IMG/VR virus record: IMGVR_UViG_3300046355_000213
Span: 1-64,000 of that record
DNA: 64,000 bases
From: a virus
Reading direction: 5' to 3' (one strand)
Part shown: piece after piece, positions 1 to 64,000 of the stretch
Layout of the letters: every line of letters starts with the position of its first letter
Numbering within the stretch: position 1 is the stretch's first letter
The notes under the pieces: model-generated
What the model was told of the DNA's origin: nothing
The model's database searches: none
What the model saw: the letters and a program-made list of their open reading frames with translations, nothing else
Translations under genes and position numbers: made by a program

Positions 1-134
1 TTCCAACGCTTCATCCTAGCCTTACTAAACAAGAAATCTACCATATTCAAGAAATAGTTCGGTCATACAGTTACATCGGATTCAGAAGAGGTTATCTCCA
101 AGGTTATAACGATGCTAAACAACAAGACGTATGA
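1..134 (+). CDS. hypothetical protein, 5'-truncated
   Basis: Frame 3 open from window edge to TGA 132-134, overlapping next ATG (ATGA). Confidence 0.5.
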   Translation, partial: PTLHPSLTKQEIYHIQEIVRSYSYIGFRRGYLQGYNDAKQQDV

Positions 135-292
135 GTTTGTATATAAACGTCAATGGGGAAATAGGTACAGATAAGCCAATCATCACTATACACGCCGAGT
201 TTCAGCTTATAGCAGATGAAAAAAAGCTAGAAATACTAATTCTCCTACAAAATTGGACAGCAGATCAACTAAAACAAGTCACTAAACAATAA
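131..292 (+). CDS. small hypothetical protein (53 aa, MSLYINVNGEIG...)
   Basis: Manually read ORF below track cutoff, fills gap in tightly packed + strand operon. Confidence 0.55.
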   Translation: MSLYINVNGEIGTDKPIITIHAEFQLIADEKKLEILILLQNWTADQLKQVTKQ

Positions 293-296
293 GACG

Positions 297-578
297 ATGA
301 CCAAACTAGTAGTTAAACTGACTATACTCTGGAAGATCATAACCAGCCAGTATAACCACTTTGTTGTACTTGATATTAGTCAAGAGCATATGATTAACCT
401 GTTTTCTGATGAAGACTTTGATGTTGAAGTGATGTACTATGGGCTTCAGCCCTATGTTGTACAAAGAATGATCAACCAATGCTCCACAGTAAAAGATGAC
501 ATTGACATGATGCTGGATAAAGCACAGTTTGAGGCAGAAGCCGAGTTACATAACCGTAAAAAACAAAATGAAAAATAA
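297..578 (+). CDS. hypothetical protein
   Basis: ORF track, operon packing. Confidence 0.7.
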   Translation: MTKLVVKLTILWKIITSQYNHFVVLDISQEHMINLFSDEDFDVEVMYYGLQPYVVQRMINQCSTVKDDIDMMLDKAQFEAEAELHNRKKQNEK

Positions 579-768
579 TTTAGTGATAGCCGTCTTAGGA
601 GGGCTTGCAGCATGTTTGCTGATCTACATAGGTGTGACTTTCACCTTATGGGAACCTAATCCTGCCAACTGGCCGGAACAAGTCAGAGGACTCTCTGCTA
701 TTATAGGGTTAGGAGCTTTTGTTTTTGGCTTTGCGGCCACCGTATCTAACGTAAAACACGAATGGTAG
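568..768 (+). CDS. small membrane protein (2 TM)
   Basis: ATG at 568; two hydrophobic segments flanking WEPNPANW. Confidence 0.7.
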   Translation: MKNNLVIAVLGGLAACLLIYIGVTFTLWEPNPANWPEQVRGLSAIIGLGAFVFGFAATVSNVKHEW

Positions 769-971
769 ACTTTGCAAAACAAGACGTGGTCAATGACCAG
801 TATTATATTTCTACTACCGCATCTGCTGATGCCGGTAAAAAGTTTGTCAGTACCGTATTTGGTTACTACAATAAACGAATCATGTGGTCCAAGGTATTCA
901 AACAGGTTTACTATGAATCTGTCAAGGAAGCTGAGGAAGGCCACAAAGCTTTGAAAAAAGAGTTCTCATGA
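762..971 (+). CDS. hypothetical protein
   Basis: Overlapping start/stop with neighbours. Confidence 0.65.
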   Translation: MVDFAKQDVVNDQYYISTTASADAGKKFVSTVFGYYNKRIMWSKVFKQVYYESVKEAEEGHKALKKEFS

Positions 972-1240
972 GGTCTTATCCTAAGAACCGTAAAGGTATC
1001 TCTGGCACTCCTTTTCCGCGTTTGACAAACCACAAACTTACCTGTGGTTGGTGCGGTTACTATCAGGATCCTGAACTAGTAGCTAAAAGTATGAAGAACC
1101 GGTTGAAGATGAGCTATCCCTGTGACAAATGTACCAGGAGGCTTATCATTCAGCGGACAGCTAACGGATTGTTTTCAGCTTACCAAGCTGATAAAGCCCG
1201 TTACTTACGTAATGTTTCACTTAACAAGAACAGGATATGA
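968..1240 (+). CDS. Zn-ribbon protein
   Basis: CGWC and CDKC pairs; ATGA overlaps. Confidence 0.7.
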   Translation: MRSYPKNRKGISGTPFPRLTNHKLTCGWCGYYQDPELVAKSMKNRLKMSYPCDKCTRRLIIQRTANGLFSAYQADKARYLRNVSLNKNRI

Positions 1241-1497
1241 CTCTAACACCTAGAGAAAAATCTCTTATCATAGCTGTGCTATTTACACTCAGCATATTTG
1301 CTGTATCTGTCGGCATTGGTCAATTCTTAGCATATATGATGGCACCTACTCCAAAAAAGTACACCATTAAAACTGAACAAAAAACCTACCATACAGATTC
1401 TTTTAGAATGTACGGTAAGGGTGTTGTGTTCTCTACAGAAGATCAAGAAGTTATTCTAATGGGTGACTTACAAATCCTTAAACAAAAGCAACCATGA
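1237..1497 (+). CDS. membrane-anchored hypothetical protein
   Basis: N-terminal TM; ATGA overlap. Confidence 0.7.
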   Translation: MTLTPREKSLIIAVLFTLSIFAVSVGIGQFLAYMMAPTPKKYTIKTEQKTYHTDSFRMYGKGVVFSTEDQEVILMGDLQILKQKQP

Positions 1498-1805
1498 GGT
1501 ATTTATTCAGGTTTATCTGTGCTTGCATCTATGCAGTGTGGAAACCATCTGCTCATTTTACGGGCAATGTCTTATTATTTATTTGGCACGGAACCTTACC
1601 TAAGCTCAGTGCTCGTAAACTGATAAAGTTAGAGTGGGAAACTTCCTATTTCTACTGCAATTACTTATTCATGAATGATGTCACTCCTGAATATGTATAC
1701 AAGTGTTTCAAAGATTATGTTATAAGCAAGAGAACCTATATTCCGAATGTCACTACTGTTTTTGAATATCAACATAAAGCCTTAGGCAACATTAGAGAAT
1801 GGTAA
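1494..1805 (+). CDS. hypothetical protein
   Basis: ATGA overlap, operon packing. Confidence 0.6.
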   Translation: MRYLFRFICACIYAVWKPSAHFTGNVLLFIWHGTLPKLSARKLIKLEWETSYFYCNYLFMNDVTPEYVYKCFKDYVISKRTYIPNVTTVFEYQHKALGNIREW

Positions 1806-2491
1806 TATTACACATTTCCGACACTCACGGGTTTCATGAACAGTTTCCAGCAACACGCTTTGAAGGTGTAGATGTAGTCATCCATAGTGGTGACTGCTCT
1901 AACATAGCTAACACTACTTTTAATGCTTTAGAAGTACTGCAGTTTATAAGATGGTATGCGACAGTTCCTGTAAAACATAAGATCTATGTAGCAGGTAATC
2001 ATGACACTTCTATTGAACGCAAAATGGTTACTCAAATCCATTTTGAAGATGCAGGCATTATCTACCTGGAAAATGACAGTGTGTCCATTGACGGCGTAAA
2101 TTTCTACGGATCTCCTCATACTCCTACATTTGGCACTTGGGCTTTTATGAAAGCGCGTGATAAGCTAAACCGTGTGTGGGAAGCTATTCCTGAAGACACG
2201 GATGTACTAATTGTCCATGGGCCTCCTAAGGGCGTCAGAGACTTAAGTTATGACCGCCAGGGTAACTTGGAGATGTGCGGCTGCTCAGCACTAATGAAAC
2301 GGTGCTGGAAGCTTAAAGGTACTCTCAAGCTGGTAGCCTTCGGGCATATCCATAATATGGATGGCATAGACACCAACCAAGGCGTATCCCACTACTCAAA
2401 TACAAAGACTGTGTTCTCTAATGCAGCTTGTGTGTATGATGGTAGGTTCGACAAGGGGCTTACTTCTTTTGGTAATATCATAACTCTATAA
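1799..2491 (+). CDS. calcineurin-like metallophosphoesterase
   Basis: SDTH, HSGD, GNHD, HGPP and GHIH motifs. Confidence 0.92.
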   Translation: MVILHISDTHGFHEQFPATRFEGVDVVIHSGDCSNIANTTFNALEVLQFIRWYATVPVKHKIYVAGNHDTSIERKMVTQIHFEDAGIIYLENDSVSIDGVNFYGSPHTPTFGTWAFMKARDKLNRVWEAIPEDTDVLIVHGPPKGVRDLSYDRQGNLEMCGCSALMKRCWKLKGTLKLVAFGHIHNMDGIDTNQGVSHYSNTKTVFSNAACVYDGRFDKGLTSFGNIITL

Positions 2492-2493
2492 TC

Positions 2494-2709
2494 ATGGCAG
2501 ATATCACAATGTGCAGAGATGAGTCTTGTACTAAAAGACTCTCCTGTTACAGGCACACAGCTCCAACAGATTGGTTTTGTCAGACAGTGTTTATGAACTC
2601 ACCTCGTGAAGGTGATAAGTGCAAATACTACTGGCCAACTGAGGAGTCAAAAAACGAGAATAATGAAAGTAATACGGCAGAACACCAAAACCCTGGTCAC
2701 CAGGGATAA
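2494..2709 (+). CDS. small Cys-rich phage protein
   Basis: MADITMC...C...CYR...C pattern. Confidence 0.65.
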   Translation: MADITMCRDESCTKRLSCYRHTAPTDWFCQTVFMNSPREGDKCKYYWPTEESKNENNESNTAEHQNPGHQG

Positions 2710-3514
2710 TGGTAGAAGCGCAGATGCTATCAGCCCAAACCTGATTTATGGGTGCGCAGGAGGCTGTATGAAGACTTATTGCTACGTAGCAAGATTTAAT
2801 AATGACAAAATTTATATCAATGAGAACAGGCAACAAATCCTGGGCTCTGTTAACAAATGGGTAGAGAAACAACCCTGGCCTAAGATGCCTAATCAGACGG
2901 ATGACAAATATTACACGGTAGACATTGGCTGCAGTACAGATATGGGCTTACACAGTAAGCATTATAAAATGCAAGAGATCTTTGACTTTTTTAATGTGCA
3001 TCCCAAACTGAAAAGCACCTTTGCTACCAAGTACCCTACCCGGTTTGATCCAAACCTGTACATGCTTTTTCGGGATAAGAACCGTATCAGGGTGTCACTA
3101 ATGCCTGAAAAGTATAGCAATATCCTGGAACCTAATACAGACAGTATTGAAGACCGGATTGGTGCTATAAAATATTTGCAACAGTATATGGAAGTGCATA
3201 TCAACTTCTCCCCTGTTATCTTTGAAAGAGACTGGAGACAGCAGTATCTCCATTTGTTTGAGTTGTTGTGGGAACAAGATATTGATGTACCCTGTGAGGT
3301 TATCATGCTTACTTACAATGAGAAACAAGCACTAAAGCAAGATGACTCTGTTATCAAGCATTTACTGTATAAACCTCATCTGCAAGAAGAAAAAGACTCC
3401 CAGTATGCACCAGGTAATCTGCGGTATCACGGGCCACTCAAAACTCAAATGGTAGAGCAGTTTAAAGAGATGCACAACAAGTACTTTAAAAGCCCTATCC
3501 GTTACATTTTTTAA
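2663..3514 (+). CDS. splB: spore photoproduct lyase family radical SAM protein
   Basis: GCAGGCMKTYCY cluster motif, DIGCSTD (4th Cys), FATKY, RIRVSL, EDRIGAI and HINFSPVI follow SplB motif order; ATG 2663 preferred to GTG 2606. Confidence 0.82.
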   Translation: MKVIRQNTKTLVTRDNGRSADAISPNLIYGCAGGCMKTYCYVARFNNDKIYINENRQQILGSVNKWVEKQPWPKMPNQTDDKYYTVDIGCSTDMGLHSKHYKMQEIFDFFNVHPKLKSTFATKYPTRFDPNLYMLFRDKNRIRVSLMPEKYSNILEPNTDSIEDRIGAIKYLQQYMEVHINFSPVIFERDWRQQYLHLFELLWEQDIDVPCEVIMLTYNEKQALKQDDSVIKHLLYKPHLQEEKDSQYAPGNLRYHGPLKTQMVEQFKEMHNKYFKSPIRYIF

Positions 3515-3524
3515 ACCAATTTTT

Positions 3525-4574
3525 ATGGAAAACCAATGGGTGCACACCAATAGTGTGTTCAGAATGAGAGAAGTCTCTCAACAATTAGATGCTCTTCCCA
3601 GGGCAGTGTACAAACTACAGGAAGACCGCTTTGGCTTTTTCCTTGCAGAAGTGGACAAAGAATTCAGTTTACCAGAAAAGATCTATGGTTTACAACGCCC
3701 ATTTATTAGCCGGGTAAAGAAATCATGGCAAGAAACAACGGGTAACATGGGTATCTTACTCAATGGTATCCGTGGTACGGGTAAAACAGTTACTGCAGAG
3801 GTTATTGCAAACGAAATGAACCTTCCGGTAATCATCATTGCTCAACAGTTTGAAGGCAACATGATTGACTTTATCAATGAGCTCAGTGATGACTGTGTAA
3901 TCTTCTTTGATGAGTATGACAAGATCTTTGAAAAGTACTCCAGCACATTACTTACGGTAATGGACGGTGTACTTAAAAGAGATACGCGTATCATGTTCCT
4001 GCTTACTACCAATGATGATCACCTCAATGATAACATGTATCAGAGACCCAGCCGTATCCGGTATATCAATACTTTTGGTAACCTAGACCCTGATGTTGTT
4101 ATAGAAGTGGTAGATGACTGTCTTACAGCAGTGCAGTACCGTGAAGAAACCATCCGGTTTATCTCTGAGCTAAGCATCATTACCATTGACCTGGTAAAAA
4201 GCATCATTCAGGAAGTGAATATCCACCAAGAGTCGCCTTATGTGTTCAGGGATGTCTTTAACATCACAGGTAACGAAAAGACCTATGAGGTTACTGAGAT
4301 TGATGAAAATGATAAGGAGACAGTGCTATTCCAAAGAGCTACCATAGATGACTTCATGAGTGTACCGTTCACATTTAGTGACATAGGCTCAAGTCTTTAT
4401 ATCAACGGGAGCTATATTGGAACCATCAAGGATATTATCAACCCTAGCACTGTTGACGTTGCTAAAAAAGACCATCTAAAAAATGATGAAGATGATGATA
4501 AAGTAGTACACCGTAAGCTGTCCTTTAAAGTACAATCAAGAAAACATTATTCATTTATTGAAAGAGGCTTATGA
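3525..4574 (+). CDS. AAA+ ATPase
   Basis: Walker A GIRGTGKT, Walker B IFFDE, RPSR arginine finger. Confidence 0.88.
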   Translation: MENQWVHTNSVFRMREVSQQLDALPRAVYKLQEDRFGFFLAEVDKEFSLPEKIYGLQRPFISRVKKSWQETTGNMGILLNGIRGTGKTVTAEVIANEMNLPVIIIAQQFEGNMIDFINELSDDCVIFFDEYDKIFEKYSSTLLTVMDGVLKRDTRIMFLLTTNDDHLNDNMYQRPSRIRYINTFGNLDPDVVIEVVDDCLTAVQYREETIRFISELSIITIDLVKSIIQEVNIHQESPYVFRDVFNITGNEKTYEVTEIDENDKETVLFQRATIDDFMSVPFTFSDIGSSLYINGSYIGTIKDIINPSTVDVAKKDHLKNDEDDDKVVHRKLSFKVQSRKHYSFIERGL

Positions 4575-5146
4575 TAACAGAACAGCAAGTACAAGATGCT
4601 AAGGATGAATTTATATCCCTTGTTAGCAGTAATTACAAGAAGAACGGCGGATCAGCTCCTGTGTTTGCCCTGGTGGTAGAACACGCTGATCAGACCATAC
4701 CTGGTATTTTGGTATTCCCTTTACCAGGAGAACTGTTTAGCAGTAAGGAGCATAAGCAACTGCTGATAGACAAAGTATTGCCTGATGTAGCAAAACAGGT
4801 TGTACAAGAGCAGGGGTATAAACCTCTCGCTACTTGTTTTATGATGGAAGCTAACATGTGGATCAAGCAAAAGCAAAAGGATGAAGAAATTACAGAAGAA
4901 GAGATCTCTGACATCCGTAATCAAGGAGCTCCCACAGACATCCTCATGTTCAGCTTTGAAGACAAGTACAGTGAAAGCATGACCATCTTTGAGGTGGAGC
5001 AGAAAAGCTTTGTTACACCTGAAGGTGAGATCACCAAGGAGACAGAACTTATTGCCCGACCAGAGCTAGGTATGGATGACAACAATCATGTTGTTATGAA
5101 AGGGTTGTTTACAGGGTTGTTTAAGATATTTTGGAAAGCGGAATAA
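4571..5146 (+). CDS. hypothetical protein
   Basis: 191-aa ORF, ATGA overlap. Confidence 0.75.
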   Translation: MITEQQVQDAKDEFISLVSSNYKKNGGSAPVFALVVEHADQTIPGILVFPLPGELFSSKEHKQLLIDKVLPDVAKQVVQEQGYKPLATCFMMEANMWIKQKQKDEEITEEEISDIRNQGAPTDILMFSFEDKYSESMTIFEVEQKSFVTPEGEITKETELIARPELGMDDNNHVVMKGLFTGLFKIFWKAE

Positions 5147-6011
5147 TCTGAGGTAACACAGAAGGCTTTGAACGTAGCTTGGTGTAATGATCCAAGACAG
5201 TTCTGGCTTTTCTATGTCCCATCAGGTAAGCCAGTGATAGAATATCTATATTTTGCTCTACCGCTATAGTACCAAAGGTATGTCTACAAGCGTACAAATC
5301 CCGTTCAGGAATATTGAGCTTAGCTAAGACAGGCTTAAGTATTCGCTTTTGAAACTTGTTGTCATCTATGGGGTTGTTGAAGATACTGGTAAATACAAAA
5401 TCAGTAGCTTTTTTCTTATCACAAATAGGCTTAAGGATCTCTTCCAGGCCAAGTGATAAGGGAATATACCGGTTACCTGAAGCAGTCTTAGGACTTTTAA
5501 GGTATCTTTTACCTTCATAGGTACGTGCATAGTTTTTACAAATGTAAATACGCCTGTTGGTAAAGTCTACCATGTTACATTTGAGTGCAACTGCTTCGCC
5601 ATTACGGCAGCCTGACTGTATAAGGAACATCAGAAAAGGATAGTAATACTTCCTCAATCTGGGCACTTGCTCAAAGTGAGCTATCAGTGACAGAAGTTCG
5701 TCATCAGTATAAGGTTGTCTCTTGGAGTTAACTTCACTGTTACGTCTTCTCTTGCACTCATCTAGTGGGTCAGACTTTATGTACTTCATTTTGAGACACC
5801 ACTTGATGAACCTCTTAAGAATAGCCAGCCTGTCATTATATGTGACTGGGCCAAGTTTCTTATCCCGGTTAAGAAAATAACCAAGTTCATCAAGGTCTTT
5901 AATTTTCCAGCGCGCTAGCATGCGCTCAGTTGAAGTAACGTTGTGAGGTACATGTAAACCGTAAACTAAGTCTCTCCATTTGATGTAAGCATTCATTGCA
6001 AGGACCTTCAT
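5121..6011 (-). CDS. int: tyrosine recombinase/integrase
   Basis: SGCRNGE (R), PKT (K), YACRHTF (H replaced by Y in HxxR), MGH, DHY (Tyr); no obvious arm-binding N-terminal domain. Confidence 0.9.
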   Translation of the reverse strand: MKVLAMNAYIKWRDLVYGLHVPHNVTSTERMLARWKIKDLDELGYFLNRDKKLGPVTYNDRLAILKRFIKWCLKMKYIKSDPLDECKRRRNSEVNSKRQPYTDDELLSLIAHFEQVPRLRKYYYPFLMFLIQSGCRNGEAVALKCNMVDFTNRRIYICKNYARTYEGKRYLKSPKTASGNRYIPLSLGLEEILKPICDKKKATDFVFTSIFNNPIDDNKFQKRILKPVLAKLNIPERDLYACRHTFGTIAVEQNIDILSLAYLMGHRKARTVLDHYTKLRSKPSVLPQIIPLSKIS

Positions 6012-6049
6012 AACAAGTTGATTTATACTGAGTTATGTAGGCTGATTTG

Positions 6050-6093
6050 TACTCTGTCAAAGTAATGCTCTAAACCAACTGAGCTAACAGTCC
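6050..6093 (-). tRNA. 5' half of tRNA-Val(GAC); incomplete, candidate attP core
   Basis: Minus strand GGACTGT-TA-GCTC-AGTTGGTTTA-GAGC-A-TTACT-TTGACAG-AGTA gives acceptor 5' strand, D arm and anticodon arm; no T arm or 3' acceptor follows. Confidence 0.8.
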
Positions 6094-6107
6094 AGCCTAC
6101 GTTTCAG

Positions 6108-6139
6108 CGAATTTATGCACTAAGTGTGCTTTTGCCAAA
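6108..6139 (-). promoter_or_regulatory. Bacteroidota sigma70-type promoter upstream of tRNA half/int
   Basis: TTTG (6139-6136), 20-nt spacer, TAAATTCG (6115-6108) versus consensus TTTG-N19-21-TAnnTTTG. Confidence 0.6.
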
Positions 6140-6174
6140 ATTAAGCTAATTTACTGTAAATCAACGGTTGCAAA

Positions 6175-6190
6175 ATTGCAATATTGCAAT
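6175..6190. promoter_or_regulatory. perfect 16-bp palindrome, candidate operator
   Basis: ATTGCAATATTGCAAT between divergent int and HTH genes. Confidence 0.45.
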
Positions 6191-6216
6191 ATCAAAAAGA
6201 GTAGGGGACAGTATTA

Positions 6217-6251
6217 TTTGTATACTTTATCTCAAAATTTGTATAGCTTTG
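6217..6251 (+). promoter_or_regulatory. Bacteroidota-type promoter
   Basis: TAGCTTTG -7 box at 6244-6251; TTTG at 6217-6220 (spacer of 23 is somewhat long). Confidence 0.5.
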
Positions 6252-6271
6252 TGTAAACTAATGGTTGAAGT

Positions 6272-6607
6272 ATGGCAAAATTAAGCAAGCAGCAATTAAA
6301 CGAAATGAAGCAGATGATCAGTAAAGGTATAGGCCCTGAAGACATCTCTAATCACTTTAATGTAGCTATCTCAAATGTGCACTACTACAAAGCCAAGTTC
6401 AAAAAAGACGGGCTGGAAGTGCCTAATTTGAAAGGCAGGAGACCTACCGGATCTGTACAACAACCTGCTATTCCCGCTATCACTGAAACCAATGTTCAGG
6501 TAACTGGACAGGACATGCGGGTCGTGGTCAATGGCGTACCGGTAACCATACATGGTAGTGCCAAAAATGTGACCATCAGTAACGGTTCACTGCAAGTGGA
6601 CTTTTAG
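6272..6607 (+). CDS. HTH DNA-binding protein
   Basis: GIGPEDISNHFNVAISNVHYY HTH; C-terminal beta domain. Confidence 0.75.
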   Translation: MAKLSKQQLNEMKQMISKGIGPEDISNHFNVAISNVHYYKAKFKKDGLEVPNLKGRRPTGSVQQPAIPAITETNVQVTGQDMRVVVNGVPVTIHGSAKNVTISNGSLQVDF

Positions 6608-6629
6608 TAAGAACAATTAATTACACTGC

Positions 6630-6656
6630 AGGGGGTAGAAAGTCTATCCCCTTTTT
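6630..6656 (+). terminator. rho-independent terminator
   Basis: AGGGGGTAGA-AAG-TCTATCCCCT followed by T run. Confidence 0.75.
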
Positions 6657-6678
6657 CATTTTATCCCCCCAATGTTCT

Positions 6679-7035
6679 ATGAACCAGAAAAGAACAAGAG
6701 TTGTGTTGCCTCAGGCTACAAAAGACATGATTGTAAACCTGTTAAACTCAGGCTTAGGCCCTAGTGCAGTAGTAAAAGCTATGCCAGGTATCAAAGTAGG
6801 TCAAGTATGGCCGTTCAGCAGTAAAATGTACCGTGATTCCAAGGTGCGGCAGGCCCCAACAGCAGGAAAAACTACTACGACTGATGCTGCAGTAAAAAAA
6901 GAGGCTACTGTAGTTAAGGCAGTAGTAAAAGCTACTGAAACAATCTGCTATTCTGTAGACGGTGTAGACATTATTTTGTCTAAGAAGCCTAACACAGTCA
7001 CTATTGCAGACAACGTTATCTCATTCAAATTTTAA
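6679..7035 (+). CDS. putative HTH protein, paralogue-like to 6272..6607
   Basis: SGLGPSAVVKAMPGIKVGQV HTH-like region and similar C-terminal beta domain. Confidence 0.7.
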   Translation: MNQKRTRVVLPQATKDMIVNLLNSGLGPSAVVKAMPGIKVGQVWPFSSKMYRDSKVRQAPTAGKTTTTDAAVKKEATVVKAVVKATETICYSVDGVDIILSKKPNTVTIADNVISFKF

Positions 7036-7037
7036 GT

Positions 7038-7211
7038 ATGGCCAACATTATTCAGGAGTTAATTTGTAAAGGTCCTCTTGAAGAAGTCAGAGACCTAAAA
7101 GCCAAAGTGTTGAAGTTAGAAGACAAGTTGCAGAAAAAGCAACACGACATCAACAAGACAAATGCCTTTTATAAGAACAAAATCAGAGAGTTAAAGGCAG
7201 CTAAGCGTTAG
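7038..7211 (+). CDS. small coiled-coil protein (57 aa)
   Basis: Manually read MANIIQELICKGPLEEVRDLKAKVLKLEDKLQKK... Confidence 0.6.
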   Translation: MANIIQELICKGPLEEVRDLKAKVLKLEDKLQKKQHDINKTNAFYKNKIRELKAAKR

Positions 7212-7241
7212 TCTATAGCGCTATAATCCACAGTACCGGTG

Positions 7242-7279
7242 TTGTAGAGTTTGTTGGTAAGTTGTAGAGGTTATATTTG
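7242..7279 (+). promoter_or_regulatory. Bacteroidota-type promoter with two TTGTAGA boxes
   Basis: TTTG 7250-7253, 18-nt spacer, TATATTTG 7272-7279; TTGTAGA at 7242 and 7262. Confidence 0.65.
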
Positions 7280-7301
7280 TATAACCGTACTATGATTACC
7301 C

Positions 7302-7577
7302 ATGCTTTATCAACTCCCCAATGGCCGTGTAATAGAAATGTCAACAGAGCAATTCTGTGACATGACTGATGATGACTTCGAGTATCTCATTGCCAATAAT
7401 TTTGGTGAAGAAGTAGAAGATCCATTCTTTGGCTCCGTGTTAACCGGTAGTAAGTCTAAATCCATACTGGACACTTTTCCAGATGTACCTGCAGAGGTAA
7501 TGAAAGACTTGACCCAGATCACAGACCAGGAAAAGCTCCTGAATCCTGACATAGACTACAACAGTCAGGAAGACTAA
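7302..7577 (+). CDS. acidic hypothetical protein
   Basis: MLYQLPNGRVI... ORF directly downstream of promoter. Confidence 0.8.
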   Translation: MLYQLPNGRVIEMSTEQFCDMTDDDFEYLIANNFGEEVEDPFFGSVLTGSKSKSILDTFPDVPAEVMKDLTQITDQEKLLNPDIDYNSQED

Positions 7578-7670
7578 TTCACACACACACTTTGTATGAT
7601 AACCCCACACTGGTACGTAACTGTACTGGTGCGGGCTTGTATTGTTTAAAAACTAAAAATTAAGAAAACC

Positions 7671-8159
7671 ATGTCACAGAAAGTAAAAGTAGCCGGAGAT
7701 GAGTTCGGCAATGTTATCAATGTATCTGAGAACAATCCTGAGTACGGCTATGTACGTATCACTCAGCAGGTGAATGTAATCACTGAGGACGGATGGTTCC
7801 GCCCAACCCGCAGAAGTGCTTTGCTTAAAGGTAAGATTACTGACCTTCAGGCAGGTAACTTCAATGTTAACCAGGAATTGCCTGGTAAGATCATTGTAAA
7901 GGAGTCCTTGGTTCCTTTTAACCAGATCAACCCTGACCAACACTTAAAGATTGCCGGTGATACTGGTATTATCTGCCGTGTTGATGATCAGCCAATCTAC
8001 CGCGACACCTTCTACACCATGAACCCGGAAGCACAGGATATCCTGATTATGCACGACGAGTCATGCCGTGAGGAGATCCGCCAGGTAGGCGCTGCCACTC
8101 GTACACTCATGAAAAACAGTGTATTGAACAAGATGGTAGTTGAAGAAGCACAGTTGTAA
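7671..8159 (+). CDS. hypothetical protein
   Basis: 162-aa ORF, A-rich leader. Confidence 0.8.
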   Translation: MSQKVKVAGDEFGNVINVSENNPEYGYVRITQQVNVITEDGWFRPTRRSALLKGKITDLQAGNFNVNQELPGKIIVKESLVPFNQINPDQHLKIAGDTGIICRVDDQPIYRDTFYTMNPEAQDILIMHDESCREEIRQVGAATRTLMKNSVLNKMVVEEAQL

Positions 8160-8189
8160 GATTGATTTTTCATACATTTTTTGTAAAAA

Positions 8190-8219
8190 AGGGGGTGGCT
8201 TTGCTGCCCCTATTTTTTT
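8190..8219 (+). terminator. rho-independent terminator
   Basis: GGGGTGGC-TTT-GCTGCCCC followed by T-rich tail. Confidence 0.7.
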
Positions 8220-8293
8220 GTATAAATAGTTGAAGAACTCCTTGCATTATTTGTAGAACTTACTTATTTTTAACCCCTTTATCTGTAGAAGTC

Positions 8294-8833
8294 ATGAGAC
8301 ACTTTAATCCTAACAAAGCTGTACAAGCCACCAAGAATGGAATCATCATTAGCTATGCTGATGAGAAAAAATCTACAATGGTACATTATGACCGTACCCT
8401 TATTCAACAACAGCAGTTGCACGGTAATAACCGTAGCACCCGGCAGTACCAACCCCAGGATATCCCTTTCAATGATCTGCAACAGTTCATCTACCGGAAA
8501 GCACTCTATGGACTGGCTGTCTACAAGCCTCAGGATGTAAAGAACCTGGAGCGCAAAGAAAAGTTTGAGATCATCAAGTTGCAGCGTAAAGCCCAGCATG
8601 TGATCAACGTGTTCAAGTTAGATACTATCAACCAAATGGTCAAAGGACTCTTTGGAAAGTACTTCTGGAACTCAGACCAAGGCAAAGAGTTTGTAGACGA
8701 AAAGTATACAGACTACAACGAAGTCTGCAGCATGAGCTTTAAAGATCTTGGGATCAATAAGCACATGGTTGCCCAAAAATTAATTGAAGCCAAGGTATTA
8801 CCTGTTGACTTCTTTCAACTGGTTGCTGCATGA
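8294..8833 (+). CDS. hypothetical protein
   Basis: 179-aa ORF. Confidence 0.75.
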   Translation: MRHFNPNKAVQATKNGIIISYADEKKSTMVHYDRTLIQQQQLHGNNRSTRQYQPQDIPFNDLQQFIYRKALYGLAVYKPQDVKNLERKEKFEIIKLQRKAQHVINVFKLDTINQMVKGLFGKYFWNSDQGKEFVDEKYTDYNEVCSMSFKDLGINKHMVAQKLIEAKVLPVDFFQLVAA

Positions 8834-9252
8834 TACAACGCAAGTTAAAAAAATGTGCAGGATGCAGCCAGGAGAAAGTCATCTGGAAAGCCCATGGCAA
8901 AGAAAAGTATTGCAAGGAGTGCTGGCTTAGCCAGTCTCCTGCAAAACCTTTGGCTAAACCAACAAGTAAGCCAAATGCAGTCAGTCAGAAGATGAAGCAG
9001 ACAATGAGTGTGTATGAAAAGAAAAGAGTCGCATTTCTTGCCCTGCACCAGTATTGTCAAGCTTCTCTTCCCGACTGTAATGCAAGAGCAACAGATGTTC
9101 ACCACATGGCAGGCAGAGGGGAAAACCATAACAATATGGATACCTGGCTTGCAGTGTGCAGGACCTGTCACCAATGGATTGAGACCAACCCTGCAAAGGC
9201 AAGAGCCATGGGCTTTTCCCTATCAAGACTGGACAGTACAGAAAAAAACTAA
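8830..9252 (+). CDS. HNH endonuclease with N-terminal Zn finger
   Basis: CAGC/CKEC, then DVHH...WLAVCRTCHQWI. Confidence 0.8.
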   Translation: MIQRKLKKCAGCSQEKVIWKAHGKEKYCKECWLSQSPAKPLAKPTSKPNAVSQKMKQTMSVYEKKRVAFLALHQYCQASLPDCNARATDVHHMAGRGENHNNMDTWLAVCRTCHQWIETNPAKARAMGFSLSRLDSTEKN

Positions 9253-9262
9253 AAACAGTAAA

Positions 9263-9646
9263 ATGTCGCATCCACTACACCATGCTATTTCTTCTGTGAA
9301 GACTCACGGAGGAGCAGTAGAAGATTACCTCCCACTCCATAACTGGTTTGATGAAACCAAGATGCACTATCCTGATATGAGACACAGAGCACTGCGTCAC
9401 CATGCAGAAGGTATATTCTGGGCAGAAGAAAAGTTCGGCGTGTTTATTATTAACTCCAAGGGTAAAATGGTTCCTACCAGGGTTCTTGGAGAACAACATG
9501 TAAAAGAAGACTTAGGGTTTATCCCTACCATCAAGGACTACCTTGATAACATGAACACCGTAGGCTGGATGTTTAAGCCAGGTGATGGCCGTAAGGTCCT
9601 TAAAGAAATCAATGAGCAAAAGCTAGATCACGTAAAACTTGACTAA
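9263..9646 (+). CDS. DUF6915-like His-rich protein
   Basis: HPLHHA...HNWFD...RHRALRHH...EQHVKEDLG; ATG 9263. Confidence 0.75.
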   Translation: MSHPLHHAISSVKTHGGAVEDYLPLHNWFDETKMHYPDMRHRALRHHAEGIFWAEEKFGVFIINSKGKMVPTRVLGEQHVKEDLGFIPTIKDYLDNMNTVGWMFKPGDGRKVLKEINEQKLDHVKLD

Positions 9647-9647
9647 T

Positions 9648-10340
9648 ATGAGTGAAATAAAAGAAGTAACGCTGAGTGACGTAAGAGCCTGGGCAAAAAA
9701 ACTGCATGAAGATGGTAACACCTTAGTTCTTCACTGGGACGGTGGTGGAGACTCTGGTTGGGTTCACTTTGAAGTTGATGGAAGAGATTTATCAACACCT
9801 GAGATAGAGTTCCTTATAAACTGGTGTTATGACGAACTGGACTACGGCTCTTGGGCTGGTGAATTTAGTGCCAGCGGTGAAGCTGTTTACAACCCGGAAG
9901 AAGAAGCCTTTATTGGTATAGACTGTTACAGTACAGAAGAATATGTATCTATCAATGATGAAGATGCTATTGTATTTATAGTACCTGCTTCTATCAAAGT
10001 AGACAGTGTAGAAATTAATATCGAAGCTGACGGAGATGAAGCAAACATCAATGTGGAAATCAGGATTACACACGGTTTCAAAACTCCGGAGTACCGAGCT
10101 ATTGAGACTAAGCTTCAAGAAGAAATTGAGGCTAAGTACTACCAAATTGTAGACAAGTACTGCAAAAATGGAGAAAGCTTCACCCCTGCCAGCTGTAACC
10201 GGTTATTTACAAAGGAAGAGATGATCTTGGAAGACAACGGACAGCACTGGGTATTAAAATGGGATGATGCAGATGTCAACCATTGGGAAAAAGAGGACAA
10301 AGATATTGTGTTAAGCTTAAAAGATAATGAAGATGAGTAA
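9648..10340 (+). CDS. DUF6878-like acidic protein
   Basis: WDGGGDSG motif, very acidic. Confidence 0.65.
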   Translation: MSEIKEVTLSDVRAWAKKLHEDGNTLVLHWDGGGDSGWVHFEVDGRDLSTPEIEFLINWCYDELDYGSWAGEFSASGEAVYNPEEEAFIGIDCYSTEEYVSINDEDAIVFIVPASIKVDSVEINIEADGDEANINVEIRITHGFKTPEYRAIETKLQEEIEAKYYQIVDKYCKNGESFTPASCNRLFTKEEMILEDNGQHWVLKWDDADVNHWEKEDKDIVLSLKDNEDE

Positions 10341-11076
10341 ACTAGCAGAGTACGAATATATCGTAGCGGGCTATGGCGGGTTTACCCTGACAGAAGCTAT
10401 GCAGTTATGGAAGACAAAGTACCGTGATGATATCCGGGACTTTTATAAGGAGGTGTGTAACCACCCTTCTATGGATGAGCTCAAAGACTATGTCACAGAA
10501 ATGTGGGACAGCATTGAGCAGGTTGATGCTACCAAAGCTTTTCAACAGCAAAATGTAGAAAAGCGTAGGGCATTCTTTGATGCAATCGGTGTAGCACGCT
10601 TGATGGATGAAATCAAACCTGAGTTACTGGATAGACAAGTCATTGTTAAAAAGCGTATGGGCTGGGATGAAAATAACAAGCAGGTAGAGCGTGAGTTCGA
10701 AGATGTGTATGAGTTGTACCTGGTTCCCAGAGAGAAGCTCTATGCAGGTATTACTGAACGTTGGTTCATGGGTAATGAAGATGCTTATGTAGTCCGCTGC
10801 TGGTGTACAACTACGAACAGAGAGTACTGGATCTTCACTGACCGCACTCAGTTTAATATGCAACGTTATAACAATGAGACCAAGCAATGGGCCAAGACTA
10901 CACCAGATGCCATCCAAGGTATTGCCTGGACTATCCGTATTGATGTAAAAGACCCGGAGCGTATTTACCGCCAGGGTGATATCATTGTAGTGAAGCATGC
11001 TCCTGATGCTGAGAAGGTAGAACCCTACCACTTGAGCAAAGAGCAGTACTTAGAATTAATGTATTCAGAAAGTTAA
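10327..11076 (+). CDS. DUF6745-like protein
   Basis: NVEKRR...IG, CWCTTTNREYW, AIAWT-like GIAWT, C-terminal RQGD. Confidence 0.65.
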   Translation: MKMSKLAEYEYIVAGYGGFTLTEAMQLWKTKYRDDIRDFYKEVCNHPSMDELKDYVTEMWDSIEQVDATKAFQQQNVEKRRAFFDAIGVARLMDEIKPELLDRQVIVKKRMGWDENNKQVEREFEDVYELYLVPREKLYAGITERWFMGNEDAYVVRCWCTTTNREYWIFTDRTQFNMQRYNNETKQWAKTTPDAIQGIAWTIRIDVKDPERIYRQGDIIVVKHAPDAEKVEPYHLSKEQYLELMYSES

Positions 11077-11087
11077 ACAACCCCTAT

Positions 11088-11336
11088 ATGAAACAGAAAG
11101 CAAAAAGAGTGGTACTTGGTGAAGGAGAAATCTTTGGCCATAAGCACATCCTGGTGTCTGACAAAGACATTGAGTTTGAAAAGACAGCTGAAGCTTTACG
11201 CTTTGAGCTGCAAGGCACTGGTATACTAAGCCATGATGAACATGCTAAGATGGTGTTTCCGCAAGGAAGCTACACAAGCTATAATCAGGTAGAGTTAAAT
11301 CCTTTTGATGGCACCGTTCAAAGAGTATTTGACTAA
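11088..11336 (+). CDS. small His-motif beta protein (DUF6745 partner)
   Basis: LGEGEIFGHKH and HDEH motifs. Confidence 0.7.
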   Translation: MKQKAKRVVLGEGEIFGHKHILVSDKDIEFEKTAEALRFELQGTGILSHDEHAKMVFPQGSYTSYNQVELNPFDGTVQRVFD

Positions 11337-12445
11337 TGGACAAAAGACAGCAAATTATTGAGGAAGCCCTCAACGCTGTTACACAAAGAAAAAGATCAAC
11401 AGCAGCCCTTAGTATGGGAGTCGGTAAGACTTTCCTGGGGCTGCGGTTCATCTCTTATCACCAAGCGTTGGTACTACACCAGCTGCGTGTATTGGTAGTA
11501 GCTCCTAAACTCACCATATTTAAAACGTGGGAGGAAGAAGCTGTAAAGTTTAACATGGCAGAGCTTCTGACTGATATGACTTTTACAACCTATCTGTCGC
11601 TGCATAAACTTGACCCCAGCCACTATGATATTGTCATTATGGACGAGTGCCACAGTTTAAAGTATAGTCACCAACCCTTCCTGGCAAACTTCAAAGGTAT
11701 TACCCTGGGACTGACCGGTACACCTCCAAGGTATGGCCGCTCAGAAAAAGGACAAATGGTCCAGCAGTTCTGTCCTGTAGCGTATACCTACATCACAGAT
11801 GACGCTGTTGAGGACAAAATCCTCAATGACTACCGCATTTATGTACACCTGGTACAACTCAGCAGTTCCATGAACCTGAAGGTAAACCTGAAAGCTCAGC
11901 AGTTTACTACCTCAGAGCAAAAGAACTATGACTACTGGACCAAAAGGTTACATGAAGCACCTTCTAAAAAGATGGAACAGATAGCCTCCGTAATGAGAAT
12001 GCGGGCCATGATGGACTACACCAGCAAGGAGCACTATGCTGCTCACCTGATGGGTACCATTGAGGAAAAATGCTTACTGTTCTGTAATACTCAGGACCAG
12101 GCTGATAAGCTTTGTGAACACAGCTACCACAGCAACAACGAGTTCAGTGATCTGCACCTGGATGCATTCAAGAAAGGACGGATACTACAGCTTAGCTGTG
12201 TGTCCCAGCTCAACGAAGGTGTAACTATTCCAGGACTAAGAGCTGGCGTCATCATGCACGCCTATGGTAATGAAAGAAAGAGTGCACAACGCATAGGACG
12301 ACTACTCAGGTTAAACCCTGATGATGTAGCCACTGTGCATATACTCTGCTATCAGGATACCGTAGACGAACGCTGGGTGAAGGAAGCCCTCAAAGACCTG
12401 GACCAGGAAAAGATCAAGTATCTACAAGTAACAAAAACAGCATGA
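11336..12445 (+). CDS. superfamily 2 (DExH) helicase
   Basis: MGVGKT, DECH, LTGT, QRIGRLLR. Confidence 0.9.
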   Translation: MDKRQQIIEEALNAVTQRKRSTAALSMGVGKTFLGLRFISYHQALVLHQLRVLVVAPKLTIFKTWEEEAVKFNMAELLTDMTFTTYLSLHKLDPSHYDIVIMDECHSLKYSHQPFLANFKGITLGLTGTPPRYGRSEKGQMVQQFCPVAYTYITDDAVEDKILNDYRIYVHLVQLSSSMNLKVNLKAQQFTTSEQKNYDYWTKRLHEAPSKKMEQIASVMRMRAMMDYTSKEHYAAHLMGTIEEKCLLFCNTQDQADKLCEHSYHSNNEFSDLHLDAFKKGRILQLSCVSQLNEGVTIPGLRAGVIMHAYGNERKSAQRIGRLLRLNPDDVATVHILCYQDTVDERWVKEALKDLDQEKIKYLQVTKTA

Positions 12446-12822
12446 AATCATTTATTGGTAAAATGGTAAAGAAGGGTACAGCATTCCAGCCTGCTAACAA
12501 GCGGGACCTGGAGCTGTACACCCTTTTTCTTGCCTGCCTGGAAGAAGGCACGTACGTAGACGTATACATGGAGATCAATGATCCCAACGGTACCCTGGCC
12601 CAGCTTGCAAAGTTACATGCGATGATCAGGGAACTATCCCTGCACACCGGTGAGAACTTTAGCGACATGAAGGTACACATCAAGGACCGGGCAGGACTTA
12701 TCACCAAGGAAGGTGGTAACATCCATGTAAAGAGTTTCAAAGATTGCAGTAAGCTTGAACTAAGCCTGGCTATTCAAGCCTGCATCACCTTGGGTGAAGA
12801 TATTAATTGCCGAGTTCACTAG
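12442..12822 (+). CDS. hypothetical protein, NinB-like
   Basis: TLAQLAKLHAMIREL...KSFKDCSKLE pattern reminiscent of NinB/YbcN. Confidence 0.6.
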   Translation: MKSFIGKMVKKGTAFQPANKRDLELYTLFLACLEEGTYVDVYMEINDPNGTLAQLAKLHAMIRELSLHTGENFSDMKVHIKDRAGLITKEGGNIHVKSFKDCSKLELSLAIQACITLGEDINCRVH

Positions 12823-13090
12823 GGTCCCTGTAATCCACTAAGTTCTTAGCGATTGCAGTTTCCTCTATGCCTTTAAGCAGGCTGATCACGGTAATGTAAT
12901 GTTTCATCCAGAGTTCACTTTCAGGAGCATCCTGCTGCATAGCAGTATTGAGTGCTTCCAGTTGTTCGGGAGTCTTGTCAGCTACTAAGAACATAGACAG
13001 TTCATAAAGCCTTTTGATGTAACCAGTACCTAGTTCTATAGGGACCATTGTGTCCTTTTTAAGGACCGGGATGCCATTTGGGTTGCTCAT
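12803..13090 (-). CDS. hypothetical protein
   Basis: ATG 13090; own TATATTTG promoter box at 13118-13111 on minus strand. Confidence 0.7.
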   Translation of the reverse strand: MSNPNGIPVLKKDTMVPIELGTGYIKRLYELSMFLVADKTPEQLEALNTAMQQDAPESELWMKHYITVISLLKGIEETAIAKNLVDYRDPSELGN

Positions 13091-13131
13091 AAGATGTACA
13101 AAGATTTCTACAAATATAAACAAGTTCTACA

Positions 13132-13854
13132 ATGAATGCAATACAAGTTGATATTCAAGCTGTTCAAGAAAAACTGGTGGACAAACTGCGTCCATCAGGT
13201 TGGGCAGACAAACTAAAAGCTTTCATCATGACAGAAGACTTTGCAGATATCCTGCAAAAGCTAAAAGTCATGAGAGATGAAGACAAACGGTTTACCCCTC
13301 CCCTCAAAGATGTCTTTGCTGCCTTTGAACAGTGCCCGTACCAAAACCTAAAGGTGGTGGTGATTGGACAAGATCCCTACCCTCAATTAGGGGTAGCAGA
13401 CGGCATTGCATTTTCCTGTGGAAAAACCATGGCCATGCAACCTTCTTTAAAATATTTACTGGAAGCTGTAGAAGACACCGTCTATGCAGGCTTTCCTACA
13501 CAGGAAGACCCTAACCTGGCCCGCTGGGCTAACCAGGGTGTACTACTACTGAATACGGCACTGACCGTAGAAGTGAACAAAGTGGGTTCACACTATGACC
13601 TATGGCAACCCTTTATTGCCTATGTAATTGATATCCTGTCCTGGAACAACCCAGGGCTTATCTGGATATTCATGGGTAAGAAGGCCCAGGAGCTGGAGAG
13701 CTTGGTAAGTAGTAACCACTACAAGTTTGAGATCTCACACCCTGCCAGTGCAGCTTATCAAAAAGCCAGCAAGTGGGAATGCGAAGACGTTTTTAACAAG
13801 ACAAACAAAATACTGGAGGCCAACAACGGCAGTTCATTTAAAATTCAATGGTAA
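13132..13854 (+). CDS. ung: uracil-DNA glycosylase (family 1)
   Basis: GQDPY, GIAFS, QGVLLLNTALTV, SHPAS. Confidence 0.93.
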   Translation: MNAIQVDIQAVQEKLVDKLRPSGWADKLKAFIMTEDFADILQKLKVMRDEDKRFTPPLKDVFAAFEQCPYQNLKVVVIGQDPYPQLGVADGIAFSCGKTMAMQPSLKYLLEAVEDTVYAGFPTQEDPNLARWANQGVLLLNTALTVEVNKVGSHYDLWQPFIAYVIDILSWNNPGLIWIFMGKKAQELESLVSSNHYKFEISHPASAAYQKASKWECEDVFNKTNKILEANNGSSFKIQW

Positions 13855-13857
13855 GTT

Positions 13858-14223
13858 ATGACACAAAACAAAACCAACCGCGTAGAGCTCTTTGTGAGCA
13901 CCTTATTAGAAGACCTTAAAGGTGGTCTGTCATGGTACAAAAAAGATGACCAGGGCTTTGGCTCCGTCCAGCAAAAGTATGACGCCTCAGACAGTGAGGT
14001 ATTGGCTATTAAGAATCACCCTGCCCTTAAAAATGCAGAGCCTGTGTTCCGCGTCTTTGTGGTCATTGATGACACCAAGGAAGCTAAGACAGAACGCAAG
14101 CGTGAAGAGGTTCCTGTTGCACAGCAGGAGCAGTTGTTTGCTGTTGAGCCTGAAGTATTCCAGGAACAACCAGACTACGAACATACTCCTGAAGCAGGGG
14201 TAGAAGAATTTTTGAGTTTATAA
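13858..14223 (+). CDS. hypothetical protein
   Basis: 121-aa ORF. Confidence 0.7.
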   Translation: MTQNKTNRVELFVSTLLEDLKGGLSWYKKDDQGFGSVQQKYDASDSEVLAIKNHPALKNAEPVFRVFVVIDDTKEAKTERKREEVPVAQQEQLFAVEPEVFQEQPDYEHTPEAGVEEFLSL

Positions 14224-14232
14224 AAACACTTT

Positions 14233-15369
14233 ATGTACAAAAAAGAAATGGCTAAGAAAATTAAACAGACAACTGCAGAAGTAAGAAAGATCAACACCTC
14301 CTTGATAGGTAAGGAAGAAGTATTCAGAATGTTAAGTTTGGCAGAAGCTACCAGCTTGCCCTTATTATTGGAAGGCCCTCCGGGTGTAGCTAAGACCAAA
14401 GCGGTTATTGACTATGCTAAAGCATACTTGTTGAAAAGTGGTAAGGCTACCGAAGATGATTTCATGAGCAAAATCTTTATCCTGGAAACAGATGAAGGCA
14501 CTAAGCAATCAGAGATCAAAGGTATGCCTGATTTTGACAAGCTTTTCACGCAAAACAAGTATGAGCTCTTTGCTCCTATTGCCAATGCAGAGGTAGTGAT
14601 TATCAACGAGGTGGACAAAGCCAGTTCTGCTATCCGTAACGCGATGCTGGGTGTTATGGCAGAGAAGTTTCTTTTCTCTGGTAAACACAAGATCAAGTGT
14701 AACTGGAAACTCTTTGTAGGTACTTGTAATGAAATCCCTAAAGATGAGGTAGACTCTCCTTTCTGGGACCGTTTCATGCTGAAGATGGGCGTATCCCGTG
14801 TAGGTGCCGGTGAAATGGCTAAGTACTACAAGCAGGGAGACAAAGCCTATATCCAGGATATTAACATCAATGTGCCTTCTGTGGCTGAGATGGGCTCTGT
14901 GGCAGTGAGCACCAACAAGGTGGAGAAGTTTCTGGACGTAGGTTATACATCACTGTCTGACCGTACCCTGACTTTCGTACCTAAGTTGACTAAAGCAGTC
15001 AGCTATATCTGGGACTGCTCTGTTGACAAAGCATTGATCAAGGTAGCAGATATCATGATCGGCAATGGTGCAGGTACCAAGCTTGGTGAGAAGCTGACAT
15101 CTACTGAGATGAAGGTGATCTTTAACAAAATTGAGTTTCTTAAGAGCCACAATGAAAAACGTCAGCTTGACCTGGCAGTAGCCGAGATTGAGATGATGGT
15201 ACAAGGTTATGCTTCCAAAAACCTCCTTGACCAGGAGCAAATTGACGAGCTACAAACAACACTCCAGTACATGCTCAATGCACATCCGGCTAACAACCAG
15301 GGAGACATTGATGAAGAGATCCTGGAAGAGTTGATGGACGTAGACGTTGCAGATGCATCACCATTTTAA
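14233..15369 (+). CDS. MoxR/RavA-like AAA+ ATPase
   Basis: GPPGVAKT, IINEVDKA, FWDRF. Confidence 0.88.
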   Translation: MYKKEMAKKIKQTTAEVRKINTSLIGKEEVFRMLSLAEATSLPLLLEGPPGVAKTKAVIDYAKAYLLKSGKATEDDFMSKIFILETDEGTKQSEIKGMPDFDKLFTQNKYELFAPIANAEVVIINEVDKASSAIRNAMLGVMAEKFLFSGKHKIKCNWKLFVGTCNEIPKDEVDSPFWDRFMLKMGVSRVGAGEMAKYYKQGDKAYIQDININVPSVAEMGSVAVSTNKVEKFLDVGYTSLSDRTLTFVPKLTKAVSYIWDCSVDKALIKVADIMIGNGAGTKLGEKLTSTEMKVIFNKIEFLKSHNEKRQLDLAVAEIEMMVQGYASKNLLDQEQIDELQTTLQYMLNAHPANNQGDIDEEILEELMDVDVADASPF

Positions 15370-15377
15370 TAAACAAC

Positions 15378-17084
15378 ATGGCTAAGAGACAATATACCAA
15401 TGTGTATACCATCTTGGACAAAGCCAGAAAAGGGGAGCTGGAGCTGCAAGATCAGCCCAGCACCCTTTTTAAAGCTGTAGTCCCTTATAAGCGGCCTGAT
15501 ATTATCAAGCCTTCTGTGCATTACCTGGATGAAAAAGTTATTAACCGCTACGTGCACAATCACGTAATGAACACAAATAACCTGCAAAAAGTACAGACAC
15601 ATCTAAGTCATATTGGTGTACATAAATCTACCAATGAGATTATGAGTGATTTGAGTGACATCATACACAAGTTTCCCAAAGGACTTAAAAATGACATCTT
15701 TAACTTGTTTAACAAAGACGTAAGTGATTTAACCTTTACGGACCGTGGAGAAGACAACAAGATGCGCTACAAGTTCATTGAGAAAGCCAATCAACCGGTG
15801 CACAAAATCATGACCAAGGGCTCTAATGCCAAAAGCCTCATCTTTACCCAACACGTAATGGAGTACTTCACCCGGGTGATGCTCATGCAAAAGTATAAAG
15901 ATGAAGAGAAGTTTGAGCAAATGCAGCAGCAAATGCAGCAGGAAGTAGAGATGTGCATGAATCCTCAGCCAGGTTCCGGACAAGGAAAGCCCGGTCCTTC
16001 AGGACAGCAGCCTCCGCAACCACAGCCCCAGGAGCAGCAACAACCTCAGGACAGCAATGATCCAGGAGATGAGCAACCAGGTGAGTCAGAATCTCAGGAT
16101 CCTCAAGATCAGTCTGGTAACAATGACTCGGGTCCTTCTCAGTCTAATGAAGCAAACGGTGGTAATGGTGCCAGTAAAGGTGGTAATACCCAGGATAATA
16201 CAATGACAGAAAAGCAGCTGGATAAAATGCTCAATGACATGCTTAACAAGCGTTCTAAGGACTTAGATACTTTGATGAACCAAGCTCAGGCAGCCTGTGA
16301 AATGCTGGATGAAGCTCATAGTACTGAAGAACAAAACAGTCTTTGGGAAGACGCTCAAAGAGGAGATGCTGCTGGAAAATCACTGGACGTACAAAAGATC
16401 CAAGAACTGGCTGCACAACTTAAGACCATGAAGATGGCCATGGGTAGTGTGAAGCAGTTTATTAAGAAGATCATGGATAACAGTGTAAGCTATTTCTCTG
16501 CTAAGGAGCAAAGCACCTATGAACCATTGCTTGAGTCCGGTCACATAGACCAGGTACAGGATGTGTATATGCTTCACCCTAAGCTTAGAAAATTCATGAT
16601 GGATGATATCATGGTCAAAGAAACTAAGCGCATAGGTAAGATCAACCTATACATTGACAACTCAGGGTCTATGAGTAGTTCCTGTGGCGCTCAGGATGAA
16701 GAAGGTAACTATATTCAACGCCTGAACTTTGCCAAGGGCTTTGCCCTGAAGATGCTGGAAATGGATCTATTGGCTGAAGTCTTTATTTTTAATGACCATG
16801 TAGTAAAACGCAAGACAACTGTGTCTGACATTGCAAAGATTAACTGCAGTGGTGGAACAGATACTAGCAATATGGTAAGACACATTAAAAATTCAGGCAA
16901 GAACGCTATTGTTATTACAGACGCCACAGACAGGTGTGATATATACTCCGACAAAGCTTATTTCATAGGCACAGAAGGAGCAACATTTCATGGTTTTTCT
17001 AACCTGGATGAATACAAACACCAAATGTGTGTCTTTGATGGCAGAAAAGTGAGAAAAGTAGACTCTAATGGGTATGCTGTATAA
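15378..17084 (+). CDS. vWA (MIDAS) domain protein, MoxR partner
   Basis: DNSGSMS, GGTD, ITD; Q/S/G-rich linker. Confidence 0.88.
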   Translation: MAKRQYTNVYTILDKARKGELELQDQPSTLFKAVVPYKRPDIIKPSVHYLDEKVINRYVHNHVMNTNNLQKVQTHLSHIGVHKSTNEIMSDLSDIIHKFPKGLKNDIFNLFNKDVSDLTFTDRGEDNKMRYKFIEKANQPVHKIMTKGSNAKSLIFTQHVMEYFTRVMLMQKYKDEEKFEQMQQQMQQEVEMCMNPQPGSGQGKPGPSGQQPPQPQPQEQQQPQDSNDPGDEQPGESESQDPQDQSGNNDSGPSQSNEANGGNGASKGGNTQDNTMTEKQLDKMLNDMLNKRSKDLDTLMNQAQAACEMLDEAHSTEEQNSLWEDAQRGDAAGKSLDVQKIQELAAQLKTMKMAMGSVKQFIKKIMDNSVSYFSAKEQSTYEPLLESGHIDQVQDVYMLHPKLRKFMMDDIMVKETKRIGKINLYIDNSGSMSSSCGAQDEEGNYIQRLNFAKGFALKMLEMDLLAEVFIFNDHVVKRKTTVSDIAKINCSGGTDTSNMVRHIKNSGKNAIVITDATDRCDIYSDKAYFIGTEGATFHGFSNLDEYKHQMCVFDGRKVRKVDSNGYAV

Positions 17085-17088
17085 TGAG

Positions 17089-17114
17089 AAAGGGGTTGAA
17101 ATACACCCCTTTTT
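17089..17114 (+). terminator. rho-independent terminator
   Basis: AAAGGGGT...ACCCCTTTTT. Confidence 0.65.
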
Positions 17115-17205
17115 ATTATTACCATTTGGTAACCTGCTAACCTAAGTAAAATTTGAATATAAGCAACATTATAACTCTGCTCTATATTTGAATAAACAAA
17201 CAAAC

Positions 17206-17544
17206 ATGGCCGTCACTAAAACAAAGAAAAAAAACACTGTTACTGCTAAAGTAACCCGTAAGCATGACATTAAACCAGACTCTACACCTACAAAAACATA
17301 CTTGTATAAAGTAGAGGAAGGTGTACTAATTCAAGGTGTAAGAAATTCAACAACTAATCTTCAATTTCCTTTTGAGTTGATGAAGCCAGGTGATAGTTTT
17401 TTATTACCACCTAATGACCCTGCTACCAAATCACCTAATACACTACATTATGCTGCTAAAGCTTACGCAAGAATGAAACCTGGGTTTATTATTACCTCCA
17501 GAATGCAGTTAGACAAAAGCCGTAGAGTTTGGAGACTGAAATAA
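17206..17544 (+). CDS. small basic putative DNA-binding protein
   Basis: FPFELMKPGDSF...RVWR pattern; TATATTTG at 17183-17190 upstream. Confidence 0.7.
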   Translation: MAVTKTKKKNTVTAKVTRKHDIKPDSTPTKTYLYKVEEGVLIQGVRNSTTNLQFPFELMKPGDSFLLPPNDPATKSPNTLHYAAKAYARMKPGFIITSRMQLDKSRRVWRLK

Positions 17545-18840
17545 CTACAGCCCTAACTTGGTGCCTATCTGTAGCATGATGCCTAAAGACTCACCACTAA
17601 GTAAAAACTTTAATCCGGTGTTTATCTTAAAGCGTTTTGTCAGATACACATCTGCTCCTGAACCAACAATGTAACTCAAACTCCCTGACTCCATTAACTT
17701 TCCTTCCTGGGTAGAATACTGCAGTGTAGATCCTGCAATATAAATCTCAGGAGATAAGCTGAGTCGCTTATTAATGGGTGTAGGCCGGGTATAAAACACC
17801 AGCAGGTTATTAGATAATGAAAGATTGCCTTCCATAGGCATAACTGTGAATGTGTAGTTAGCCCCGGCCACTCCCCATTTATCCAGAGGCTGAATATGGG
17901 CAGCCGTTAAAAAGCCCAACTGATTACCAAACATACTAGCCACTGTAACACCATAATTGGTGATACCAGAAACATTCCCCTCATCAAAATGCAGCTTGGT
18001 GTATCTGCCCGATATGGCAAACTGTTGCAAATTACTCCAGATCATACTGGATAAACCCCAACTCATGTCTCCCATCATGGAAGACTGGGACATACTCATT
18101 GAAGTAATGATAGATATATTCTCTTCCACCCCGGATACAGTCAGGTCTGAGTTATAAACCATAGGGTTTAACTTAGCCTGAGCTTTAGAAGAACTTTTAC
18201 CCGGTTTAGAACTTTCCTTCTTACTCTCACTCTTACTCTCACTTTTCTCCTCTGATTTAGACGAACTTTCTTCACTTTTAGACGAACTGTTAGACGAACT
18301 TTCACCTGAACTACCTGACTCTGAGCTACTTGAGCTGCTAGAATTAGATGAACTTTGTGAAGAATTAGACGTACTTGTAGACGAACTTGCTGTCGTAGTG
18401 GACGCAGAGGCTGCACTTGATGCAGCCGAACTCGCAGCGCCTGATGCCGCAGAACTTGCGGCTGAAGTGGCAGCTGACGTAGCAGCGGAAGTTGCAGCAC
18501 TAGTTGCTGCTGCTGTAGCCGCTGCCGTGGCCTGTGCTGTGGCCTGAGAAACAGCTTGAGTGACCGCCTGGGTGACGACTTGAGTAACTACCTGCGCTTG
18601 AGGGCAAGGGTAGTTACTGGTCATCCTGTTTAGCCAGGAATCAAACTCCCCACTGATGATATTATCTCCCGTTACGGTACGGAAGACACCCCTATAAACA
18701 ATAGTGACTGTCCCATTTTTAAGTGGAACAGTCAATACGCTTACCTGCCCGGTGCAGGGATCAACATAAGTATGTGTGATAACCTGTGCCTTAACAGATA
18801 ATGATAATATTACCAAAAGCACACAGAGTACATACTTCAT
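17545..18840 (-). CDS. exported protein: small two-Cys N-domain, A/S/T/E linker, C-terminal beta-barrel-like region
   Basis: Signal peptide (..SVKA), DPC...PCP, long low-complexity linker, alternating amphipathic strands. Confidence 0.75.
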   Translation of the reverse strand: MKYVLCVLLVILSLSVKAQVITHTYVDPCTGQVSVLTVPLKNGTVTIVYRGVFRTVTGDNIISGEFDSWLNRMTSNYPCPQAQVVTQVVTQAVTQAVSQATAQATAAATAAATSAATSAATSAATSAASSAASGAASSAASSAASASTTTASSSTSTSNSSQSSSNSSSSSSSESGSSGESSSNSSSKSEESSSKSEEKSESKSESKKESSKPGKSSSKAQAKLNPMVYNSDLTVSGVEENISIITSMSMSQSSMMGDMSWGLSSMIWSNLQQFAISGRYTKLHFDEGNVSGITNYGVTVASMFGNQLGFLTAAHIQPLDKWGVAGANYTFTVMPMEGNLSLSNNLLVFYTRPTPINKRLSLSPEIYIAGSTLQYSTQEGKLMESGSLSYIVGSGADVYLTKRFKINTGLKFLLSGESLGIMLQIGTKLGL

Positions 18841-18842
18841 TG

Positions 18843-19559
18843 TTACTTTGCAAATATCTTCTTCTTGATCATACGCACCAGTATCCTGCTTGTAGCAGTT
18901 TCCAGGGCTTTCTTGGTTGTAATACCAATAGTTGACTGATTAAATTTAACTTCAGAGAGGTTAGCATCATTAAGCAGTGTTGCTTCCCGTATTGTCTTTG
19001 CTTCTCCTAGCCCGGAACCGGTGAAATACTCCCCTGTTTCGGCGTTGACAAACTTGACCTGCATCCCTAAACGGGTAACTACAGTTTGTTTGACACCGTC
19101 TTTGATGGAGATACTCTCATCCTCTGATACAGAAAAATCATATACCTCAATGTAAACAAAGTAGTGTGCCAGTCTGATCTTGCCCCGGCCATCTAATTTG
19201 TCCTGGGTGATCCCAGACTGAGAAGCCTGGAACTGCTTGACCATACGGTTCTTAATCTCTGCTTTGTCCTCTGTAAAGGTAAACCTGCCGGTCTCTTCCA
19301 AGAACTCAATTACAATGTTGGTAACGCCTAAGCCTACCCGCTTGTCTTTAAGCTCAGGATACGCCGCATATACCTCATCATTGATACCTAAAGACAGTAA
19401 CTGTACTGGAATGGTTGGACCATCATAGTCCATCAGGGAGTCAATGTTGATCTTCTTTTCAAAACCAGCAGTGTAGCTCTCTGTCTTAGTAGTAGCTACC
19501 TGGGCTGCAGACACAAAAGTGTGCATTACTAATGCACAGATTAGCAGATACCTTACCAT
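18843..19559 (-). CDS. csgG: CsgG/HfaB-family protein
   Basis: Signal peptide; GVTNIVIEFLEETGRFTFTE, RLAHYFVYIEVYDFS, QVKFVNAETGE follow the CsgG/HfaB pattern. Confidence 0.72.
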   Translation of the reverse strand: MVRYLLICALVMHTFVSAAQVATTKTESYTAGFEKKINIDSLMDYDGPTIPVQLLSLGINDEVYAAYPELKDKRVGLGVTNIVIEFLEETGRFTFTEDKAEIKNRMVKQFQASQSGITQDKLDGRGKIRLAHYFVYIEVYDFSVSEDESISIKDGVKQTVVTRLGMQVKFVNAETGEYFTGSGLGEAKTIREATLLNDANLSEVKFNQSTIGITTKKALETATSRILVRMIKKKIFAK

Positions 19560-19861
19560 TTTGGAGCCTCTTCTAACTCTTCCTTAGCTGTTTTAGCTTT
19601 AGGCTTAGCCGGAGCTGCTGCCGGTGCAGGGCCTGCACTCTTGTTGATGATCACCGTTTGAGGTGCAACTGCAGGTGCCGCTGCTGCCTGGTTGATGTTA
19701 ATCACCGGAGCTGGCGCTGTTGTAGCTGCCGGAGCTGCTTCTTCAGTCTCTCCTGTTAATTGTTTTGTTACATAACCACCTACACCTAGTGCAATGGTAC
19801 TAGCCAGGCCAATTAAAATGCTCTTCAAAGAGCCACCTGTGTTTTCTGCTTCTTCAGACAT
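19553..19861 (-). CDS. single-TM Ala/Pro-rich protein
   Basis: TM ILIGLASTIALGVGGYV; PVININ/TVIIN segments in A/P linker. Confidence 0.7.
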   Translation of the reverse strand: MSEEAENTGGSLKSILIGLASTIALGVGGYVTKQLTGETEEAAPAATTAPAPVININQAAAAPAVAPQTVIINKSAGPAPAAAPAKPKAKTAKEELEEAPKW

Positions 19862-19868
19862 AATAGTA

Positions 19869-20228
19869 TTAGTTTATAATTAAGGGTTTCTTCACGGTGT
19901 TACCTGCAATATCCACCAGCACCAGGTCATACATGCCTTTGCTTAGTGTATCCAGGTTAATGGTCTTGATAGTAGCTGCCTCTGTAGCAGTGAAACCAAC
20001 AGTCTTTACAGATTCGGTATTTCCGAACTTGTAGATCTGGATGGAGTACTTAGCTCCTACCGTTGTGTTGGCTACAATAGTTGTTGACTTACCTACAGTC
20101 TGAATAGAGGTGATGGCTGTGTTTGCAGACTCAGTACCCAGCTCAATCTTGCGGTCCAGTACTTCTATTTCCTGGCAGGCAAAAACAAAGATTAAGCATA
20201 GTACAATCAATAATGTTATCTTTTTCAT
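19869..20228 (-). CDS. lipoprotein with T9SS CTD-like Ig fold
   Basis: Lipobox VFAC; C-terminal INLDTLSKGMYDLVLVDIAGNTVKKPLII. Confidence 0.7.
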   Translation of the reverse strand: MKKITLLIVLCLIFVFACQEIEVLDRKIELGTESANTAITSIQTVGKSTTIVANTTVGAKYSIQIYKFGNTESVKTVGFTATEAATIKTINLDTLSKGMYDLVLVDIAGNTVKKPLIIN

Positions 20229-20229
20229 A

Positions 20230-21996
20230 TTAGAAGTTGTTATAGCCTGTAAGCTTGATAGCGTCTGTAGAAAGATTGATGCCTAACTGGTAGCCTGTCT
20301 TAGACGCGGCGTCCATATTCGGCGTGACTTTGATATAGGTATTAATGTCCAGTGGATTACCAATGGCACTAAACCTAAGTTTAAATGGAGTAAGCTCACC
20401 CGTAATCGGATTTTTGACTTCTTTGTCAATAGCACCAAATCTTATTCTCCCTGGCTTATTGTCCACAAAGGTGAACCAGGTGTTAGGAAACTCATTGAAC
20501 AGTTGCTCAAACTTGATCTTAGCCGGATCATAAGTAAACTCAAACTGCAGTGCCGCTACACTGCTGGCACCGGTGTTGATCTTAACAGGTATATCAATAG
20601 TGCTCGAAGTTACTGTAGTCCCTTTGAGACTTACATCTATAGAAGGTACAGGCATAGCTGTGTTGATCATGATGTTAGCCGTAGGTGACGCTGCTATGCT
20701 CTTCTTTAAAGAAGGGATGGCATTGGTAGCAATAGAACCGTTAATCATGACCTGGGAAGAGTGTGAGCGGTTGATATCTCCTGGTAAAAGGAACTTCATC
20801 TTGATGCGCAGGTTTTTGCCTATCTCCTGAGTTTTGAATGAAACATAATTGTTAGCAACATCTTTCCAGTTTGCTGCCTTCATATTGTTATACGTACTGT
20901 CAGTAAATGTAGGTACGCTCATGTACATATCTGTACCTGACCTGTATTGTGCTGGCAGCTTTAATAAACTGTCCACGCCTACTGTTTGTGCAAAAAGACG
21001 CACCAGGTCACCTCCGTCAAACTTACGGTTACGGTTAATATCCGCTGCGTAGTACCCGGCCCCTGTAATAATACTCTGGCCTTTAAATGTACCATCCAGG
21101 TTCTGTGTATTAAACTCAGCCTGAGCCGTAGTATAATCACTTACCGTAACAGCACTCTTGATCAGGTCTACCATAGAATCCATGTTCACTAATAACCGGG
21201 CATGGTAGACTGTATTAGGCTTGAGTAAAGTCTGGTCTACCGGAATAGAGCCGTCTGACAATGCGTCTACTAAGATCACCTGGTTTGTGGCACTATCGGT
21301 AAGGGCTACGCGGTGTAAAGTAAAGTTATCAATGTTGGCATTGGTCTCAATGGAAGCAGTGATATACTTGGATGCTGTTGGATCAAGCATGATGACGTTA
21401 GCCAGTGGTGCGGTCATCAGTGTACTGCCATCTGTACCGTTTTGGTTATAAGCCGCCACAAAGTTCAACTTAATAGGGTCAAAAGTATACCCCGGAGCGG
21501 TGGTTTTAAGTTTAAAGCGCAGCTTTAGTAATACATCTTTACCTACAGCGCCTTGTGCAATAGCCCAGTTTAAATATACACGTAAAATAGTTCTTGGACC
21601 GTTACTAGTGTATGAGTAGTTTGCATACTGGTACTTTACATTACCATTGGTAGAGTTATTCAGCTGCGTATTAACATAAGTGTAACCCGGATAGATATTA
21701 TGACTCATAGAGATCTGTGAACCATACGGAAGAATACCTCCATTGCCTCCTGTTCCGGTGTGATTAACACTTAGAAACTCAAATGCTGTGTTGGTGAACT
21801 CAAAGTCAAAGTACAAAGAGCGCGCGGAAGTATTATTATTACCGTCTGCATATACAGGTACTTCAAATGTATCTCCCTTGTTGATCACATCACCTGCAAT
21901 ATTGGTATTGGTAGGGGCATCCGGAAAATAAAACTTCATCACCTGTGCAGATGAAGTGTAACTGATCAACAATACAAACAGCAATAGTTTTTTCAT
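20230..21996 (-). CDS. exported cohesin-like / dockerin-like / cohesin-like protein
   Basis: Signal peptide; GDTFEVPVY...LYFDFEFT; ADINRNRKFDGGD EF-hand/dockerin loop; GDINRS; IPVKIN...ALQFEFTYDP. Confidence 0.72.
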   Translation of the reverse strand: MKKLLLFVLLISYTSSAQVMKFYFPDAPTNTNIAGDVINKGDTFEVPVYADGNNNTSARSLYFDFEFTNTAFEFLSVNHTGTGGNGGILPYGSQISMSHNIYPGYTYVNTQLNNSTNGNVKYQYANYSYTSNGPRTILRVYLNWAIAQGAVGKDVLLKLRFKLKTTAPGYTFDPIKLNFVAAYNQNGTDGSTLMTAPLANVIMLDPTASKYITASIETNANIDNFTLHRVALTDSATNQVILVDALSDGSIPVDQTLLKPNTVYHARLLVNMDSMVDLIKSAVTVSDYTTAQAEFNTQNLDGTFKGQSIITGAGYYAADINRNRKFDGGDLVRLFAQTVGVDSLLKLPAQYRSGTDMYMSVPTFTDSTYNNMKAANWKDVANNYVSFKTQEIGKNLRIKMKFLLPGDINRSHSSQVMINGSIATNAIPSLKKSIAASPTANIMINTAMPVPSIDVSLKGTTVTSSTIDIPVKINTGASSVAALQFEFTYDPAKIKFEQLFNEFPNTWFTFVDNKPGRIRFGAIDKEVKNPITGELTPFKLRFSAIGNPLDINTYIKVTPNMDAASKTGYQLGINLSTDAIKLTGYNNF

Positions 21997-22541
21997 TTCA
22001 GAAGTTTAGTTACAAGTGAGTTACAAGACTTTTTGATAGCCGTAGATAAATTTGTATTGTTAAATTTTCCTCCCTGATCAATGAGTAGTGCAGCCATAGA
22101 GACTTCCTCTGCTGACTCTTCTACCATAACTGTCTTAACCACTTTACCCTCTTTAATTAATTTTCCCTTCATTCTCACCACCACAGCTTCTGTGTTCTTA
22201 TGAAAAACAGAAAGACTACTTTGTGTCTTGAGCACATCTAAATACAAGATCTCTACTTCAACTTTGGTTGTAGCATAAGGGTTAAGTATGTAATCCTCTG
22301 AGACAAGCTCTTCCAGGATATTCTTTACTCCAAATTCCAGGTTGCGGTTACCGGCCATCTGGCCCATCACTACCTTGTTACTGATACTGCCTATGGCAAT
22401 ACTCTCATCTGACCTTAAGACCATCTCCCTTGCTTTCAAAGGATTGGTTAAAACCATATACGTCCAGTAAGTCTGGACAGTCATGCCTGTTCCTACTATA
22501 AAGGAAACGCACCACAAGGTGATTGTAAATAATATCTTCAT
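21993..22541 (-). CDS. CsgG-like paralogue
   Basis: LEFGVKNILEEL and FNNTNLSTAIKK resemble VGLGVTNIVIEF and FNQSTIGITTKK of 18843..19559. Confidence 0.65.
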   Translation of the reverse strand: MKILFTITLWCVSFIVGTGMTVQTYWTYMVLTNPLKAREMVLRSDESIAIGSISNKVVMGQMAGNRNLEFGVKNILEELVSEDYILNPYATTKVEVEILYLDVLKTQSSLSVFHKNTEAVVVRMKGKLIKEGKVVKTVMVEESAEEVSMAALLIDQGGKFNNTNLSTAIKKSCNSLVTKLLK

Positions 22542-22563
22542 GATCTAAAATGTTGGTTGCAAG

Positions 22564-22588
22564 AAAAAGCCAGGTTATCTACCCTGGC
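22564..22588 (-). terminator. rho-independent terminator
   Basis: Minus strand GCCAGG-GTAGATAA-CCTGGC-TTTTT. Confidence 0.55.
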
Positions 22589-22706
22589 CTCTGTACTTCT
22601 TTTTTTGTGGTGCTTCTTTTGGAGAGGAAGCTTTCTTGTATTTTCCTTTTCTGCGGTTCCCGAATACAATCTTGCGGGACTCCCCTGTAGTTTTCTTAGC
22701 GGCCAT
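22575..22706 (-). CDS. small basic protein ending KKYRGQGR (43 aa)
   Basis: Manually read MAAKKTTGESRKIVFGNRRKGKYKKASSPKEAPQKKKYRGQGR. Confidence 0.7.
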   Translation of the reverse strand: MAAKKTTGESRKIVFGNRRKGKYKKASSPKEAPQKKKYRGQGR

Positions 22707-22710
22707 GGTT

Positions 22711-23574
22711 TTATGCGGTTAGTAGATGGTAGTATTCTTTGAAGTGCTTGATTCTATCTGGCAAACCTATGGTCCCGCCGTTTACACGTTTTGTAACGGC
22801 AGTAACAGTAGCCACATCTGATCCTTTATCACAGATGACCCACAGCTTGTTTGAATTAAAAAAGAATGCAGCTGAAGCCAGTGCATACTTAGTAGCTACC
22901 AACTCAGGATCTGCTACAATGTTCTCAGGAACAGTAGCATCAAAACGTGTGTAGTTCTCCTTACCGGTAAGTTGGATAAATCCTCTTCCGCGAAACTTGT
23001 ACCCGTCACCCGATGTCTCCGGACCATTGCCCATTCTGCCCGCATATACCCGGTTAGCAATCTTCTCTGGCTTACGCTCATAGTTGACTGCAATCTGGCC
23101 ATTGGGAAAGTATTTCTTGAAAATACCCATAAGCCCCTTAGCAGAGTAGTTAAGATTTTCCCGTGTTGCTTTAAAGCCTCCTGACTCATGGCCGCATTGT
23201 GCCAGAAAGTGTGCCAGACGTAAAGGTGTAGTAATACCAAAGCGGGCAGCAGTATCCGGTATCTGTGCAATCACATGATCCGGTATATGGCCTTTAAGCT
23301 TTTCCAGTTTAAAACCACTGTTAGTAGGTATAGTCACTGACGGTGCAGGAGCTGTCTGAGCAGCAACAACTGCAGAAGGCACTGGAGTGCCTGCACTAAA
23401 CATTTTACCCCAGGTACCCTCTCCCACAATACCATCAGCTGTTAGACCATGGGCAGATTGCCAGGCTTTAACCGCTTCTTCAGTCTTAGGACCAAATTTA
23501 CCAATAACGTCAACACCTAAAAGTGCCTGGAGCTTCTTTACATCTTCTCCTTCTGAGCCTCTTCTTAGTAGCAT
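22711..23574 (-). CDS. endolysin: PG-binding domain + GH19
   Basis: GKFGPKTEEAVKAWQ...ADGIVG; FLAQCGHESGG, ENLNYS, GRGFIQLTGKENY, RVNGG. Confidence 0.93.
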   Translation of the reverse strand: MLLRRGSEGEDVKKLQALLGVDVIGKFGPKTEEAVKAWQSAHGLTADGIVGEGTWGKMFSAGTPVPSAVVAAQTAPAPSVTIPTNSGFKLEKLKGHIPDHVIAQIPDTAARFGITTPLRLAHFLAQCGHESGGFKATRENLNYSAKGLMGIFKKYFPNGQIAVNYERKPEKIANRVYAGRMGNGPETSGDGYKFRGRGFIQLTGKENYTRFDATVPENIVADPELVATKYALASAAFFFNSNKLWVICDKGSDVATVTAVTKRVNGGTIGLPDRIKHFKEYYHLLTA

Positions 23575-23588
23575 AGGGTTATAGAATA

Positions 23589-23798
23589 TTAAACTGTAAG
23601 TTTTTTCTTCTTCTTGTAGTACTTACGCTTTTTCTTAACAGGAACAGCTTCCTCTGCAATGGTTTCTGCGACAGCATCAGGGATTTCTACGGGAAGAATA
23701 CTTACTTTCTCTTCTTGTGTAAATAGATCTGCTTCACTCAGTGAAACAGGGATAGTGTTTTTTGAGCTGAACAACCAGCTTAGTAATTGCTTAAACAT
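23589..23798 (-). CDS. small protein with basic C-terminus
   Basis: 69-aa ORF in lysis operon. Confidence 0.55.
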   Translation of the reverse strand: MFKQLLSWLFSSKNTIPVSLSEADLFTQEEKVSILPVEIPDAVAETIAEEAVPVKKKRKYYKKKKKLTV

Positions 23799-23804
23799 GT
23801 TGGT

Positions 23805-24434
23805 TTACTTTTTTTTGTTGAGGTTTATTTTCCAGTATGACTCCACACCATAGGAGACTTGTCCCAAGGTATTAACCTGTGTGGAGATACCGTACAACTG
23901 GTCTTTCTTGGTCTTGTATACAAAACCCGCCTTGGCTCCAGTAATTCCAAGAGTGTTGTTGATATTAATACCACCGCCTACATAAAGCTGACGCTTAGGC
24001 TTGGCATAATTGTTAATGGTTGTATTCTTAGTGACTACAGGAATCATGTAATCATGTCTGTACTTACGCTTAAGAAGCTTATTCTCCTGCACTGTATCTG
24101 TGATAGACAGGTAACCAAAGTCATCTATCTTTACACTGTCAGAGTATACCCTCTTCAGGATAAACAGCTTAACTAAAGCATCATACTGTGCTTTAAGTGC
24201 AGGATAGTTTGTATCTGCAATGTACTCTGGCTTAGAGGCTACTGGTACTTCAATCTCTTTTAGTACCGGCACTTCCCTAACTACCAGGTGATCCTTGGGC
24301 TTACGCCAGAAAGTATCAACAACTACAGTGGTGTCGGATTTTGGCGTGTCATCACTGTGTGAAGAACACTGTCTTTGAAAAAAAAGTGTACCTACCAGAG
24401 CAATGATGACCAGTCCGGATAGTTTATCCTTCAT
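23805..24434 (-). CDS. spanin-like membrane protein
   Basis: N-terminal TM followed by Cys, DT-rich segments, C-terminal amphipathic beta strands; lies in lysis operon. Confidence 0.6.
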   Translation of the reverse strand: MKDKLSGLVIIALVGTLFFQRQCSSHSDDTPKSDTTVVVDTFWRKPKDHLVVREVPVLKEIEVPVASKPEYIADTNYPALKAQYDALVKLFILKRVYSDSVKIDDFGYLSITDTVQENKLLKRKYRHDYMIPVVTKNTTINNYAKPKRQLYVGGGININNTLGITGAKAGFVYKTKKDQLYGISTQVNTLGQVSYGVESYWKINLNKKK

Positions 24435-24732
24435 CGTCTTCTGGTTCTGGTGTATACTTAGAAGGATCATCTTCCTTCTTTGTCTTCTTGCCCATCACAT
24501 TCTCTACACCAGAGATGCCAAAGCAACCCAGTACGATAATAGTGAATGCATTAAACACATAGTCGTTGATGACAAGCTCCTTGCCCATTGCACCTGTTAC
24601 CAGGTCAACGCCTACTACAATACACATTACTACAAAAGCAATAAAGCCAATGATGGACTTTTCATTCCAGTCATTGTCATCTTTAAAGATGCTGAAAAAT
24701 GAACTCTTAGGTTCTTCAATGATATGTTTCAT
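24424..24732 (-). CDS. putative holin (2 TM)
   Basis: Two TM helices, charged C-terminus, upstream of endolysin. Confidence 0.65.
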   Translation of the reverse strand: MKHIIEEPKSSFFSIFKDDNDWNEKSIIGFIAFVVMCIVVGVDLVTGAMGKELVINDYVFNAFTIIVLGCFGISGVENVMGKKTKKEDDPSKYTPEPEDDEG

Positions 24733-25028
24733 TTGGTCTTAGGGGTTAGTCTGTTATCAGGGAGTATAGCCACCATTTCATACTTAAGCGGCTTGGAGTC
24801 TTTATCCGGAGGGTTAGGTAATTCTAAGGATACAATAGAGGCGTTTTTATATACCATGCGCTCCAGGTTGTCAATGCGCGTCTTGTCAATGCTGCTCTGA
24901 GTCATCAGGGCTTTGACATCCTGCTTTATTTCGCGGATGTCAGCATACACTAACATAATGAAGCCAGATAGTACTGTCGGAAATAGATACGACTTAATGG
25001 CTCTTAGAGGGTCATTAGCAGGAGACAT
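24729..25028 (-). CDS. membrane protein (holin/antiholin-like)
   Basis: One TM followed by coiled coil (RIDNLE). Confidence 0.6.
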   Translation of the reverse strand: MSPANDPLRAIKSYLFPTVLSGFIMLVYADIREIKQDVKALMTQSSIDKTRIDNLERMVYKNASIVSLELPNPPDKDSKPLKYEMVAILPDNRLTPKTK

Positions 25029-25059
25029 AGAATAACAGGATTACAGGTAAAGAAAACTA

Positions 25060-25620
25060 TTACTCTTCGCTTCCAGGAGTGATCACAACACTGATCTGAG
25101 CAGTTGTACTTCCACCTGCATTAGTTGCCGTGATAGTATGTGTAGTTGTTCCCACGTTTGCCGTAGGCGTACCAGAGATTACACCAGTTGTAGTGTCTAA
25201 GCTTAATCCTGCAGGCAATGCCGGAGCCACAGCGTATGAATCCACCGTTCCTGTTACCACAGGGCTTACAGGTGTGATAGCTGCATTCTGTGCTGATGAT
25301 GCAGGGAAGTTATAGCTCAATGCCGAAGGTGCAGCAAGAGCAGTTCCTATAATCACTTTGAACTCATAGACCTGACCTGCAGGCTTCTTTGTACCTGAGA
25401 TTAAACTGTTAGGGATAATAGACCCGTCTGCTCTCTTTCTTACAAAGAAACGTAAGCCTGAAGCTGAAGGAGATACCTTTTGGCCAGCTAAGGCCACATA
25501 GTTTTTAGGCTGGATCTCCACCAAATTAGCAGTAGGTGCTTGCTTAAATCCCATAAGCGTACCTAAAATAGGATAGCCATCCTGGGTCTTCTGAGCAAAA
25601 TATTTTAATACAGTTGCCAT
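25060..25620 (-). CDS. Ig-like (He_PIG type) domain protein
   Basis: LPAGLSLDTTTGVISGTPT...ITATNAGG. Confidence 0.8.
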   Translation of the reverse strand: MATVLKYFAQKTQDGYPILGTLMGFKQAPTANLVEIQPKNYVALAGQKVSPSASGLRFFVRKRADGSIIPNSLISGTKKPAGQVYEFKVIIGTALAAPSALSYNFPASSAQNAAITPVSPVVTGTVDSYAVAPALPAGLSLDTTTGVISGTPTANVGTTTHTITATNAGGSTTAQISVVITPGSEE

Positions 25621-25622
25621 AA

Positions 25623-25713
25623 TTGTAGAACTTGTGTATGTTTGTAGACTTTGTTGTAGACGAGTGGGGAACGTAGGAGGAAACCTCTACAGTATAATAT
25701 ACAGAAAAAAAAG
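25623..25713. promoter_or_regulatory. divergent control region with TGTAGA boxes and late-promoter-like motif
   Basis: TTGTAGA at 25623, 25642 and 25654; inverted TCTACAG at 25686; TAATATACAGAAAAAAA at 25697. Confidence 0.55.
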
Positions 25714-25744
25714 CTAATTACCCTATTAAAATTGTGAAAAAAGC

Positions 25745-26290
25745 ATGCAAGACACAGCGAACTATGCACTGACTCTGCAGCGAAAGCTGATTACAGAGTT
25801 TAAACAAAAATTTTATGAGAAGTTGGGCTATTACCCCGAAGTAATTACCCATACTACAGAAGTGGTACCAACTGGTACATCGAAGATTATGCGGATACCC
25901 CTGGATGAACTTAAAGAGATATTTGACACCCGTCTCTTAAGGCCCCTGGTAGCCACAATACATGGTGCTCAGTGGATAACAACCATCAGTAACCGTAGCC
26001 GTATCCGGGATATATGTGAACTCCGGTATATGTATTATAAAATAGCCTCACTTATGGGCTATTCATGGTGTGCCATTGGCCGTAGTTTGCGCATGGACCA
26101 CAGCTCTGTTATGCACGGAGTCCAGACTTTAAACGGACACCTGGAAACAGACCCAGGAGTAAGACAAGATTATTACAATACCCTGTTACAAATTAAACAA
26201 ATCATTGACAATGAATACAGACATCTGGAATGTGCTGGTCAAGTACAGGATGAGTCCCAACCAGTTATACCTGATTCACTGCATCTCTGA
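25745..26290 (+). CDS. DnaA C-terminal (domain IV)-like HTH protein
   Basis: SRIRDICELR...AIGRSLRMDHSSVMHG matches the DnaA-IV IG..RDHTTV motif. Confidence 0.8.
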   Translation: MQDTANYALTLQRKLITEFKQKFYEKLGYYPEVITHTTEVVPTGTSKIMRIPLDELKEIFDTRLLRPLVATIHGAQWITTISNRSRIRDICELRYMYYKIASLMGYSWCAIGRSLRMDHSSVMHGVQTLNGHLETDPGVRQDYYNTLLQIKQIIDNEYRHLECAGQVQDESQPVIPDSLHL

Positions 26291-26792
26291 GAACATGGTT
26301 CCTGCTGAAATCATCAACGTCAAAGCCGAAGGCAATATCTGCCGGATGCTGGGCCTGATAGACGAAGAAAACAAACTCACAGACGCAGCTAAAGGAGTGC
26401 TGGTAGAGGTCAACAATGTAGTTGGCAAAGCCAAACGGAAGACACAGAAGGTCCTGTTGGGAAAAGACCACGAACAGTATATTATCCTGTACCGTGACAT
26501 GTGGCCCAAGGGCAATCTTCCCAGTGGCAAACCCGCAAGACTCAGCATACCTGACTTGCGTAAGAAGTTCACCGACTTCTTTAAAGTACATGATTATAAC
26601 TGGGGCATTATTCTTAAAGCCACCCAGGAATACATCAGACAAAAAGAACACAGCCAGTTCATGATGACCTCCGGGTATTTTATCATGAAAAATGAACAAT
26701 CAGAGCTAGCCAGTTACTGTGAACTGGTAGAAGATCCTAGCTTTGTGCAGCAATCCACTGTCAATTTGTACAGCCACATGACGGCAGAATAA
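26211..26792 (+). CDS. putative replication initiator-like protein
   Basis: YRDMWP...ILKATQEYI...YFIMK; directly upstream of DnaB. Confidence 0.65.
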   Translation: MNTDIWNVLVKYRMSPNQLYLIHCISENMVPAEIINVKAEGNICRMLGLIDEENKLTDAAKGVLVEVNNVVGKAKRKTQKVLLGKDHEQYIILYRDMWPKGNLPSGKPARLSIPDLRKKFTDFFKVHDYNWGIILKATQEYIRQKEHSQFMMTSGYFIMKNEQSELASYCELVEDPSFVQQSTVNLYSHMTAE

Positions 26793-26880
26793 TTATTTGT
26801 AGAGGTTATTGCATTTATTGTAGAGGTGTATTATATTTACAACCCCAAAGTCTACAAGGTCACACAATTTATAAACAAAC

Positions 26881-27858
26881 ATGAACAACGAGGTCAAACC
26901 CAGGGAATTATGGACCAGGCTTGATGTCCTGCATAAACAGGGGATTGAGTACATGGTGAAACGCAAGGCGGGTTTAGTTACTTCTTTGAGAACACCATGG
27001 CAAAAATTTGATGACATAGGGATGGGCGGCCTGGAATGGGGCACCATAACTACTATTGGCGGACGTTCAGGAGATGGTAAGACTGCCATTCTTTTACAGA
27101 TAACCCGCAACCTGCACCAGCTGAATCCACAGGAAGAGTTTGCTATCCTGGACTTTCAGTTCGAGATGACCGCAGAGAAGACTGCTCTAAGAGAGTTCTC
27201 CTCCTACACCAAAAAGAGTATCAAGCAACTGGGCAGTGCCATCGGCACCATTGACCAGTCTACTATTGACCTACTGCGCACTTATTCAGAAGCACACAAG
27301 GACCGGGATATCTACCAGATAGACCAGAAGATGACTGTGCCCATGATCAAGCGGCAGATCGTAGAGTTCTATAGAAAAGTACAGAAGCCCGTAGTTATTA
27401 CCATTGACCACTCTTACCTGGTTCAGGTGGGTGATGAGAAAAGTGAGTTGGCTATGCTTCACAATCTTGGCAGCATGATGACTGAGTTGAAAAAATCCAT
27501 GCCCTGTCTGTTCATTGTACTAAGCCAAATGAAAAGAGACATAGAGGACCAGTTACGCAGAACACCAGGAAGAGCAGGTAATTATCCTACCTCCTCTGAC
27601 TTCTACGGTGGCGATGCGCTATACAATCACTCAGACATCATGATTGCCATTGACCGCCCTTTCCAAAAAGGCGTGGTGCCTTACGGGCCACAGGAATTTA
27701 ACGTGCATCCAAGCCATGTCATACTCCATGTACTCAAAGCGCGTGACGGGGCTCCGGATAAATTATTATTCTTTGAAGGGGACTTTGCAAACATGACCCT
27801 CAAAGAGTGCAGCCCGCCACCGTGCAACAAACCAGTTTTTATACAATCAAAACCATAG
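26881..27858 (+). CDS. dnaB: DnaB-like replicative helicase
   Basis: GGRSGDGKT, FQFEM, IDH, LSQM, LKARDG. Confidence 0.92.
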   Translation: MNNEVKPRELWTRLDVLHKQGIEYMVKRKAGLVTSLRTPWQKFDDIGMGGLEWGTITTIGGRSGDGKTAILLQITRNLHQLNPQEEFAILDFQFEMTAEKTALREFSSYTKKSIKQLGSAIGTIDQSTIDLLRTYSEAHKDRDIYQIDQKMTVPMIKRQIVEFYRKVQKPVVITIDHSYLVQVGDEKSELAMLHNLGSMMTELKKSMPCLFIVLSQMKRDIEDQLRRTPGRAGNYPTSSDFYGGDALYNHSDIMIAIDRPFQKGVVPYGPQEFNVHPSHVILHVLKARDGAPDKLLFFEGDFANMTLKECSPPPCNKPVFIQSKP

Positions 27859-27862
27859 TAAC

Positions 27863-28456
27863 ATGTACAGTACAAAAGAAGTCAGAAATACTTCTGAGAT
27901 TAAAGCAGAGAACCGAAAAGCTCTGCGGGAGTATCACAGACAGACCCTGGCAGAGATGAACGCACCAGAAACGTCCCTGGATGGTAAGGTGGCCTTTATG
28001 TATAACAACCGCAAGGTCGTTACTGTATTTGGCAACCAGATGAACCGGGAACCTTCCGGTTACTTCTTTGAGATCACAGACAATGTGAACAATCCTGTTG
28101 ACCCCAAGCGTACCCTGTATTGGATAAGACCCAATGCTAACTACAGCGAAGAGTATGAAGAACAGGTAGAGAAGAACAACACCCTGGGGTATGTAACCCC
28201 TGAGACAAAAATGTATTATCTACCTCTTGAAGAGGCTGTTCCGGTAACCAAGGGAGCCAAAGCAGCAGCAGCTATCATGAGTTCAAAAGAGGTCTTTGCC
28301 CTGGATAAGATTGACACAACCGTGCCTGATGAAGACATGGACCTGTCGCGCATGACTATCCTGGACCAACTGGCCATTACACAGCTGGAACCTGTGAGTA
28401 ACAAGAAGTTCCTCAATGACAAAATTAAGGCCATAAAACAAGCAAGAAAGAACTAA
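27863..28456 (+). CDS. hypothetical protein
   Basis: 197-aa ORF. Confidence 0.75.
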   Translation: MYSTKEVRNTSEIKAENRKALREYHRQTLAEMNAPETSLDGKVAFMYNNRKVVTVFGNQMNREPSGYFFEITDNVNNPVDPKRTLYWIRPNANYSEEYEEQVEKNNTLGYVTPETKMYYLPLEEAVPVTKGAKAAAAIMSSKEVFALDKIDTTVPDEDMDLSRMTILDQLAITQLEPVSNKKFLNDKIKAIKQARKN

Positions 28457-28458
28457 AC

Positions 28459-29208
28459 ATGGAACCTGGAACAATTGTGCTGCCGACTGCACCTATTGCG
28501 GCAACAACCCAAAACCCGAAGAACCTCATCCTGTTCTCTAAGCCTAAAGTAGGCAAGACAGAACTATTGGCAGGTTTACAGGACTGCCTGATCATTGACC
28601 TTGAGAATGGTACTGACTACGTAAATGCTATGAAGCTAAAAGCGGCGTCAGTAAAGGACATCAAGAGCATTGGCCAGGCTATTATTCAGGCTGGAAAGCC
28701 CTACAAGTACATCGCTGTGGACACTATCACGGCACTAGAAGAAATGTGTATCCCCTATGCAGAACAGCTGTATAGCAATACACCTATGGGTAAGAACTGG
28801 TTTACCAAGGGCAAGGCCGAGTACGGCACTATCCTGAACATGCCACAGGGTGCTGGTTATCCTTACCTAAGAGAAGCTTTCTCCAAGGTAATTGACTACA
28901 TCAAAACCCTGGCACCGCACGTGATCTTAGTGGGACACGTAAAAGACACCGTCATTGACAAAAATGGCACGGATGTAAATGCTCTTGAGCTTGACCTAAC
29001 AGGCAAGATTAAACGCATCACCTGTGCCAACTCGGATGCTATTGGATATCTCTACCGCAAAGGCAAGGAGAACATCCTGAGCTTCCAGACAACAGATGAC
29101 ATTGCCTGTGGTGCAAGACCCACCCACCTCCAGAACAAGGAGATTGTAGTATCAGAGATGACAGACAAAGGTGTTGTCACTCACTGGGACAAAGTATTCA
29201 TTTCATAA
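28459..29208 (+). CDS. AAA_24 / Sak4-like ATPase
   Basis: SKPKVGKT, IDLENG, VDTIT, LVGH. Confidence 0.85.
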   Translation: MEPGTIVLPTAPIAATTQNPKNLILFSKPKVGKTELLAGLQDCLIIDLENGTDYVNAMKLKAASVKDIKSIGQAIIQAGKPYKYIAVDTITALEEMCIPYAEQLYSNTPMGKNWFTKGKAEYGTILNMPQGAGYPYLREAFSKVIDYIKTLAPHVILVGHVKDTVIDKNGTDVNALELDLTGKIKRITCANSDAIGYLYRKGKENILSFQTTDDIACGARPTHLQNKEIVVSEMTDKGVVTHWDKVFIS

Positions 29209-29234
29209 GTAAATTTTTTAAACAACTATATAAT

Positions 29235-29954
29235 ATGCTTAGTACAAGAAACGTAAAAGACACAGCGGGATCAGGTAAGACAAACGCAAAGATTCAACCA
29301 GGTAATCATACTGTGAAGATCCACAGTGTGGAATTAAAAGAGGGTTACAACTTCCAGCAGACCCGTGGCTATGAGGTCATCTTAAATGTAGAGACTTCTC
29401 CTATCGGGGAAGACTTTGAAGGCTTCTTGGTAAACAAAGATAATCCTTCTGGTCCCCGTTATTTGGGTCAGGTAGGCCGTGTGAAATTCCAGTACCACAG
29501 CTTTGCAGATGGTGTTACTAAAAACGGTACACCAACCAACCGTGACAACAGTATCTTAAGTGCCATGGTACGTATTGCTAACGTTTTGGGTGTACGCCAG
29601 GAATTGGATGACACCATTGACGCCGCAGCTATTTCCCGCATTGAAGAATTGATGCCGGTAGCTACCCAGGTGTTCCGTGGCAAGTGGTTGGATACTTGTA
29701 TCTGTGGCCGTGCCTACAAGGACAAGGGAGGCTATACAGCGTACGAACTGTTCATGCCTTATACAAGACAAGGTAAACTTGGTTTTGAGGGCAAGGGAGC
29801 CAACACAGGCAACCTGCAGGTGTTTGATGCGGCAACGCACATCATCCCGGTAAAAGAAGACAAACCGGTACAAGGCTTTGAGCCAGTGAACAACGGTATG
29901 GACTTCTCTGCAGCCCCTGCAACAGCAAGCAACGGTGACTTTGACTTGATGTAA
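29235..29954 (+). CDS. putative ssDNA-binding protein
   Basis: Follows Sak4-like gene; IQPGNHTVKI start; acidic tail GDFDLM. Confidence 0.6.
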   Translation: MLSTRNVKDTAGSGKTNAKIQPGNHTVKIHSVELKEGYNFQQTRGYEVILNVETSPIGEDFEGFLVNKDNPSGPRYLGQVGRVKFQYHSFADGVTKNGTPTNRDNSILSAMVRIANVLGVRQELDDTIDAAAISRIEELMPVATQVFRGKWLDTCICGRAYKDKGGYTAYELFMPYTRQGKLGFEGKGANTGNLQVFDAATHIIPVKEDKPVQGFEPVNNGMDFSAAPATASNGDFDLM

Positions 29955-29984
29955 CAGTAACAATTTGTTTTTGTGTGATTGTGC

Positions 29985-30011
29985 AAGGGTAGGGAGTTTC
30001 TCTCTACCCTT
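29985..30011 (+). terminator. hairpin (terminator or processing site)
   Basis: AAGGGTAGGGAG / CTCTCTACCCTT, weak U tail. Confidence 0.5.
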
Positions 30012-30036
30012 CATTGTCCACTTTAATTTCAGCTGT

Positions 30037-31032
30037 ATGCTTAAGACAAAAAACCTAGTCTCTGGTGTCAAGGAAGTCCCTTACACCTGGATATTTGAAC
30101 ACTACTGCAACTTACCCGAGAAGCTTGGCGGACAAGACCTGAAGATAACAAGTCTCTGGAAAAATGAGCGTACTCCCAGTATGTGTATTTACTTTGACAG
30201 AACCGCTAATAAGTATAAGTTCAAAGACTTCAGTACAGACAGACAAGGTGATGCCTACACGCTGGTAAAAGAACTGAAGAACTGTGACTTCTATCAGGCT
30301 GCTCATGATATTGTAGACAACTATAATGAGTTTGTACTGCACAACAACGGCGGCTATGATATACAGGAATTCAAGAAGCAAAGCAAATATAGGGTAGTTG
30401 ACACCGTTGTCCGTGGCTGGACCACTGCTGACCAGTATTTCTGGACCAAGTTTAATATTGGCTCCAGGCTGTTGGAACAGCACTGCGTAAAGCCTCTGGA
30501 GAGCTATACCATGAGCAAGGAAGAAGATGGTGATGTTAAGACGCTGGAGATCTCCGGCAGGAACATCTACGGATACTTCAAAGCCAATGGAGAGCTCTAT
30601 AAAATTTATCAGCCCAAGGTACAGGACAAGAAATTCATTAAAGTTAAAGACTATGTGCAGGGTTCCGAGCAGCTAAAAGGACATGACTACCTGGTCATTG
30701 CCTCTTCCCTCAAGGACCTGATGTCACTGAAGAGTCTAAACCTTAAAGTAGATGTTATTGCTCCTGACTCTGAGAACTCCATGATCAAAAAAGAGATGAT
30801 GGAAGAGCTCAAGAGCAGGTACAAAACTGTCATCACCCTCTTTGACAATGATGAAGCTGGTATCAAGGCAATGAATAAGTATGAAGAGCAGTATCAGATT
30901 CCATTTATCCACCTCAGGATGAGTAAAGACCTGGCGGACAGTGTTCGGGACTTCGGTTCCAGGGAGACTACCGTTAAGCTGGTGCCTTTACTTAACCGCA
31001 GAATAGTAACTGAAGACCATGCTCAAGACTAG
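30037..31032 (+). CDS. DNA primase (Toprim)
   Basis: ERTPS...FKDFS N-domain; SSLKD, APDSE, FDNDEAG, KDLAD. Confidence 0.85.
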   Translation: MLKTKNLVSGVKEVPYTWIFEHYCNLPEKLGGQDLKITSLWKNERTPSMCIYFDRTANKYKFKDFSTDRQGDAYTLVKELKNCDFYQAAHDIVDNYNEFVLHNNGGYDIQEFKKQSKYRVVDTVVRGWTTADQYFWTKFNIGSRLLEQHCVKPLESYTMSKEEDGDVKTLEISGRNIYGYFKANGELYKIYQPKVQDKKFIKVKDYVQGSEQLKGHDYLVIASSLKDLMSLKSLNLKVDVIAPDSENSMIKKEMMEELKSRYKTVITLFDNDEAGIKAMNKYEEQYQIPFIHLRMSKDLADSVRDFGSRETTVKLVPLLNRRIVTEDHAQD

Positions 31033-31501
31033 CAAGCAAGACCACTGGTATTACTCACCAGTAGGATATGTCACAGACATTTCCCAACTATTAAACTACG
31101 AGAACCTGGAAGGGTTTGTCTACTGTATCACCAATTTAAAAACAGGTGCTTTCTACATAGGGAAAAAGTCCCTGTATAGTAACATCAAAAAAAGGATTGG
31201 CGTACGGGAGAAAGCCCTGACTAAAACCCGTAAGACATTCCAGAGACTCAGAAAAGAGTCTGACTGGAAAAAGTACTATGGCTCCAACAAAGACCTGCAG
31301 GCTCATGTAAAAGAGCTGGGCCCTGGAGAGTTTCATAGAGAAATCCTGGAGCTGTGCTGCACCAAAAAGTATTTATCCTATTGTGAGTTTGCCTGGCAAA
31401 TTAAAAAGGATGTACTGAAGATGCCACACTCTTACAACGGCAATATCCTGGGCCGCTATTATTCACGCGACATGGAAAATTGCATAACCAACACAAAGTA
31501 A
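31019..31501 (+). CDS. GIY-YIG family endonuclease
   Basis: GFVYCITN...FYIGKK, YYGS, REIL, YNGNI. Confidence 0.8.
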   Translation: MLKTSKQDHWYYSPVGYVTDISQLLNYENLEGFVYCITNLKTGAFYIGKKSLYSNIKKRIGVREKALTKTRKTFQRLRKESDWKKYYGSNKDLQAHVKELGPGEFHREILELCCTKKYLSYCEFAWQIKKDVLKMPHSYNGNILGRYYSRDMENCITNTK

Positions 31502-31503
31502 CT

Positions 31504-31875
31504 ATGGGAGATTTACACCAAAGTGTTATGGGACAGAAGCTGATACAGCACACTATCCCGGAGATCCACTTCCAGCTCAAGCGAATAGCTGATACCCTGG
31601 ACATCCTTGTTAAGAGGGAATATGAGAAGAAAGCCAAAGTCATCAATGTACTACATGGTATCCGGATGGTTAAAGTCAAGCCGGGAGAATACCTGATGGA
31701 CTACATGGGGGACCAGTGGCGCGTATACCGCGAGCAGATCTCGTATATGTACTGGTGGTACGGGGAAAAAGTTGGGGACAACAGTGCCAAAGCTTTTAAG
31801 TCAGACACTAAGAATGAAGTACTGCAGAAGATCAAGATCAGCTACAACTTACCCAGTAAAAATGTAGAGTTATGA
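31504..31875 (+). CDS. hypothetical protein
   Basis: ATG 31504; LKRIADTL. Confidence 0.65.
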   Translation: MGDLHQSVMGQKLIQHTIPEIHFQLKRIADTLDILVKREYEKKAKVINVLHGIRMVKVKPGEYLMDYMGDQWRVYREQISYMYWWYGEKVGDNSAKAFKSDTKNEVLQKIKISYNLPSKNVEL

Positions 31876-32096
31876 GCAAAATGAGTCAGGCTGCTGCTGC
31901 CCTTGACGAAGAAGTGGGCATAGCAGATTTACAAAAAGCACAAGCATCCACCAAGGATGCCTATGAATTTTTAGAAAGACTGGAAGCACACACCTGGTGC
32001 CGTAAGACACAAGGTGAAATCCAGGCTTACCTGCGGGCAGTAAACTACTGGCCTGCATTAAATGAAGACAAGACAGTTAAGGACGCGGAGCTATAA
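31872..32096 (+). CDS. hypothetical protein
   Basis: ATGA overlap. Confidence 0.6.
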   Translation: MSKMSQAAAALDEEVGIADLQKAQASTKDAYEFLERLEAHTWCRKTQGEIQAYLRAVNYWPALNEDKTVKDAEL

Positions 32097-32117
32097 GCTC
32101 CCACTAAAAGCAAAATA

Positions 32118-33170
32118 ATGATGGACTTATTATCAACCAGAACTCATGAGGATGCCTTAGATGCATTCTACTCCAAGCCGTTCCAGTTTAGCTACAGCAG
32201 TTTAAACAAACTATTGTGGAACCCTGCGGCATTTTACCAAATGTATGTACTCGGCTTAAGAGAAGAGATGACAGAATCCTATATTGTTCAGGGTAAGGTC
32301 ATCCATACTTTACTTTTAGAGCCGGAGAAGTTTGATGACCAGTACATAGTGTCCCCTTCTAAGTTGCCTTCAGACAATGTAAAAGTTATCATTGACCGGG
32401 TGTTCTCTCATCACACAGAGCTGGCTGCTCAAGGTGATAAGCGTGATATGCTGGGACAGTTTGCCCCTGCTATCATAGACATCATGGCCGACATGAACTT
32501 CTACCAGAATTTGACAGATGATAAGAAGACCGGTGTTACTGGTGATCAGAAGCGGTTGGAGAAAGTGATCACTGAGGAGTCTATCCTGTACTGGTCCTTT
32601 TTAAGAAGCCGCACTGGCAAGACCCTGGTAGCTTATGACCAGGTAGAGTACTGCAGAAATGCCGTAGAGATTATCAAAACCAACCAGGAGGTGTGTGACC
32701 TGCTTGGCTACGGCACGACAAGCTTTGACTTAAAAGATATCCACAACGAACAGTATATGGAAATCAAGCGATTACCTAACAGACCTTTTGGTCTAAAGGG
32801 TATCCTTGACAATCTGGTAGTTGACCATGAGGCAAAAATCATTTATATTAATGATGTAAAGACTACCTCCAAAGACCTGGTCAACTTCCCGGATAGCATA
32901 GACACGTTCAACTACTGGTTACAGGCTGCCATTTATTATACCATGGTGTGCACAGAGTACAAAGGACTGTTGACTGACGGCTACACGGTAGAGTTCAGGT
33001 TTATTGCCATTGACCGGATGTTCCAAACCTATGCCTTCCCTGTCAGTATTGACACTATGACCAAGTGGGTAGAAAAATTATTCCAAGAATTAGACAAGGC
33101 TCACTGGCATTATGAAAACAGAGCTTATGGCTTGCCGTATGCCCTGGACAATAAGCTGGTAGTCTTATAG
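32118..33170 (+). CDS. PD-(D/E)XK exonuclease (RecE/ExoVIII-like)
   Basis: FSYSSL, GKVIHTLLLEP, LKGILD...DVKTT, YWLQAAIY. Confidence 0.85.
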   Translation: MMDLLSTRTHEDALDAFYSKPFQFSYSSLNKLLWNPAAFYQMYVLGLREEMTESYIVQGKVIHTLLLEPEKFDDQYIVSPSKLPSDNVKVIIDRVFSHHTELAAQGDKRDMLGQFAPAIIDIMADMNFYQNLTDDKKTGVTGDQKRLEKVITEESILYWSFLRSRTGKTLVAYDQVEYCRNAVEIIKTNQEVCDLLGYGTTSFDLKDIHNEQYMEIKRLPNRPFGLKGILDNLVVDHEAKIIYINDVKTTSKDLVNFPDSIDTFNYWLQAAIYYTMVCTEYKGLLTDGYTVEFRFIAIDRMFQTYAFPVSIDTMTKWVEKLFQELDKAHWHYENRAYGLPYALDNKLVVL

Positions 33171-33181
33171 ACACACAGCAG

Positions 33182-33745
33182 ATGATAACAGCAATATATG
33201 CTAAATACTTTCAGAAGTCCAAGACTTTTCTATACCCTTTCCTAAGTATCCCTAAGAATGCTCCATACGCTCCTGCCGGGGTGTATGTGAGCTGGGAAGG
33301 TGTGTTCACTGCCCAGGACAAAAAGCTCATAGTCGTATTCAAGCACCCGGATGACCTGGAGTTCCAGGACTTCCTCATCACTTACCTGTACAACAATCCC
33401 CTGTTTTTAGAGGAAAGGTCTACAAGTAATGAAGAGCGTGTGTTTGTATTTAACCTGGCGGCTTATGGCCCGGACCATGAACATTTCCTACAGGGAAGGT
33501 ACTCACAATTCAGTAACAAGAGTAAGAAGATCATACGCAACTACTTTGGTGAAACCTCCCAAGAATACAGGTTTATAGACACTTATCTGTACCCTGACCG
33601 GTACTTTGAGCTGTATGCAAAGCTGTTGAATGTGGATATGGTTTTACTGGAAGTGGTGGGCGAGCTATGTGATAAGTACAATCCTGTAGAAGAAGAGTTA
33701 AAAATTATTGTAGAAGATTTGGAGGTCTCCAAAAAAGCTCTTTAA
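33182..33745 (+). CDS. hypothetical protein
   Basis: FLYP...FLQGRYSQF; 187 aa. Confidence 0.75.
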   Translation: MITAIYAKYFQKSKTFLYPFLSIPKNAPYAPAGVYVSWEGVFTAQDKKLIVVFKHPDDLEFQDFLITYLYNNPLFLEERSTSNEERVFVFNLAAYGPDHEHFLQGRYSQFSNKSKKIIRNYFGETSQEYRFIDTYLYPDRYFELYAKLLNVDMVLLEVVGELCDKYNPVEEELKIIVEDLEVSKKAL

Positions 33746-33779
33746 TTTGTAGAAGTTTCACTAAACCAAAACCGTCCCT

Positions 33780-34178
33780 ATGACAAAGTCCATGTTGTTG
33801 ATTACCTCCAAGTGGGGAGACAATCAAACATTCAAAATGATACCGGTTACACCAGAAGCACCTTTCAATGAGGTGATCTTTGACCCGGAGCAGAAAGTAT
33901 TAGCCATTGTAGGCAAAGAGAAGAAGCAGACTTTCCACATGCTGCCAAAGTTAGATGACACTGGCCGCTTGATGCCTTTAAAAAACAAGCGTGTTGACGG
34001 TAAGGACTATGCAGAAGAGAGAAGATTGGTTGAGACCTATTATGAGTACTTCATTGAAGACCAGCAAGAGATCACAGACTTCATCAAACACTTCGCACTA
34101 AACGCCGGTTCATTTGACTTTGGTCAGTATGTAACTGAAGCATTTACTGCCCCTATCGAAAGCCCAGTAACAATGTAA
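33780..34178 (+). CDS. hypothetical protein
   Basis: 132-aa ORF after promoter-like region. Confidence 0.75.
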   Translation: MTKSMLLITSKWGDNQTFKMIPVTPEAPFNEVIFDPEQKVLAIVGKEKKQTFHMLPKLDDTGRLMPLKNKRVDGKDYAEERRLVETYYEYFIEDQQEITDFIKHFALNAGSFDFGQYVTEAFTAPIESPVTM

Positions 34179-34195
34179 TTAAGCATTGTACAATT

Positions 34196-34225
34196 AAAGG
34201 GGAGTTTAATAGCTCCCTTTTTTTT
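34196..34225 (+). terminator. rho-independent terminator
   Basis: AGGGGAGTT-TAAT-AGCTCCCTT followed by T run. Confidence 0.75.
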
Positions 34226-34268
34226 GTACTCATACTACGACAATCAAGACAATTTTAAACCAAAGGAC

Positions 34269-36242
34269 ATGTTCAAGGTATACACAACCAACACTGATCT
34301 TGCTCCCAGCAAGTTGTATACTTCCTGCTCAAAAGATGAACTCCTAAACTTCCTGCAGACTGCAGACACCTTGTGCATTGACACAGAGACTACCGGCTTT
34401 GATCCCCACCAGGAAAAAATGCTGTGTATCCAGCTGGGCAATAAGAACGAGCAGTATGTTATAGACACCAGAGGTCTGAACGTACTCTTTCTAAAGCCTT
34501 ACCTGGAAAATGCGCTGTTGATAGGCCAGAACCTAAAGTTTGACCTGAAGTTTTTGTATAAGCAAGGCATACACCCACGTAAGATCTATGACACTTTCGT
34601 AGCAGAAAAGGTCCTTAACTGTGGAGATAACCTTGTACGGGCAGGTTTAGATGCACTAGCGGAAAGATACTGTGGTGTTACCCTGGATAAGACAATAAGA
34701 ACCAACATTAAAAAGGAGGGACTGTCTGAGCGGGTGCTTCAGTATGCCGCAGATGACATCAAATACTTAGAAGACATCCGGGAAAAACAATTATTATCTC
34801 TCAGAGACAAGGACTTAATTGGTGCCCTCAATATTGAGAACAAGTTTACCCCTGCTCTGGCTTACATAGAGTACTGTGGGTTTAAACTGGACCGCAACAA
34901 ATGGCGGCTCAAAATGGAAAAGGACCAACAAAGACTGGAAGACTGCCTGGCTAAGCTCAATGATTGGGTCATGAGTAATGAACTTACTGATTTCATAGAC
35001 GCTCAGCTAGATATGTTTCAGGCGGTGGGATGCAGTGTCAACTGGTCCAGCTCCATGCAAGTGATTAACCTCTTTGAGTCATTGGGTATTGACTGCACAG
35101 TGGTAGAAAAAGGGGTGACTAAGAAGTCTGTGGAGGCATCTGTGATAGGTAAACACAGCCATGAACTGGTAAAGCTTTACCTGGCCTATAAGAAGGCTGA
35201 GAAAGTAACCAGCACCTATGGCAAGAACTTCCTGGCACAGATCAACCCTGCAACTCAAAGGCTGCACACCAACTTCAGACAGATCCTGGACACAGGTAGA
35301 ATATCCTCCGGAGGTAAAGACAAAAATACCGGGGAGGCTTATATCAATTTCCAGAACATTCCCTCTGATGCAGAGACCCGCAGCTGCTTTGTAGCAGAAC
35401 CAGGCAACACCCTTATTATCTCTGACTACTCTGGTCAGGAACAAATTGTACTGGCTAACAGAGCCCAAGATGATAATCTATTAGCTTTTTATGACAATGG
35501 CCTGGCAGATATGCACAGCTTTGTAGCTTCCAAGATGTACCCTGAACTAGAGGGACTCACTTTGGATGAAGTCAAAGACAAGCATAAGTCTAAAAGACAG
35601 GCAGCTAAGTCTGCGGGTTTTGCCATTAACTACGGCGGTCAAGGTATCACCATTGCAGACAACCTGGGTATTACCCTGGAAGAAGGCAACAAGATCTATG
35701 ACGCGTACTTCCAGGCATTTCCTGGACTGAGAAGATACTTTGACACAGTTAAGCAAAGTGGCCTTGAGTCAGGTTATATCCTTATCAATGATGTGACCCG
35801 CAGAAAGAGCTTTCTTCCATTTTTTCCTGAGTACAAAAGACTCGAGCAGGAGATGGACAGGAACTTCTGGACACGCTACAGGGAAGCTAAGACTAAACAG
35901 AGTTATGATTATCCTGAACTAAAGGATAAGGTATCCAAGTACTTCATGTACAAAGGAGACATAGAGCGCAAATCCCTGAACTTCCCCATCCAAGGCACCT
36001 CAGCTGAGATCACCAAGATCAGCTGCGTGTACATCTTTAACTACATCATTGAGCATAACCTCTTTGGCGCAGTGAAGTTTGTCAACACCGTGCATGATGA
36101 GAACGTACTGGAGTGTCCGCTCGAAATGAAAGACGAGATAGCAAAGATGGTTGAAGACGCCATGTGCAAAGCAGGTGAGATCTTCTGTAAAAGGGTCCCA
36201 CTAAAAGCGGAGCCTGAGCTATCAACTTATTGGAAAAAGTAA
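34269..36242 (+). CDS. polA: DNA polymerase family A with 3'-5' exonuclease
   Basis: DTETTG, QNLKFD, YAADD; DYSGQE (A), RQAAKSAGFAINYG (B), VHDE (C). Confidence 0.95.
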   Translation: MFKVYTTNTDLAPSKLYTSCSKDELLNFLQTADTLCIDTETTGFDPHQEKMLCIQLGNKNEQYVIDTRGLNVLFLKPYLENALLIGQNLKFDLKFLYKQGIHPRKIYDTFVAEKVLNCGDNLVRAGLDALAERYCGVTLDKTIRTNIKKEGLSERVLQYAADDIKYLEDIREKQLLSLRDKDLIGALNIENKFTPALAYIEYCGFKLDRNKWRLKMEKDQQRLEDCLAKLNDWVMSNELTDFIDAQLDMFQAVGCSVNWSSSMQVINLFESLGIDCTVVEKGVTKKSVEASVIGKHSHELVKLYLAYKKAEKVTSTYGKNFLAQINPATQRLHTNFRQILDTGRISSGGKDKNTGEAYINFQNIPSDAETRSCFVAEPGNTLIISDYSGQEQIVLANRAQDDNLLAFYDNGLADMHSFVASKMYPELEGLTLDEVKDKHKSKRQAAKSAGFAINYGGQGITIADNLGITLEEGNKIYDAYFQAFPGLRRYFDTVKQSGLESGYILINDVTRRKSFLPFFPEYKRLEQEMDRNFWTRYREAKTKQSYDYPELKDKVSKYFMYKGDIERKSLNFPIQGTSAEITKISCVYIFNYIIEHNLFGAVKFVNTVHDENVLECPLEMKDEIAKMVEDAMCKAGEIFCKRVPLKAEPELSTYWKK

Positions 36243-36255
36243 AAACCAAATACAC

Positions 36256-37059
36256 ATGCCAGCAAAAACAAGATATGCGAGCAAAGGAGAGGTAGCCAGT
36301 GCAAGGCTACCACAATATGACAAGACTTATACGGTAATCCCTCACAGCTCTGTAATAGACCAAACCTATGCAGAGTTACAAAAGAGTGGGTTCCGTATCA
36401 AGAATGAAAAGTACAAGGAAGCAAGAGGCTGTAATATCGTACAAGGCATCTATCACCTGGAACATGGTGATGATCCGGATATGGGCCTCATGTTTGCCTG
36501 GACAAACTCTTATGATAAGTCCATGCGTTTTAAGTGTGCCGTAGGTGCACACGTATACGTATGTGACAATGGTGTGATGTCGGGTGACATGTCCACTTGG
36601 GCACGTAAACACACCGGTACAGCGGATCAGGAAATGAATGAGACGGTGTCTCACCAGATCCGCAATGCTACCTCATACTACAGTAAACTCATTCAACAGA
36701 AGAATGAGATTAAGAACATTGGACTGACAAAGTCTGAGCAGGGAGAAATCATTGGCAAGCTCTTTATTGAGCATGAGGTGCTTACCCTGACGCAGCTTGG
36801 CATCGTACAAAGAGAGTTGGGTAAACCTTCTCATAACTACGGTGTAGGTCAGGACAGTGCATGGGCCCTGTATAACCACGTGACCATTGCACTGAAAGAG
36901 TCTCACCCGTTGAGCTTTATATCAGACCACGAGACTGTACACAAAGTATTTGTTGATACACTGTTGCATACCCTGGTAAAACCGGCTGTATTGCAACAGG
37001 TCTATGAGCATATAGAAGAACCTGTGTACAGTGCGGATCCATCTGTTGTTTATTTATAA
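36256..37059 (+). CDS. DUF932/DUF945-like protein
   Basis: NSYDKS...VCDNG...RKHTG, SAWALYN. Confidence 0.75.
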   Translation: MPAKTRYASKGEVASARLPQYDKTYTVIPHSSVIDQTYAELQKSGFRIKNEKYKEARGCNIVQGIYHLEHGDDPDMGLMFAWTNSYDKSMRFKCAVGAHVYVCDNGVMSGDMSTWARKHTGTADQEMNETVSHQIRNATSYYSKLIQQKNEIKNIGLTKSEQGEIIGKLFIEHEVLTLTQLGIVQRELGKPSHNYGVGQDSAWALYNHVTIALKESHPLSFISDHETVHKVFVDTLLHTLVKPAVLQQVYEHIEEPVYSADPSVVYL

Positions 37060-37062
37060 ACT

Positions 37063-37488
37063 ATGACACAATACGTATCCTTTGATTTTGATGGTACGCT
37101 AGCTTTGCCCCATGTCCAGGAGTTTGCAAAAGAGCTCCTGGACCAAGGCATTCAAGTGCGCGTGACCACCACCCGCTATGATGAAATGCACTGCCACAAG
37201 TATGGCTACCGCTGGCCCCCAGTGTTAGATGACTTGTGGGAAGTTGTAGACCGGTTGGGTATCCCCAAACACCATGTACACTTTACCAATATGCAATGGA
37301 AGAGTAAGTACTTGCTAGGGACCAACTTCATATTCCACCTTGATGATAATGAGGAGGAGTTTCACCATGCCCGTTATGACTCTGTCAAGGTACCCATGAT
37401 ACAGGTCAATGGTGGAGGCTGGAAAGCCAAATGTTTAAAGCTAATCTATAATCACGTTAACAATATCCCCAATGAAAGTACTATTTAA
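37063..37488 (+). CDS. HAD-superfamily phosphatase
   Basis: SFDFDGTL, TTR, K, HLDD. Confidence 0.8.
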   Translation: MTQYVSFDFDGTLALPHVQEFAKELLDQGIQVRVTTTRYDEMHCHKYGYRWPPVLDDLWEVVDRLGIPKHHVHFTNMQWKSKYLLGTNFIFHLDDNEEEFHHARYDSVKVPMIQVNGGGWKAKCLKLIYNHVNNIPNESTI

Positions 37489-37903
37489 AAAACTAGTAAG
37501 TGAGGCTGTGATGCCTAAGTTTAGCAAACCAGGTGATGCCGGAGCAGATCTTGTAGCTACATCAGTTGACGCATCTAGTAGAGAAGGCCAAATAGTATAT
37601 GGTACAGGATTAGCTGTAGAGATACCAGAGGGGATGGTAGGTCTTGTGTTTCCTCGTTCTTCTATTCGTAACTATGATTTAGTCATGAGCAACTCTGTTG
37701 GTGTAATTGACAGTGGATATCGTGGAGAAATTATGGCTACATTTAACTTAAAGAATCCATGGTCGCCTGATGATGTTTACAAAGTGGGTGATCGTATTGC
37801 TCAGTTGATTATCATGCCTGTACCATTGATACAGTATAAGGAAGTGGATGAGTTATCAGAAACTCAAAGAGGTACAGGCGGGCACGGATCCTCAGGAGTT
37901 TAA
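37472..37903 (+). CDS. dut: trimeric dUTPase
   Basis: AGADL, RSS, GVIDSGYRGE, RIAQL, RGTGGHGSSG. Confidence 0.96.
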   Translation: MKVLFKKLVSEAVMPKFSKPGDAGADLVATSVDASSREGQIVYGTGLAVEIPEGMVGLVFPRSSIRNYDLVMSNSVGVIDSGYRGEIMATFNLKNPWSPDDVYKVGDRIAQLIIMPVPLIQYKEVDELSETQRGTGGHGSSGV

Positions 37904-37904
37904 A

Positions 37905-38146
37905 GACCCTAAATGTGGTTGTGAACAATTAGAACCTACCTGGCTTTAAACACATCAGGAGAGACGTTTTACCAGGCGCTTAAGATTCATTTGCCAAACA
38001 GCCTACACTGATGGGTGATCTTGAATGTATAATGTCTTAAGTATGCTTAAACGAGGGTTCACAGGAAAGTCATTTCCTCTTATGGTAAATCAAGTGTTTT
38101 GCAGAGGGGAGAAGTTACGGTATCTCACTACCGTAACTTTTTTCTC
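37905..38146 (+). ncRNA. candidate structured non-coding RNA
   Basis: ~240-nt gap with no sizeable ORF, nested complementary segments and strong terminal hairpin. Confidence 0.3.
38112..38143 (+). terminator. rho-independent terminator
   Basis: AAGTTACGGTA-TCTCAC-TACCGTAACTT followed by TTTT. Confidence 0.75.
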
Positions 38147-38164
38147 TCATTAATTTAATAATCC

Positions 38165-38587
38165 ATGAATCCAGTAATAAACAATATTGATAACCCAGAG
38201 CCTCAGTTTATGCTTCATAATGAACTGATATACTGGTTGGAAAAAAACATGCAAGTCAACTTTAACCTCACCAGAGAAACACCTCCATATATTGTCTTAA
38301 AAGATGGAAGTGGTATAGACTCAGGTGCTGAGATGCTCACCGTATCTGCCTCTATCACAATCAATCAACAAGACGTAAACAATGGAGCTTGGCCTAAAAC
38401 CATCTGTTCATCTTCCCATAAGTTCCTGGCAGTTAAAAATGATAGGGTAATGTATGGAGGATCAACTGATAGAGAGGTGAAAATCTACAGTGACCTAAAT
38501 AGAATGGCTCAGTTGATAAACAAACAACAAGAAGAAATCCAACAATTAAGAGGCTTGATTCAAAGCAAGCAATATCCTATAACATGA
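38165..38587 (+). CDS. hypothetical protein
   Basis: 140-aa ORF, C-terminal coiled coil. Confidence 0.7.
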   Translation: MNPVINNIDNPEPQFMLHNELIYWLEKNMQVNFNLTRETPPYIVLKDGSGIDSGAEMLTVSASITINQQDVNNGAWPKTICSSSHKFLAVKNDRVMYGGSTDREVKIYSDLNRMAQLINKQQEEIQQLRGLIQSKQYPIT

Positions 38588-39057
38588 ATAACTCAGAAGA
38601 AACCCAATTACGTAAAGCACTCTACCTTGATGACGTGCGGACTCCTACTGATACCCTACCTGGTTATGAACCGTGGGTAGTAGTGCGTACGCATGAGCAG
38701 TTCACCGCATACATCAAAGAGCATGGCGTACCTGATTTTATCAGCTTTGACCATGACCTTGCACATGAACACATGCAAGACTACTATGACCAGGTGAAAA
38801 GCTACGGCTTCCAGACACCTTCTTACCACAACTTTAAAGAGCAGACAGGTCTTAGCTCTGCCATGTGGTTAATTGAACACTGTATAGAAAATGAAGTAGC
38901 CCCCAAACAGTGTGCTGTACACAGCCACAACCCGGTAGGTGCAAAGAACATACAGGAATGTATTAATAATTACAAAAAACACTTGGGCCTCCCACAGGAT
39001 TGTTACCTGGGTAGAGTGCCCTTTAAAATTGAGGAAATTAAACTTGAGAAAAAATGA
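38584..39057 (+). CDS. cyclic-phosphate-processing receiver-like domain protein
   Basis: LYLDDVR, ISFDHDL, HSHNPVG. Confidence 0.75.
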   Translation: MNNSEETQLRKALYLDDVRTPTDTLPGYEPWVVVRTHEQFTAYIKEHGVPDFISFDHDLAHEHMQDYYDQVKSYGFQTPSYHNFKEQTGLSSAMWLIEHCIENEVAPKQCAVHSHNPVGAKNIQECINNYKKHLGLPQDCYLGRVPFKIEEIKLEKK

Positions 39058-39863
39058 TAATTGCTATTTCAGGTTACGCAGGATCCGGAAAAGACTTAGT
39101 AGGTCAAATGATCCAGTATCATACCAGTGAGTGCAGCAAGCCTAAGATGAGTAACTCCCGCTACAGGACCTTTGATGAGTTTGTTAAAGCAGGCGGAGGC
39201 TCAGACCTTAGAGACTTTGACCACCACTACTATACAGAATGGGAGATTAAGAAGTTTGCCGGTAAGCTCAAAGAGATTGCCAGTATACTCTTAGGTGTCC
39301 CTAAACACAAATTTGAAGACCAGGAGTTTAAGAAGCAGTTCTTAGGCTCACAGTGGGAAACTTATGGCATCGTCCGCGATGGTGGTACCAGACAGATTGC
39401 TGTCAAGACTACGCCTCACGATCCTAACGGCATGTGGTTACAGCAAAGCGGTAACACAGAGATGCATAACCGCATGACGGGTAGAGAGTTTCTGCAGAAG
39501 CTGGGTACAGACGCACTTAGAGATAAGCTGCATCCTAACGTATGGATCAACGCGCTCTTTGCTGACTACACTACAGATATGAGTGGTTACAGTGATCGTA
39601 TGAGTGGAGCAGATATTGAAGACCTCTACCCTAACTGGATCATCACTGACTGCCGGTTCTCCAATGAAGCTCTGGCAGTGAAAGACCATGGTGGAATTAT
39701 TGTGCGTATCAACCGTCCTGGCATTGATGCGGTCAACGCGCATCCATCAGAAACCGGTTTAGACACCTGGGCTTTTGATCATGTGATCACCAATGAAGGC
39801 AGCAAAGAAGAATTACTGGCTAAAGTAGCCACTATGCTGGATTCTGTGTTGGTTACCCATTAG
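39054..39863 (+). CDS. deoxynucleoside monophosphate kinase
   Basis: SGYAGSGKD, FAGKLK, REFLQKLGT, ITDCRFSNE, HPSE. Confidence 0.88.
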   Translation: MIIAISGYAGSGKDLVGQMIQYHTSECSKPKMSNSRYRTFDEFVKAGGGSDLRDFDHHYYTEWEIKKFAGKLKEIASILLGVPKHKFEDQEFKKQFLGSQWETYGIVRDGGTRQIAVKTTPHDPNGMWLQQSGNTEMHNRMTGREFLQKLGTDALRDKLHPNVWINALFADYTTDMSGYSDRMSGADIEDLYPNWIITDCRFSNEALAVKDHGGIIVRINRPGIDAVNAHPSETGLDTWAFDHVITNEGSKEELLAKVATMLDSVLVTH

Positions 39864-39938
39864 TAACCTGGTCACATCAGAAAACAATACTTGTAGACCT
39901 TACTTGTAGAACTCCAAACAGCTCTCTAATTTAGCCGT

Positions 39939-40079
39939 ATGAAAATAATACATACCCTAAAGAAGCTTAACTGGAGTTCTATAGTAGGTTGGATAGTCAT
40001 CCTCACCACTACTTTCTTTTTGTGGTGGGGCTTATTTAAAATGTTCAACGGGTTTTTTGTATGGCTGGCCAGACAATAA
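39939..40079 (+). CDS. small membrane peptide (46 aa)
   Basis: Manually read MKIIHTLKKLNWSSIVGWIVILTTTFFLWWGLF..., downstream of promoter-like motif. Confidence 0.55.
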   Translation: MKIIHTLKKLNWSSIVGWIVILTTTFFLWWGLFKMFNGFFVWLARQ

Positions 40080-40097
40080 TCCACTACTTAAAACTAC

Positions 40098-40286
40098 ATG
40101 GAATTTGCCTTTATGATTGAGTTATTGCCTGAACACAGAAGTATGTTAGGCATCGAGTTTAAACACCAGCAGGTAAGAATAGAGCTGGAAGAACTACATG
40201 GAGAGCAGGAGCGTACAGCCTACACATTTACACTGGGGCTGGGCCTGGCTCATATACAGTTCACTGTATTCAGGAAGAACAGTTAG
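40098..40286 (+). CDS. small hypothetical protein
   Basis: 62-aa ORF before terminator. Confidence 0.6.
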   Translation: MEFAFMIELLPEHRSMLGIEFKHQQVRIELEELHGEQERTAYTFTLGLGLAHIQFTVFRKNS

Positions 40287-40303
40287 TTTAAGGGGGTTAA
40301 AAG

Positions 40304-40333
40304 AAAAGGGAGGCTATTGGTGCCTCCCTTTTT
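40304..40333. terminator. bidirectional terminator
   Basis: AAAAGGGAGGC-TATTGGT-GCCTCCCTTTT between convergent genes. Confidence 0.85.
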
Positions 40334-40334
40334 C

Positions 40335-43300
40335 TTATTGTATCCGTATTCCCCACTCTTTACGGAAGTCATCATCAAAGATGGCTGTCATCTGTACAAC
40401 CTCTTTGGTTATAGGCATAAGCCTAAATAAATATTTCAAAGGTCTGGCTTCATCTGTTGTCTCAGAGTCGCCTGTAGCTACTCCCCAACCTTGCTTTAAC
40501 GTAGCTCCCAAGAATCTCTGGGTGTCCTCTGCCAAACTAATAATAGGCAAAGGAGACTTGATCAGGTTGGTAAACTCAATAGGGTTGTAGTAGAAGGCAA
40601 ACTCGTTGTAGTACTTAGACAAAGCCCTGGCTGTGTACTTGCGGATACCCGTGTACTCATCCATCTCATCATCATCTCCTGGTTTAACAGCCATGAGCAT
40701 CATGTAAAAAGCAATAAGAATCATGACCTCTCTGATGGCACTCTTTAAGTTACCAATGTGCATGTCAATGAATTCCGCTTCTGTGATGTTAAACTCCTCC
40801 CCATTTGCATAAGCATCTGCTTTCATGATGTGGTATCTGGCTTTAGCAGCCGCAATAGCACCATCCGAACCAAAACCTAATACAATACCTTTAAGCAACT
40901 GCCCGGCTCTTACGCTGAATAGCTCACCCATTAAACTGTTGAGCTTACCATATTGGTAAACATCCAGGTCACCGTCCTTGTAGAGGTTACCAAATCTTTC
41001 CTTAGCCATAGCCGGGATCCAGCTACGGAACTGCATCAGGGCCATGCCCCAGCTGTTGGTACGGATCAAATTGATGTCATCACTGGTAGAGTTACCAATG
41101 ATAGTCTTAGCTGCTTTTTTAACAGCGGCCCGGAACTTCTCTGAGTTCTCACTGCCCATGTCTACGCCAGGAATGGTCAGCTCATCATTTTCAATCTTGG
41201 CAGTGGCAAATAAACTCTTCTCTTGCTTGAGCTTGGCAATTTGTTCCTCCAACTTAGCTTTGAACTCTTTACGCTCAGCAGCCGGTAAGTTATAAAACGT
41301 ACTGTAGTTCATCTGGTCTTTCACATAGTTAGTGATGTTGACCAAATTACCACTTTCATCTACCATAAAGTTCTGCATCATGGCAATGGCCAGCGGGTTC
41401 TGTACGGCTTTGTCTGCAATACGCTGGAACACATACATGTTATCCAAACTAAAACTAGCTACTGCTTTAGATACAGAGAGCTTATTACCCTTGTTACGCT
41501 TACCGTCTTCCAGTAGCATATCAAAGTAGTCCAGCATAGCAATAGCTTTACTGTCTCTTTTGGTATACAGGTACATGGACTTAACCCAGTCGTCATTATT
41601 CATAACTACTTTCTTGGTACCCAATAAGAACGCGTTACCCGTACCACCTACAAACTGGGCAGAACCTGATAAAGGGTTTAGGGCTAAAGTCTTTAAGCTA
41701 AAGAAGCCCAGGATAAACTGTAGAGACTTCTGTGCAGAGAACGTCTTGCCAAACATCTTGACCTTTACGTCAAACTGTTCACCTGTACGTCTGTTGTACA
41801 AATAGAAATTAGTAAAGTCCTGCAGGATCTTGGCATTACGCTCATTACCCGGCTTGGTGTCAAGCTCTCCGTTAGGAAGTCGCTTACCTTCATTAAACAA
41901 GTTGGTGACAATACTCTCTTTGTTACGCTCCGCTGTGTTTAAGACAAACACGTCATCCTCCAAAGAGCTCATGCCCTCGTAGTTGTACATGTGACCACCC
42001 CAGATAGAGAATACTTTAAACAAGTCCTTGCTCTTTCTGTCGTAGTTTGGAGTAAGACCTCCATCATCTACACCGATGTCACGGGTAAAGTATACCGGCA
42101 CGCGGTTAAGTACCTCTCCTGTAACAGGGTCCTGGTCTGGAAAATACTGTGAGCCAGAGTCAATAGCCAGCTGCTCAAAGAAGTCACCACCGGCAAACAT
42201 TCCTTTGTTCATACCTCCAAAGACTAACTGATCCAATTTACCCTTGAACATAGATGGTATGAACTCCGGAGAGTACTCATCTATCATACCCAGGCGTTCT
42301 GCATGTCTGATCGTAGACTGGAAATACTTGTATGCCTCCATAGCAGGCTCGTTGCCTTTAGCACTAAGCTCTTTCCAACCGGCACTATGCCACTTGGCAC
42401 TAGGCTTTAAGAAATTATTCTTAGGGTTCAGGTATCCGTCCTGGTTAGGCTTACCCTCTTCATCTAAAATATTATGAGTATCTACCCATTTGTAGAAAGC
42501 TTTAGACACTGCTTCGGCATTAGCCTTCTCATCTGTCATAAACTTAGCCTCCTTGTAATACTCTAGTTTACGGGCTCTCTCCTTCTCATAGCGCTCACCG
42601 TCAAACTCCGTGTTCTCTGCAATCCACTTCCAGTCTCCTGTACGGATGGCCTGGTCACGCTGCCTGTAGAATTCACTGTCGTATTTTTTCAGGAAGTTAC
42701 CTGTCCACTTGCCGAGTTTAAAGTCCAGCATGATGTCAAATAACTTATCTCCCGTAATGCCTTTCTTTTTACCCCACTGCTCCAAAGCGTCTTTGTGCTT
42801 GTGAAGTTCTGTCATCATTTTGTTGAAGTCAGCATCGCGCTTGTTCTGCACGTTTCTAAGCATCTTGTAGAAAGTCTGTATGGCTTTAGTATCCAGCTGA
42901 GACAAAGAGTTAAATGTACCGGCTAAAAAGCTTACACCCTTCTCTGACTTCTCAAAGTTCTCTATACCCATACGCTGTGCAATAGAGCTGGCAATCTCTG
43001 TCAGGTTCTCTTCTACCTCCTCAAGGGTAGCTGCAGCATCGGCAGTCATTTGCTTATATACATCTGAGAGTTCTTTGAGGGCTTCAATGTCCTGCGTATT
43101 ACCAGAAGCAATGATATCGCGGTTGTAATCTGCAATGATCTTATTGATGATACCACTGGTAGAACTGAACACAGATAAAGTATCCAGGGCTGTGCGGATA
43201 TCCCTAGGAGTTAGGGCGTCATTGAGCATTAGCTCCCTGATACGGGCAACCTCAGTGTTACCCAGCTCAATAAACTTGTCAATAGATCCTCTTAGCTCAA

Positions 43301-46121
43301 GGTCACGGATAGCATCACGGTAGCGCTTAAGTTCTTCTTTTTGCTTGAACTTCTCTGCTGCCTTGAACTTCTTTTGCTCAATACGCTTATAGATACCGTC
43401 CAGCTTCTTGATCAACTTGTCCAGGTTCTTGTCTCCTGTAGTTTCATCTACAGATACTGGTAACAGGTAGTTTTGGTCATCCGGTATCATAGCCGGGTTG
43501 AAGTCACCAATCTCAATATTTTTCAGCTCCAGGTTGTCTATCTCATTCTTGGCATTCTTTAGGTACACATACTGGGTACGGATAGGAATAGCTCTTACTT
43601 TACCAAACTTGTTGAAGCCGTAGTGCTCCCTTAAGATACGCTTGTATTCTCCCAGCTGTATGCGGTAAGCCTGAGGCTTAAAGTCCTTGATCTCTGTCTG
43701 GAACTTGGCAATCTCCTGGCTCTTCCAGTCATAGATCTCTACTACTCCGCTTGTGGGAATCACGAGCAAGTCAATAGAACCTGCCATGTCAGCCTTAGGA
43801 TCGTAGATCTTTACCTCCTTCATGAACATGGTACCTACAGGATATGAACCAATCAGCTGCTCAAAGTAGCCATCTAACTTTTTCATGATCTCTGTACCTG
43901 CTGCTGCATGAACAACGGGTTGCTTGGCGTCACGCACAAGACCGGTAGCCGGATCAATATACGCCTCATAGATACTCTCCATCATTAAGTGGATAGCATC
44001 ACCGAACTCTGCCTTTAGAAGGTCAAGTTCCTTCTGGCGCTCATCTCTGCGGTCATTAGGGAATATCTTCTTGTAATACGCGTCTACCTTAGCCGTAGTC
44101 ACAGAGGTCTTCACCGGCCTGCCATCATGTTTATAGATGTGGCGCTTTTGCTTAGTCACCGGATCAATAGAGTTATCCAGGATAAGTCTGTTCTGCTCTT
44201 GCTTAAGTAAGTCTATACTACTTGCCAAAGAGAAGTAAATACCTTCCTCGGCATTGATTGATCCAAGATTACTTGTATCTGCAGAGCCGATCTGCTGTGC
44301 TGCTGCAGCAAAAGGATTGTCCTCAGCTTTTCTAAAAGTGTCTGTGATAATCTTCCATACTTTCTCCCACCAGGAAGCAAGCTTGGTGATTTTCTCCTGA
44401 GTCTCATTAGCAGTGTTGCCCTTGATGATATGCTCACTGATCACCTGGCCAATAGCTTCTTTCTTTAACTTAGTAAAGTTTACAGACCCATCCGGGTTTC
44501 TGTACTCTGGCAGGTTCTTGTATAGCTCTACTATTTCACGGTACAGTTGATAAGACGTGATGTCATTCATCATCTGCTTCATCAGCGGGTGATTATCTCC
44601 CAGCATGTTCACAAAGAAGTGAGCTGCCTCCTCTCCTAGTGTCCTGGCGTCCATAGAGCCCTCTGTGACCTGGATAATGCGGTTAAGCATGTCAGCCTTC
44701 GCATTGGCACTGATCGGCTGTCCTGAGGCATCTGTGATGCTGTCAACCGTTTCCACGCTTACCCCTATCTGGGATAAAAAATTTAGTACTTGTTGCTGGA
44801 GTTCCTGCTCTGAAGCCTGAGGGCTTGCAAAGAATTCATCCGGCAGGTTATCTTGCTGAGAGTCTTGTTGAGCCTGGAAGAGTTGGTACTGCTCTTCATC
44901 CTGCATAAGCTGCTCGGTAGTCTTACGGAAGTCTTCTAATATATTAGTAGCCACCGCATACGCCTGACCATAAAGGGCATTAGACTCAGTAATACCAAAA
45001 AGTCCCAGGATATAATCAAACAACTGGTCAAAGATATTGGCGTATTCTTTCTCTCCGGGTTTAGCTGGGATCTCCAGCAGCTGCTTTACAAACTTACCGT
45101 CTGTGAATATACCTACTATGAATTCATCCAGGTCTCTTAGGGCATAGTTGCCTTCACCGGTCTCATCATTATAACCTCCCAGCTTTTCTTTGGCGTAGTC
45201 AAACAAGTTCGTCAAAGCAGTAACTGCCTCGCCATTACTCTTAAGCTCATGGTAAGTCAGACTGTGCAGGATCTCATGGATAATAGTAGGCTCAGAGCCT
45301 GCTCCACGGAATTTAGAGTCCTGGTTAATAAAGATCTCATTAGTGCCTGGGTAGAATATACCTGCAGCGGTCATACCCCTGGCTTGTAAAGCAGGATGAC
45401 TGCCTGGTACCAGGGTAATCTTTACGTCATTAAGCTTAGCATAAGACATTAACTGTCCTGCCAGTTTATTTAAGGGATGGCCGCTGTCTGCAATCTTTTG
45501 CAAGACCTCAGTAGAACGTGTCTCTGTGCTTTCTGTAAAATACTTACGTCCCACGTTAGCATCCTGGGTATTCTTAGCCAGGGCTTTATTAAACACAAAG
45601 ATCTTGTATCCTGAAGGCGTCTGTCTTACCATAAACTTATAGTAAGGACTGCGGTTCAGGCTTGCTATCCGGTCATTGGTCTGCTTGATCTGCTCAGGCG
45701 TGCTGTACTTGACAAAACTGATCTGGCCATACTGGTTGATAAGGTTGAACTTCTTGTACAGGGCCTCATTGCCTTTTAAAGGCATTGGCATCTCAGCTGC
45801 ATTTTGATCCATGAAAGACTTCATAGCAGCATAACTAGGCTCACCATTGGTGTCCATGCCTTCTGTTAATTGTCCTTGGATAGAAGCTAAAGTCACTTCA
45901 TCAATGCCAGAGTCATTAAGCTGTGCTTTGATGGGACGTTCCCAGTCACCAAACCAGGACTTAAAATCATCTGTATAGGCAACTGCCCAGGCGTCTAAAG
46001 CTTCATCCTTATCAGGCATTACCTGGTTAAGGTCAGCAAAGAGCTGGGACTCGTTACCATTTGGTGCCGTCACTTTACTGACAGCACCGGTATTATCTCT
46101 AAATATGTGACATGAAGCCAT
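40335..46121 (-). CDS. giant virion cargo/polyvalent protein: zincin (HEILH), degenerate zincin (EEAAH), PD-(D/E)XK nuclease
   Basis: APNG..S.LF N-terminus, IIHEILH...DEF, LGEEAAH, GSIDLL...IYDWKS, MQFRSW. Confidence 0.85.
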   Translation of the reverse strand: MASCHIFRDNTGAVSKVTAPNGNESQLFADLNQVMPDKDEALDAWAVAYTDDFKSWFGDWERPIKAQLNDSGIDEVTLASIQGQLTEGMDTNGEPSYAAMKSFMDQNAAEMPMPLKGNEALYKKFNLINQYGQISFVKYSTPEQIKQTNDRIASLNRSPYYKFMVRQTPSGYKIFVFNKALAKNTQDANVGRKYFTESTETRSTEVLQKIADSGHPLNKLAGQLMSYAKLNDVKITLVPGSHPALQARGMTAAGIFYPGTNEIFINQDSKFRGAGSEPTIIHEILHSLTYHELKSNGEAVTALTNLFDYAKEKLGGYNDETGEGNYALRDLDEFIVGIFTDGKFVKQLLEIPAKPGEKEYANIFDQLFDYILGLFGITESNALYGQAYAVATNILEDFRKTTEQLMQDEEQYQLFQAQQDSQQDNLPDEFFASPQASEQELQQQVLNFLSQIGVSVETVDSITDASGQPISANAKADMLNRIIQVTEGSMDARTLGEEAAHFFVNMLGDNHPLMKQMMNDITSYQLYREIVELYKNLPEYRNPDGSVNFTKLKKEAIGQVISEHIIKGNTANETQEKITKLASWWEKVWKIITDTFRKAEDNPFAAAAQQIGSADTSNLGSINAEEGIYFSLASSIDLLKQEQNRLILDNSIDPVTKQKRHIYKHDGRPVKTSVTTAKVDAYYKKIFPNDRRDERQKELDLLKAEFGDAIHLMMESIYEAYIDPATGLVRDAKQPVVHAAAGTEIMKKLDGYFEQLIGSYPVGTMFMKEVKIYDPKADMAGSIDLLVIPTSGVVEIYDWKSQEIAKFQTEIKDFKPQAYRIQLGEYKRILREHYGFNKFGKVRAIPIRTQYVYLKNAKNEIDNLELKNIEIGDFNPAMIPDDQNYLLPVSVDETTGDKNLDKLIKKLDGIYKRIEQKKFKAAEKFKQKEELKRYRDAIRDLELRGSIDKFIELGNTEVARIRELMLNDALTPRDIRTALDTLSVFSSTSGIINKIIADYNRDIIASGNTQDIEALKELSDVYKQMTADAAATLEEVEENLTEIASSIAQRMGIENFEKSEKGVSFLAGTFNSLSQLDTKAIQTFYKMLRNVQNKRDADFNKMMTELHKHKDALEQWGKKKGITGDKLFDIMLDFKLGKWTGNFLKKYDSEFYRQRDQAIRTGDWKWIAENTEFDGERYEKERARKLEYYKEAKFMTDEKANAEAVSKAFYKWVDTHNILDEEGKPNQDGYLNPKNNFLKPSAKWHSAGWKELSAKGNEPAMEAYKYFQSTIRHAERLGMIDEYSPEFIPSMFKGKLDQLVFGGMNKGMFAGGDFFEQLAIDSGSQYFPDQDPVTGEVLNRVPVYFTRDIGVDDGGLTPNYDRKSKDLFKVFSIWGGHMYNYEGMSSLEDDVFVLNTAERNKESIVTNLFNEGKRLPNGELDTKPGNERNAKILQDFTNFYLYNRRTGEQFDVKVKMFGKTFSAQKSLQFILGFFSLKTLALNPLSGSAQFVGGTGNAFLLGTKKVVMNNDDWVKSMYLYTKRDSKAIAMLDYFDMLLEDGKRNKGNKLSVSKAVASFSLDNMYVFQRIADKAVQNPLAIAMMQNFMVDESGNLVNITNYVKDQMNYSTFYNLPAAERKEFKAKLEEQIAKLKQEKSLFATAKIENDELTIPGVDMGSENSEKFRAAVKKAAKTIIGNSTSDDINLIRTNSWGMALMQFRSWIPAMAKERFGNLYKDGDLDVYQYGKLNSLMGELFSVRAGQLLKGIVLGFGSDGAIAAAKARYHIMKADAYANGEEFNITEAEFIDMHIGNLKSAIREVMILIAFYMMLMAVKPGDDDEMDEYTGIRKYTARALSKYYNEFAFYYNPIEFTNLIKSPLPIISLAEDTQRFLGATLKQGWGVATGDSETTDEARPLKYLFRLMPITKEVVQMTAIFDDDFRKEWGIRIQ

Positions 46122-46139
46122 AGGGGTATTGTGGGGGGA

Positions 46140-49100
46140 TTAATTGCAACCTTTGTCTTTATCTTCTTTTACTTGGTCAATCTGAGCGCTTCTCACAAAC
46201 TTGCGTACACCTTCTGCATTGCGCAGTACCTCGGTAGCGCCTGTGCTTGCTACAGCAGCATTGAATATCACCAGCTTCTTGCGCGGACGTGACACGGCTG
46301 TGTACATCATGCGGTTCTGCTGTTCTGTTCCACCAGGGAATGACATGATATCATTCTCCAGTACATACGTTGAGTCATACGTACTACCCTGGACTTTATG
46401 AGAAGTGATGGCATATCCGTAGCCAATATCTACGATAGAACCTTTCAGGTCATAAAACTTTCTCCAGGCTGCCTTAGACTCAGACGTACCTCTTGTGTAT
46501 TTTTTAGCTGCAGCAGCTTCCTGTGCCAGGATAGTTTTCCACTTAGCCTTCTCCGTTGGGTTGATGGTCAGCATGGTTGACTTTCTTACGTTAGCCTCAC
46601 CGTTGATATCTACCACAGGAGTGTTAACCGTGATCTCATAGATAGGGAAGCCATACTTTGCAGAAACATCATTGCTGGTTTCTCTTACAGCAGATACTTT
46701 TCCTTTGAAGCCATTCTCAAAAGCAAGCTCTTTACCTACATAGTGAGGCGTGTTTACCCGTACAAAATCTCCTGGTAAATACGGCTGCTCCATAGCATCT
46801 TCAAACAAGGCTGTTCTTACCTGGCGGTTAAAGTTGTCTACTACTTCGTTACGTGCTCCTACAATTACTGATCCTTTTGTAAAGGCCGGATTATTATAAT
46901 CTGCTACGTACTCTGTAACCACAGCTTTAACGTCATTCATGAACTGTACACCCTCGCCGTTCTCCATCTTGTCAGCACGCTCCACTAAAGGATTCTTAAC
47001 CACACCTGGCTGGTCTTTTTGGATACGCTCAATGTTTACAGCAAATACATCTGTAACAGGGATGATAGGACTCTCTGAAGCCTGTCGCATACGCTCTGTA
47101 AGCTCCGCATAGTTAGTGCCCTGCATCAGGTTCCATACAGGTGAGTCTGTGTTATCAGCCACATCAATTGGCGGGATCTGAGCATTGTCTCCCATGAAGA
47201 TGATCTTTGCACCAGGAAGCTTTCTTTCCAGAAGTCTGCCATAGATAAAGTCTCCAATCATGGAAGCCTCATCCACAATGATCAGCCTAGCTGTCTCAAT
47301 AGGATCTGCCTTACCTGCAGCACGGAAGTCTGCTTCTTCATCAGCATTACGCTCTCTGAAATACATAGCGCCAAACTTATCATAGTCCGGTATAAGTCCC
47401 AGCATAGAAGCAATAGTGGCTGTCTTGTAGCCTTTCATAGACTCTTGCAGTACGTTCTTTGCCTCATAAGAAACTGTTGTACCTACAATAGAGTTCTTGC
47501 TTACTCCTGAAGTGGCAATAGCCTTCTGGATAATAGTGGTCTTACCTGTACCTCCACGGCCTTTTAGTAAGAACTGTTGAGCATCTCCTTTTAAGAATCC
47601 TTCTATCTTGTCAATAGCATCACGCTGTCCTTCATTGGCATAGACTCCTTCAAAGAGTTCATACTTCTTATCCAGCTTATCACCTTTAGGTTGCTCAACC
47701 GAAGCTTCAGTAGGAACAACAGACAAGCTATTACTCTCTGCAAAAGGATCTCCATCCCAAGGCACTAAGTTTTCCTCATTAAATAAGTTACCTGCCTGCT
47801 CATCTTGCTGTACTAAAGCGTCTGCTTTGTTGGCAATGTCAATAGCTTCTTGAAGTGTAGGAACATAGTCAGCTATGACACCATCCGGACCCTGGATATC
47901 GTAAGTACCGTCACTTCCTTTTAAGATAGTGAATGCACCAATTTCCAAGGTGTTTGGTGCCTCTGTATTCTCAGCTGCCGGTTGCTCATTAGCCACTTCA
48001 TTAGTCTCACTTTCAGGCATGATCACCTCTGGCTTAGCTACCAGTGCAGCATTGTCAGGATACATCTCCTCACGGGTTGTATTGTTATCAGCCAGCATAG
48101 ATGTAAAGCCTACGTTATTCACTTCAGTGTACATTTTATTGCTTCCTTTTTTGTTGACAGGTCTGAAGATCATATTACCTTTGCCGTCCTCTTTGTATCT
48201 CTCATAAAGTGTATGTACATACATCTTATCATACTGACGGTTTCTTCTCAGCTCTTCTATCTGGTCCTTAGAGTATGCTTTATTAAGTTTTACCACTTTG
48301 ACATAGGGACGCTTGGCAGTATCCATGTCTACGCTTACAGATAAGAAACCACCCATGTTCTTATAGAACTTGGCATTAGGAACAATACTGTCATCCATGA
48401 CGTTATTCTGGTGGAACTGCTTCCAGATACTGGCTGTGTTCAGCTCCATCTCCGGGCTGTTCTTAAACGCATCCAGGATTAACTTAGAAGTGTTTGAAAA
48501 GATCTCCACCGGCAACACGCGTACAAAGTTGAACGCTGTCTCCTGGTTGCCGCCCTGGATCATAGTTAAATAAGCCAGGTCTTTTAAGAACCCTTCAAGC
48601 TCAGTGTTACCTGAGTTGATAGCATACTGATACAGGTCTTTAGCAGAGTCTAGTGTCAGGTTAGTGCGGTAGCTGTCTGTTACACGTCTTAGCATCTTGA
48701 TGACATCAGGCTTGCCTTCTTCACTAGCAATCACCTGCATCAATTCTTTTAAGAACATGTTGTTCTGGATATTCTTATCTGTGCTTTCCTTGATTACTTT
48801 CAGTCTGCGGGCCATGCTGTTGTTACCCATCAACAATCTTTCTGCATGTGCTGCAATGTTGGTCTGGTTACCAGACTCATCCATGAAAGGTGTAGTCTGC
48901 ATGATGTAGTTAATCAGGAAGTCGTTGTACTTCATGATCAGCTCCTCTTGCATATCACGGGTTAAGAAAGCACCTGAGTCTAGTAAGTCTAGTGCAGGCT
49001 GGAACGCTTTTCTGGTACGCTGGTCAAGGGACACAAAGAATGGTGTGAAGAGTTCAAAGATGTCTTCTTTTTGCTTCTTCAACTCACCCATAAATGTGTT

Positions 49101-52100
49101 GTCCATGATACCCTCAGGGTTGGCAATAAAGCCCTTGCTGGATACTTTTCTCCAACGGCCTATCTGCATCACGTTTTCAGTGATACTCTTAGTCTTCACG
49201 TTGTCATAGCCAATACCGGAGATAAACTCAGTCATGTTAGAAGATTGTTCCTGGTACTCAAGGAAGTCAGCCAGTACGGCTATCTGCATCTGAGCATCGG
49301 CAGCAGTCATTACGTAATCCTTAGCATTCATACGCTGAATAGAATCCCGTAGTCCGGCCTCTGTCATTGTACCTACCTGCTTGCGGTTTACGTCTACCAC
49401 TTCTTTAAACATCTTCTTAACCAACTTGAGCTCCTTAAAGTTCCCGTCCTCAGTAGCTTGTACATATCTCTTGTATAAGCTTGTCTGCTCATTAGGGTAT
49501 AGAGCTTTGTAGTACGGTGTGATCATCTTCAAAGCAATTAAGAAGTCATTGATCTTATCACCAGACAACTTCTTGAACAAACTCTTGTTCTTAGCACGCT
49601 CCTTGAATAATCTGTCCAGTACCGGTTGGTTGAACATGTATGCTAACTCTGTAATAGGAACACCTAACTTCTGTAAGTAAAACCAGGTACCAGCTGTATC
49701 AATAGTGATATTCAGAGAGAACACAAACGGGTCTTTAGCAGCATCCACAAAGCCTGATAGGGCTTCATTGATTAAGTCAGAGATCATCATACCGTCTTGG
49801 GTAGTCAAGCTATCCAGGAACAACTGATTCTCCTCGTCTAAATTGTGGCTCAAGTTGATCTTCACATCACGCATACGCGGATTGTCCCCTAAGTTTTTCA
49901 CTACGTTGTTTACCAGGTAGTACAGTTTACCTGCATCATACTTACCCGTTAGTTTAGTTTCACCCAGCTGGGTCATCACTTGAGAAGTGATCTGCAGGGC
50001 AGCAATACCTACTAGTTTTTTACCACTTAAGAAACGGTGACGGATATCCGCTGAGTCAATTAAGCTTCTGTATATTGCATACTTAGAAGATGCTGTAAGA
50101 TCTTCCACACCTTTGAGTCTGTTGATCTCATCCGCCATGTTCTTCAGAGTATCTGTAGAGTTAGGCGTAATCAACTGACGCATGTTCTCAGGAAGTGTTA
50201 CCAGGTCCTGCATGATCTCACGATAGCGGTTCTGGATAGACTTCTTCACAGCTGCATCTAAAAATGCTTTCTTGCGTGACTGTACATCTTTCATCTCTTC
50301 TAAGAAGTCCTTAGTCAAAGACTCTGAGTCAAAGAATTTACTGAACACCTCACGGATCTTCTTGCCTTCTAAAATACTGATGCTCTCTGTTGCATTATAG
50401 TACAACTGCTCAGCAAGGAATGTATCCAGTAAAGCTTGCTCCTCAGGGGTGATAAACTCCCCTTTGTTGTAAAGCTTCTCGTAGTGCTCACGCGTAGCCT
50501 CCTGGGTACCTTTCCATTCGTAGTAAGAAGCTTTACCGTTCTTAGCTACATAGAAGTTAGCCAGGTACATCTGTAACTTGTCAATGTCAAAGTCAGATCC
50601 TGCTTTACCAGTGATCTCTGAAGGCACAACTACCATGTCACCCATCTCTCTTGGCAAGAAGCCTTTGATAGTGATACTCTCAATAGAGTTCATACCTTGT
50701 GTAGGGATACGGAAACCAAGGGCTTTTAAGATACGTGGGTCAATGTCTTTTACATTGATCACTCCGTTTACAGCGCCCGGCAGATTAACACCTTCTAAGA
50801 AGTTAGGAAGATAGACCTCCATGTTGGCAATCTTGCCGTTCTCCATACGGTAGAACTTCAAGTCATTGCTTACCATGCGTACAGAAGCTTGCTCCTCTAC
50901 ACTTAAGTCTTCCAGCTTCATACCTTTGGTAGAAGTCCAGACACCGTCTTTTAAGTATACAAAGCTTCTGCTCTTACTCTCAAATAATGTGCTGGCCACC
51001 TGTACTGCAGGCTTACCGTTCATCTTCTCTGAGATCACACGGCTGTCTACAATAGAGTTCAGGATATTGTCAATCTTCTTGCGGTTAGGCAGCGCATCTA
51101 ATGGGTAGCGGAAGTCAGTCTTGCCGTACTCATTTTCAATAGTGTCAATAGCATCAATGATGTTATCAGGCAGGTCACGGCTCTTAGCTTCTTTTCTTAA
51201 AAGAGAGACCATCTTGGACACGTCCTTCACAGAATACTTACCTGCGGCGTTACGGGTAACACCCAGTTCTTTGAGTAACTTTTCTTTACCCAGCATCACC
51301 ATTTGAGCCAGGATATTATTGTACTCTGTTACTAACTTCTCAGCCTCAGGGGAAGTATACTTACCTCTGAACTTGAAGTTAGACATGATGAGTTTAGTCG
51401 GCTGTGTACCACGAACTACCGCACTCTTAAATGCGTTAGGCATCTCTTGCTGAATACCCAAGTAACGGCTTAGTAAATTTTGTACAGGAATATCAGGCAG
51501 GTTAACTGCACCTTCTTCTTCTACGATGTTTACTTTACCTTCGCTATTGTAGATAGCAGCAAACTCACCTTTCTGGTTGAGCATGTTACCAACCTTCTGA
51601 CCAGACTCAAAACCAATAATGTCTATCTGTCTGTCTAAAGCACTTAAGTATAAGTTTTCAAAAGCAGTATTTTCTACCTGGCGGTAGAACTTAGGCTGCG
51701 TAGAGTTCTTTAAGAACACGGTGTGCATCAAAGGACTCTGTGGATTGTATCCAAAGTACTGAGGCTTCAATACCTGTAGAACAGTGCCTGGATTTCCCTT
51801 AGCTAATGTTGCTCTTGCAGCATCTAGTTGAGCCTCTGAGTATGATCGGTAAGCTACATGGTCTTCAGGCTTAGAGCTGCGGGCAATCATTTCATAAGCA
51901 ATTTCATAATCCCACTGAGCTTGTTGCTCGTGCGTCATGCGAGAGCTTAAGTACAACAGGTCACGGAACATGTCTGGCATGATCCAAGCCTGGGCATCAG
52001 CTTCGTTGATGTCTAAATACTTAGCTGCATCTCCGTAGTTCTTGCCCTTGCTATCTACTTTTAGTTTTACAAACTTTCCGTCTGCTGTAAACTCTGCACC

Positions 52101-55100
52101 AATACGCTCCTCAACTGCAGCTTTATCTTTCTGTAATTCTACCATGGATTTGTACATAGTCTCTACGTACTCAATCATCATGGCTGCTACAACAGTGTTG
52201 TCCTTGAAAGATATGTTGTTAAACGTAGCCAGTTGCTCACCAGAGCGTCTCTTACCATCATGGCGGGACATATTGTCATCCATCCATTGTCTGATCTCCA
52301 GGTTGTCAATAAAGGCAATCTTGGTAGAGTTGGCACCGTTAGAACGCTTAGCCAGGTCTTTGTATAAAGCAGGGTGGCCATAGATCAACTTGTGTTGTTC
52401 TGCTACTGCTACTTCTTTGTTGATTACAAGGAAAGCAATCAGGTTGTTCAACTCATTTTCTGTGATAGCATTCTTATCCTGGATACCGTAACCGGCCAGT
52501 AACTCTGCGTTGATAGAGTTAGTGGCGTAGATCACTTCACCTGCTTCATTGTCACCTACATCAAAGAACATATCCATGTCTTCCAGTGCAGCCTTAGTAC
52601 GCTCAATCTCATTGTTGATGTACTCCATGATACGGCTAGATACTTCAGTAGACGAAATCAAACTGCTCTTGGTAGTTTTTCCTTCTACCACAGACTTGAT
52701 CCGTGCACTGAACTCAGGTCCCAGGATATCCCGGAAGTGAGCCAGCTTCTTCACCTCAGCACCGTAGTACTGGATGTTGCTTGGGTTCTTGTGCTCAGCA
52801 ATGGCCGCATCAAGCTCATCACTTAGTTGGTCTAAGTATATCGTGAGAACTTTACCACCGGATACGAATATGTTAGCATCATCAAAACTTACCAGGGACT
52901 CATTAAAGCCAAGACCAAACTCTGTACTCTTGTCTGAGTTAATGATGGTATAGTGTACGTTTCCTAACAAGTGGTTGATCTCCTGCATTACGCGGTCCGG
53001 GTAAGTCAACACATCAGTGTTCTTTCCTGTACCGGTTGCTTCTGTCACACCACTAATCAGGTGATAGTTCAAGTCAGCACCTTTACGCTTCTTGCCATTT
53101 CTGTCAAAGAAGAGCCCTCCTTTTTTCAGCAACATAGAGTTGGTCTGATACGGGTGTAATACGACTGTACCCTGGCTGTCTACGGTTCCAAACTGTGGAT
53201 TGCTCGTTACAAAGTCAGCTAAAGTCTTAGCCACCTTGAATGAGTTCAACAGGTAAGAAATAGTAGAAGGCTGTGTAATCGTATACTGGTTCTCTCCTTC
53301 TGCATTCTTATGTACCAGAACATTCTCCTCTGGCGTAGTAGCTACTTCAATGTTAAGTAATGTTTGGATTGGACCATTGACAATGCTTCTTCCAAAGAGC
53401 TGGTCAATCGTGTTGATAGACTCGTCTGTGATCTTACTGCGGATAGCACTGTAGGCATCCATGATCTCTGCCTCAAACGATTGTAAGGCTTTATTGCTGG
53501 CAGTAAACTTGATACCCATGATATCCAAAGCGTCCAGTACAGAAGCAAAGTCCGTAGCGCCCATAGCCTGAGCATACTCGCCAGAAGTTCTGTCTAGTAT
53601 AATGCTGCCATTGTCATTGATAGTAAGTAACGTCTCGCCGTTACGCTGGTTATAAGGAACCGCAGTATCTTTGATAGCATTGCTCCACTCAGCACGCTTG
53701 TTATTCTGAGACGCTGTGTCCAGGGAGGCATCATTATAGATAAGTCCGTCACCACCAAACACCATCTTGATAGGGTCATTCTGCATGTTGGTCAAGCTCT
53801 GCTCAAACGCAATACGTAGTCTGACATCATCCGGGGTCAGGTTAGCAACTTCAATCTTAGCACCTGTCTGTGGGTTCAGGTACTTCAAGCGTACCTTCAT
53901 ACGATAGATCCACTCAAAGCCTTCTTTGTACACGCCGTTCTTCTTCTGGAAGCGCTTGTCTAAGGTGTCAAACATCGCGTCAATACCAGGAACAAACTCA
54001 CCACCCTCAATGCGCGACATAGAGCCGTTCAGTTCATTAAGCAGGATAGCATAGATACGGTCATAGTTGCTTAGCTTAGGAAGACCCAAAGCGTTTTTCT
54101 TAAACTCATAACGCTTAGTCTTGTCATTGTACACGTCATCTGTCAAGCTGCCCATAAGTAACTTGAAGTTGGTTGCACCAAATCTGCGTGGGTCAATCTT
54201 TACAGCGTCTGTAATACCCAGGCCATCTGAGTTTAACTCATCCGGAATAGCCTCCAGGTCTTCAGAGATATCAGAAAATGATACACCAAAGCGGCCTATG
54301 CTTCCCTTGAACAACTCATAAAGCTCCATAGGTTGTTGCTTTATAGTTTCCATCTGTGTGTACAGACGGTTGCCAGGGATGAAGTAGTTATCTTTTAGCT
54401 CACGCTTCTCAGCTTCTGTAGCTTTACGGCTTACTTGTTTCTCATACTGCTTGACATAGTTTTGAAACACCGCGTCAAAGTGTGCTGTAATAGCCGTATC
54501 CATGTCTTGCAAAGCTGCATTGAACAGACGCACCAACTCTTTGTTGTTGTTGGCATCCGTCTTGATCAGGGCATCCATGTTCTTACCTTCTTTATAAAGG
54601 TTCATGAAGAAGTAAGACGTTAGTCCTTCTACTGCATAAGTAGTTACCTCTTGTGTGGTTCCAGGTATAGAACGGTAAACAGCTTGCAGGTTGTTCAGGT
54701 CACGCACCGGTACCGCATTGGCAAAACCACCCTGGTTGATTTTCACAAACAGGTTATTGACCACGTTGTCCATTTCAGCACGGTCTTCTTTGCTAAGGCC
54801 CAGGATCTTCTTGATGAAGTCCATCACTTTGGTAAAGAAGCTCTTTGCCTTTGGAGCACCTACCGGGAAATTACCTGTTAAGATATAAGTACGGAACTCC
54901 TCAGCCAGCATCTCACGTACATCGTACATGTTGGCATCCTTGTATTCTTTGGTCTCACCGGTGAACGGGTTGGTAAATGTACCTTTTCTGCTGCTAAATT
55001 CCTTAGCAAGGATAGCCTGCTCAGGAGCGGTCAGGTATGCGTTCCACACAGCCTCAAAAGCTTCGTGGAATGCGGTGCCTTCTTCTGCATTCTCATACAA

Positions 55101-58100
55101 GAAGATAGCTCCTCTCATAAACGCACCATAGGCCTTATTGTGAATTAACGTGCTTACTACATGTAAGGGTACGCCTGGTAAGACGCGGGTCAAAAATGCC
55201 TGCACCTTTGCCAGGTCTTCACGTTTCACATCCGGGTTACCTAAGGATAGTCTATAGAACTCATCCTGGAATGGTACTTCACCATCTTCCAGGTTGGCTA
55301 TGTCATTGCCCAGTAACACACTCATAGCCGTAGGGTCCAGTCCTTTTGTAGCAGGGCCAGCCGCTGGTGCCGGAGGTGTTGCAGCCGTTGAGCTGCCTGC
55401 AGTGGTTACCTGGTCTGCAGGTACTACTACCGCCGCTGGTTTTGCACCACCCATTCTAAGGGAACTCTTGCCTGTTGCAGGTGTATCTTCTTTCTTAGTA
55501 GGGCTCTTTGTACCTGCTACCGTAGTTGGCGCAGGAGTAGCCGTTGTAGCAGCAGGTTGAACTGCTGTGGTAGGCATAGTCTTGTTCCACTTTAGTCCGC
55601 CTGTTGCTGCAGGAGGTGTTGACACTAATGTATCTTTTTCACCAGGTGCCGGGATCTTAGAACTTACCGGCTCATCAGAGGTGTTGAATACTAAGTATCT
55701 ACCTTCTATCTGATAATCAGCACTGTTTACATTAGGGTTGTAAGGTTGGGAGTTGGTATACAGAATAGGTCTTCTGCCACCAGTGTTGTCCATCAGAAAA
55801 GCGTTGTAGCTTGGGAAGGTCTCCCGCTCTGCTACACCACCGTTCATCTTCACTGCCTGGAATGCTCCTTTCTTGTTCAGTAAACTATTGTTCACCGAGT
55901 AGTACAGGTTTTCCAGGATTGCCTCAAAGTTTCCATCTATAGAAACTTCTGTAAATGCCCAGGACTGTGTGCCACGGAATAACTTACCCTTGTTGACATA
56001 GAACTGGTTAGGTCCTGCTGCCTTACCTTTATCAGGAGAAGACCAGAATACAGTACCGCTTAGGTAGTTTAAAATATCTTTCTTTTGACGGGCCTGATCA
56101 GCAGTTAAGTTTTTCTTACCCATCAGTTTTGTCAGTGCCTTTAGTGCATCCTTTAAGTTCACAAGCTCTTCTTCTGAGAACTTGCGGCTCTTAATTCTAA
56201 ACACGTTACCTGTCTTTTTACCACGGGCAACCATACGGCCTTTGTCTACACCACCCATGTTAAGGGCTTTGTCTACTGTGCCAATAGCCAGTTCAATAAC
56301 TTCACCATTAGGATGCTCTAGGTTAAGGAAATCATCTGAGTCAGATTTGATCACACTGCCTTGTAAAGCAATCTCCTGAGGCATACCTGTATTGATATCC
56401 TTTGGGGCCAGTCTTACTGTACCTTTGCTTCTTCCTACTACAGGGAAAGCAACTACTTCACCTGCAATATTACTAGCCTTGATGGCGTCGCGCTCTGTCT
56501 TGAAGTTTTCAATGGCACCAAGTATCTGGTCATCTGTTAAATCTTTAGTGGCAAAGTTTTTCTTAACCAGTTCAACGGCTTTAGCCTTGTCTTCACCAAA
56601 GAGTACCTCACTGCCATTCATGGAAGTGTAGACAATAGTGTCCTTGGTAGGATTCTGTAACTCGTTACCCTCCTGGTCCACATACACAAAGCTGTCTCCT
56701 ACTTTCTTTACGACTACCAGCTTGATATCATCCTGGTACTTGTCTTCGCGTCTGATGCCAAAAGTATCATTGGCCGCTGTAACAGGAATTAAAAAGTAAG
56801 TGTCTGGCTCAAACATCATGCGCTCCGTAAAGCGGAAGAAGCGGTTAGAACCGTTCTCTGTATTTAATGTGCCATCCCAGTTAAAGTGCTGGCCGGTTGT
56901 CTTAAAGAAAAATGTAGAGCCAAACACAGGCTTTGAACTTCTCACCTGTCCTTCTTCATCTACCTCGTCCTCTTCAATGCCGTCATTGTCCGTATCTACT
57001 ACCGGTGTATTATCCGGCTTATTAGTAGGGTCTAAATCTTCCGGTCTGGGCAAGTCATCTGTTACTTCAACACTAGTGTCTTCTGCAGTAGTAGCAGTTT
57101 GCTCTGCACGCTTCTTAGCAAAGGCCCGGAATGCTTTGTAGTTTCTGTCTAAGTAGTTGGCAAAGAAGTCAGGGTCTGCTAATAAGTTGATGTGCTCCAG
57201 TACTGATCCCTGGTCTTCCTGTAATTGGAAGTAGTCTGTCAGGTTACCAAAAGCATCATTGGCTACAGCAGTCTGTACCGGACGTTGTCCGTTTTTCTCC
57301 AGCTCCGCGTTTACATATTCTGTAAAGAATTGACTGCCCTGCTTTTTGAATTGCTCCAAAGCTGCAGCTGTTTGCTCCGCACTCTGATCTGCTGACAAGC
57401 CCTTGTTGCCTTTAATAGCATCTACCTTGTCTAAGTATTTGGTCAGGGCTTTTTGATAGCGCTCCAATTTCTTGAGCTTGGCTTTCTTCTCAGCACCTAA
57501 CTTAGGATCTGTGTTGACTTCAATTTCCTGCTGCAACATGTTCACCTCTTTTTCCAGTTCTAACTGAGAGGTTAAAGTAAACACGGTGGAGAAAGGCAGG
57601 TTCTCAAAACCTTGCTTAGTCTTGATGCCATCCAGTACCTGTTGTTGTCTGGTAATTGTAGCTTGGTAAGTATCCTGCATAAAAGTCATCTGGTTCACAG
57701 CTTCTTTAAATGCCATGTACCGGTATGCCTCATCAATAAACTCAGGGGTACCAATTTTGTGTTGTCCCGGATTGAACGGGTTGACAAACTCTGTCTGCAG
57801 TTTGTTGTGGATCTTAGCCACTTGTTCTGCACGAGTCTGGAACTTAGTCACCTGCTGCACCATGCTCTCATGGTTCTCTTTAGAGAACTCCACACCAAAA
57901 GCCTGGGTAAATTCCTCAGGGCTCAGGTTCTTCACATAGTCTTGCATTCTACCTGTAAGTACATCCAGTGTACCGGTAGTGATACCTGTCATGATAAAGT
58001 GACGCATAGCATCATCCTGGATATCATGAAAAGTCTTCTTGTCTTTATCAACTGCCGCGTCCTTCATTAGGGAAGCAAAGTTGGCCTGCATGGTTACTCC

Positions 58101-59822
58101 TTCCTTTGGATTGAAAGAGTAAGCCAGTGGGTTCTCATAAATGGCATTAAGGTTATTCTTTAACGCGCCCAGACGAGTCACCTCATCAGCTCTGCGCTTG
58201 TCGTAACCTTCTCTGTCTTTTACGTACTCTACAATGTTACCTGCATTTTCAAATAACTTAGAGCCAGCTCCCAGGATAGAACCTGTTAAGAAACCGGAGA
58301 TAAATGTCTTGGCACCTTGTACAGAAAACTGTTCAGCTGCTGCCATACGCATAGAATCAAAAGCAGCATCTACTTCATGGGATTTCTCCTTAGTAAGATA
58401 CCAGTTCTGCACCGCCGCGTTAGACATGTCCTGTGCATTCTCCTGTAAAGCTTCTGCCAGGTTAGCCTGTACATATTTTACAGGGTTCTTTAATAGTGTA
58501 CGCTTGAACGCCAACCAGCGGTTGTCAGCTGCTTCAATAAAGCGCTTGCCCATCTTGGCAGCATCTTTATTACCCAGCATGATAAGGCCTTTAGCCACAT
58601 CATCATCAAGCATGTAGCGTAGTGACCCAAAGCCTTTCAAGATATTACCAAAGGCAATCTTGTTACTAAGCAGGATCATGTAGGTATTGATAGCACCATT
58701 GGCCTGTGCCGCTTGTAAAGCTTCATCAGACATAGCCTGCTTCTCCAGTTCATCCGGCTCACGGCCCTTCTCTGTTAGAAACTGTGCTGCTCTCTTCTCT
58801 TGTAGTTCAGTGAATGTACCTGCTGCTTCTGCCTTAGCTTCTGCAATGGCCATGTTCAGTTCACGTATATCACGGTAGAAAGAACCAAAGCCACGGGCTG
58901 TAGTTCTTGCCAGGGCTTTAGAGCCTCCAAAAGCAATGTCATCTACGCGGCTTAGTTTTTTAAAGTCATCAACAAAGTCAATAGTATTGCCTAAAGGCAT
59001 TAAGTTTTTCCCTACAAATTCTGCAGAGCGTGATACGCCACTCCAGATCTTTCTTAACGTACTGGCTTTTTGTGTAGCATTGACTAAGTCTTCTGTACGT
59101 CTGGCAACCTTACCAATATTAGCAGCAAGCTTTGCAGTACGCACTGCCTGGATCTCACTGGCACCACCAAATGTAAGTGCGGTTAAAGCAGACAAAGCTG
59201 CCTCTTCAGCAGCAATCTCAGCAATGGCACCAATGGCATAGCCAGACTGCTGTACAGTGGTAGCAATGGTGTTGAAGTTAAATACGGAATTACGGTCAGC
59301 CTCTGTCTCAAAGATGGGATTGTTGTTGAACATGGCTTGTTGCTTCATGTTGATCTCCTCCATCTCAGCCTGCTCAAAGGCAGCCTTTAATGAGAAGTTA
59401 CCACCAGCCATGTCACCCATTACTTCAAATGTGTCACCCCAACTGCCTGCCTGTTCTTTTACTTGTTCCCAAGCCAGAGAGCCCATGCCTGAAAAAGCAT
59501 TGGACAACTTGTTCATATTGGTCTGACGCTGTCCATACAATTCTTCATTGTTACGGAACGGGTCAAAGCCCAGTTCAGCAAAGTAATCTGAGTTTTGGTA
59601 CCTGTCTCTGCTGGATGCAACCGGATCATAAGCAATTGGCTGCAACATCTTATCCATAGACGGCTGGCTCATCTGTGCATCAAACGCACTGAATGCCTTG
59701 TCTACATAACTACCACCAGGGTTATAGTTAGCAAAAGGGTTGTTTACGGGAGTTAGTACTGGATCTGGCTGAATGACTTGTCTTTCAACGGAGTCATTTA
59801 ACAGCAACTCATTTTCTTCCAT
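46140..59822 (-). CDS. virion-packaged crAss-like RNA polymerase polyprotein with zincin-like domain and C-terminal Dda/RecD-like SF1B helicase
   Basis: GFRIPTQ, GSDFDIDK catalytic loop (~50580-50594), FVDAAKDP; FHEAFE; GRGGTGKT, VDEASM, GDNAQIPP, ITSHKVQGSTY, YTAVSR. Confidence 0.9.
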   Translation of the reverse strand: MEENELLLNDSVERQVIQPDPVLTPVNNPFANYNPGGSYVDKAFSAFDAQMSQPSMDKMLQPIAYDPVASSRDRYQNSDYFAELGFDPFRNNEELYGQRQTNMNKLSNAFSGMGSLAWEQVKEQAGSWGDTFEVMGDMAGGNFSLKAAFEQAEMEEINMKQQAMFNNNPIFETEADRNSVFNFNTIATTVQQSGYAIGAIAEIAAEEAALSALTALTFGGASEIQAVRTAKLAANIGKVARRTEDLVNATQKASTLRKIWSGVSRSAEFVGKNLMPLGNTIDFVDDFKKLSRVDDIAFGGSKALARTTARGFGSFYRDIRELNMAIAEAKAEAAGTFTELQEKRAAQFLTEKGREPDELEKQAMSDEALQAAQANGAINTYMILLSNKIAFGNILKGFGSLRYMLDDDVAKGLIMLGNKDAAKMGKRFIEAADNRWLAFKRTLLKNPVKYVQANLAEALQENAQDMSNAAVQNWYLTKEKSHEVDAAFDSMRMAAAEQFSVQGAKTFISGFLTGSILGAGSKLFENAGNIVEYVKDREGYDKRRADEVTRLGALKNNLNAIYENPLAYSFNPKEGVTMQANFASLMKDAAVDKDKKTFHDIQDDAMRHFIMTGITTGTLDVLTGRMQDYVKNLSPEEFTQAFGVEFSKENHESMVQQVTKFQTRAEQVAKIHNKLQTEFVNPFNPGQHKIGTPEFIDEAYRYMAFKEAVNQMTFMQDTYQATITRQQQVLDGIKTKQGFENLPFSTVFTLTSQLELEKEVNMLQQEIEVNTDPKLGAEKKAKLKKLERYQKALTKYLDKVDAIKGNKGLSADQSAEQTAAALEQFKKQGSQFFTEYVNAELEKNGQRPVQTAVANDAFGNLTDYFQLQEDQGSVLEHINLLADPDFFANYLDRNYKAFRAFAKKRAEQTATTAEDTSVEVTDDLPRPEDLDPTNKPDNTPVVDTDNDGIEEDEVDEEGQVRSSKPVFGSTFFFKTTGQHFNWDGTLNTENGSNRFFRFTERMMFEPDTYFLIPVTAANDTFGIRREDKYQDDIKLVVVKKVGDSFVYVDQEGNELQNPTKDTIVYTSMNGSEVLFGEDKAKAVELVKKNFATKDLTDDQILGAIENFKTERDAIKASNIAGEVVAFPVVGRSKGTVRLAPKDINTGMPQEIALQGSVIKSDSDDFLNLEHPNGEVIELAIGTVDKALNMGGVDKGRMVARGKKTGNVFRIKSRKFSEEELVNLKDALKALTKLMGKKNLTADQARQKKDILNYLSGTVFWSSPDKGKAAGPNQFYVNKGKLFRGTQSWAFTEVSIDGNFEAILENLYYSVNNSLLNKKGAFQAVKMNGGVAERETFPSYNAFLMDNTGGRRPILYTNSQPYNPNVNSADYQIEGRYLVFNTSDEPVSSKIPAPGEKDTLVSTPPAATGGLKWNKTMPTTAVQPAATTATPAPTTVAGTKSPTKKEDTPATGKSSLRMGGAKPAAVVVPADQVTTAGSSTAATPPAPAAGPATKGLDPTAMSVLLGNDIANLEDGEVPFQDEFYRLSLGNPDVKREDLAKVQAFLTRVLPGVPLHVVSTLIHNKAYGAFMRGAIFLYENAEEGTAFHEAFEAVWNAYLTAPEQAILAKEFSSRKGTFTNPFTGETKEYKDANMYDVREMLAEEFRTYILTGNFPVGAPKAKSFFTKVMDFIKKILGLSKEDRAEMDNVVNNLFVKINQGGFANAVPVRDLNNLQAVYRSIPGTTQEVTTYAVEGLTSYFFMNLYKEGKNMDALIKTDANNNKELVRLFNAALQDMDTAITAHFDAVFQNYVKQYEKQVSRKATEAEKRELKDNYFIPGNRLYTQMETIKQQPMELYELFKGSIGRFGVSFSDISEDLEAIPDELNSDGLGITDAVKIDPRRFGATNFKLLMGSLTDDVYNDKTKRYEFKKNALGLPKLSNYDRIYAILLNELNGSMSRIEGGEFVPGIDAMFDTLDKRFQKKNGVYKEGFEWIYRMKVRLKYLNPQTGAKIEVANLTPDDVRLRIAFEQSLTNMQNDPIKMVFGGDGLIYNDASLDTASQNNKRAEWSNAIKDTAVPYNQRNGETLLTINDNGSIILDRTSGEYAQAMGATDFASVLDALDIMGIKFTASNKALQSFEAEIMDAYSAIRSKITDESINTIDQLFGRSIVNGPIQTLLNIEVATTPEENVLVHKNAEGENQYTITQPSTISYLLNSFKVAKTLADFVTSNPQFGTVDSQGTVVLHPYQTNSMLLKKGGLFFDRNGKKRKGADLNYHLISGVTEATGTGKNTDVLTYPDRVMQEINHLLGNVHYTIINSDKSTEFGLGFNESLVSFDDANIFVSGGKVLTIYLDQLSDELDAAIAEHKNPSNIQYYGAEVKKLAHFRDILGPEFSARIKSVVEGKTTKSSLISSTEVSSRIMEYINNEIERTKAALEDMDMFFDVGDNEAGEVIYATNSINAELLAGYGIQDKNAITENELNNLIAFLVINKEVAVAEQHKLIYGHPALYKDLAKRSNGANSTKIAFIDNLEIRQWMDDNMSRHDGKRRSGEQLATFNNISFKDNTVVAAMMIEYVETMYKSMVELQKDKAAVEERIGAEFTADGKFVKLKVDSKGKNYGDAAKYLDINEADAQAWIMPDMFRDLLYLSSRMTHEQQAQWDYEIAYEMIARSSKPEDHVAYRSYSEAQLDAARATLAKGNPGTVLQVLKPQYFGYNPQSPLMHTVFLKNSTQPKFYRQVENTAFENLYLSALDRQIDIIGFESGQKVGNMLNQKGEFAAIYNSEGKVNIVEEEGAVNLPDIPVQNLLSRYLGIQQEMPNAFKSAVVRGTQPTKLIMSNFKFRGKYTSPEAEKLVTEYNNILAQMVMLGKEKLLKELGVTRNAAGKYSVKDVSKMVSLLRKEAKSRDLPDNIIDAIDTIENEYGKTDFRYPLDALPNRKKIDNILNSIVDSRVISEKMNGKPAVQVASTLFESKSRSFVYLKDGVWTSTKGMKLEDLSVEEQASVRMVSNDLKFYRMENGKIANMEVYLPNFLEGVNLPGAVNGVINVKDIDPRILKALGFRIPTQGMNSIESITIKGFLPREMGDMVVVPSEITGKAGSDFDIDKLQMYLANFYVAKNGKASYYEWKGTQEATREHYEKLYNKGEFITPEEQALLDTFLAEQLYYNATESISILEGKKIREVFSKFFDSESLTKDFLEEMKDVQSRKKAFLDAAVKKSIQNRYREIMQDLVTLPENMRQLITPNSTDTLKNMADEINRLKGVEDLTASSKYAIYRSLIDSADIRHRFLSGKKLVGIAALQITSQVMTQLGETKLTGKYDAGKLYYLVNNVVKNLGDNPRMRDVKINLSHNLDEENQLFLDSLTTQDGMMISDLINEALSGFVDAAKDPFVFSLNITIDTAGTWFYLQKLGVPITELAYMFNQPVLDRLFKERAKNKSLFKKLSGDKINDFLIALKMITPYYKALYPNEQTSLYKRYVQATEDGNFKELKLVKKMFKEVVDVNRKQVGTMTEAGLRDSIQRMNAKDYVMTAADAQMQIAVLADFLEYQEQSSNMTEFISGIGYDNVKTKSITENVMQIGRWRKVSSKGFIANPEGIMDNTFMGELKKQKEDIFELFTPFFVSLDQRTRKAFQPALDLLDSGAFLTRDMQEELIMKYNDFLINYIMQTTPFMDESGNQTNIAAHAERLLMGNNSMARRLKVIKESTDKNIQNNMFLKELMQVIASEEGKPDVIKMLRRVTDSYRTNLTLDSAKDLYQYAINSGNTELEGFLKDLAYLTMIQGGNQETAFNFVRVLPVEIFSNTSKLILDAFKNSPEMELNTASIWKQFHQNNVMDDSIVPNAKFYKNMGGFLSVSVDMDTAKRPYVKVVKLNKAYSKDQIEELRRNRQYDKMYVHTLYERYKEDGKGNMIFRPVNKKGSNKMYTEVNNVGFTSMLADNNTTREEMYPDNAALVAKPEVIMPESETNEVANEQPAAENTEAPNTLEIGAFTILKGSDGTYDIQGPDGVIADYVPTLQEAIDIANKADALVQQDEQAGNLFNEENLVPWDGDPFAESNSLSVVPTEASVEQPKGDKLDKKYELFEGVYANEGQRDAIDKIEGFLKGDAQQFLLKGRGGTGKTTIIQKAIATSGVSKNSIVGTTVSYEAKNVLQESMKGYKTATIASMLGLIPDYDKFGAMYFRERNADEEADFRAAGKADPIETARLIIVDEASMIGDFIYGRLLERKLPGAKIIFMGDNAQIPPIDVADNTDSPVWNLMQGTNYAELTERMRQASESPIIPVTDVFAVNIERIQKDQPGVVKNPLVERADKMENGEGVQFMNDVKAVVTEYVADYNNPAFTKGSVIVGARNEVVDNFNRQVRTALFEDAMEQPYLPGDFVRVNTPHYVGKELAFENGFKGKVSAVRETSNDVSAKYGFPIYEITVNTPVVDINGEANVRKSTMLTINPTEKAKWKTILAQEAAAAKKYTRGTSESKAAWRKFYDLKGSIVDIGYGYAITSHKVQGSTYDSTYVLENDIMSFPGGTEQQNRMMYTAVSRPRKKLVIFNAAVASTGATEVLRNAEGVRKFVRSAQIDQVKEDKDKGCN

Positions 59823-59873
59823 AAAGAAACGGACTTATAAAGTGTGGGGAGGGAATATCGTACTTGGGAACTA

Positions 59874-62732
59874 CTACTGAATTAAACTTTCATAACTCGC
59901 AGTAGGACTAATAAAATTACCAGAAGCACCTGGCTTTTGCAATGACTGTTGATTACCTGTGTAAATCTGGTACATCATCTGCTCCAGTTGTCTTTGTACA
60001 GAAGTGATGGAGTTATTAAGGGCAGGGTATAAAGTCTTTTGCTTTGGAATGCCTTTCTCCATGTAATTGAAAGTGACAATGTATTGCTGGGCTGCGGGAT
60101 CTTTAAGTACCGTGTAGTCAAAGCCAAACTTCTTCACAGCTGCAGGAGCTTTGAGCATCTGGTTTTTATCAAAGCCTAGATCACTCATGCCTGGCAAGTC
60201 AAAGTCCTGGTTGAAGCCTTCTATCTGTGCCTGGTCAACCGCCATCTCAAGACCGTTGTTAAGGGTACGTATGGTTTTTGACCAATCATCACTGGCAAAT
60301 CTCTTCTCACCCAATAGCTTTTTCACTTCGTCCATGTTGTAGATAAGCTTTACAGACGGCTTGCCATTGACACCTACTTTAGTAAGTCTTACTTTATCAA
60401 TGAAGTTGTCAATGTTGCCACGGGTAAGGTCCATTAATTCTTTGATCTTCTCACGGTCAGCTCCCAACTCTTCCAGTTGCTTGATGTTGATAGGGTAACC
60501 TACCCCATCTTTATCTACAATCTGGTTAGGCATGTTAGACGAACTCATAGCTTGTACGGCAATGTTCTGCGCCTGCTCACGGTCTTCCTTACGGTCAGTG
60601 ATCAACTCTATCTCCTGTCCCATGATAGCTCCTTCTACATTCATGTAGCGTTGCATCAAAGTAGCAGTCTTGCCTTTAGCCAGGTCATACGCTTTGTTGT
60701 ATGTCTCTTGCAGGGCATCCCAGCGGTCTTCTGCACGACTGACTGCTTCTCTGGAAGCCATACCAAAAGAAGATGCTCCAGGTATACCTTGTGCAGGCAC
60801 ATTTACCATGTTCTTGATAAAGTTCTTTACAAAAGATTCTTTGCTGGTAAATCCTAAATTAGCCTTCATGTAGTCATTGAGTGTCATCATCTGACCACCT
60901 TTCATCAAAGGTTTGAAAGCCGGGTCTTGCCCTACTTTCTTTTCTACCTCAGCATGAATCTGGGAGAGGTTCGTAAACTGTCCGGCAAGGGCAGCATGAC
61001 GCTGGATACGGTTGAACACATTGGCGTTCACTGATCCTGCTTTGGCACCGGCAGCAAGTATTTCTGTTGCCCGGTCATACATCATGTTATATAACTGGTT
61101 AGGACTGTCTCCTAACTTATAGCTCTTAGGAATAACACCTACATCCTGCAAGCGTTTGTGTTCTTTCTCCAGCTCAGGGTTTGTTAAAAACTTACCCGTT
61201 TTAATCACGCCAGATAGGTACTGCATGTAAGCAGGGGATACCATCTTATCAGGACTTTGCATACCTGCTTCTGAAATGATACTGGCCCCTGTGCTTAAAT
61301 ATTCATCAGCCGTGCGGTTGAACTGCTCAGTCATTCGCTGGTGAGCGGCAACAGGATCTGTGCCCATGATACTTTTACCTACATAGATAGGTGTATCATT
61401 AGGATTACCTGCGTCCTTCTTATTGCCGGATGAACTGGAGCCTGAACCAGAGCCCGAAGCTCCACTGCCGTAGCGTGTCTGAAACTGTGAGTCATCCTGC
61501 AACATCTTGGCCATAGTCTTTTCCATCTCAAGGTTAGCCTTGAATACCGGATCTATGTCAATCTTGTACTTGTTATTGATAGCCTGGTTGCGGGCAAAGT
61601 TTTGGATCAGTGCATTCTTGTTGGCCCTGCGGAAGAAATCTTCACCACCATTAAGCATGCTGTTATATTCATCCTGATATTCTTTAGCATCAGGCTTAGA
61701 GTACTTGTCAATATTCTCCTGTAAGGAAGAAGAAGAATTCTTGTAGCTTTCTAATTGAAGGGCTATGTTTTTACGCTCTGTCAATTCCTCAACAGTAAGT
61801 TCACCTTTAGCTTGTTTAGCCTTGAACTCTACGTCCATGGCATCAAGCTTCTTGGTCATCTCTGTAACCTGCTCATCTAGGTCTGACTTTCTTTCTGTGT
61901 AGTATCCTCTTTGCTTAGTCATGTAGCCATCAGCTACCATCTTCTTAGCAGTAGGTTCGTCATACCCTAAACCCTGGTATTGCTGTACCTGGCTGCGGTA
62001 ATCTACCACACCCTGTACACGGAACATATCATCAGCCTGGGGCATACTGGCCAGTTCATTAGCCGCCCATTCTTTAAACAAAGGCACAGCACCGTCACCA
62101 TTTGTGCGGGTGATCTTATACGCATTGTTGGGTCCTCCCTGGCTTTCTGTTTCAATCATCAGGCCCTGGTCTTTGGCACGCTTTTTCAACTCAGCCATTG
62201 TATCAAAGTAAGGAACATACTTGTTCACCTTGACTTTAGATATAGAGCCGTCACCACGCTTTGCCATAGAAAGCTCATTGGCTGACAGGGCCACATAGTT
62301 AGCACCGGTCTGCCAGTATTGTTCTCTGACCTTGGGATCATTGGATTGTGCCATAGAATCAGCACGGGTACGCTCTGCGTTGATAGCAGAGGTCTTGGAG
62401 TAGTCCATCAAAAGGTCCTGGTCTTGCCAGAATGGAGCATACACTTGTTGGGCAGCATCCACATTTTGCATCTGTGAAAAGTCAACCCCTTGTAATTTCT
62501 TTAGTTGGTCCTCGGCCTGTTTGATATAGTTGTCTCTGACCACTTGATTGTCTGACACTGACAGTGCAGCATTACGGATCAAGCTGTCTGAGGATTTAAC
62601 CTGGCTCAGTCCTTGCTCAAACATGGAAGATCTACGCTGAAGCATAGAGTTCATCATACCAAAGTCCGGTGTGTATAACGGAAGCGGTGCTATAATGTCT
62701 GAGCCTGAAGGATACGGATTAATAGATGCCAT
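59874..62732 (-). CDS. virion cargo/ejection protein
   Basis: 952 aa, helical, no Cys seen, directly upstream of RNAP as in crAss-like phages. Confidence 0.7.
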   Translation of the reverse strand: MASINPYPSGSDIIAPLPLYTPDFGMMNSMLQRRSSMFEQGLSQVKSSDSLIRNAALSVSDNQVVRDNYIKQAEDQLKKLQGVDFSQMQNVDAAQQVYAPFWQDQDLLMDYSKTSAINAERTRADSMAQSNDPKVREQYWQTGANYVALSANELSMAKRGDGSISKVKVNKYVPYFDTMAELKKRAKDQGLMIETESQGGPNNAYKITRTNGDGAVPLFKEWAANELASMPQADDMFRVQGVVDYRSQVQQYQGLGYDEPTAKKMVADGYMTKQRGYYTERKSDLDEQVTEMTKKLDAMDVEFKAKQAKGELTVEELTERKNIALQLESYKNSSSSLQENIDKYSKPDAKEYQDEYNSMLNGGEDFFRRANKNALIQNFARNQAINNKYKIDIDPVFKANLEMEKTMAKMLQDDSQFQTRYGSGASGSGSGSSSSGNKKDAGNPNDTPIYVGKSIMGTDPVAAHQRMTEQFNRTADEYLSTGASIISEAGMQSPDKMVSPAYMQYLSGVIKTGKFLTNPELEKEHKRLQDVGVIPKSYKLGDSPNQLYNMMYDRATEILAAGAKAGSVNANVFNRIQRHAALAGQFTNLSQIHAEVEKKVGQDPAFKPLMKGGQMMTLNDYMKANLGFTSKESFVKNFIKNMVNVPAQGIPGASSFGMASREAVSRAEDRWDALQETYNKAYDLAKGKTATLMQRYMNVEGAIMGQEIELITDRKEDREQAQNIAVQAMSSSNMPNQIVDKDGVGYPINIKQLEELGADREKIKELMDLTRGNIDNFIDKVRLTKVGVNGKPSVKLIYNMDEVKKLLGEKRFASDDWSKTIRTLNNGLEMAVDQAQIEGFNQDFDLPGMSDLGFDKNQMLKAPAAVKKFGFDYTVLKDPAAQQYIVTFNYMEKGIPKQKTLYPALNNSITSVQRQLEQMMYQIYTGNQQSLQKPGASGNFISPTASYESLIQ

Positions 62733-62742
62733 AGTACATTAA

Positions 62743-62758
62743 TAATATACAAAAAAAA
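62743..62758 (-). promoter_or_regulatory. candidate late promoter motif TTTTTTTTGTATATTA
   Basis: Near-identical motif at 25697-25713 upstream of the other minus-strand operon. Confidence 0.45.
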
Positions 62759-62786
62759 TCTGATAAGTTTAGTAAACCTGGGAAGT

Positions 62787-64000
62787 TTACTGTGTCATTC
62801 TCATGGCTGGAAACTGTCTGTTTTGCATACCGGCCATCATCTGCATGAATGGGTTCATCACAGAAGTAAAATCAGGGTAGCCATCATTGTCCTTATCAGT
62901 GGTAGTAGTACGGCCTTTTTGTTTCATCTGCTCGTCAGCCCATGCAGTTGCTTTGTCCATGGGCATTTTTAAGGTCTCCGTAGCATACTTGATCATCTCA
63001 GGATAAGTAGTTGCTGCTGCACCTGTACCTCTTGCACCACGGATCATGCTGTTGATGTCACGATTAGGATCTTTCTGTTTGGCAAATCCTGTACGGGAGT
63101 CAATCATGAAGTAAGGGTTGGTAGCATTGATGCCATCCACCATTGCACGGTTGTTCCAGGCATTGTTGTATGCTGCCAGCAATTGACTGTCAGCAGCACT
63201 TTGGTTACGGAAGTTTTCTTTCAGTGCATTGTTTGCCATCTCGTTGTACATCGTACTTGCCTGGGCACGGTTAGCCAGATACTGGTTATCCATCTGTGCA
63301 CCTTGTGTCTCATACTGATTGGCAATCATTACGTTTTGCTTATTTACCGCTCCTGCGTTGGCTTCATTGGCTGCCAGGTTTCTTCCTGCCACCTGTGATG
63401 CGCCTGCTAAGAATTGCTGTGGTCTTCCAAAGGTTCTCATACCCTGCATCTGCATGTTAGCCATCTCAGCATTCGCTGCATAGTCGCGGGTAGGGTCCAT
63501 GAATACGGCCTTTGGTTTTACATAACCAGGTGTAGCTACAAAGGGCTTGATCGTAGGAATGGTTGCTCTGGTAGCCAGGGCCTGCATACCTGCCAGCTTA
63601 TCTGGTAATAAGTAATCAGCATTAGGCATTTTATATGGAGCACCTGCTGTCCCTGGTTGTGGACCTGAAAGCATTTCCTCTTCAGACGTAGAACTAGTGT
63701 AAGGAGGGTAGCTGTTAGGTACAGGAGCCAAAGTAGGCAACTTCATCTGTACTGGGATAGGCATAGGAGCTCTTTGGATAGGGTCTACTTTTTCCATCAA
63801 ACGCGGTGCACGGAAATCATAATAACCGTCATTGAACTGTTGCTTTAACTGCTCATCGGTTAACTGATTCACTGCTTTACCAGGATACATCTTCTTGCCC
63901 TTGTTAGTTAAAGGGACATTCTTTAGATAATTCACAAACTGGTTGTTGAACTCAGGATCTTTTTGAGCACTCTGGATCATCCACTTCTGCCACTGGTCCA
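62787..64000 (-). CDS. virion cargo protein, 5'-truncated
   Basis: Frame open to window end; Q/N/A-rich helical, no Cys seen. Confidence 0.7.
   Translation of the reverse strand, partial: DQWQKWMIQSAQKDPEFNNQFVNYLKNVPLTNKGKKMYPGKAVNQLTDEQLKQQFNDGYYDFRAPRLMEKVDPIQRAPMPIPVQMKLPTLAPVPNSYPPYTSSTSEEEMLSGPQPGTAGAPYKMPNADYLLPDKLAGMQALATRATIPTIKPFVATPGYVKPKAVFMDPTRDYAANAEMANMQMQGMRTFGRPQQFLAGASQVAGRNLAANEANAGAVNKQNVMIANQYETQGAQMDNQYLANRAQASTMYNEMANNALKENFRNQSAADSQLLAAYNNAWNNRAMVDGINATNPYFMIDSRTGFAKQKDPNRDINSMIRGARGTGAAATTYPEMIKYATETLKMPMDKATAWADEQMKQKGRTTTTDKDNDGYPDFTSVMNPFMQMMAGMQNRQFPAMRMTQ

Follow-up and report, generated by a model that had tools for sequence, protein, structure and literature searches.

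Why would a large phage carry the 5' half of a bacterial tRNA gene, without its 3' half, just upstream of an integrase gene? The question is raised by a locus of the virus record IMGVR_UViG_3300046355_000213, a sequence of 125,034 bp that is classed as linear, is estimated to be 100% complete, has a G+C content of 43% and shows no terminal repeat. The stretch of DNA analyzed here, hereafter the window, comprises the first 64 kb of this record. As a rule, elements that target tRNA genes carry the 3' part of the gene in their attP site. The original prediction made for this locus took that rule as its starting point, and the Islander counts bear it out, as 3760 of a total of 3919 islands have a 3' fragment and 159 a 5' fragment (PMC4383910 Table 1). 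In the same table, 2083 of the 3919 islands belong to the class with an anticodon-centered attP (site A). Hence, the 5' type is rare but documented: PMC6563490 describes recombination at the 5'-distal part of the tRNA as 'considerably less frequent' than at the 3' part and lists archaeal cases, and reverse-orientation elements are credited to Zhao and Williams 2002, as cited in PMC6563490 and PMC1635311.

Identity of the half-tRNA to a host gene

The features of the locus are collected in Table 1. Every coordinate of the original prediction proved correct, including a tRNA-like stretch of 44 nt on the minus strand that ends at the anticodon stem, at tRNA position 42, about 40 nt before the integrase gene, int (the intervening spacer measures 38 nt). 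ARAGORN called no tRNA in the window; its intron mode produced 27 extra calls, all with implausible introns, which were disregarded. The tRNA model of Rfam aligned to 6038-6093 of the minus strand with 21.2 bits (E 0.053), under its gathering score of 29, and with the T arm deleted. The sub-threshold score, the missing T arm and the lack of an ARAGORN call indicate that the stretch is a fragment and not a gene.

To find its source, genomes of all species were scanned with a 22-nt anticodon-arm pattern, which also matches intact tRNAs. The pattern occurs in at least 120 genome contigs, almost all of them from Chitinophagaceae or other Chitinophagales. Among the 121 matches listed, 116 are full tRNA-Val(GAC) genes and two more are cut by the end of the locus; the remainder consists of two tRNA genes with an inserted palindromic element and one chance match in a Pseudoalteromonas contig. 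The exact host match anticipated by the original prediction is present: the phage 44-mer is identical at 44 of 44 nt to 15 of the 116 full tRNA-Val(GAC) genes among the matches listed, nearly all from Chitinophagaceae or other Chitinophagales. This identity is far beyond chance. Downstream of the 44-nt block, the host genes read GGGGTC and continue into a normal T arm, neither of which is found in the phage.

A 3' half located elsewhere in the phage had been named beforehand as the sign of a disrupted phage tRNA gene. No 3' half of tRNA-Val was found in the 125-kb phage genome, where the best match to the host 3' half is 11 nt long, nor was any T-arm or acceptor motif matching the half-tRNA. 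The phage has eight tRNA genes of its own, at 111.4-112.3 kb and 120.1 kb, and none of them is for Val. The fragment is thus identical to a host tRNA gene and reaches the 5' end of that gene, as do the fragments of the 5'-fragment (reverse) class.

Table 1. Features of the locus in the window and tRNA repeats next to chromosomal relatives of the integrase.
Feature	Position	Strand	Basis or remark
-33-like TTTG of a putative Bacteroidota-type promoter	6136..6139	minus	distance from TTTG to G1 is 41-45 nt in all eight sequences
-7-like box TAAATTCG, within the conserved block ..TTCGCTGAAAC	6108..6115	minus	direct reading, relatives
P1 5' strand GTAGGCTG, last base is G1 of the tRNA part	6093..6100	minus	8 nt, 100% complementary to the 3' strand, 48 nt between arms
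Proposed attP identity block: first 44 nt of tRNA-Val(GAC), with the 5' acceptor strand, the D arm and the anticodon arm as far as position 42	6050..6093	minus	direct reading (G1 at 6093, A42 at 6050), Rfam, host comparison
Anticodon GAC	6058..6056	minus	direct reading
Anticodon loop TTGACAG, proposed strand-exchange region	6054..6060	minus	suggested by att repeats of relatives and end of the phage block
38-nt spacer, includes the 3' strand of P1 and a further hairpin region	6012..6049	minus	length constant in 8 of 8 sequences, sequence 42-67% identical
P1 3' strand CAGCCTAC	6037..6044	minus	complement of 6100..6093
Second hairpin region, spacer to int start	6005-6014 with 6032-6041		complementary pair
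int, 296-aa tyrosine recombinase without arm-binding domain	5121..6011	minus	ATG at 6011; PF00589, phrog_1
Overlapping TTGCAA-type palindromes between int-side promoter and divergent HTH gene; possible operator	6168..6192		palindromic pairs; function putative
Divergent 111-aa protein, N-terminal three-helix HTH; candidate regulator or directionality factor	6272..6607	plus	adjoins the site in relatives too
tRNA repeat, relative G400	tRNA positions 21-75		8.2 kb downstream
tRNA repeat, relative G266	tRNA positions 21-75		on another contig
tRNA repeat, relative G133	tRNA positions 27-75		4.4 kb downstream
tRNA repeat, relative G309	tRNA positions 33-75		20.6 kb downstream
tRNA repeat, relative G046	tRNA positions 29-75		on another contig

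The integrase and its neighbors

The product of int matches PF00589 (E 3.4e-19, 69.7 bits, cut-off 27.1) and phrog_1 (E 8.1e-40). Five of its residues do not vary among the 21 close homologues compared, namely R136, K172, R243, H266 and Y276. We take them to be the catalytic residues from their positions in the motif, and as such they would provide the Arg, Lys, Arg, His and nucleophilic Tyr of a PF00589 tyrosine recombinase. Residue 30 of Int aligns to residue 130 of a 400-aa relative, in which the arm-DNA-binding domain PF12167 covers residues 11-73 (29.5 bits). This domain has no counterpart in the phage Int proteins (283-300 aa), and the N-terminal part of Int gave no domain match, so that no arm-binding domain of the lambda type was recognized. 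All of the 26 close homologues of Int reside on phage-sized contigs of at most 128.5 kb.

At its 3' end, int overlaps a convergent gene (4571-5146). On the other side of the site, the divergent 111-aa protein matches HTH_7 below the cut-off (E 0.02); its AF2 model has a pLDDT of 65.9, and the fold matches generic HTH proteins with E values of at least 0.28, none being 0.001 or lower. Among 26 neighboring proteins, no repressor, antirepressor or excisionase family was detected with PHROGs and Pfam.

The phage lineage

DNA of the phage is present in fresh water, with 17 metagenome rows in 15 studies, of which 4 may be the source. A DNA similarity search with positions 4500-7500 gave no match among catalogued phages. 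In L132, a metagenome contig of 128,946 bp, genes corresponding to those near 760 lead straight into genes corresponding to those near 123,100. This synteny indicates that the two ends of the record are contiguous and, hence, that the site is flanked by phage genes on both sides, as an attP should be.

The original prediction had called the phage crAss-like, a label that applies only loosely. The terminase belongs to phrog_6681, the portal protein to phrog_6547 and the capsid protein to phrog_11589. In a tblastn search with the terminase, 141 phage records were matched, all with less than 60% identity; the best were uncultured crAss-like phages (22-26%), followed by Flavobacterium FpV4-type and Cellulophaga phages. 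The capsid protein, on the other hand, finds its best match in an unclassified phage of Leptolyngbya (27%, with 99% of the query covered). Given these two results, we regard the phage as a probable distant relative of the crAss-like phages. As possible counterparts of the giant virion RNA-polymerase-type proteins of crAss-like phages, it also has ORFs of 4560 and 1928 aa: in PHROGs, the sole match of the former is a Dda-like helicase at its C-terminus, and the latter has none.

Conservation of the module in related contigs

The same order of leader block, half-tRNA, spacer and int was found in eight other contigs, of which L006, L007, L148 and L149 come from IMG/VR and L130-L133 from metagenomes, through exact-pattern and Int-profile scans. 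When IMG/VR was searched with Int as a single-sequence query, no relatives were returned; an alignment-based query recovered L148 and L149. These two contigs are identical in the region of interest, and together with the window the set therefore amounts to eight distinct sequences in five clusters. The Int proteins of the related contigs are 53-72% identical to that of the window, and the genes on both sides are homologous to the neighbors in the window in every contig long enough to judge. Homologous phage genes on both sides imply that all these contigs represent the free-phage (attP) arrangement.

Among the representatives of the five clusters, the half-tRNA is 95-100% identical; mean identities of the flanks are 46% for the 7-nt leader, 50% for the spacer and 38% for the upstream DNA. 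Two distances are constant, the one between the GCTGAAAC-type block and G1 (7 nt) and the one between T41 and the ATG (39 nt). The half-tRNA varies solely in the acceptor strand: L007 and L148 have GGATCGT, the other six sequences GGACTGT. Both versions occur naturally as host alleles, the former in 2 and the latter in 16 of the 116 tRNA-Val genes among the matches listed. Such tracking of host alleles is expected if the phage must rebuild the acceptor stem with the 3' strand of the host, and it would not be expected if this strand were left unpaired in an RNA. Identity to the host gene ends at position 42 in seven of the sequences and at position 41 in L148.

The promoter-like leader

A Bacteroidota promoter had been proposed to drive the half-tRNA. 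The TTTG and the TAAATTCG box on which this proposal was based are indeed in place, but the motif is not significant by itself and departs from the Bacteroidota promoter consensus in all eight sequences: the -7-like box lacks the consensus T in five of them and is absent in the other three. In the window, TTTG-N18-22-TANNTTNG was seen 7 times against 5.15 expected, and 27 of 100 shuffles reached 7. In five of the eight sequences, 14 nt separate the end of a TAnnTTnG box from G1, and L006, L131 and L148 have no match at that place. For comparison, 58 TAnnTTTG boxes were found among the 114 host tRNA-Val genes listed, and 41 of these 58 end 7-10 nt before G1 (47 of 58 within 6-12 nt). Since the motif is not enriched in the window, it is the position and the conservation of the leader that speak for a promoter, and they suggest that this region may drive transcription.

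A predicted helix closing the half-tRNA

The sequences that flank the half-tRNA are complementary to each other and may form a helix, here called P1. The pairing is preserved in all eight sequences even though the flanks themselves differ; in L007, CACGTTG would pair with CAACGTG, and in L148 AACACGCC with GGTGTGTT. The G-T pairs within P1 of L006, L131 and L148 are compatible with wobble pairing solely on the int-sense strand. Covariation was judged by permutation and shuffle tests, and the register of the helix shifts by up to 3 nt between clusters. Duplexes of cognate flanks have energies of -8.4 to -15.8 kcal/mol. Over the five cluster representatives, the cognate energies sum to -72.0, compared with a permutation mean of -41.2, and none of the 120 permutations other than the cognate one goes that low. 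Likewise, of 1000 shuffles of the 3' flank, 0-7 reached the observed energy. P1 belongs to the minimum-energy fold of the short RNA in all eight sequences, with modest z-scores (-0.9 to -2.4); in longer RNAs that include the start of int, P1 is not always part of the minimum-energy fold. Judging from these energies and folds, P1 appears to be a covarying helix that closes the half-tRNA, an additional feature of the site. As integration moves the two strands of P1 to opposite ends of the prophage, the helix could form solely in the free form of the phage.

In two sequences, those of the window and of L006, the start region of int offers the 3' strand of P1 an alternative partner. An integration switch in which loss of P1 frees the spacer to mask the start codon was considered and, as a general mechanism, rejected: whether the phage leader, no leader or a real host leader was present, the probability that the AUG region is unpaired stayed the same in each of the eight sequences, the largest difference being that of the window (0.21 with the phage leader, 0.12 with none and 0.18 with host leaders).

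Chromosomal relatives of the integrase and position of the crossover

In a sample of 401 genomes of the host family, 11 encode relatives of Int (33-38% identity, 366-421 aa). A full tRNA gene lies directly upstream and on the same strand in 7 of these 11 cases (2 Ala-GGC and 5 Pro), and in the other 4 no tRNA was found within the 1.5-kb flanks. The 3' part of the tRNA is perfectly repeated, in direct orientation, in all five relatives tested (Table 1). These five relatives sit in ordinary 3'-type islands.

When the 3' blocks of the relatives are compared with the phage block, which covers positions 1-41/42, the only overlap is at positions 33-41, that is, the anticodon loop plus three bases of the stem. 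With the overlap limited to these positions, the phage site is best read as a mirror-image, anticodon-loop attP, and strand exchange may take place in the anticodon loop. In the relatives as in the phage, int follows the tRNA promoter and points the same way. A crossover in the anticodon arm, as originally predicted, is consistent with this shared stretch of the att blocks and with the layout and allele tracking in the relatives of the phage.

Search for the integrated form

A search for related prophages flanked by attL and attR at tRNA-Val had also been suggested, and none were found in the 401 genomes, the metagenome scan, IMG/VR or four freshwater runs. In the host-family genomes, a half-site pattern requiring a non-host base after the half was present in 1 of 401, in a full tRNA gene with A43, and half-sites were present in 0 of 401. 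The terminase was found in 1 of the 401, on a contig of 2.4 kb. The half-site-specific pattern retrieved four contigs from the metagenome scan, all of which have the phage leader and thus represent attP, and no integrated form. Similarly, none of 114 host tRNA-Val genes among the matches listed was preceded by a phage-type leader, and no host-type full tRNA was found on IMG/VR contigs. The contigs of the four freshwater runs (X1, X5, X6 and X7), an assembly product in which rare forms can be missed, contain attP and host tRNA genes apart from each other, and no host-phage joint was seen.

Because no attL or attR was found in any of these searches, integration is unproven and a temperate lifestyle is something that we infer. 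The missing integrated copy counts against integration at this site, as do the phage-sized contigs of the close Int homologues, the lack of recognized lysogeny control families among the 26 neighboring proteins and a promoter motif that is not significant by itself.

Discussion

In this study, we analyzed a phage locus in which a host-derived half-tRNA precedes an integrase gene. We consider it likely that 6139..5121 of the minus strand is an integration module, made up of a phage promoter-like region, an attP with the 5' 44 nt of host tRNA-Val(GAC), 38 nt of spacer and an arm-less integrase. This reading has direct support in the identity to the host gene, the conserved layout, the tracking of host alleles, the att geometry of the chromosomal relatives and the intact catalytic residues. 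What we infer beyond these features is that integration occurs, where the crossover is located and that the promoter is active. In such a scheme, the target of Int would be a tRNA-Val gene of Chitinophagaceae, with strand exchange in or beside its anticodon loop. Of the two resulting junctions, one would consist of host promoter, host 5' part, spacer and int, and the other of phage promoter, phage 5' part and host 3' part, that is, an intact tRNA-Val gene. The acceptor strand of the phage must then pair with the 3' strand of the host, and for this reason it must match the allele of the host.

The behavior of P1 invites a different account, in which the half-tRNA and P1 form a tRNA-like domain that acts as RNA, be it in the 5'-UTR of int, influencing stability or processing of the mRNA, or as a mimic of host tRNA-Val. 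This role could coexist with an attP. Flanks that pair in eight of eight sequences despite differing in sequence, at an energy sum that only the true combination attains, speak for such a domain, as do the several G-U pairs on the int-sense strand, the presence of P1 in all eight short-RNA folds and the Rfam alignment as a T-armless tRNA. The modest z-scores and the inconstancy of P1 in the folds of longer RNAs weaken the case. Moreover, an RNA domain leaves two observations unaccounted for, namely the identity of the unpaired acceptor strand to host alleles and the constant distance of 38-39 nt to an integrase whose relatives use tRNA sites. We therefore regard it as unlikely. The allele tracking also bears on the idea that the site is a relic, with an ancestor that integrated at tRNA-Val and present members that are strictly lytic and keep Int, for example, for multimer resolution at the palindromic anticodon-arm core. 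Resolution needs the core only, and positions 1-20 should then drift like the flanks (38-50%); instead, they are conserved and switch solely between host alleles. A relic would fit with an integrated copy that is absent from all searches, with the lack of recognizable lysogeny control genes and with close Int homologues that are all on phage-sized contigs, but on balance it seems quite improbable to us.

Finally, since the phage genome includes a cluster of eight tRNA genes, the fragment might be what is left of a phage tRNA-Val gene that was broken by an int-carrying insertion or by a deletion. Against this stand the 3' half that is nowhere in the phage, with its best match of 11 nt and no T-arm or acceptor motif, and the overlap of int with the convergent gene, which leaves no room for an inserted element. 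In addition, the break point is identical in five diverged clusters, and the sequence equals that of host tRNAs, whereas the phage-encoded tRNA-Val of the virus contig L128 differs from it. This explanation is close to refuted.

Returning to the integration module, the question is how it relates to known systems. For tyrosine integrases, Williams reportedly described an anticodon-loop class of tRNA-gene att sites in 2002. The phage resembles this class in having a tyrosine integrase beside an attP whose tRNA fragment includes both strands of the anticodon stem, and so do the chromosomal relatives of its Int, whose 3' blocks start at positions 21-33. Unlike in that class, the phage block starts in the anticodon arm and reaches the 5' end of the tRNA rather than the 3' end; an element with this layout must also supply a promoter. 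With the 5'-fragment elements the phage shares the recombining 5'-distal part of the tRNA, which is regenerated by the element. However, those elements are integrated islands or archaeal proviruses, whereas here we see only a free attP, in a phage of 125 kb, together with an arm-less integrase and a covarying helix that appears to close the fragment. The site is thus of a known but rare type; what is new is the phage lineage and the host group in which it occurs, along with the arm-less integrase and the predicted closing helix. In the literature covered, with older key papers and supplements outside its scope, there is no description of a helix closing an att fragment of this kind.

The original prediction also held that cultured crAss-like phages are not known to integrate. 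The cultured crAss001 is called incapable of lysogeny (PMC8375218). Putative crAss-like prophages have also been reported: PMC11054128 mentions repressor and antirepressor genes in the epsilon group as well as incomplete prophages in Parabacteroides, and the pig-gut prophages of PMC12454387 include 12 that are crAss-like. The main text of Yutin 2021 does not mention an integrase, and its supplements may list integrases. Like these crAss-like phages with hints of lysogeny, ours is large, apparently has crAss-like phages among the closest database relatives of its terminase, portal and capsid proteins, and presumably infects a member of the Bacteroidota. It differs from them in its freshwater habitat, in its probable Chitinophagaceae host and in having an explicit Int and attP rather than repressor genes.

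As for P1, a further role can be imagined: by closing the half-tRNA, the helix would give the int mRNA a T-armless, tRNA-like domain at its 5' end. P1 would then be a physical sensor of the integration state that sets the production of Int, for instance through 5'-end protection or processing, and would give directionality to an arm-less integrase in a temperate, Chitinophagaceae-infecting lineage distantly related to crAss-like phages. We offer this as a speculation that is rather doubtful.

If the site works as we read it, one integrase family would comprise a mirror-image pair of att designs, with the core and the 3' part of the tRNA in the chromosomal relatives and the 5' part and the core in the phage, and this pair would pin the crossover to the anticodon loop. 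For a lineage with ties to crAss-like phages, a group whose cultured representatives are described as incapable of lysogeny, the site would also provide a lysogeny module that can be tested, with Int, attP and a predicted attB as its parts, and the predicted host of this uncultured freshwater phage would be a member of the Chitinophagaceae that carries the GGACTGT allele of tRNA-Val(GAC).

Conserved geometry of the half-tRNA and integrase module

In the window and in the related contigs carrying the same module (L006, L007, L130-L133 and L148), we found that the distance from T41 of the half-tRNA to the ATG of int is strictly constant at 39 nt (window 6012-6049 and the homologous spacers). The leader preceding G1 of the half-tRNA is likewise invariant, at 7 nt. 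Despite these fixed lengths, identity among the leader and spacer sequences is just ~46-50%. GTTATG is kept at the int start throughout, and every spacer contains a second hairpin, which is different in each case.

Possible regulatory region and neighboring genes

The palindromes listed in the table lie in a divergent region, with the putative int-side promoter on one side and an HTH gene on the other, and are a possible operator. Inspection by eye revealed other palindromes near the -33 elements (the putative promoter TTTG) of relatives.

The two small proteins beside the module have a common architecture, in which a linker connects the N-terminal HTH to a beta domain at the C-terminus, and no family match was obtained for either. 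Just past int, the lyase-like and ATPase genes are both kept in relatives. Regarding the giant ORFs, no recognized match was found in either beyond the helicase domain of the larger one.

Features of the phage genome and of bacterial loci
Feature	Location	Strand	Remarks
Spore-photoproduct-lyase-like protein	window 2606-3514		PF20903, E 2.9e-12
AAA ATPase	window 3525-4574		
Overlapping TTGCAA-type palindromes	window 6168-6192		ATTGCAAT twice, abutting
Two neighboring small paralogous proteins	window 6272-6607 and 6679-7035		17% identity
Giant ORF, 1928 aa	window 40335-46121	minus	
Giant ORF, 4560 aa	window 46140-59822	minus	C-terminal Dda-like helicase domain, phrog_325, E 1.1e-71
Two T-arm-like sequences adjoining the phage tRNA cluster	genome 112,300-112,600 (L005 about 2300-2600)	minus	
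Two truncated tRNA-like copies in tandem	L135 862-1005 (G133 contig 2)		72-nt period; upstream of tRNA-Ala
Bacteroidota tRNA-Val genes split by a short palindromic insert	L021 about 5050-5160; L119 about 650-800		same insert, CCCGATAGCTATCGGGA

Unusual tRNA sequences

In the host-family genome G133, the tRNA-Ala downstream of the truncated copies itself precedes an Int relative. These copies and the tRNA-Ala have positions 1-27 in common, whereas the anticodon arm differs and the T arm is missing from the copies. As for the split tRNA-Val genes, the insert lies in the D arm of one and in the T arm of the other.

On the phage side, the 98-nt tRNA-Pro(AGG) gene (genome 120098-120195) reaches a score of just 34.3 bits. 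The T-arm-like sequences, which received no ARAGORN call and no Rfam call at gathering score, may represent degenerate or unusual tRNA genes.

Follow-up and report, generated by a model that had tools for sequence, protein, structure and literature searches.

Paired terminal cysteines at the splits between crassvirus cargo proteins suggest a disulfide-linked thread for the virion RNA polymerase

Among the viruses of the human gut, crassviruses are the most abundant. The Crassvirales module for the virion RNA polymerase (RNAP) and its accessory cargo is represented by gp47, gp50 and gp49 of crAss001 and by g067, g066 and g065 of phi14:2. The crAss001 cargo proteins were detected in the virion by mass spectrometry, as given in the available text of the structural atlas of this phage (PMC10172136), and those of phi14:2 are annotated in its record as virion proteins from MS/MS. 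The same portions of the atlas, in which these proteins could not be seen, raise the question of how a multi-subunit RNAP is delivered through so narrow a tail (PMC10172136). Intermolecular disulfides are described there in tail and portal-vertex proteins (the gp57 dimer, the tail hub and the ring proteins), and all seven mentions of "disulfide" in the available text concern tail or portal-vertex proteins, with no mention of a cysteine pattern in the cargo (PMC10172136).

Schitoviridae also carry a giant RNAP and ejection proteins (gp50/gp71, gp72 and gp73), which are purged of cysteine across the family. In the accessible sections of the study describing them, passage through the cell envelope is given as the reason for the purge, and the few cysteines in partner proteins are ascribed to annotation errors (PMC11445570). 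The same sections back the statement of the earlier note on this DNA that the N4 virion RNAP lacks cysteine. As far as those sections go, the Schitoviridae RNAP is a single polypeptide with zero cysteines, whereas here paired terminal cysteines are kept at every protein-level split examined. No description of this terminal pattern was found in the literature searched, including the phi14:2 preprint, Yutin 2021 and a 2023 Crassvirales review.

The window analyzed here is the whole 64,000-nucleotide stretch presented above, taken from a 125-kb genome. The genome belongs to a crassvirus, given Pfam matches to Crass_capsid (E 2.1e-32), CrAss_Ring_1 and CrAss_Ring_2, each scoring over its own cut-off, and an RNAP region that matches PDB 6VR4 chain A (phmmer E 2.2e-19). 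The cargo block matches the crAss001 and phi14:2 modules in gene content and gene order and shares with them a DFDID two-barrel RNAP, a downstream protein with a zincin-like HExxH domain and a gp49/g065-like C-terminal region, and the terminal cysteine pattern (Table 1). Unlike in those two phages, the gp47-like and gp50-like parts are found in one protein of 4560 amino acids, and there are two additional modules, a RecD/Dda-like helicase at the C-terminal end of this protein and a PD-(D/E)XK nuclease in the last link.

Table 1. Features of the cargo block and of the junction between its two cysteine-bearing proteins (positions in the window)
Feature	Position	Strand	Basis or remark
1928-aa last-link gene (gp49/g065-like)	40335..46121	-	ORF, Pfam, BLASTP
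PD-(D/E)XK nuclease domain, residues 698-923	43353..44030	-	Pfam PF12705, E 1.4e-06
HEILH (HExxH) motif of zincin-like domain, residues 282-286	45264..45278	-	motif in translation
Predicted beta-hairpin, residues 5-18, directly after Cys4	46068..46109	-	AF2
TGT codon of Cys4	46110..46112	-	sole Cys of 1928-aa protein (M-A-S-C)
Spacer, TAA of giant gene to ATG of next gene	46122..46139	-	18 nt
4560-aa first-link gene	46140..59822	-	gp47-like N-terminal part, then RNAP, then helicase
Predicted floppy C-terminal tail, about 35 residues (4526-4560)	46143..46247	-	AF2, predicted; KDKGC tip
TGC codon of Cys4559	46146..46148	-	sole Cys of 4560-aa protein
SF1 helicase domain, residues 4060-4550	46173..47645	-	Pfam AAA_30, AAA_19, UvrD_C_2, PIF1; phrog_325
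DFDID catalytic motif of RNAP, residues 3077-3081	50580..50594	-	motif, alignment A2, 6VR4 match
952-aa cargo-block gene, Cys-free	59874..62732	-	ORF translation
3' part of 656-aa Cys-free cargo-block gene	62787..64000	-	in-window ORF 62787-63998; continues to genome position 64757

The RNAP part of the 4560-aa protein is a two-barrel virion RNA polymerase of the gp50/g066 type (BLASTP E 3.7e-30 against phi14:2 g066), in which S3076, D3077, D3079 and D3081 of the catalytic motif region are invariant in alignment A2. The C-terminal RecD/Dda-like part is an SF1 helicase that is folded in the AF2 model. The 1928-aa protein runs from its N-terminal cysteine through a beta-hairpin, an APNG..FKSWFGDWE domain, the zincin-like domain and the PD-(D/E)XK nuclease (28.8 bits for PF12705 against a cut-off of 22) to a conserved C-terminal region. 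It is matched in BLASTP by a 1714-aa protein of cr108_1 (E 3.8e-33), a 2007-aa protein of cr55_1 and phi14:2 g065, and its zincin-like domain lies behind most of the matches in a homologue search listing 150 representatives. No family match was found for the 952-aa protein among Pfam and phrog profiles. By homology, the cargo proteins of this phage are probably present in the virion and ejected into the host.

The polyvalent proteins of phages and conjugative elements (P0033-P0035 and P0037-P0040) share the APNG..FKSWFGDW N-terminal domain and the modular, multi-enzyme build with the 1928-aa protein. They differ in that they start directly at the APNG motif, with no M-x-x-C hairpin before it, and the seven non-crass examples have 4-14 cysteines each (58 in 12,902 aa), none of them terminal.

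Cysteine is nearly absent from the cargo block, just as the earlier note had read from a manual scan. In translation, the 4560-aa protein has a single cysteine at its penultimate residue, 4559 (it ends KDKGCN), and the 1928-aa protein has a single cysteine at residue 4 (it begins MASCHIF), while there are none in the 952-aa protein or in the partial upstream ORF at 62787-63998. Completed from the whole genome, this ORF encodes a 656-aa protein that is also cysteine-free, as is the next protein upstream (490 aa). The whole block thus holds two cysteines in 8586 aa, both at one junction. Elsewhere, the 35 other ORFs of at least 150 aa in the window have 115 cysteines in 9894 aa (1.16%), and in the two giant genes TGT or TGC occurs 53 to 289 times in each non-coding frame versus once in the coding frame; the low count is therefore a product of neither chance nor base composition. 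The cysteine frequency of the cargo is far below that of the proteome, as it is in the ejection proteins of Schitoviridae.

Both residues are conserved, with Cys4559 invariant in alignments A2 and A5 and Cys4 invariant in A1, A3 and A4. The start of the 1928-aa ORF is sound, since its ATG is the first start codon after the upstream stop and residues 1-27 are kept in homologues, where M1, C4, I6, R8, V17, A19, N21, G22, S25 and L27 are invariant (A4). The earlier note also drew attention to the spacer between the two genes as in frame and free of stops. It is so after the TAA in this phage, but the arrangement is not conserved in relatives and is an incidental detail: the spacer is in frame at 4 of 16 adjacent junctions, against a chance expectation of about one-third.

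The same pairing is found well beyond this phage. At 30 of 30 protein-level junctions from 22 genomes or contig groups, a cysteine lies 0-10 residues from the C terminus of the upstream protein and another at residue 3-6 of the downstream protein (M-x(1-4)-C), with caveats for two of the 30, one in L021 where the cysteine is 10 residues from the end and one in crAss002, which fits only if gp33 is re-annotated to start at an in-frame MSC (residues 33-35 of the annotated protein). The conservation of the two cysteines as a pair, which the earlier note had put forward as a check, was thus borne out. For example, the only cysteine of crAss001 gp47 is residue 2339 of 2341, gp50 has cysteines at 5 and at 2404 of 2412 along with an internal one, and in gp49 the sole cysteine is residue 5. 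In phi14:2, the only cysteine of g067 is its last residue, g066 has exactly two (residue 3 and residue 2179 of 2180) and g065 has one only, at residue 3. The chain has a polarity: first links lack an N-terminal cysteine, last links lack a C-terminal cysteine and middle links have both, and the C-terminal and N-terminal cysteines are balanced in every genome examined. Pairs are also kept where the two genes are non-adjacent and on opposite strands (crAss001, cr128_1, DAC15 and IAS), which means that the pair is not an artefact of a gene junction or of translation.

A few proteins depart from the pattern. The purge is not absolute across relatives, and internal cysteines are retained in some of them (10 in IAS gp056 and 5-7 in proteins of cr4_1, cr108_1 and crAss002). 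IAS gp055 ends LILCNGD and the following gp056 has no N-terminal cysteine; the record contains ambiguous bases there, and a broken gp50 gene is an unproven explanation. A 674-aa protein of Lbo-JY46 has an unpaired Cys5. P0085 has no C-terminal cysteine, fills a short contig and has a helicase that looks cut.

Natural fusions and one intron provide the controls. The terminal cysteines are absent from all four complete single-chain fusions (P0101, P0114, P0152 and P0185), and P0152 has zero cysteines in 6334 aa. In the case of P0062, the helicase end is joined straight to about residue 113 of the downstream protein, and both cysteines are gone, together with the C-terminal tail and the N-terminal ~110 residues of that downstream protein. 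The pair is also absent at the fusion points of the gp47+gp50 and gp50+gp49 forms. The loss in fused orthologues, the other computational check put forward by the earlier note, was thus borne out. The families follow suit: with three proteins, Steigviridae carry two pairs, while a single pair is found in Suoliviridae and this phage, in which gp47 and gp50 are fused, and in Intestiviridae, in which gp50 and gp49 are fused. In cr108_1, the RNAP gene is split by a group I intron (RF00028, 80 bits, E 1.1e-20); its exon ends align contiguously to residues 3077/3078 of the 4560-aa protein, and there is no cysteine at them. The cysteine pairs are strictly tied to splits at the level of the protein.

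These results bear on a reading in which the terminal cysteines act independently, in homodimers (tail to tail or head to head), in attachment to another part of the virion, as a cysteine switch of the zincin or as a redox sensor, with the pieces held together non-covalently at most. A zincin domain is often near the junction (in this phage it starts ~180 residues after Cys4, and in cr11_1 gp65 it lies ~100-250 residues before the C-terminal cysteine), and many short zincin-only proteins have cysteines at both ends. However, independent roles predict neither the polarity nor the balance, in which outer ends never and inner ends always have the cysteine, nor the presence of both sides at every junction with absence from single-chain fusions. 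The capsid protein and three other cargo proteins of this phage are also cysteine-free and offer no bonding partner. This reading is unlikely. A metalloprotease cysteine switch was rejected because the pair also occurs with no zincin on either end (phi14:2 g067 and g066, crAss001 gp47 and gp50).

Two sets of homologous proteins extend the counts. In a crass-type set of 77 proteins, 76 have a terminal cysteine and 49 have terminal cysteines exclusively; the terminal windows hold 96 of the 177 cysteines, and internal cysteine stands at 0.031%. The second set consists of 146 of the 150 listed representatives, with less than 50% mutual identity, and here 134 have a terminal cysteine, 114 have them exclusively and internal cysteine is 0.018%. 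Over the 223 proteins of both sets, 163 have cysteine exclusively at the termini, and 173 of 403 cysteines are at the extreme termini, in windows accounting for far less than 1% of the residues. The terminal cysteine is invariant across proteins of 20-30% identity, while the neighbouring residues vary. Since the termini are predicted to be floppy and the start codon of one relative is probably mis-annotated, the pattern might be put down to chance, to relaxed selection where termini are disordered or to artefacts of gene calling. This explanation is refuted by the concentration of cysteines in such tiny windows, as compared with the rest of the genome, where 3 of 86 ORFs have a cysteine at residues 2-8 and 4 of 86 have one in the last five residues, and it deserves next to no credence.

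Structure predictions suggest what the two ends look like. The tail of the 4560-aa protein has an AF2 pLDDT of 35-46 (fragment residues 485-519), yet K4555, K4557 and C4559 within it are invariant (A2). At the start of the 1928-aa protein, residues 1-4 are predicted as coil, followed by strands at 5-8 and 14-18, in a block with a pLDDT of 80-85. A complex prediction of the tail with this N terminus gave weak support, with a score of 0.51 (runs of 0.47, 0.57 and 0.51; best of three controls 0.00) and no contacts reported. The mark was attained in 58 of 80 solved complexes and in 2 of 110 mismatched pairs, and passing scores of 0.60 or less came from 7 of the 80 solved complexes and both of the mismatches. 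The runs share at least 45% of contacts, and the pLDDT of the partner is at least 81.

Taken from the pairing in sequence, the two proteins are probably joined by a head-to-tail intermolecular disulfide into a linear thread of virion RNAP and accessory cargo that is unstitched in the reducing cytoplasm. The cargo of this phage (RNAP with helicase, zincin and nuclease modules) comes as two polypeptides, each purged of cysteine except for one at the terminus facing the other. The tail of the 4560-aa protein may dock on the N-terminal module of the 1928-aa protein, and the thiols of Cys4559 and Cys4 would then form one disulfide in the virion, turning separate pieces into a single, topologically linear chain, the counterpart of the polyprotein that some relatives make in one piece. 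With the bond only a few residues away from either end, the junction would be hardly thicker than one chain. It could thus travel behind the preceding protein, N terminus first, along the portal and the tail channel, and the reducing host cytoplasm would break the bond and free the pieces. Internal cysteines would have been purged because other disulfides would create loops or branches and so obstruct threading. Having two reactive ends, a middle link might also cyclise or polymerise, which specific docking would have to prevent.

Three elements of this reading are inferred from the sequences: a disulfide in preference to a metal bridge, a role in threading or ejection, and release by reduction. 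Against a disulfide stand the reducing cytoplasm in which virions are assembled and the anoxic habitat of gut crassviruses. No thioredoxin, glutaredoxin or sulfhydryl oxidase turned up in a Pfam scan of 124 ORFs of the genome (E up to 1e-4). A metal ion (Zn, Fe or Cu) could instead join the two terminal thiols, with extra ligands from neighbours or from a second copy of the pair. A metal bridge draws on the same pairing evidence, has the same consequences for chaining and needs no oxidation in an anoxic habitat, and in this phage a histidine follows Cys4 (MASCH). However, there is one cysteine per terminus and no conserved second ligand: the histidine is replaced by glutamine in the closest relatives (MASCQ, MATCQ), and the flanks of the C-terminal cysteine vary among relatives. 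A two-ligand site would also be weak as a tether under the forces of ejection, and a metal bridge is decidedly unlikely.

Other covalent chemistry (a thioester, a thioether, enzymatic ligation or intein-like trans-splicing) might re-ligate or process the pieces. Ligation chemistry makes use of just such a terminal nucleophile on each partner, and processing of fused polyproteins was proposed by Drobysheva et al. in the available text of their preprint (bioRxiv 10.1101/2020.03.07.982082). Against this, Pfam searches of the four cargo-block proteins of the window (E up to 0.01) found no Hint or intein domain, and the N-terminal cysteine at residue 3-6, not 1, fits no known splicing or ligation signature, making such chemistry very improbable. 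A split intein was rejected, there being no Hint halves among these Pfam matches and 0-4 variable residues after the C-terminal cysteine and 2-5 before the N-terminal one.

Two kinds of known disulfide bear comparison. The structural intermolecular disulfides of crAss001, as far as they are described in the available text of the atlas, form and persist in crassvirus particles, but they brace folded, static proteins and are seen in density, whereas the proposed ones would join unseen, mobile cargo end to end. AB toxins are a functional analogy only, with no homology to crassvirus cargo. Their disulfide holds a chain that is translocated unfolded across a membrane and is broken in the reducing cytosol. 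In tetanus, botulinum and similar toxins, a single disulfide joins the two protomers, according to the accessible part of the source (PMC6899712). The toxin chains come from a single polypeptide that is nicked, and their bond lies away from the extreme termini, whereas here the chains are separately translated and would be joined serially, head to tail.

The chances are even that this amounts to a general rule for crassviruses and their relatives, in which the number of terminal cysteines equals 2 x (cargo polypeptides - 1) and a cut polyprotein is re-stitched in the virion into one megadalton thread, injected N terminus first and unstitched by the reducing cytoplasm. The model would account for the near-total purge of cysteine and for its exceptions, and would explain why the cargo keeps its function whether it is spread over one, two, three or more genes. 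It should be testable in two cultured phages, crAss001 and phi14:2. The terminal cysteines also provide annotators with a mark for true starts and stops and for chain order in metagenomic crass-like genomes; put to use, the mark indicates that the start of crAss002 gp33 appears to be wrong. If true, the model would amount to a new principle by which a phage orders the ejection of its proteins, with a redox step setting the moment at which the virion RNAP is released and perhaps activated.

The cargo proteins of this phage are nearly devoid of cysteine, and the two cysteines they retain sit at adjoining protein ends. The genome is a single contig of 125,034 bp with Pfam matches to the crassvirus major capsid protein and to the two crassvirus tail ring proteins, 1 and 2. 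A giant 4560-aa protein combines a part that resembles the crAss001 cargo protein gp47, a two-barrel RNA polymerase similar to crAss001 gp50 and phi14:2 g066 (DFDID at residues 3077-3081; match to PDB 6VR4, E 2.2e-19), and a C-terminal RecD/Dda-like SF1 helicase at residues 4060-4550. The downstream 1928-aa protein has an N-terminal domain with APNG and FKSWFGDWE, a zincin-like domain with HEILH at 282-286, a PD-(D/E)XK nuclease at 698-923, and a C-terminal region conserved with crAss001 gp49 and phi14:2 g065. In crAss001, gp47, gp50, and gp49 are virion components that the crAss001 atlas names cargo and expects to be ejected partly unfolded (PMC10172136); the phi14:2 counterparts are virion components by annotation. 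If brought in alongside the polymerase, this helicase and nuclease might work on the DNA ends of host or phage during infection.

An earlier note, made from the sequence alone, had read a single cysteine in each of these two proteins and none in the neighboring 952-aa protein or the partial open reading frame (ORF) at the window edge. Translation bears this out in full: the giant's cysteine is residue 4559 (..KDKGCN), that of the 1928-aa protein is residue 4 (MASCHIF), and the other two have none. The partial ORF extends to 656 aa in the whole genome, and it and the next upstream ORF (490 aa) are also free of cysteine, giving 2 cysteines in 8586 aa for the cargo block. The background is 1.16% (115 cysteines in 9894 aa of the 35 other window ORFs of at least 150 aa), and TGT or TGC occurs 53 to 289 times per frame in the two noncoding frames of the giant genes. 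Among 86 other ORFs of the genome, cysteine falls at residues 2-8 in three and in the last five residues in four. By these controls, the depletion is genuine and operates at the protein level.

Positions of the features discussed (window, positions of the stretch under study; G000:C1, the whole phage genome; L014, L026, and L028, loci of related phages)
Feature	Record	Position	Strand	Basis
Giant 4560-aa protein	window	46140-59822	minus	translation
1928-aa protein	window	40335-46121	minus	translation
Cys codon of the giant	window	46146-46148	minus	translation
Cys codon of the 1928-aa protein	window	46110-46112	minus	translation
Helicase (giant)	window	46173-47645
PD-(D/E)XK nuclease (1928-aa protein)	window	43353-44030
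Tyrosine recombinase	window	5121-6008	minus	Pfam Phage_integrase, E 3.3e-19
Spore photoproduct lyase-like ORF	window	2663-3511	plus	PF20903
Cyclic-phosphate-processing receiver domain ORF	window	38584-39054	plus	PF20274
970-aa protein	G000:C1 (outside window)	66270-69182	minus	YkuD L,D-transpeptidase domain, DUF5872
Tad2-like small ORF	G000:C1 (outside window)	110931-111140	minus	PF11195, E 1.7e-09
cr108_1 group I intron	L014; MT774385.1	18375-18693; about 58374-58692		RF00028, 80 bits, E 1.1e-20
crAss002 gp33, start probably misplaced	L026; NC_055828.1	9270-9368
Lbo-JY46 674-aa protein	L028	2626-4650

The pairing of a C-terminal cysteine with an N-terminal cysteine in the next cargo protein, which the earlier note had proposed as a head-to-tail chain and suggested checking in relatives, holds at 30 of 30 junctions from 22 genomes or contig groups. 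At every one, the upstream cysteine lies 0-10 residues from the end and the downstream cysteine at residue 3-6. In crAss001, gp47 (2341 aa) has its single cysteine at 2339, gp50 (2412 aa) has cysteines at 5, 1334, and 2404, and gp49 (1349 aa) has one at 5. In phi14:2, the single cysteine of g067 (1797 aa) is the last residue, the crystallized polymerase g066 (2180 aa) has cysteine only at 3 and 2179, and g065 (1421 aa) has one at 3. The pair is also found in cr108_1, cr4_1, cr55_1, cr128_1, DAC15, IAS virus, cr118_1, cr109_1, cr11_1, and cr3_1, in the IMG/VR contigs L001-L010, L013, L019, and L021-L023, and in Leptolyngbya phage Lbo-JY46 and Cellulophaga phage phi17:2, neither of which belongs to Crassvirales according to ICTV. 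The giant's C-terminal 519 aa, used as a query, found no relative in the viral contigs searched for related loci.

Two junctions carry qualifications. The Intestiviridae sample comprises crAss002, cr11_1, and cr3_1, with p-crAssphage left out, and the crAss002 junction counts only with the start of gp33 moved to an in-frame MSC (residues 33-35 of the annotated protein). The annotated start probably lies 32 codons upstream of the true one, and the in-frame MSCTPSNPKLDKL agrees with the MSC starts of cr11_1 and cr3_1. The stretch between crAss002 gp32 and gp33 holds a hairpin with a T-run after it. In L021, one upstream cysteine is 10 residues from the end, and a small cysteine-rich ORF intervenes. 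One exception is in IAS virus, where gp055 and gp056 jointly correspond to gp50; gp055 has its C-terminal cysteine and gp056 lacks an N-terminal one, in a part of the record with ambiguous bases. Translated with table 11, the cargo ORFs of cr4_1 (L015) and cr109_1 (L035) show 7-70 in-frame stops, and such stops also occur in IMG/VR L001-L013. Stop-codon reassignment is known in some crass-like phages and fits these cases; the stops leave the terminal cysteine pattern unaffected.

Explanations that place the cause in the nucleic acid or in the gene junction fare poorly. In crAss001, cr128_1, DAC15, and IAS virus, the pair is kept although the gp47-like gene lies on the strand opposite to the gp50- and gp49-like genes, and this, together with the abundance of TGT and TGC in the other frames, rules out a nucleotide-level or gene-junction cause. 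At the junction in this phage, the stretch between the two cysteine codons consists of one Asn codon, a TAA stop, 18 in-frame stop-free nucleotides, and three codons. Sixteen adjacent junctions have gaps of 18, 2, 1, 6, 6, 2, 1, -1, -1, 2, 1, -17, 2, 12, 119, and 130 nt; since only 4 of the 16 are in frame, readthrough of the stop codon, or translational fusion across the spacer, is rejected as a general explanation. Intein or trans-splicing is likewise rejected, with no Hint family matched by Pfam in the four cargo proteins at E up to 0.01.

The same arrangement is found across the protein databases. Queried with residues 1-450 of the 1928-aa protein, a word-indexed search returned 38 proteins, of which 31 are crass-type; 29 of these have a cysteine at residue 3-6, for most their sole one, and the exceptions, P0010 and P0021, end in ..ICQV and ..NNCK and are of the upstream type. 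The remaining seven are polyvalent proteins that contain the APNG..FKSWFGDW domain, with 4-14 cysteines each and none terminal. With residues 3700-4560 of the giant as the query, a second search returned 46 proteins (2755-6564 aa). In 44, a cysteine lies 0-4 residues from the C terminus, and 20, as middle links of a chain, have another at 3-6. Together, the 77 crass-type proteins in these two sets hold 177 cysteines in 261,747 residues (49 N-terminal, 47 C-terminal, and 81, or 0.031%, internal), and 76 have a terminal cysteine.

An exhaustive HMMER search with the N-terminal 500 residues against 1.84 billion cluster representatives extended this picture. Among the 150 matches listed, 146 further proteins were analyzed, with 226 cysteines in 272,868 residues. 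Residues 3-8 account for 112 of them, positions 0-7 from the end for 65, and internal positions for 49 (0.018%). Cysteine is exclusively terminal in 114 of the 146; 69 have it at the N terminus only, 43 at both ends, 22 at the C terminus only, and 12 at neither. Exactly two cysteines, one per terminus, are present in many short proteins (about 270-800 aa) that have the zincin domain only (for example, the stand-alone P0092, P0094, P0104, P0108, P0116, and P0134), and L021 has a 296-aa zincin-domain protein between two larger links. In some lineages, the cargo seems to have been cut into small beads.

Natural fusions and splits of the cargo show where the pair occurs. By BLASTP mapping, Steigviridae have separate gp47, gp50, and gp49 and two pairs; Suoliviridae and this phage have gp47 fused with gp50 and one pair; and Intestiviridae have gp50 fused with gp49 and one pair, at the other junction. 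No cysteine pair is seen at the fused sites in this comparison, and this phage has no internal cysteine at all. Four of the 12 proteins lacking terminal cysteine (P0101, P0114, P0152, and P0185) are single chains running from a gp47-like N terminus to a gp49-like C terminus, and P0152 has no cysteine in 6334 aa; the other eight (P0160, P0163, P0168, P0203, P0215, P0219, P0222, and P0231) are fragments or unplaceable. In P0062, the helicase domain and a 27-residue linker are joined straight to the equivalent of downstream residue 113, and the giant's tail, the first ~110 downstream residues, and both cysteines are gone. The predicted loss of cysteine in fused orthologs is therefore seen in P0062, in the four complete fusions, and at the family level.

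The cr108_1 polymerase gene provides a further control. It is split by a 290-nt gap that is a group I intron, and what is annotated as a 2967-aa and a 798-aa "protein" is a single gene in two exons. The exon ends align unbroken to the giant's residues 3077/3078, with no cysteine at either. The intron lies beside the DFDID catalytic motif, exon 1 ending at 3077 and exon 2 resuming at 3078. Taken with the family architectures, the complete fusions, and P0062, this indicates that the cysteine pair marks only splits that persist in the protein.

The surroundings of the two cysteines are consistent with flexible ends. In an AlphaFold2 model of the giant's last 519 residues (mean pLDDT 81.4), the helicase is folded and the last ~35 residues have pLDDT 35-46; this tail is variable in alignment, save for K4555, K4557, and C4559. 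The model of the partner's N-terminal 500 residues (mean pLDDT 72.2) has coil at residues 1-4 and then a beta-hairpin (5-8/14-18). Homologs show alternating hydrophobic and polar residues before the C-terminal cysteine (e.g., KITLTC) and after the N-terminal one (e.g., CSYTYRGK and CKIIFKR), an alternation that would suit strand pairing. In complex prediction, the helicase and tail against the partner's first 180 residues scored 0.51 (runs 0.47, 0.57, and 0.51; best of three controls 0.00), which is weak support. Of 80 solved complexes, 58 reach the mark, as do 2 of 110 mismatched pairs; passing scores of up to 0.60 belong to 7 of the 80 solved complexes and to both passing mismatches. The runs share at least 45% of contacts, with partner pLDDT at least 81, and the output listed no contacts.

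The polarity of the chain, with outer ends bare and inner ends paired, the balance within each genome, and the loss on fusion argue that a C-terminal cysteine works with the N-terminal cysteine of the next protein. Very probably the pair forms a conserved and functional connection between chains, whatever its chemistry; a disulfide-stitched thread for ejection is moderately probable. With one thiol per side and no conserved second ligand, a disulfide is the simplest bond, and intermolecular disulfides are seen elsewhere in crAss001 particles (PMC10172136). The crAss001 atlas, whose samples included both reduced and non-reduced ones, proposes N-to-C ejection of gp45 and partial unfolding of gp47, gp49, and gp50 (PMC10172136). 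From the masses it gives (262.5, 276.9, and 154.5 kDa for gp47, gp50, and gp49), a full crAss001 chain would amount to about 694 kDa. If linked tail to head, the proteins would follow one another in the order of their genes during ejection. A linear thread would require the bond at the extreme termini, since a bond elsewhere would create a branch or loop, and the same reasoning would account for the purge of all other cysteines. Reduction in the cytoplasm may then free the pieces, by analogy with AB toxins, which are released in this way. No phage-encoded thiol oxidase or thioredoxin was found among the 124 ORFs of this genome at E up to 1e-4. Near their cargo blocks, cr108_1 (L014) and cr128_1 (L017) have genes annotated as thioredoxin or thiol-disulfide isomerase.

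Several other genes were noticed. The 970-aa protein encoded just upstream of the cysteine-free block has 10 cysteines, some in CxxC-like pairs, and the 490-aa neighbor has motifs that by eye resemble a cell-wall hydrolase, with no Pfam match. A 674-aa protein of Lbo-JY46, outside the chain, looks homologous to the 970-aa protein by its end motif, again by eye; its single cysteine at residue 5 (MKKKC) has no evident C-terminal partner and is not explained by the chain rule. The tyrosine recombinase hints at integration or dimer resolution in a crassvirus genome. A small ORF has a Thoeris anti-defense Tad2-like domain, and the spore photoproduct lyase-like and receiver domain ORFs are unusual accessory genes for a phage.

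Suppression of cysteine in the ejected proteins of N4-like phages has already been published (PMC11445570). No mention of the terminal cysteines of crassvirus cargo was found in open-access papers and bioRxiv; the words "cysteine" and "disulfide" are absent from the phi14:2 preprint, Yutin 2021, and the 2023 review, and the seven "disulfide" passages in the crAss001 atlas all concern tail or portal-vertex proteins (PMC10172136). Ejection proteins purged of cysteine were known; those described here additionally retain a conserved, probable end-to-end clasp.
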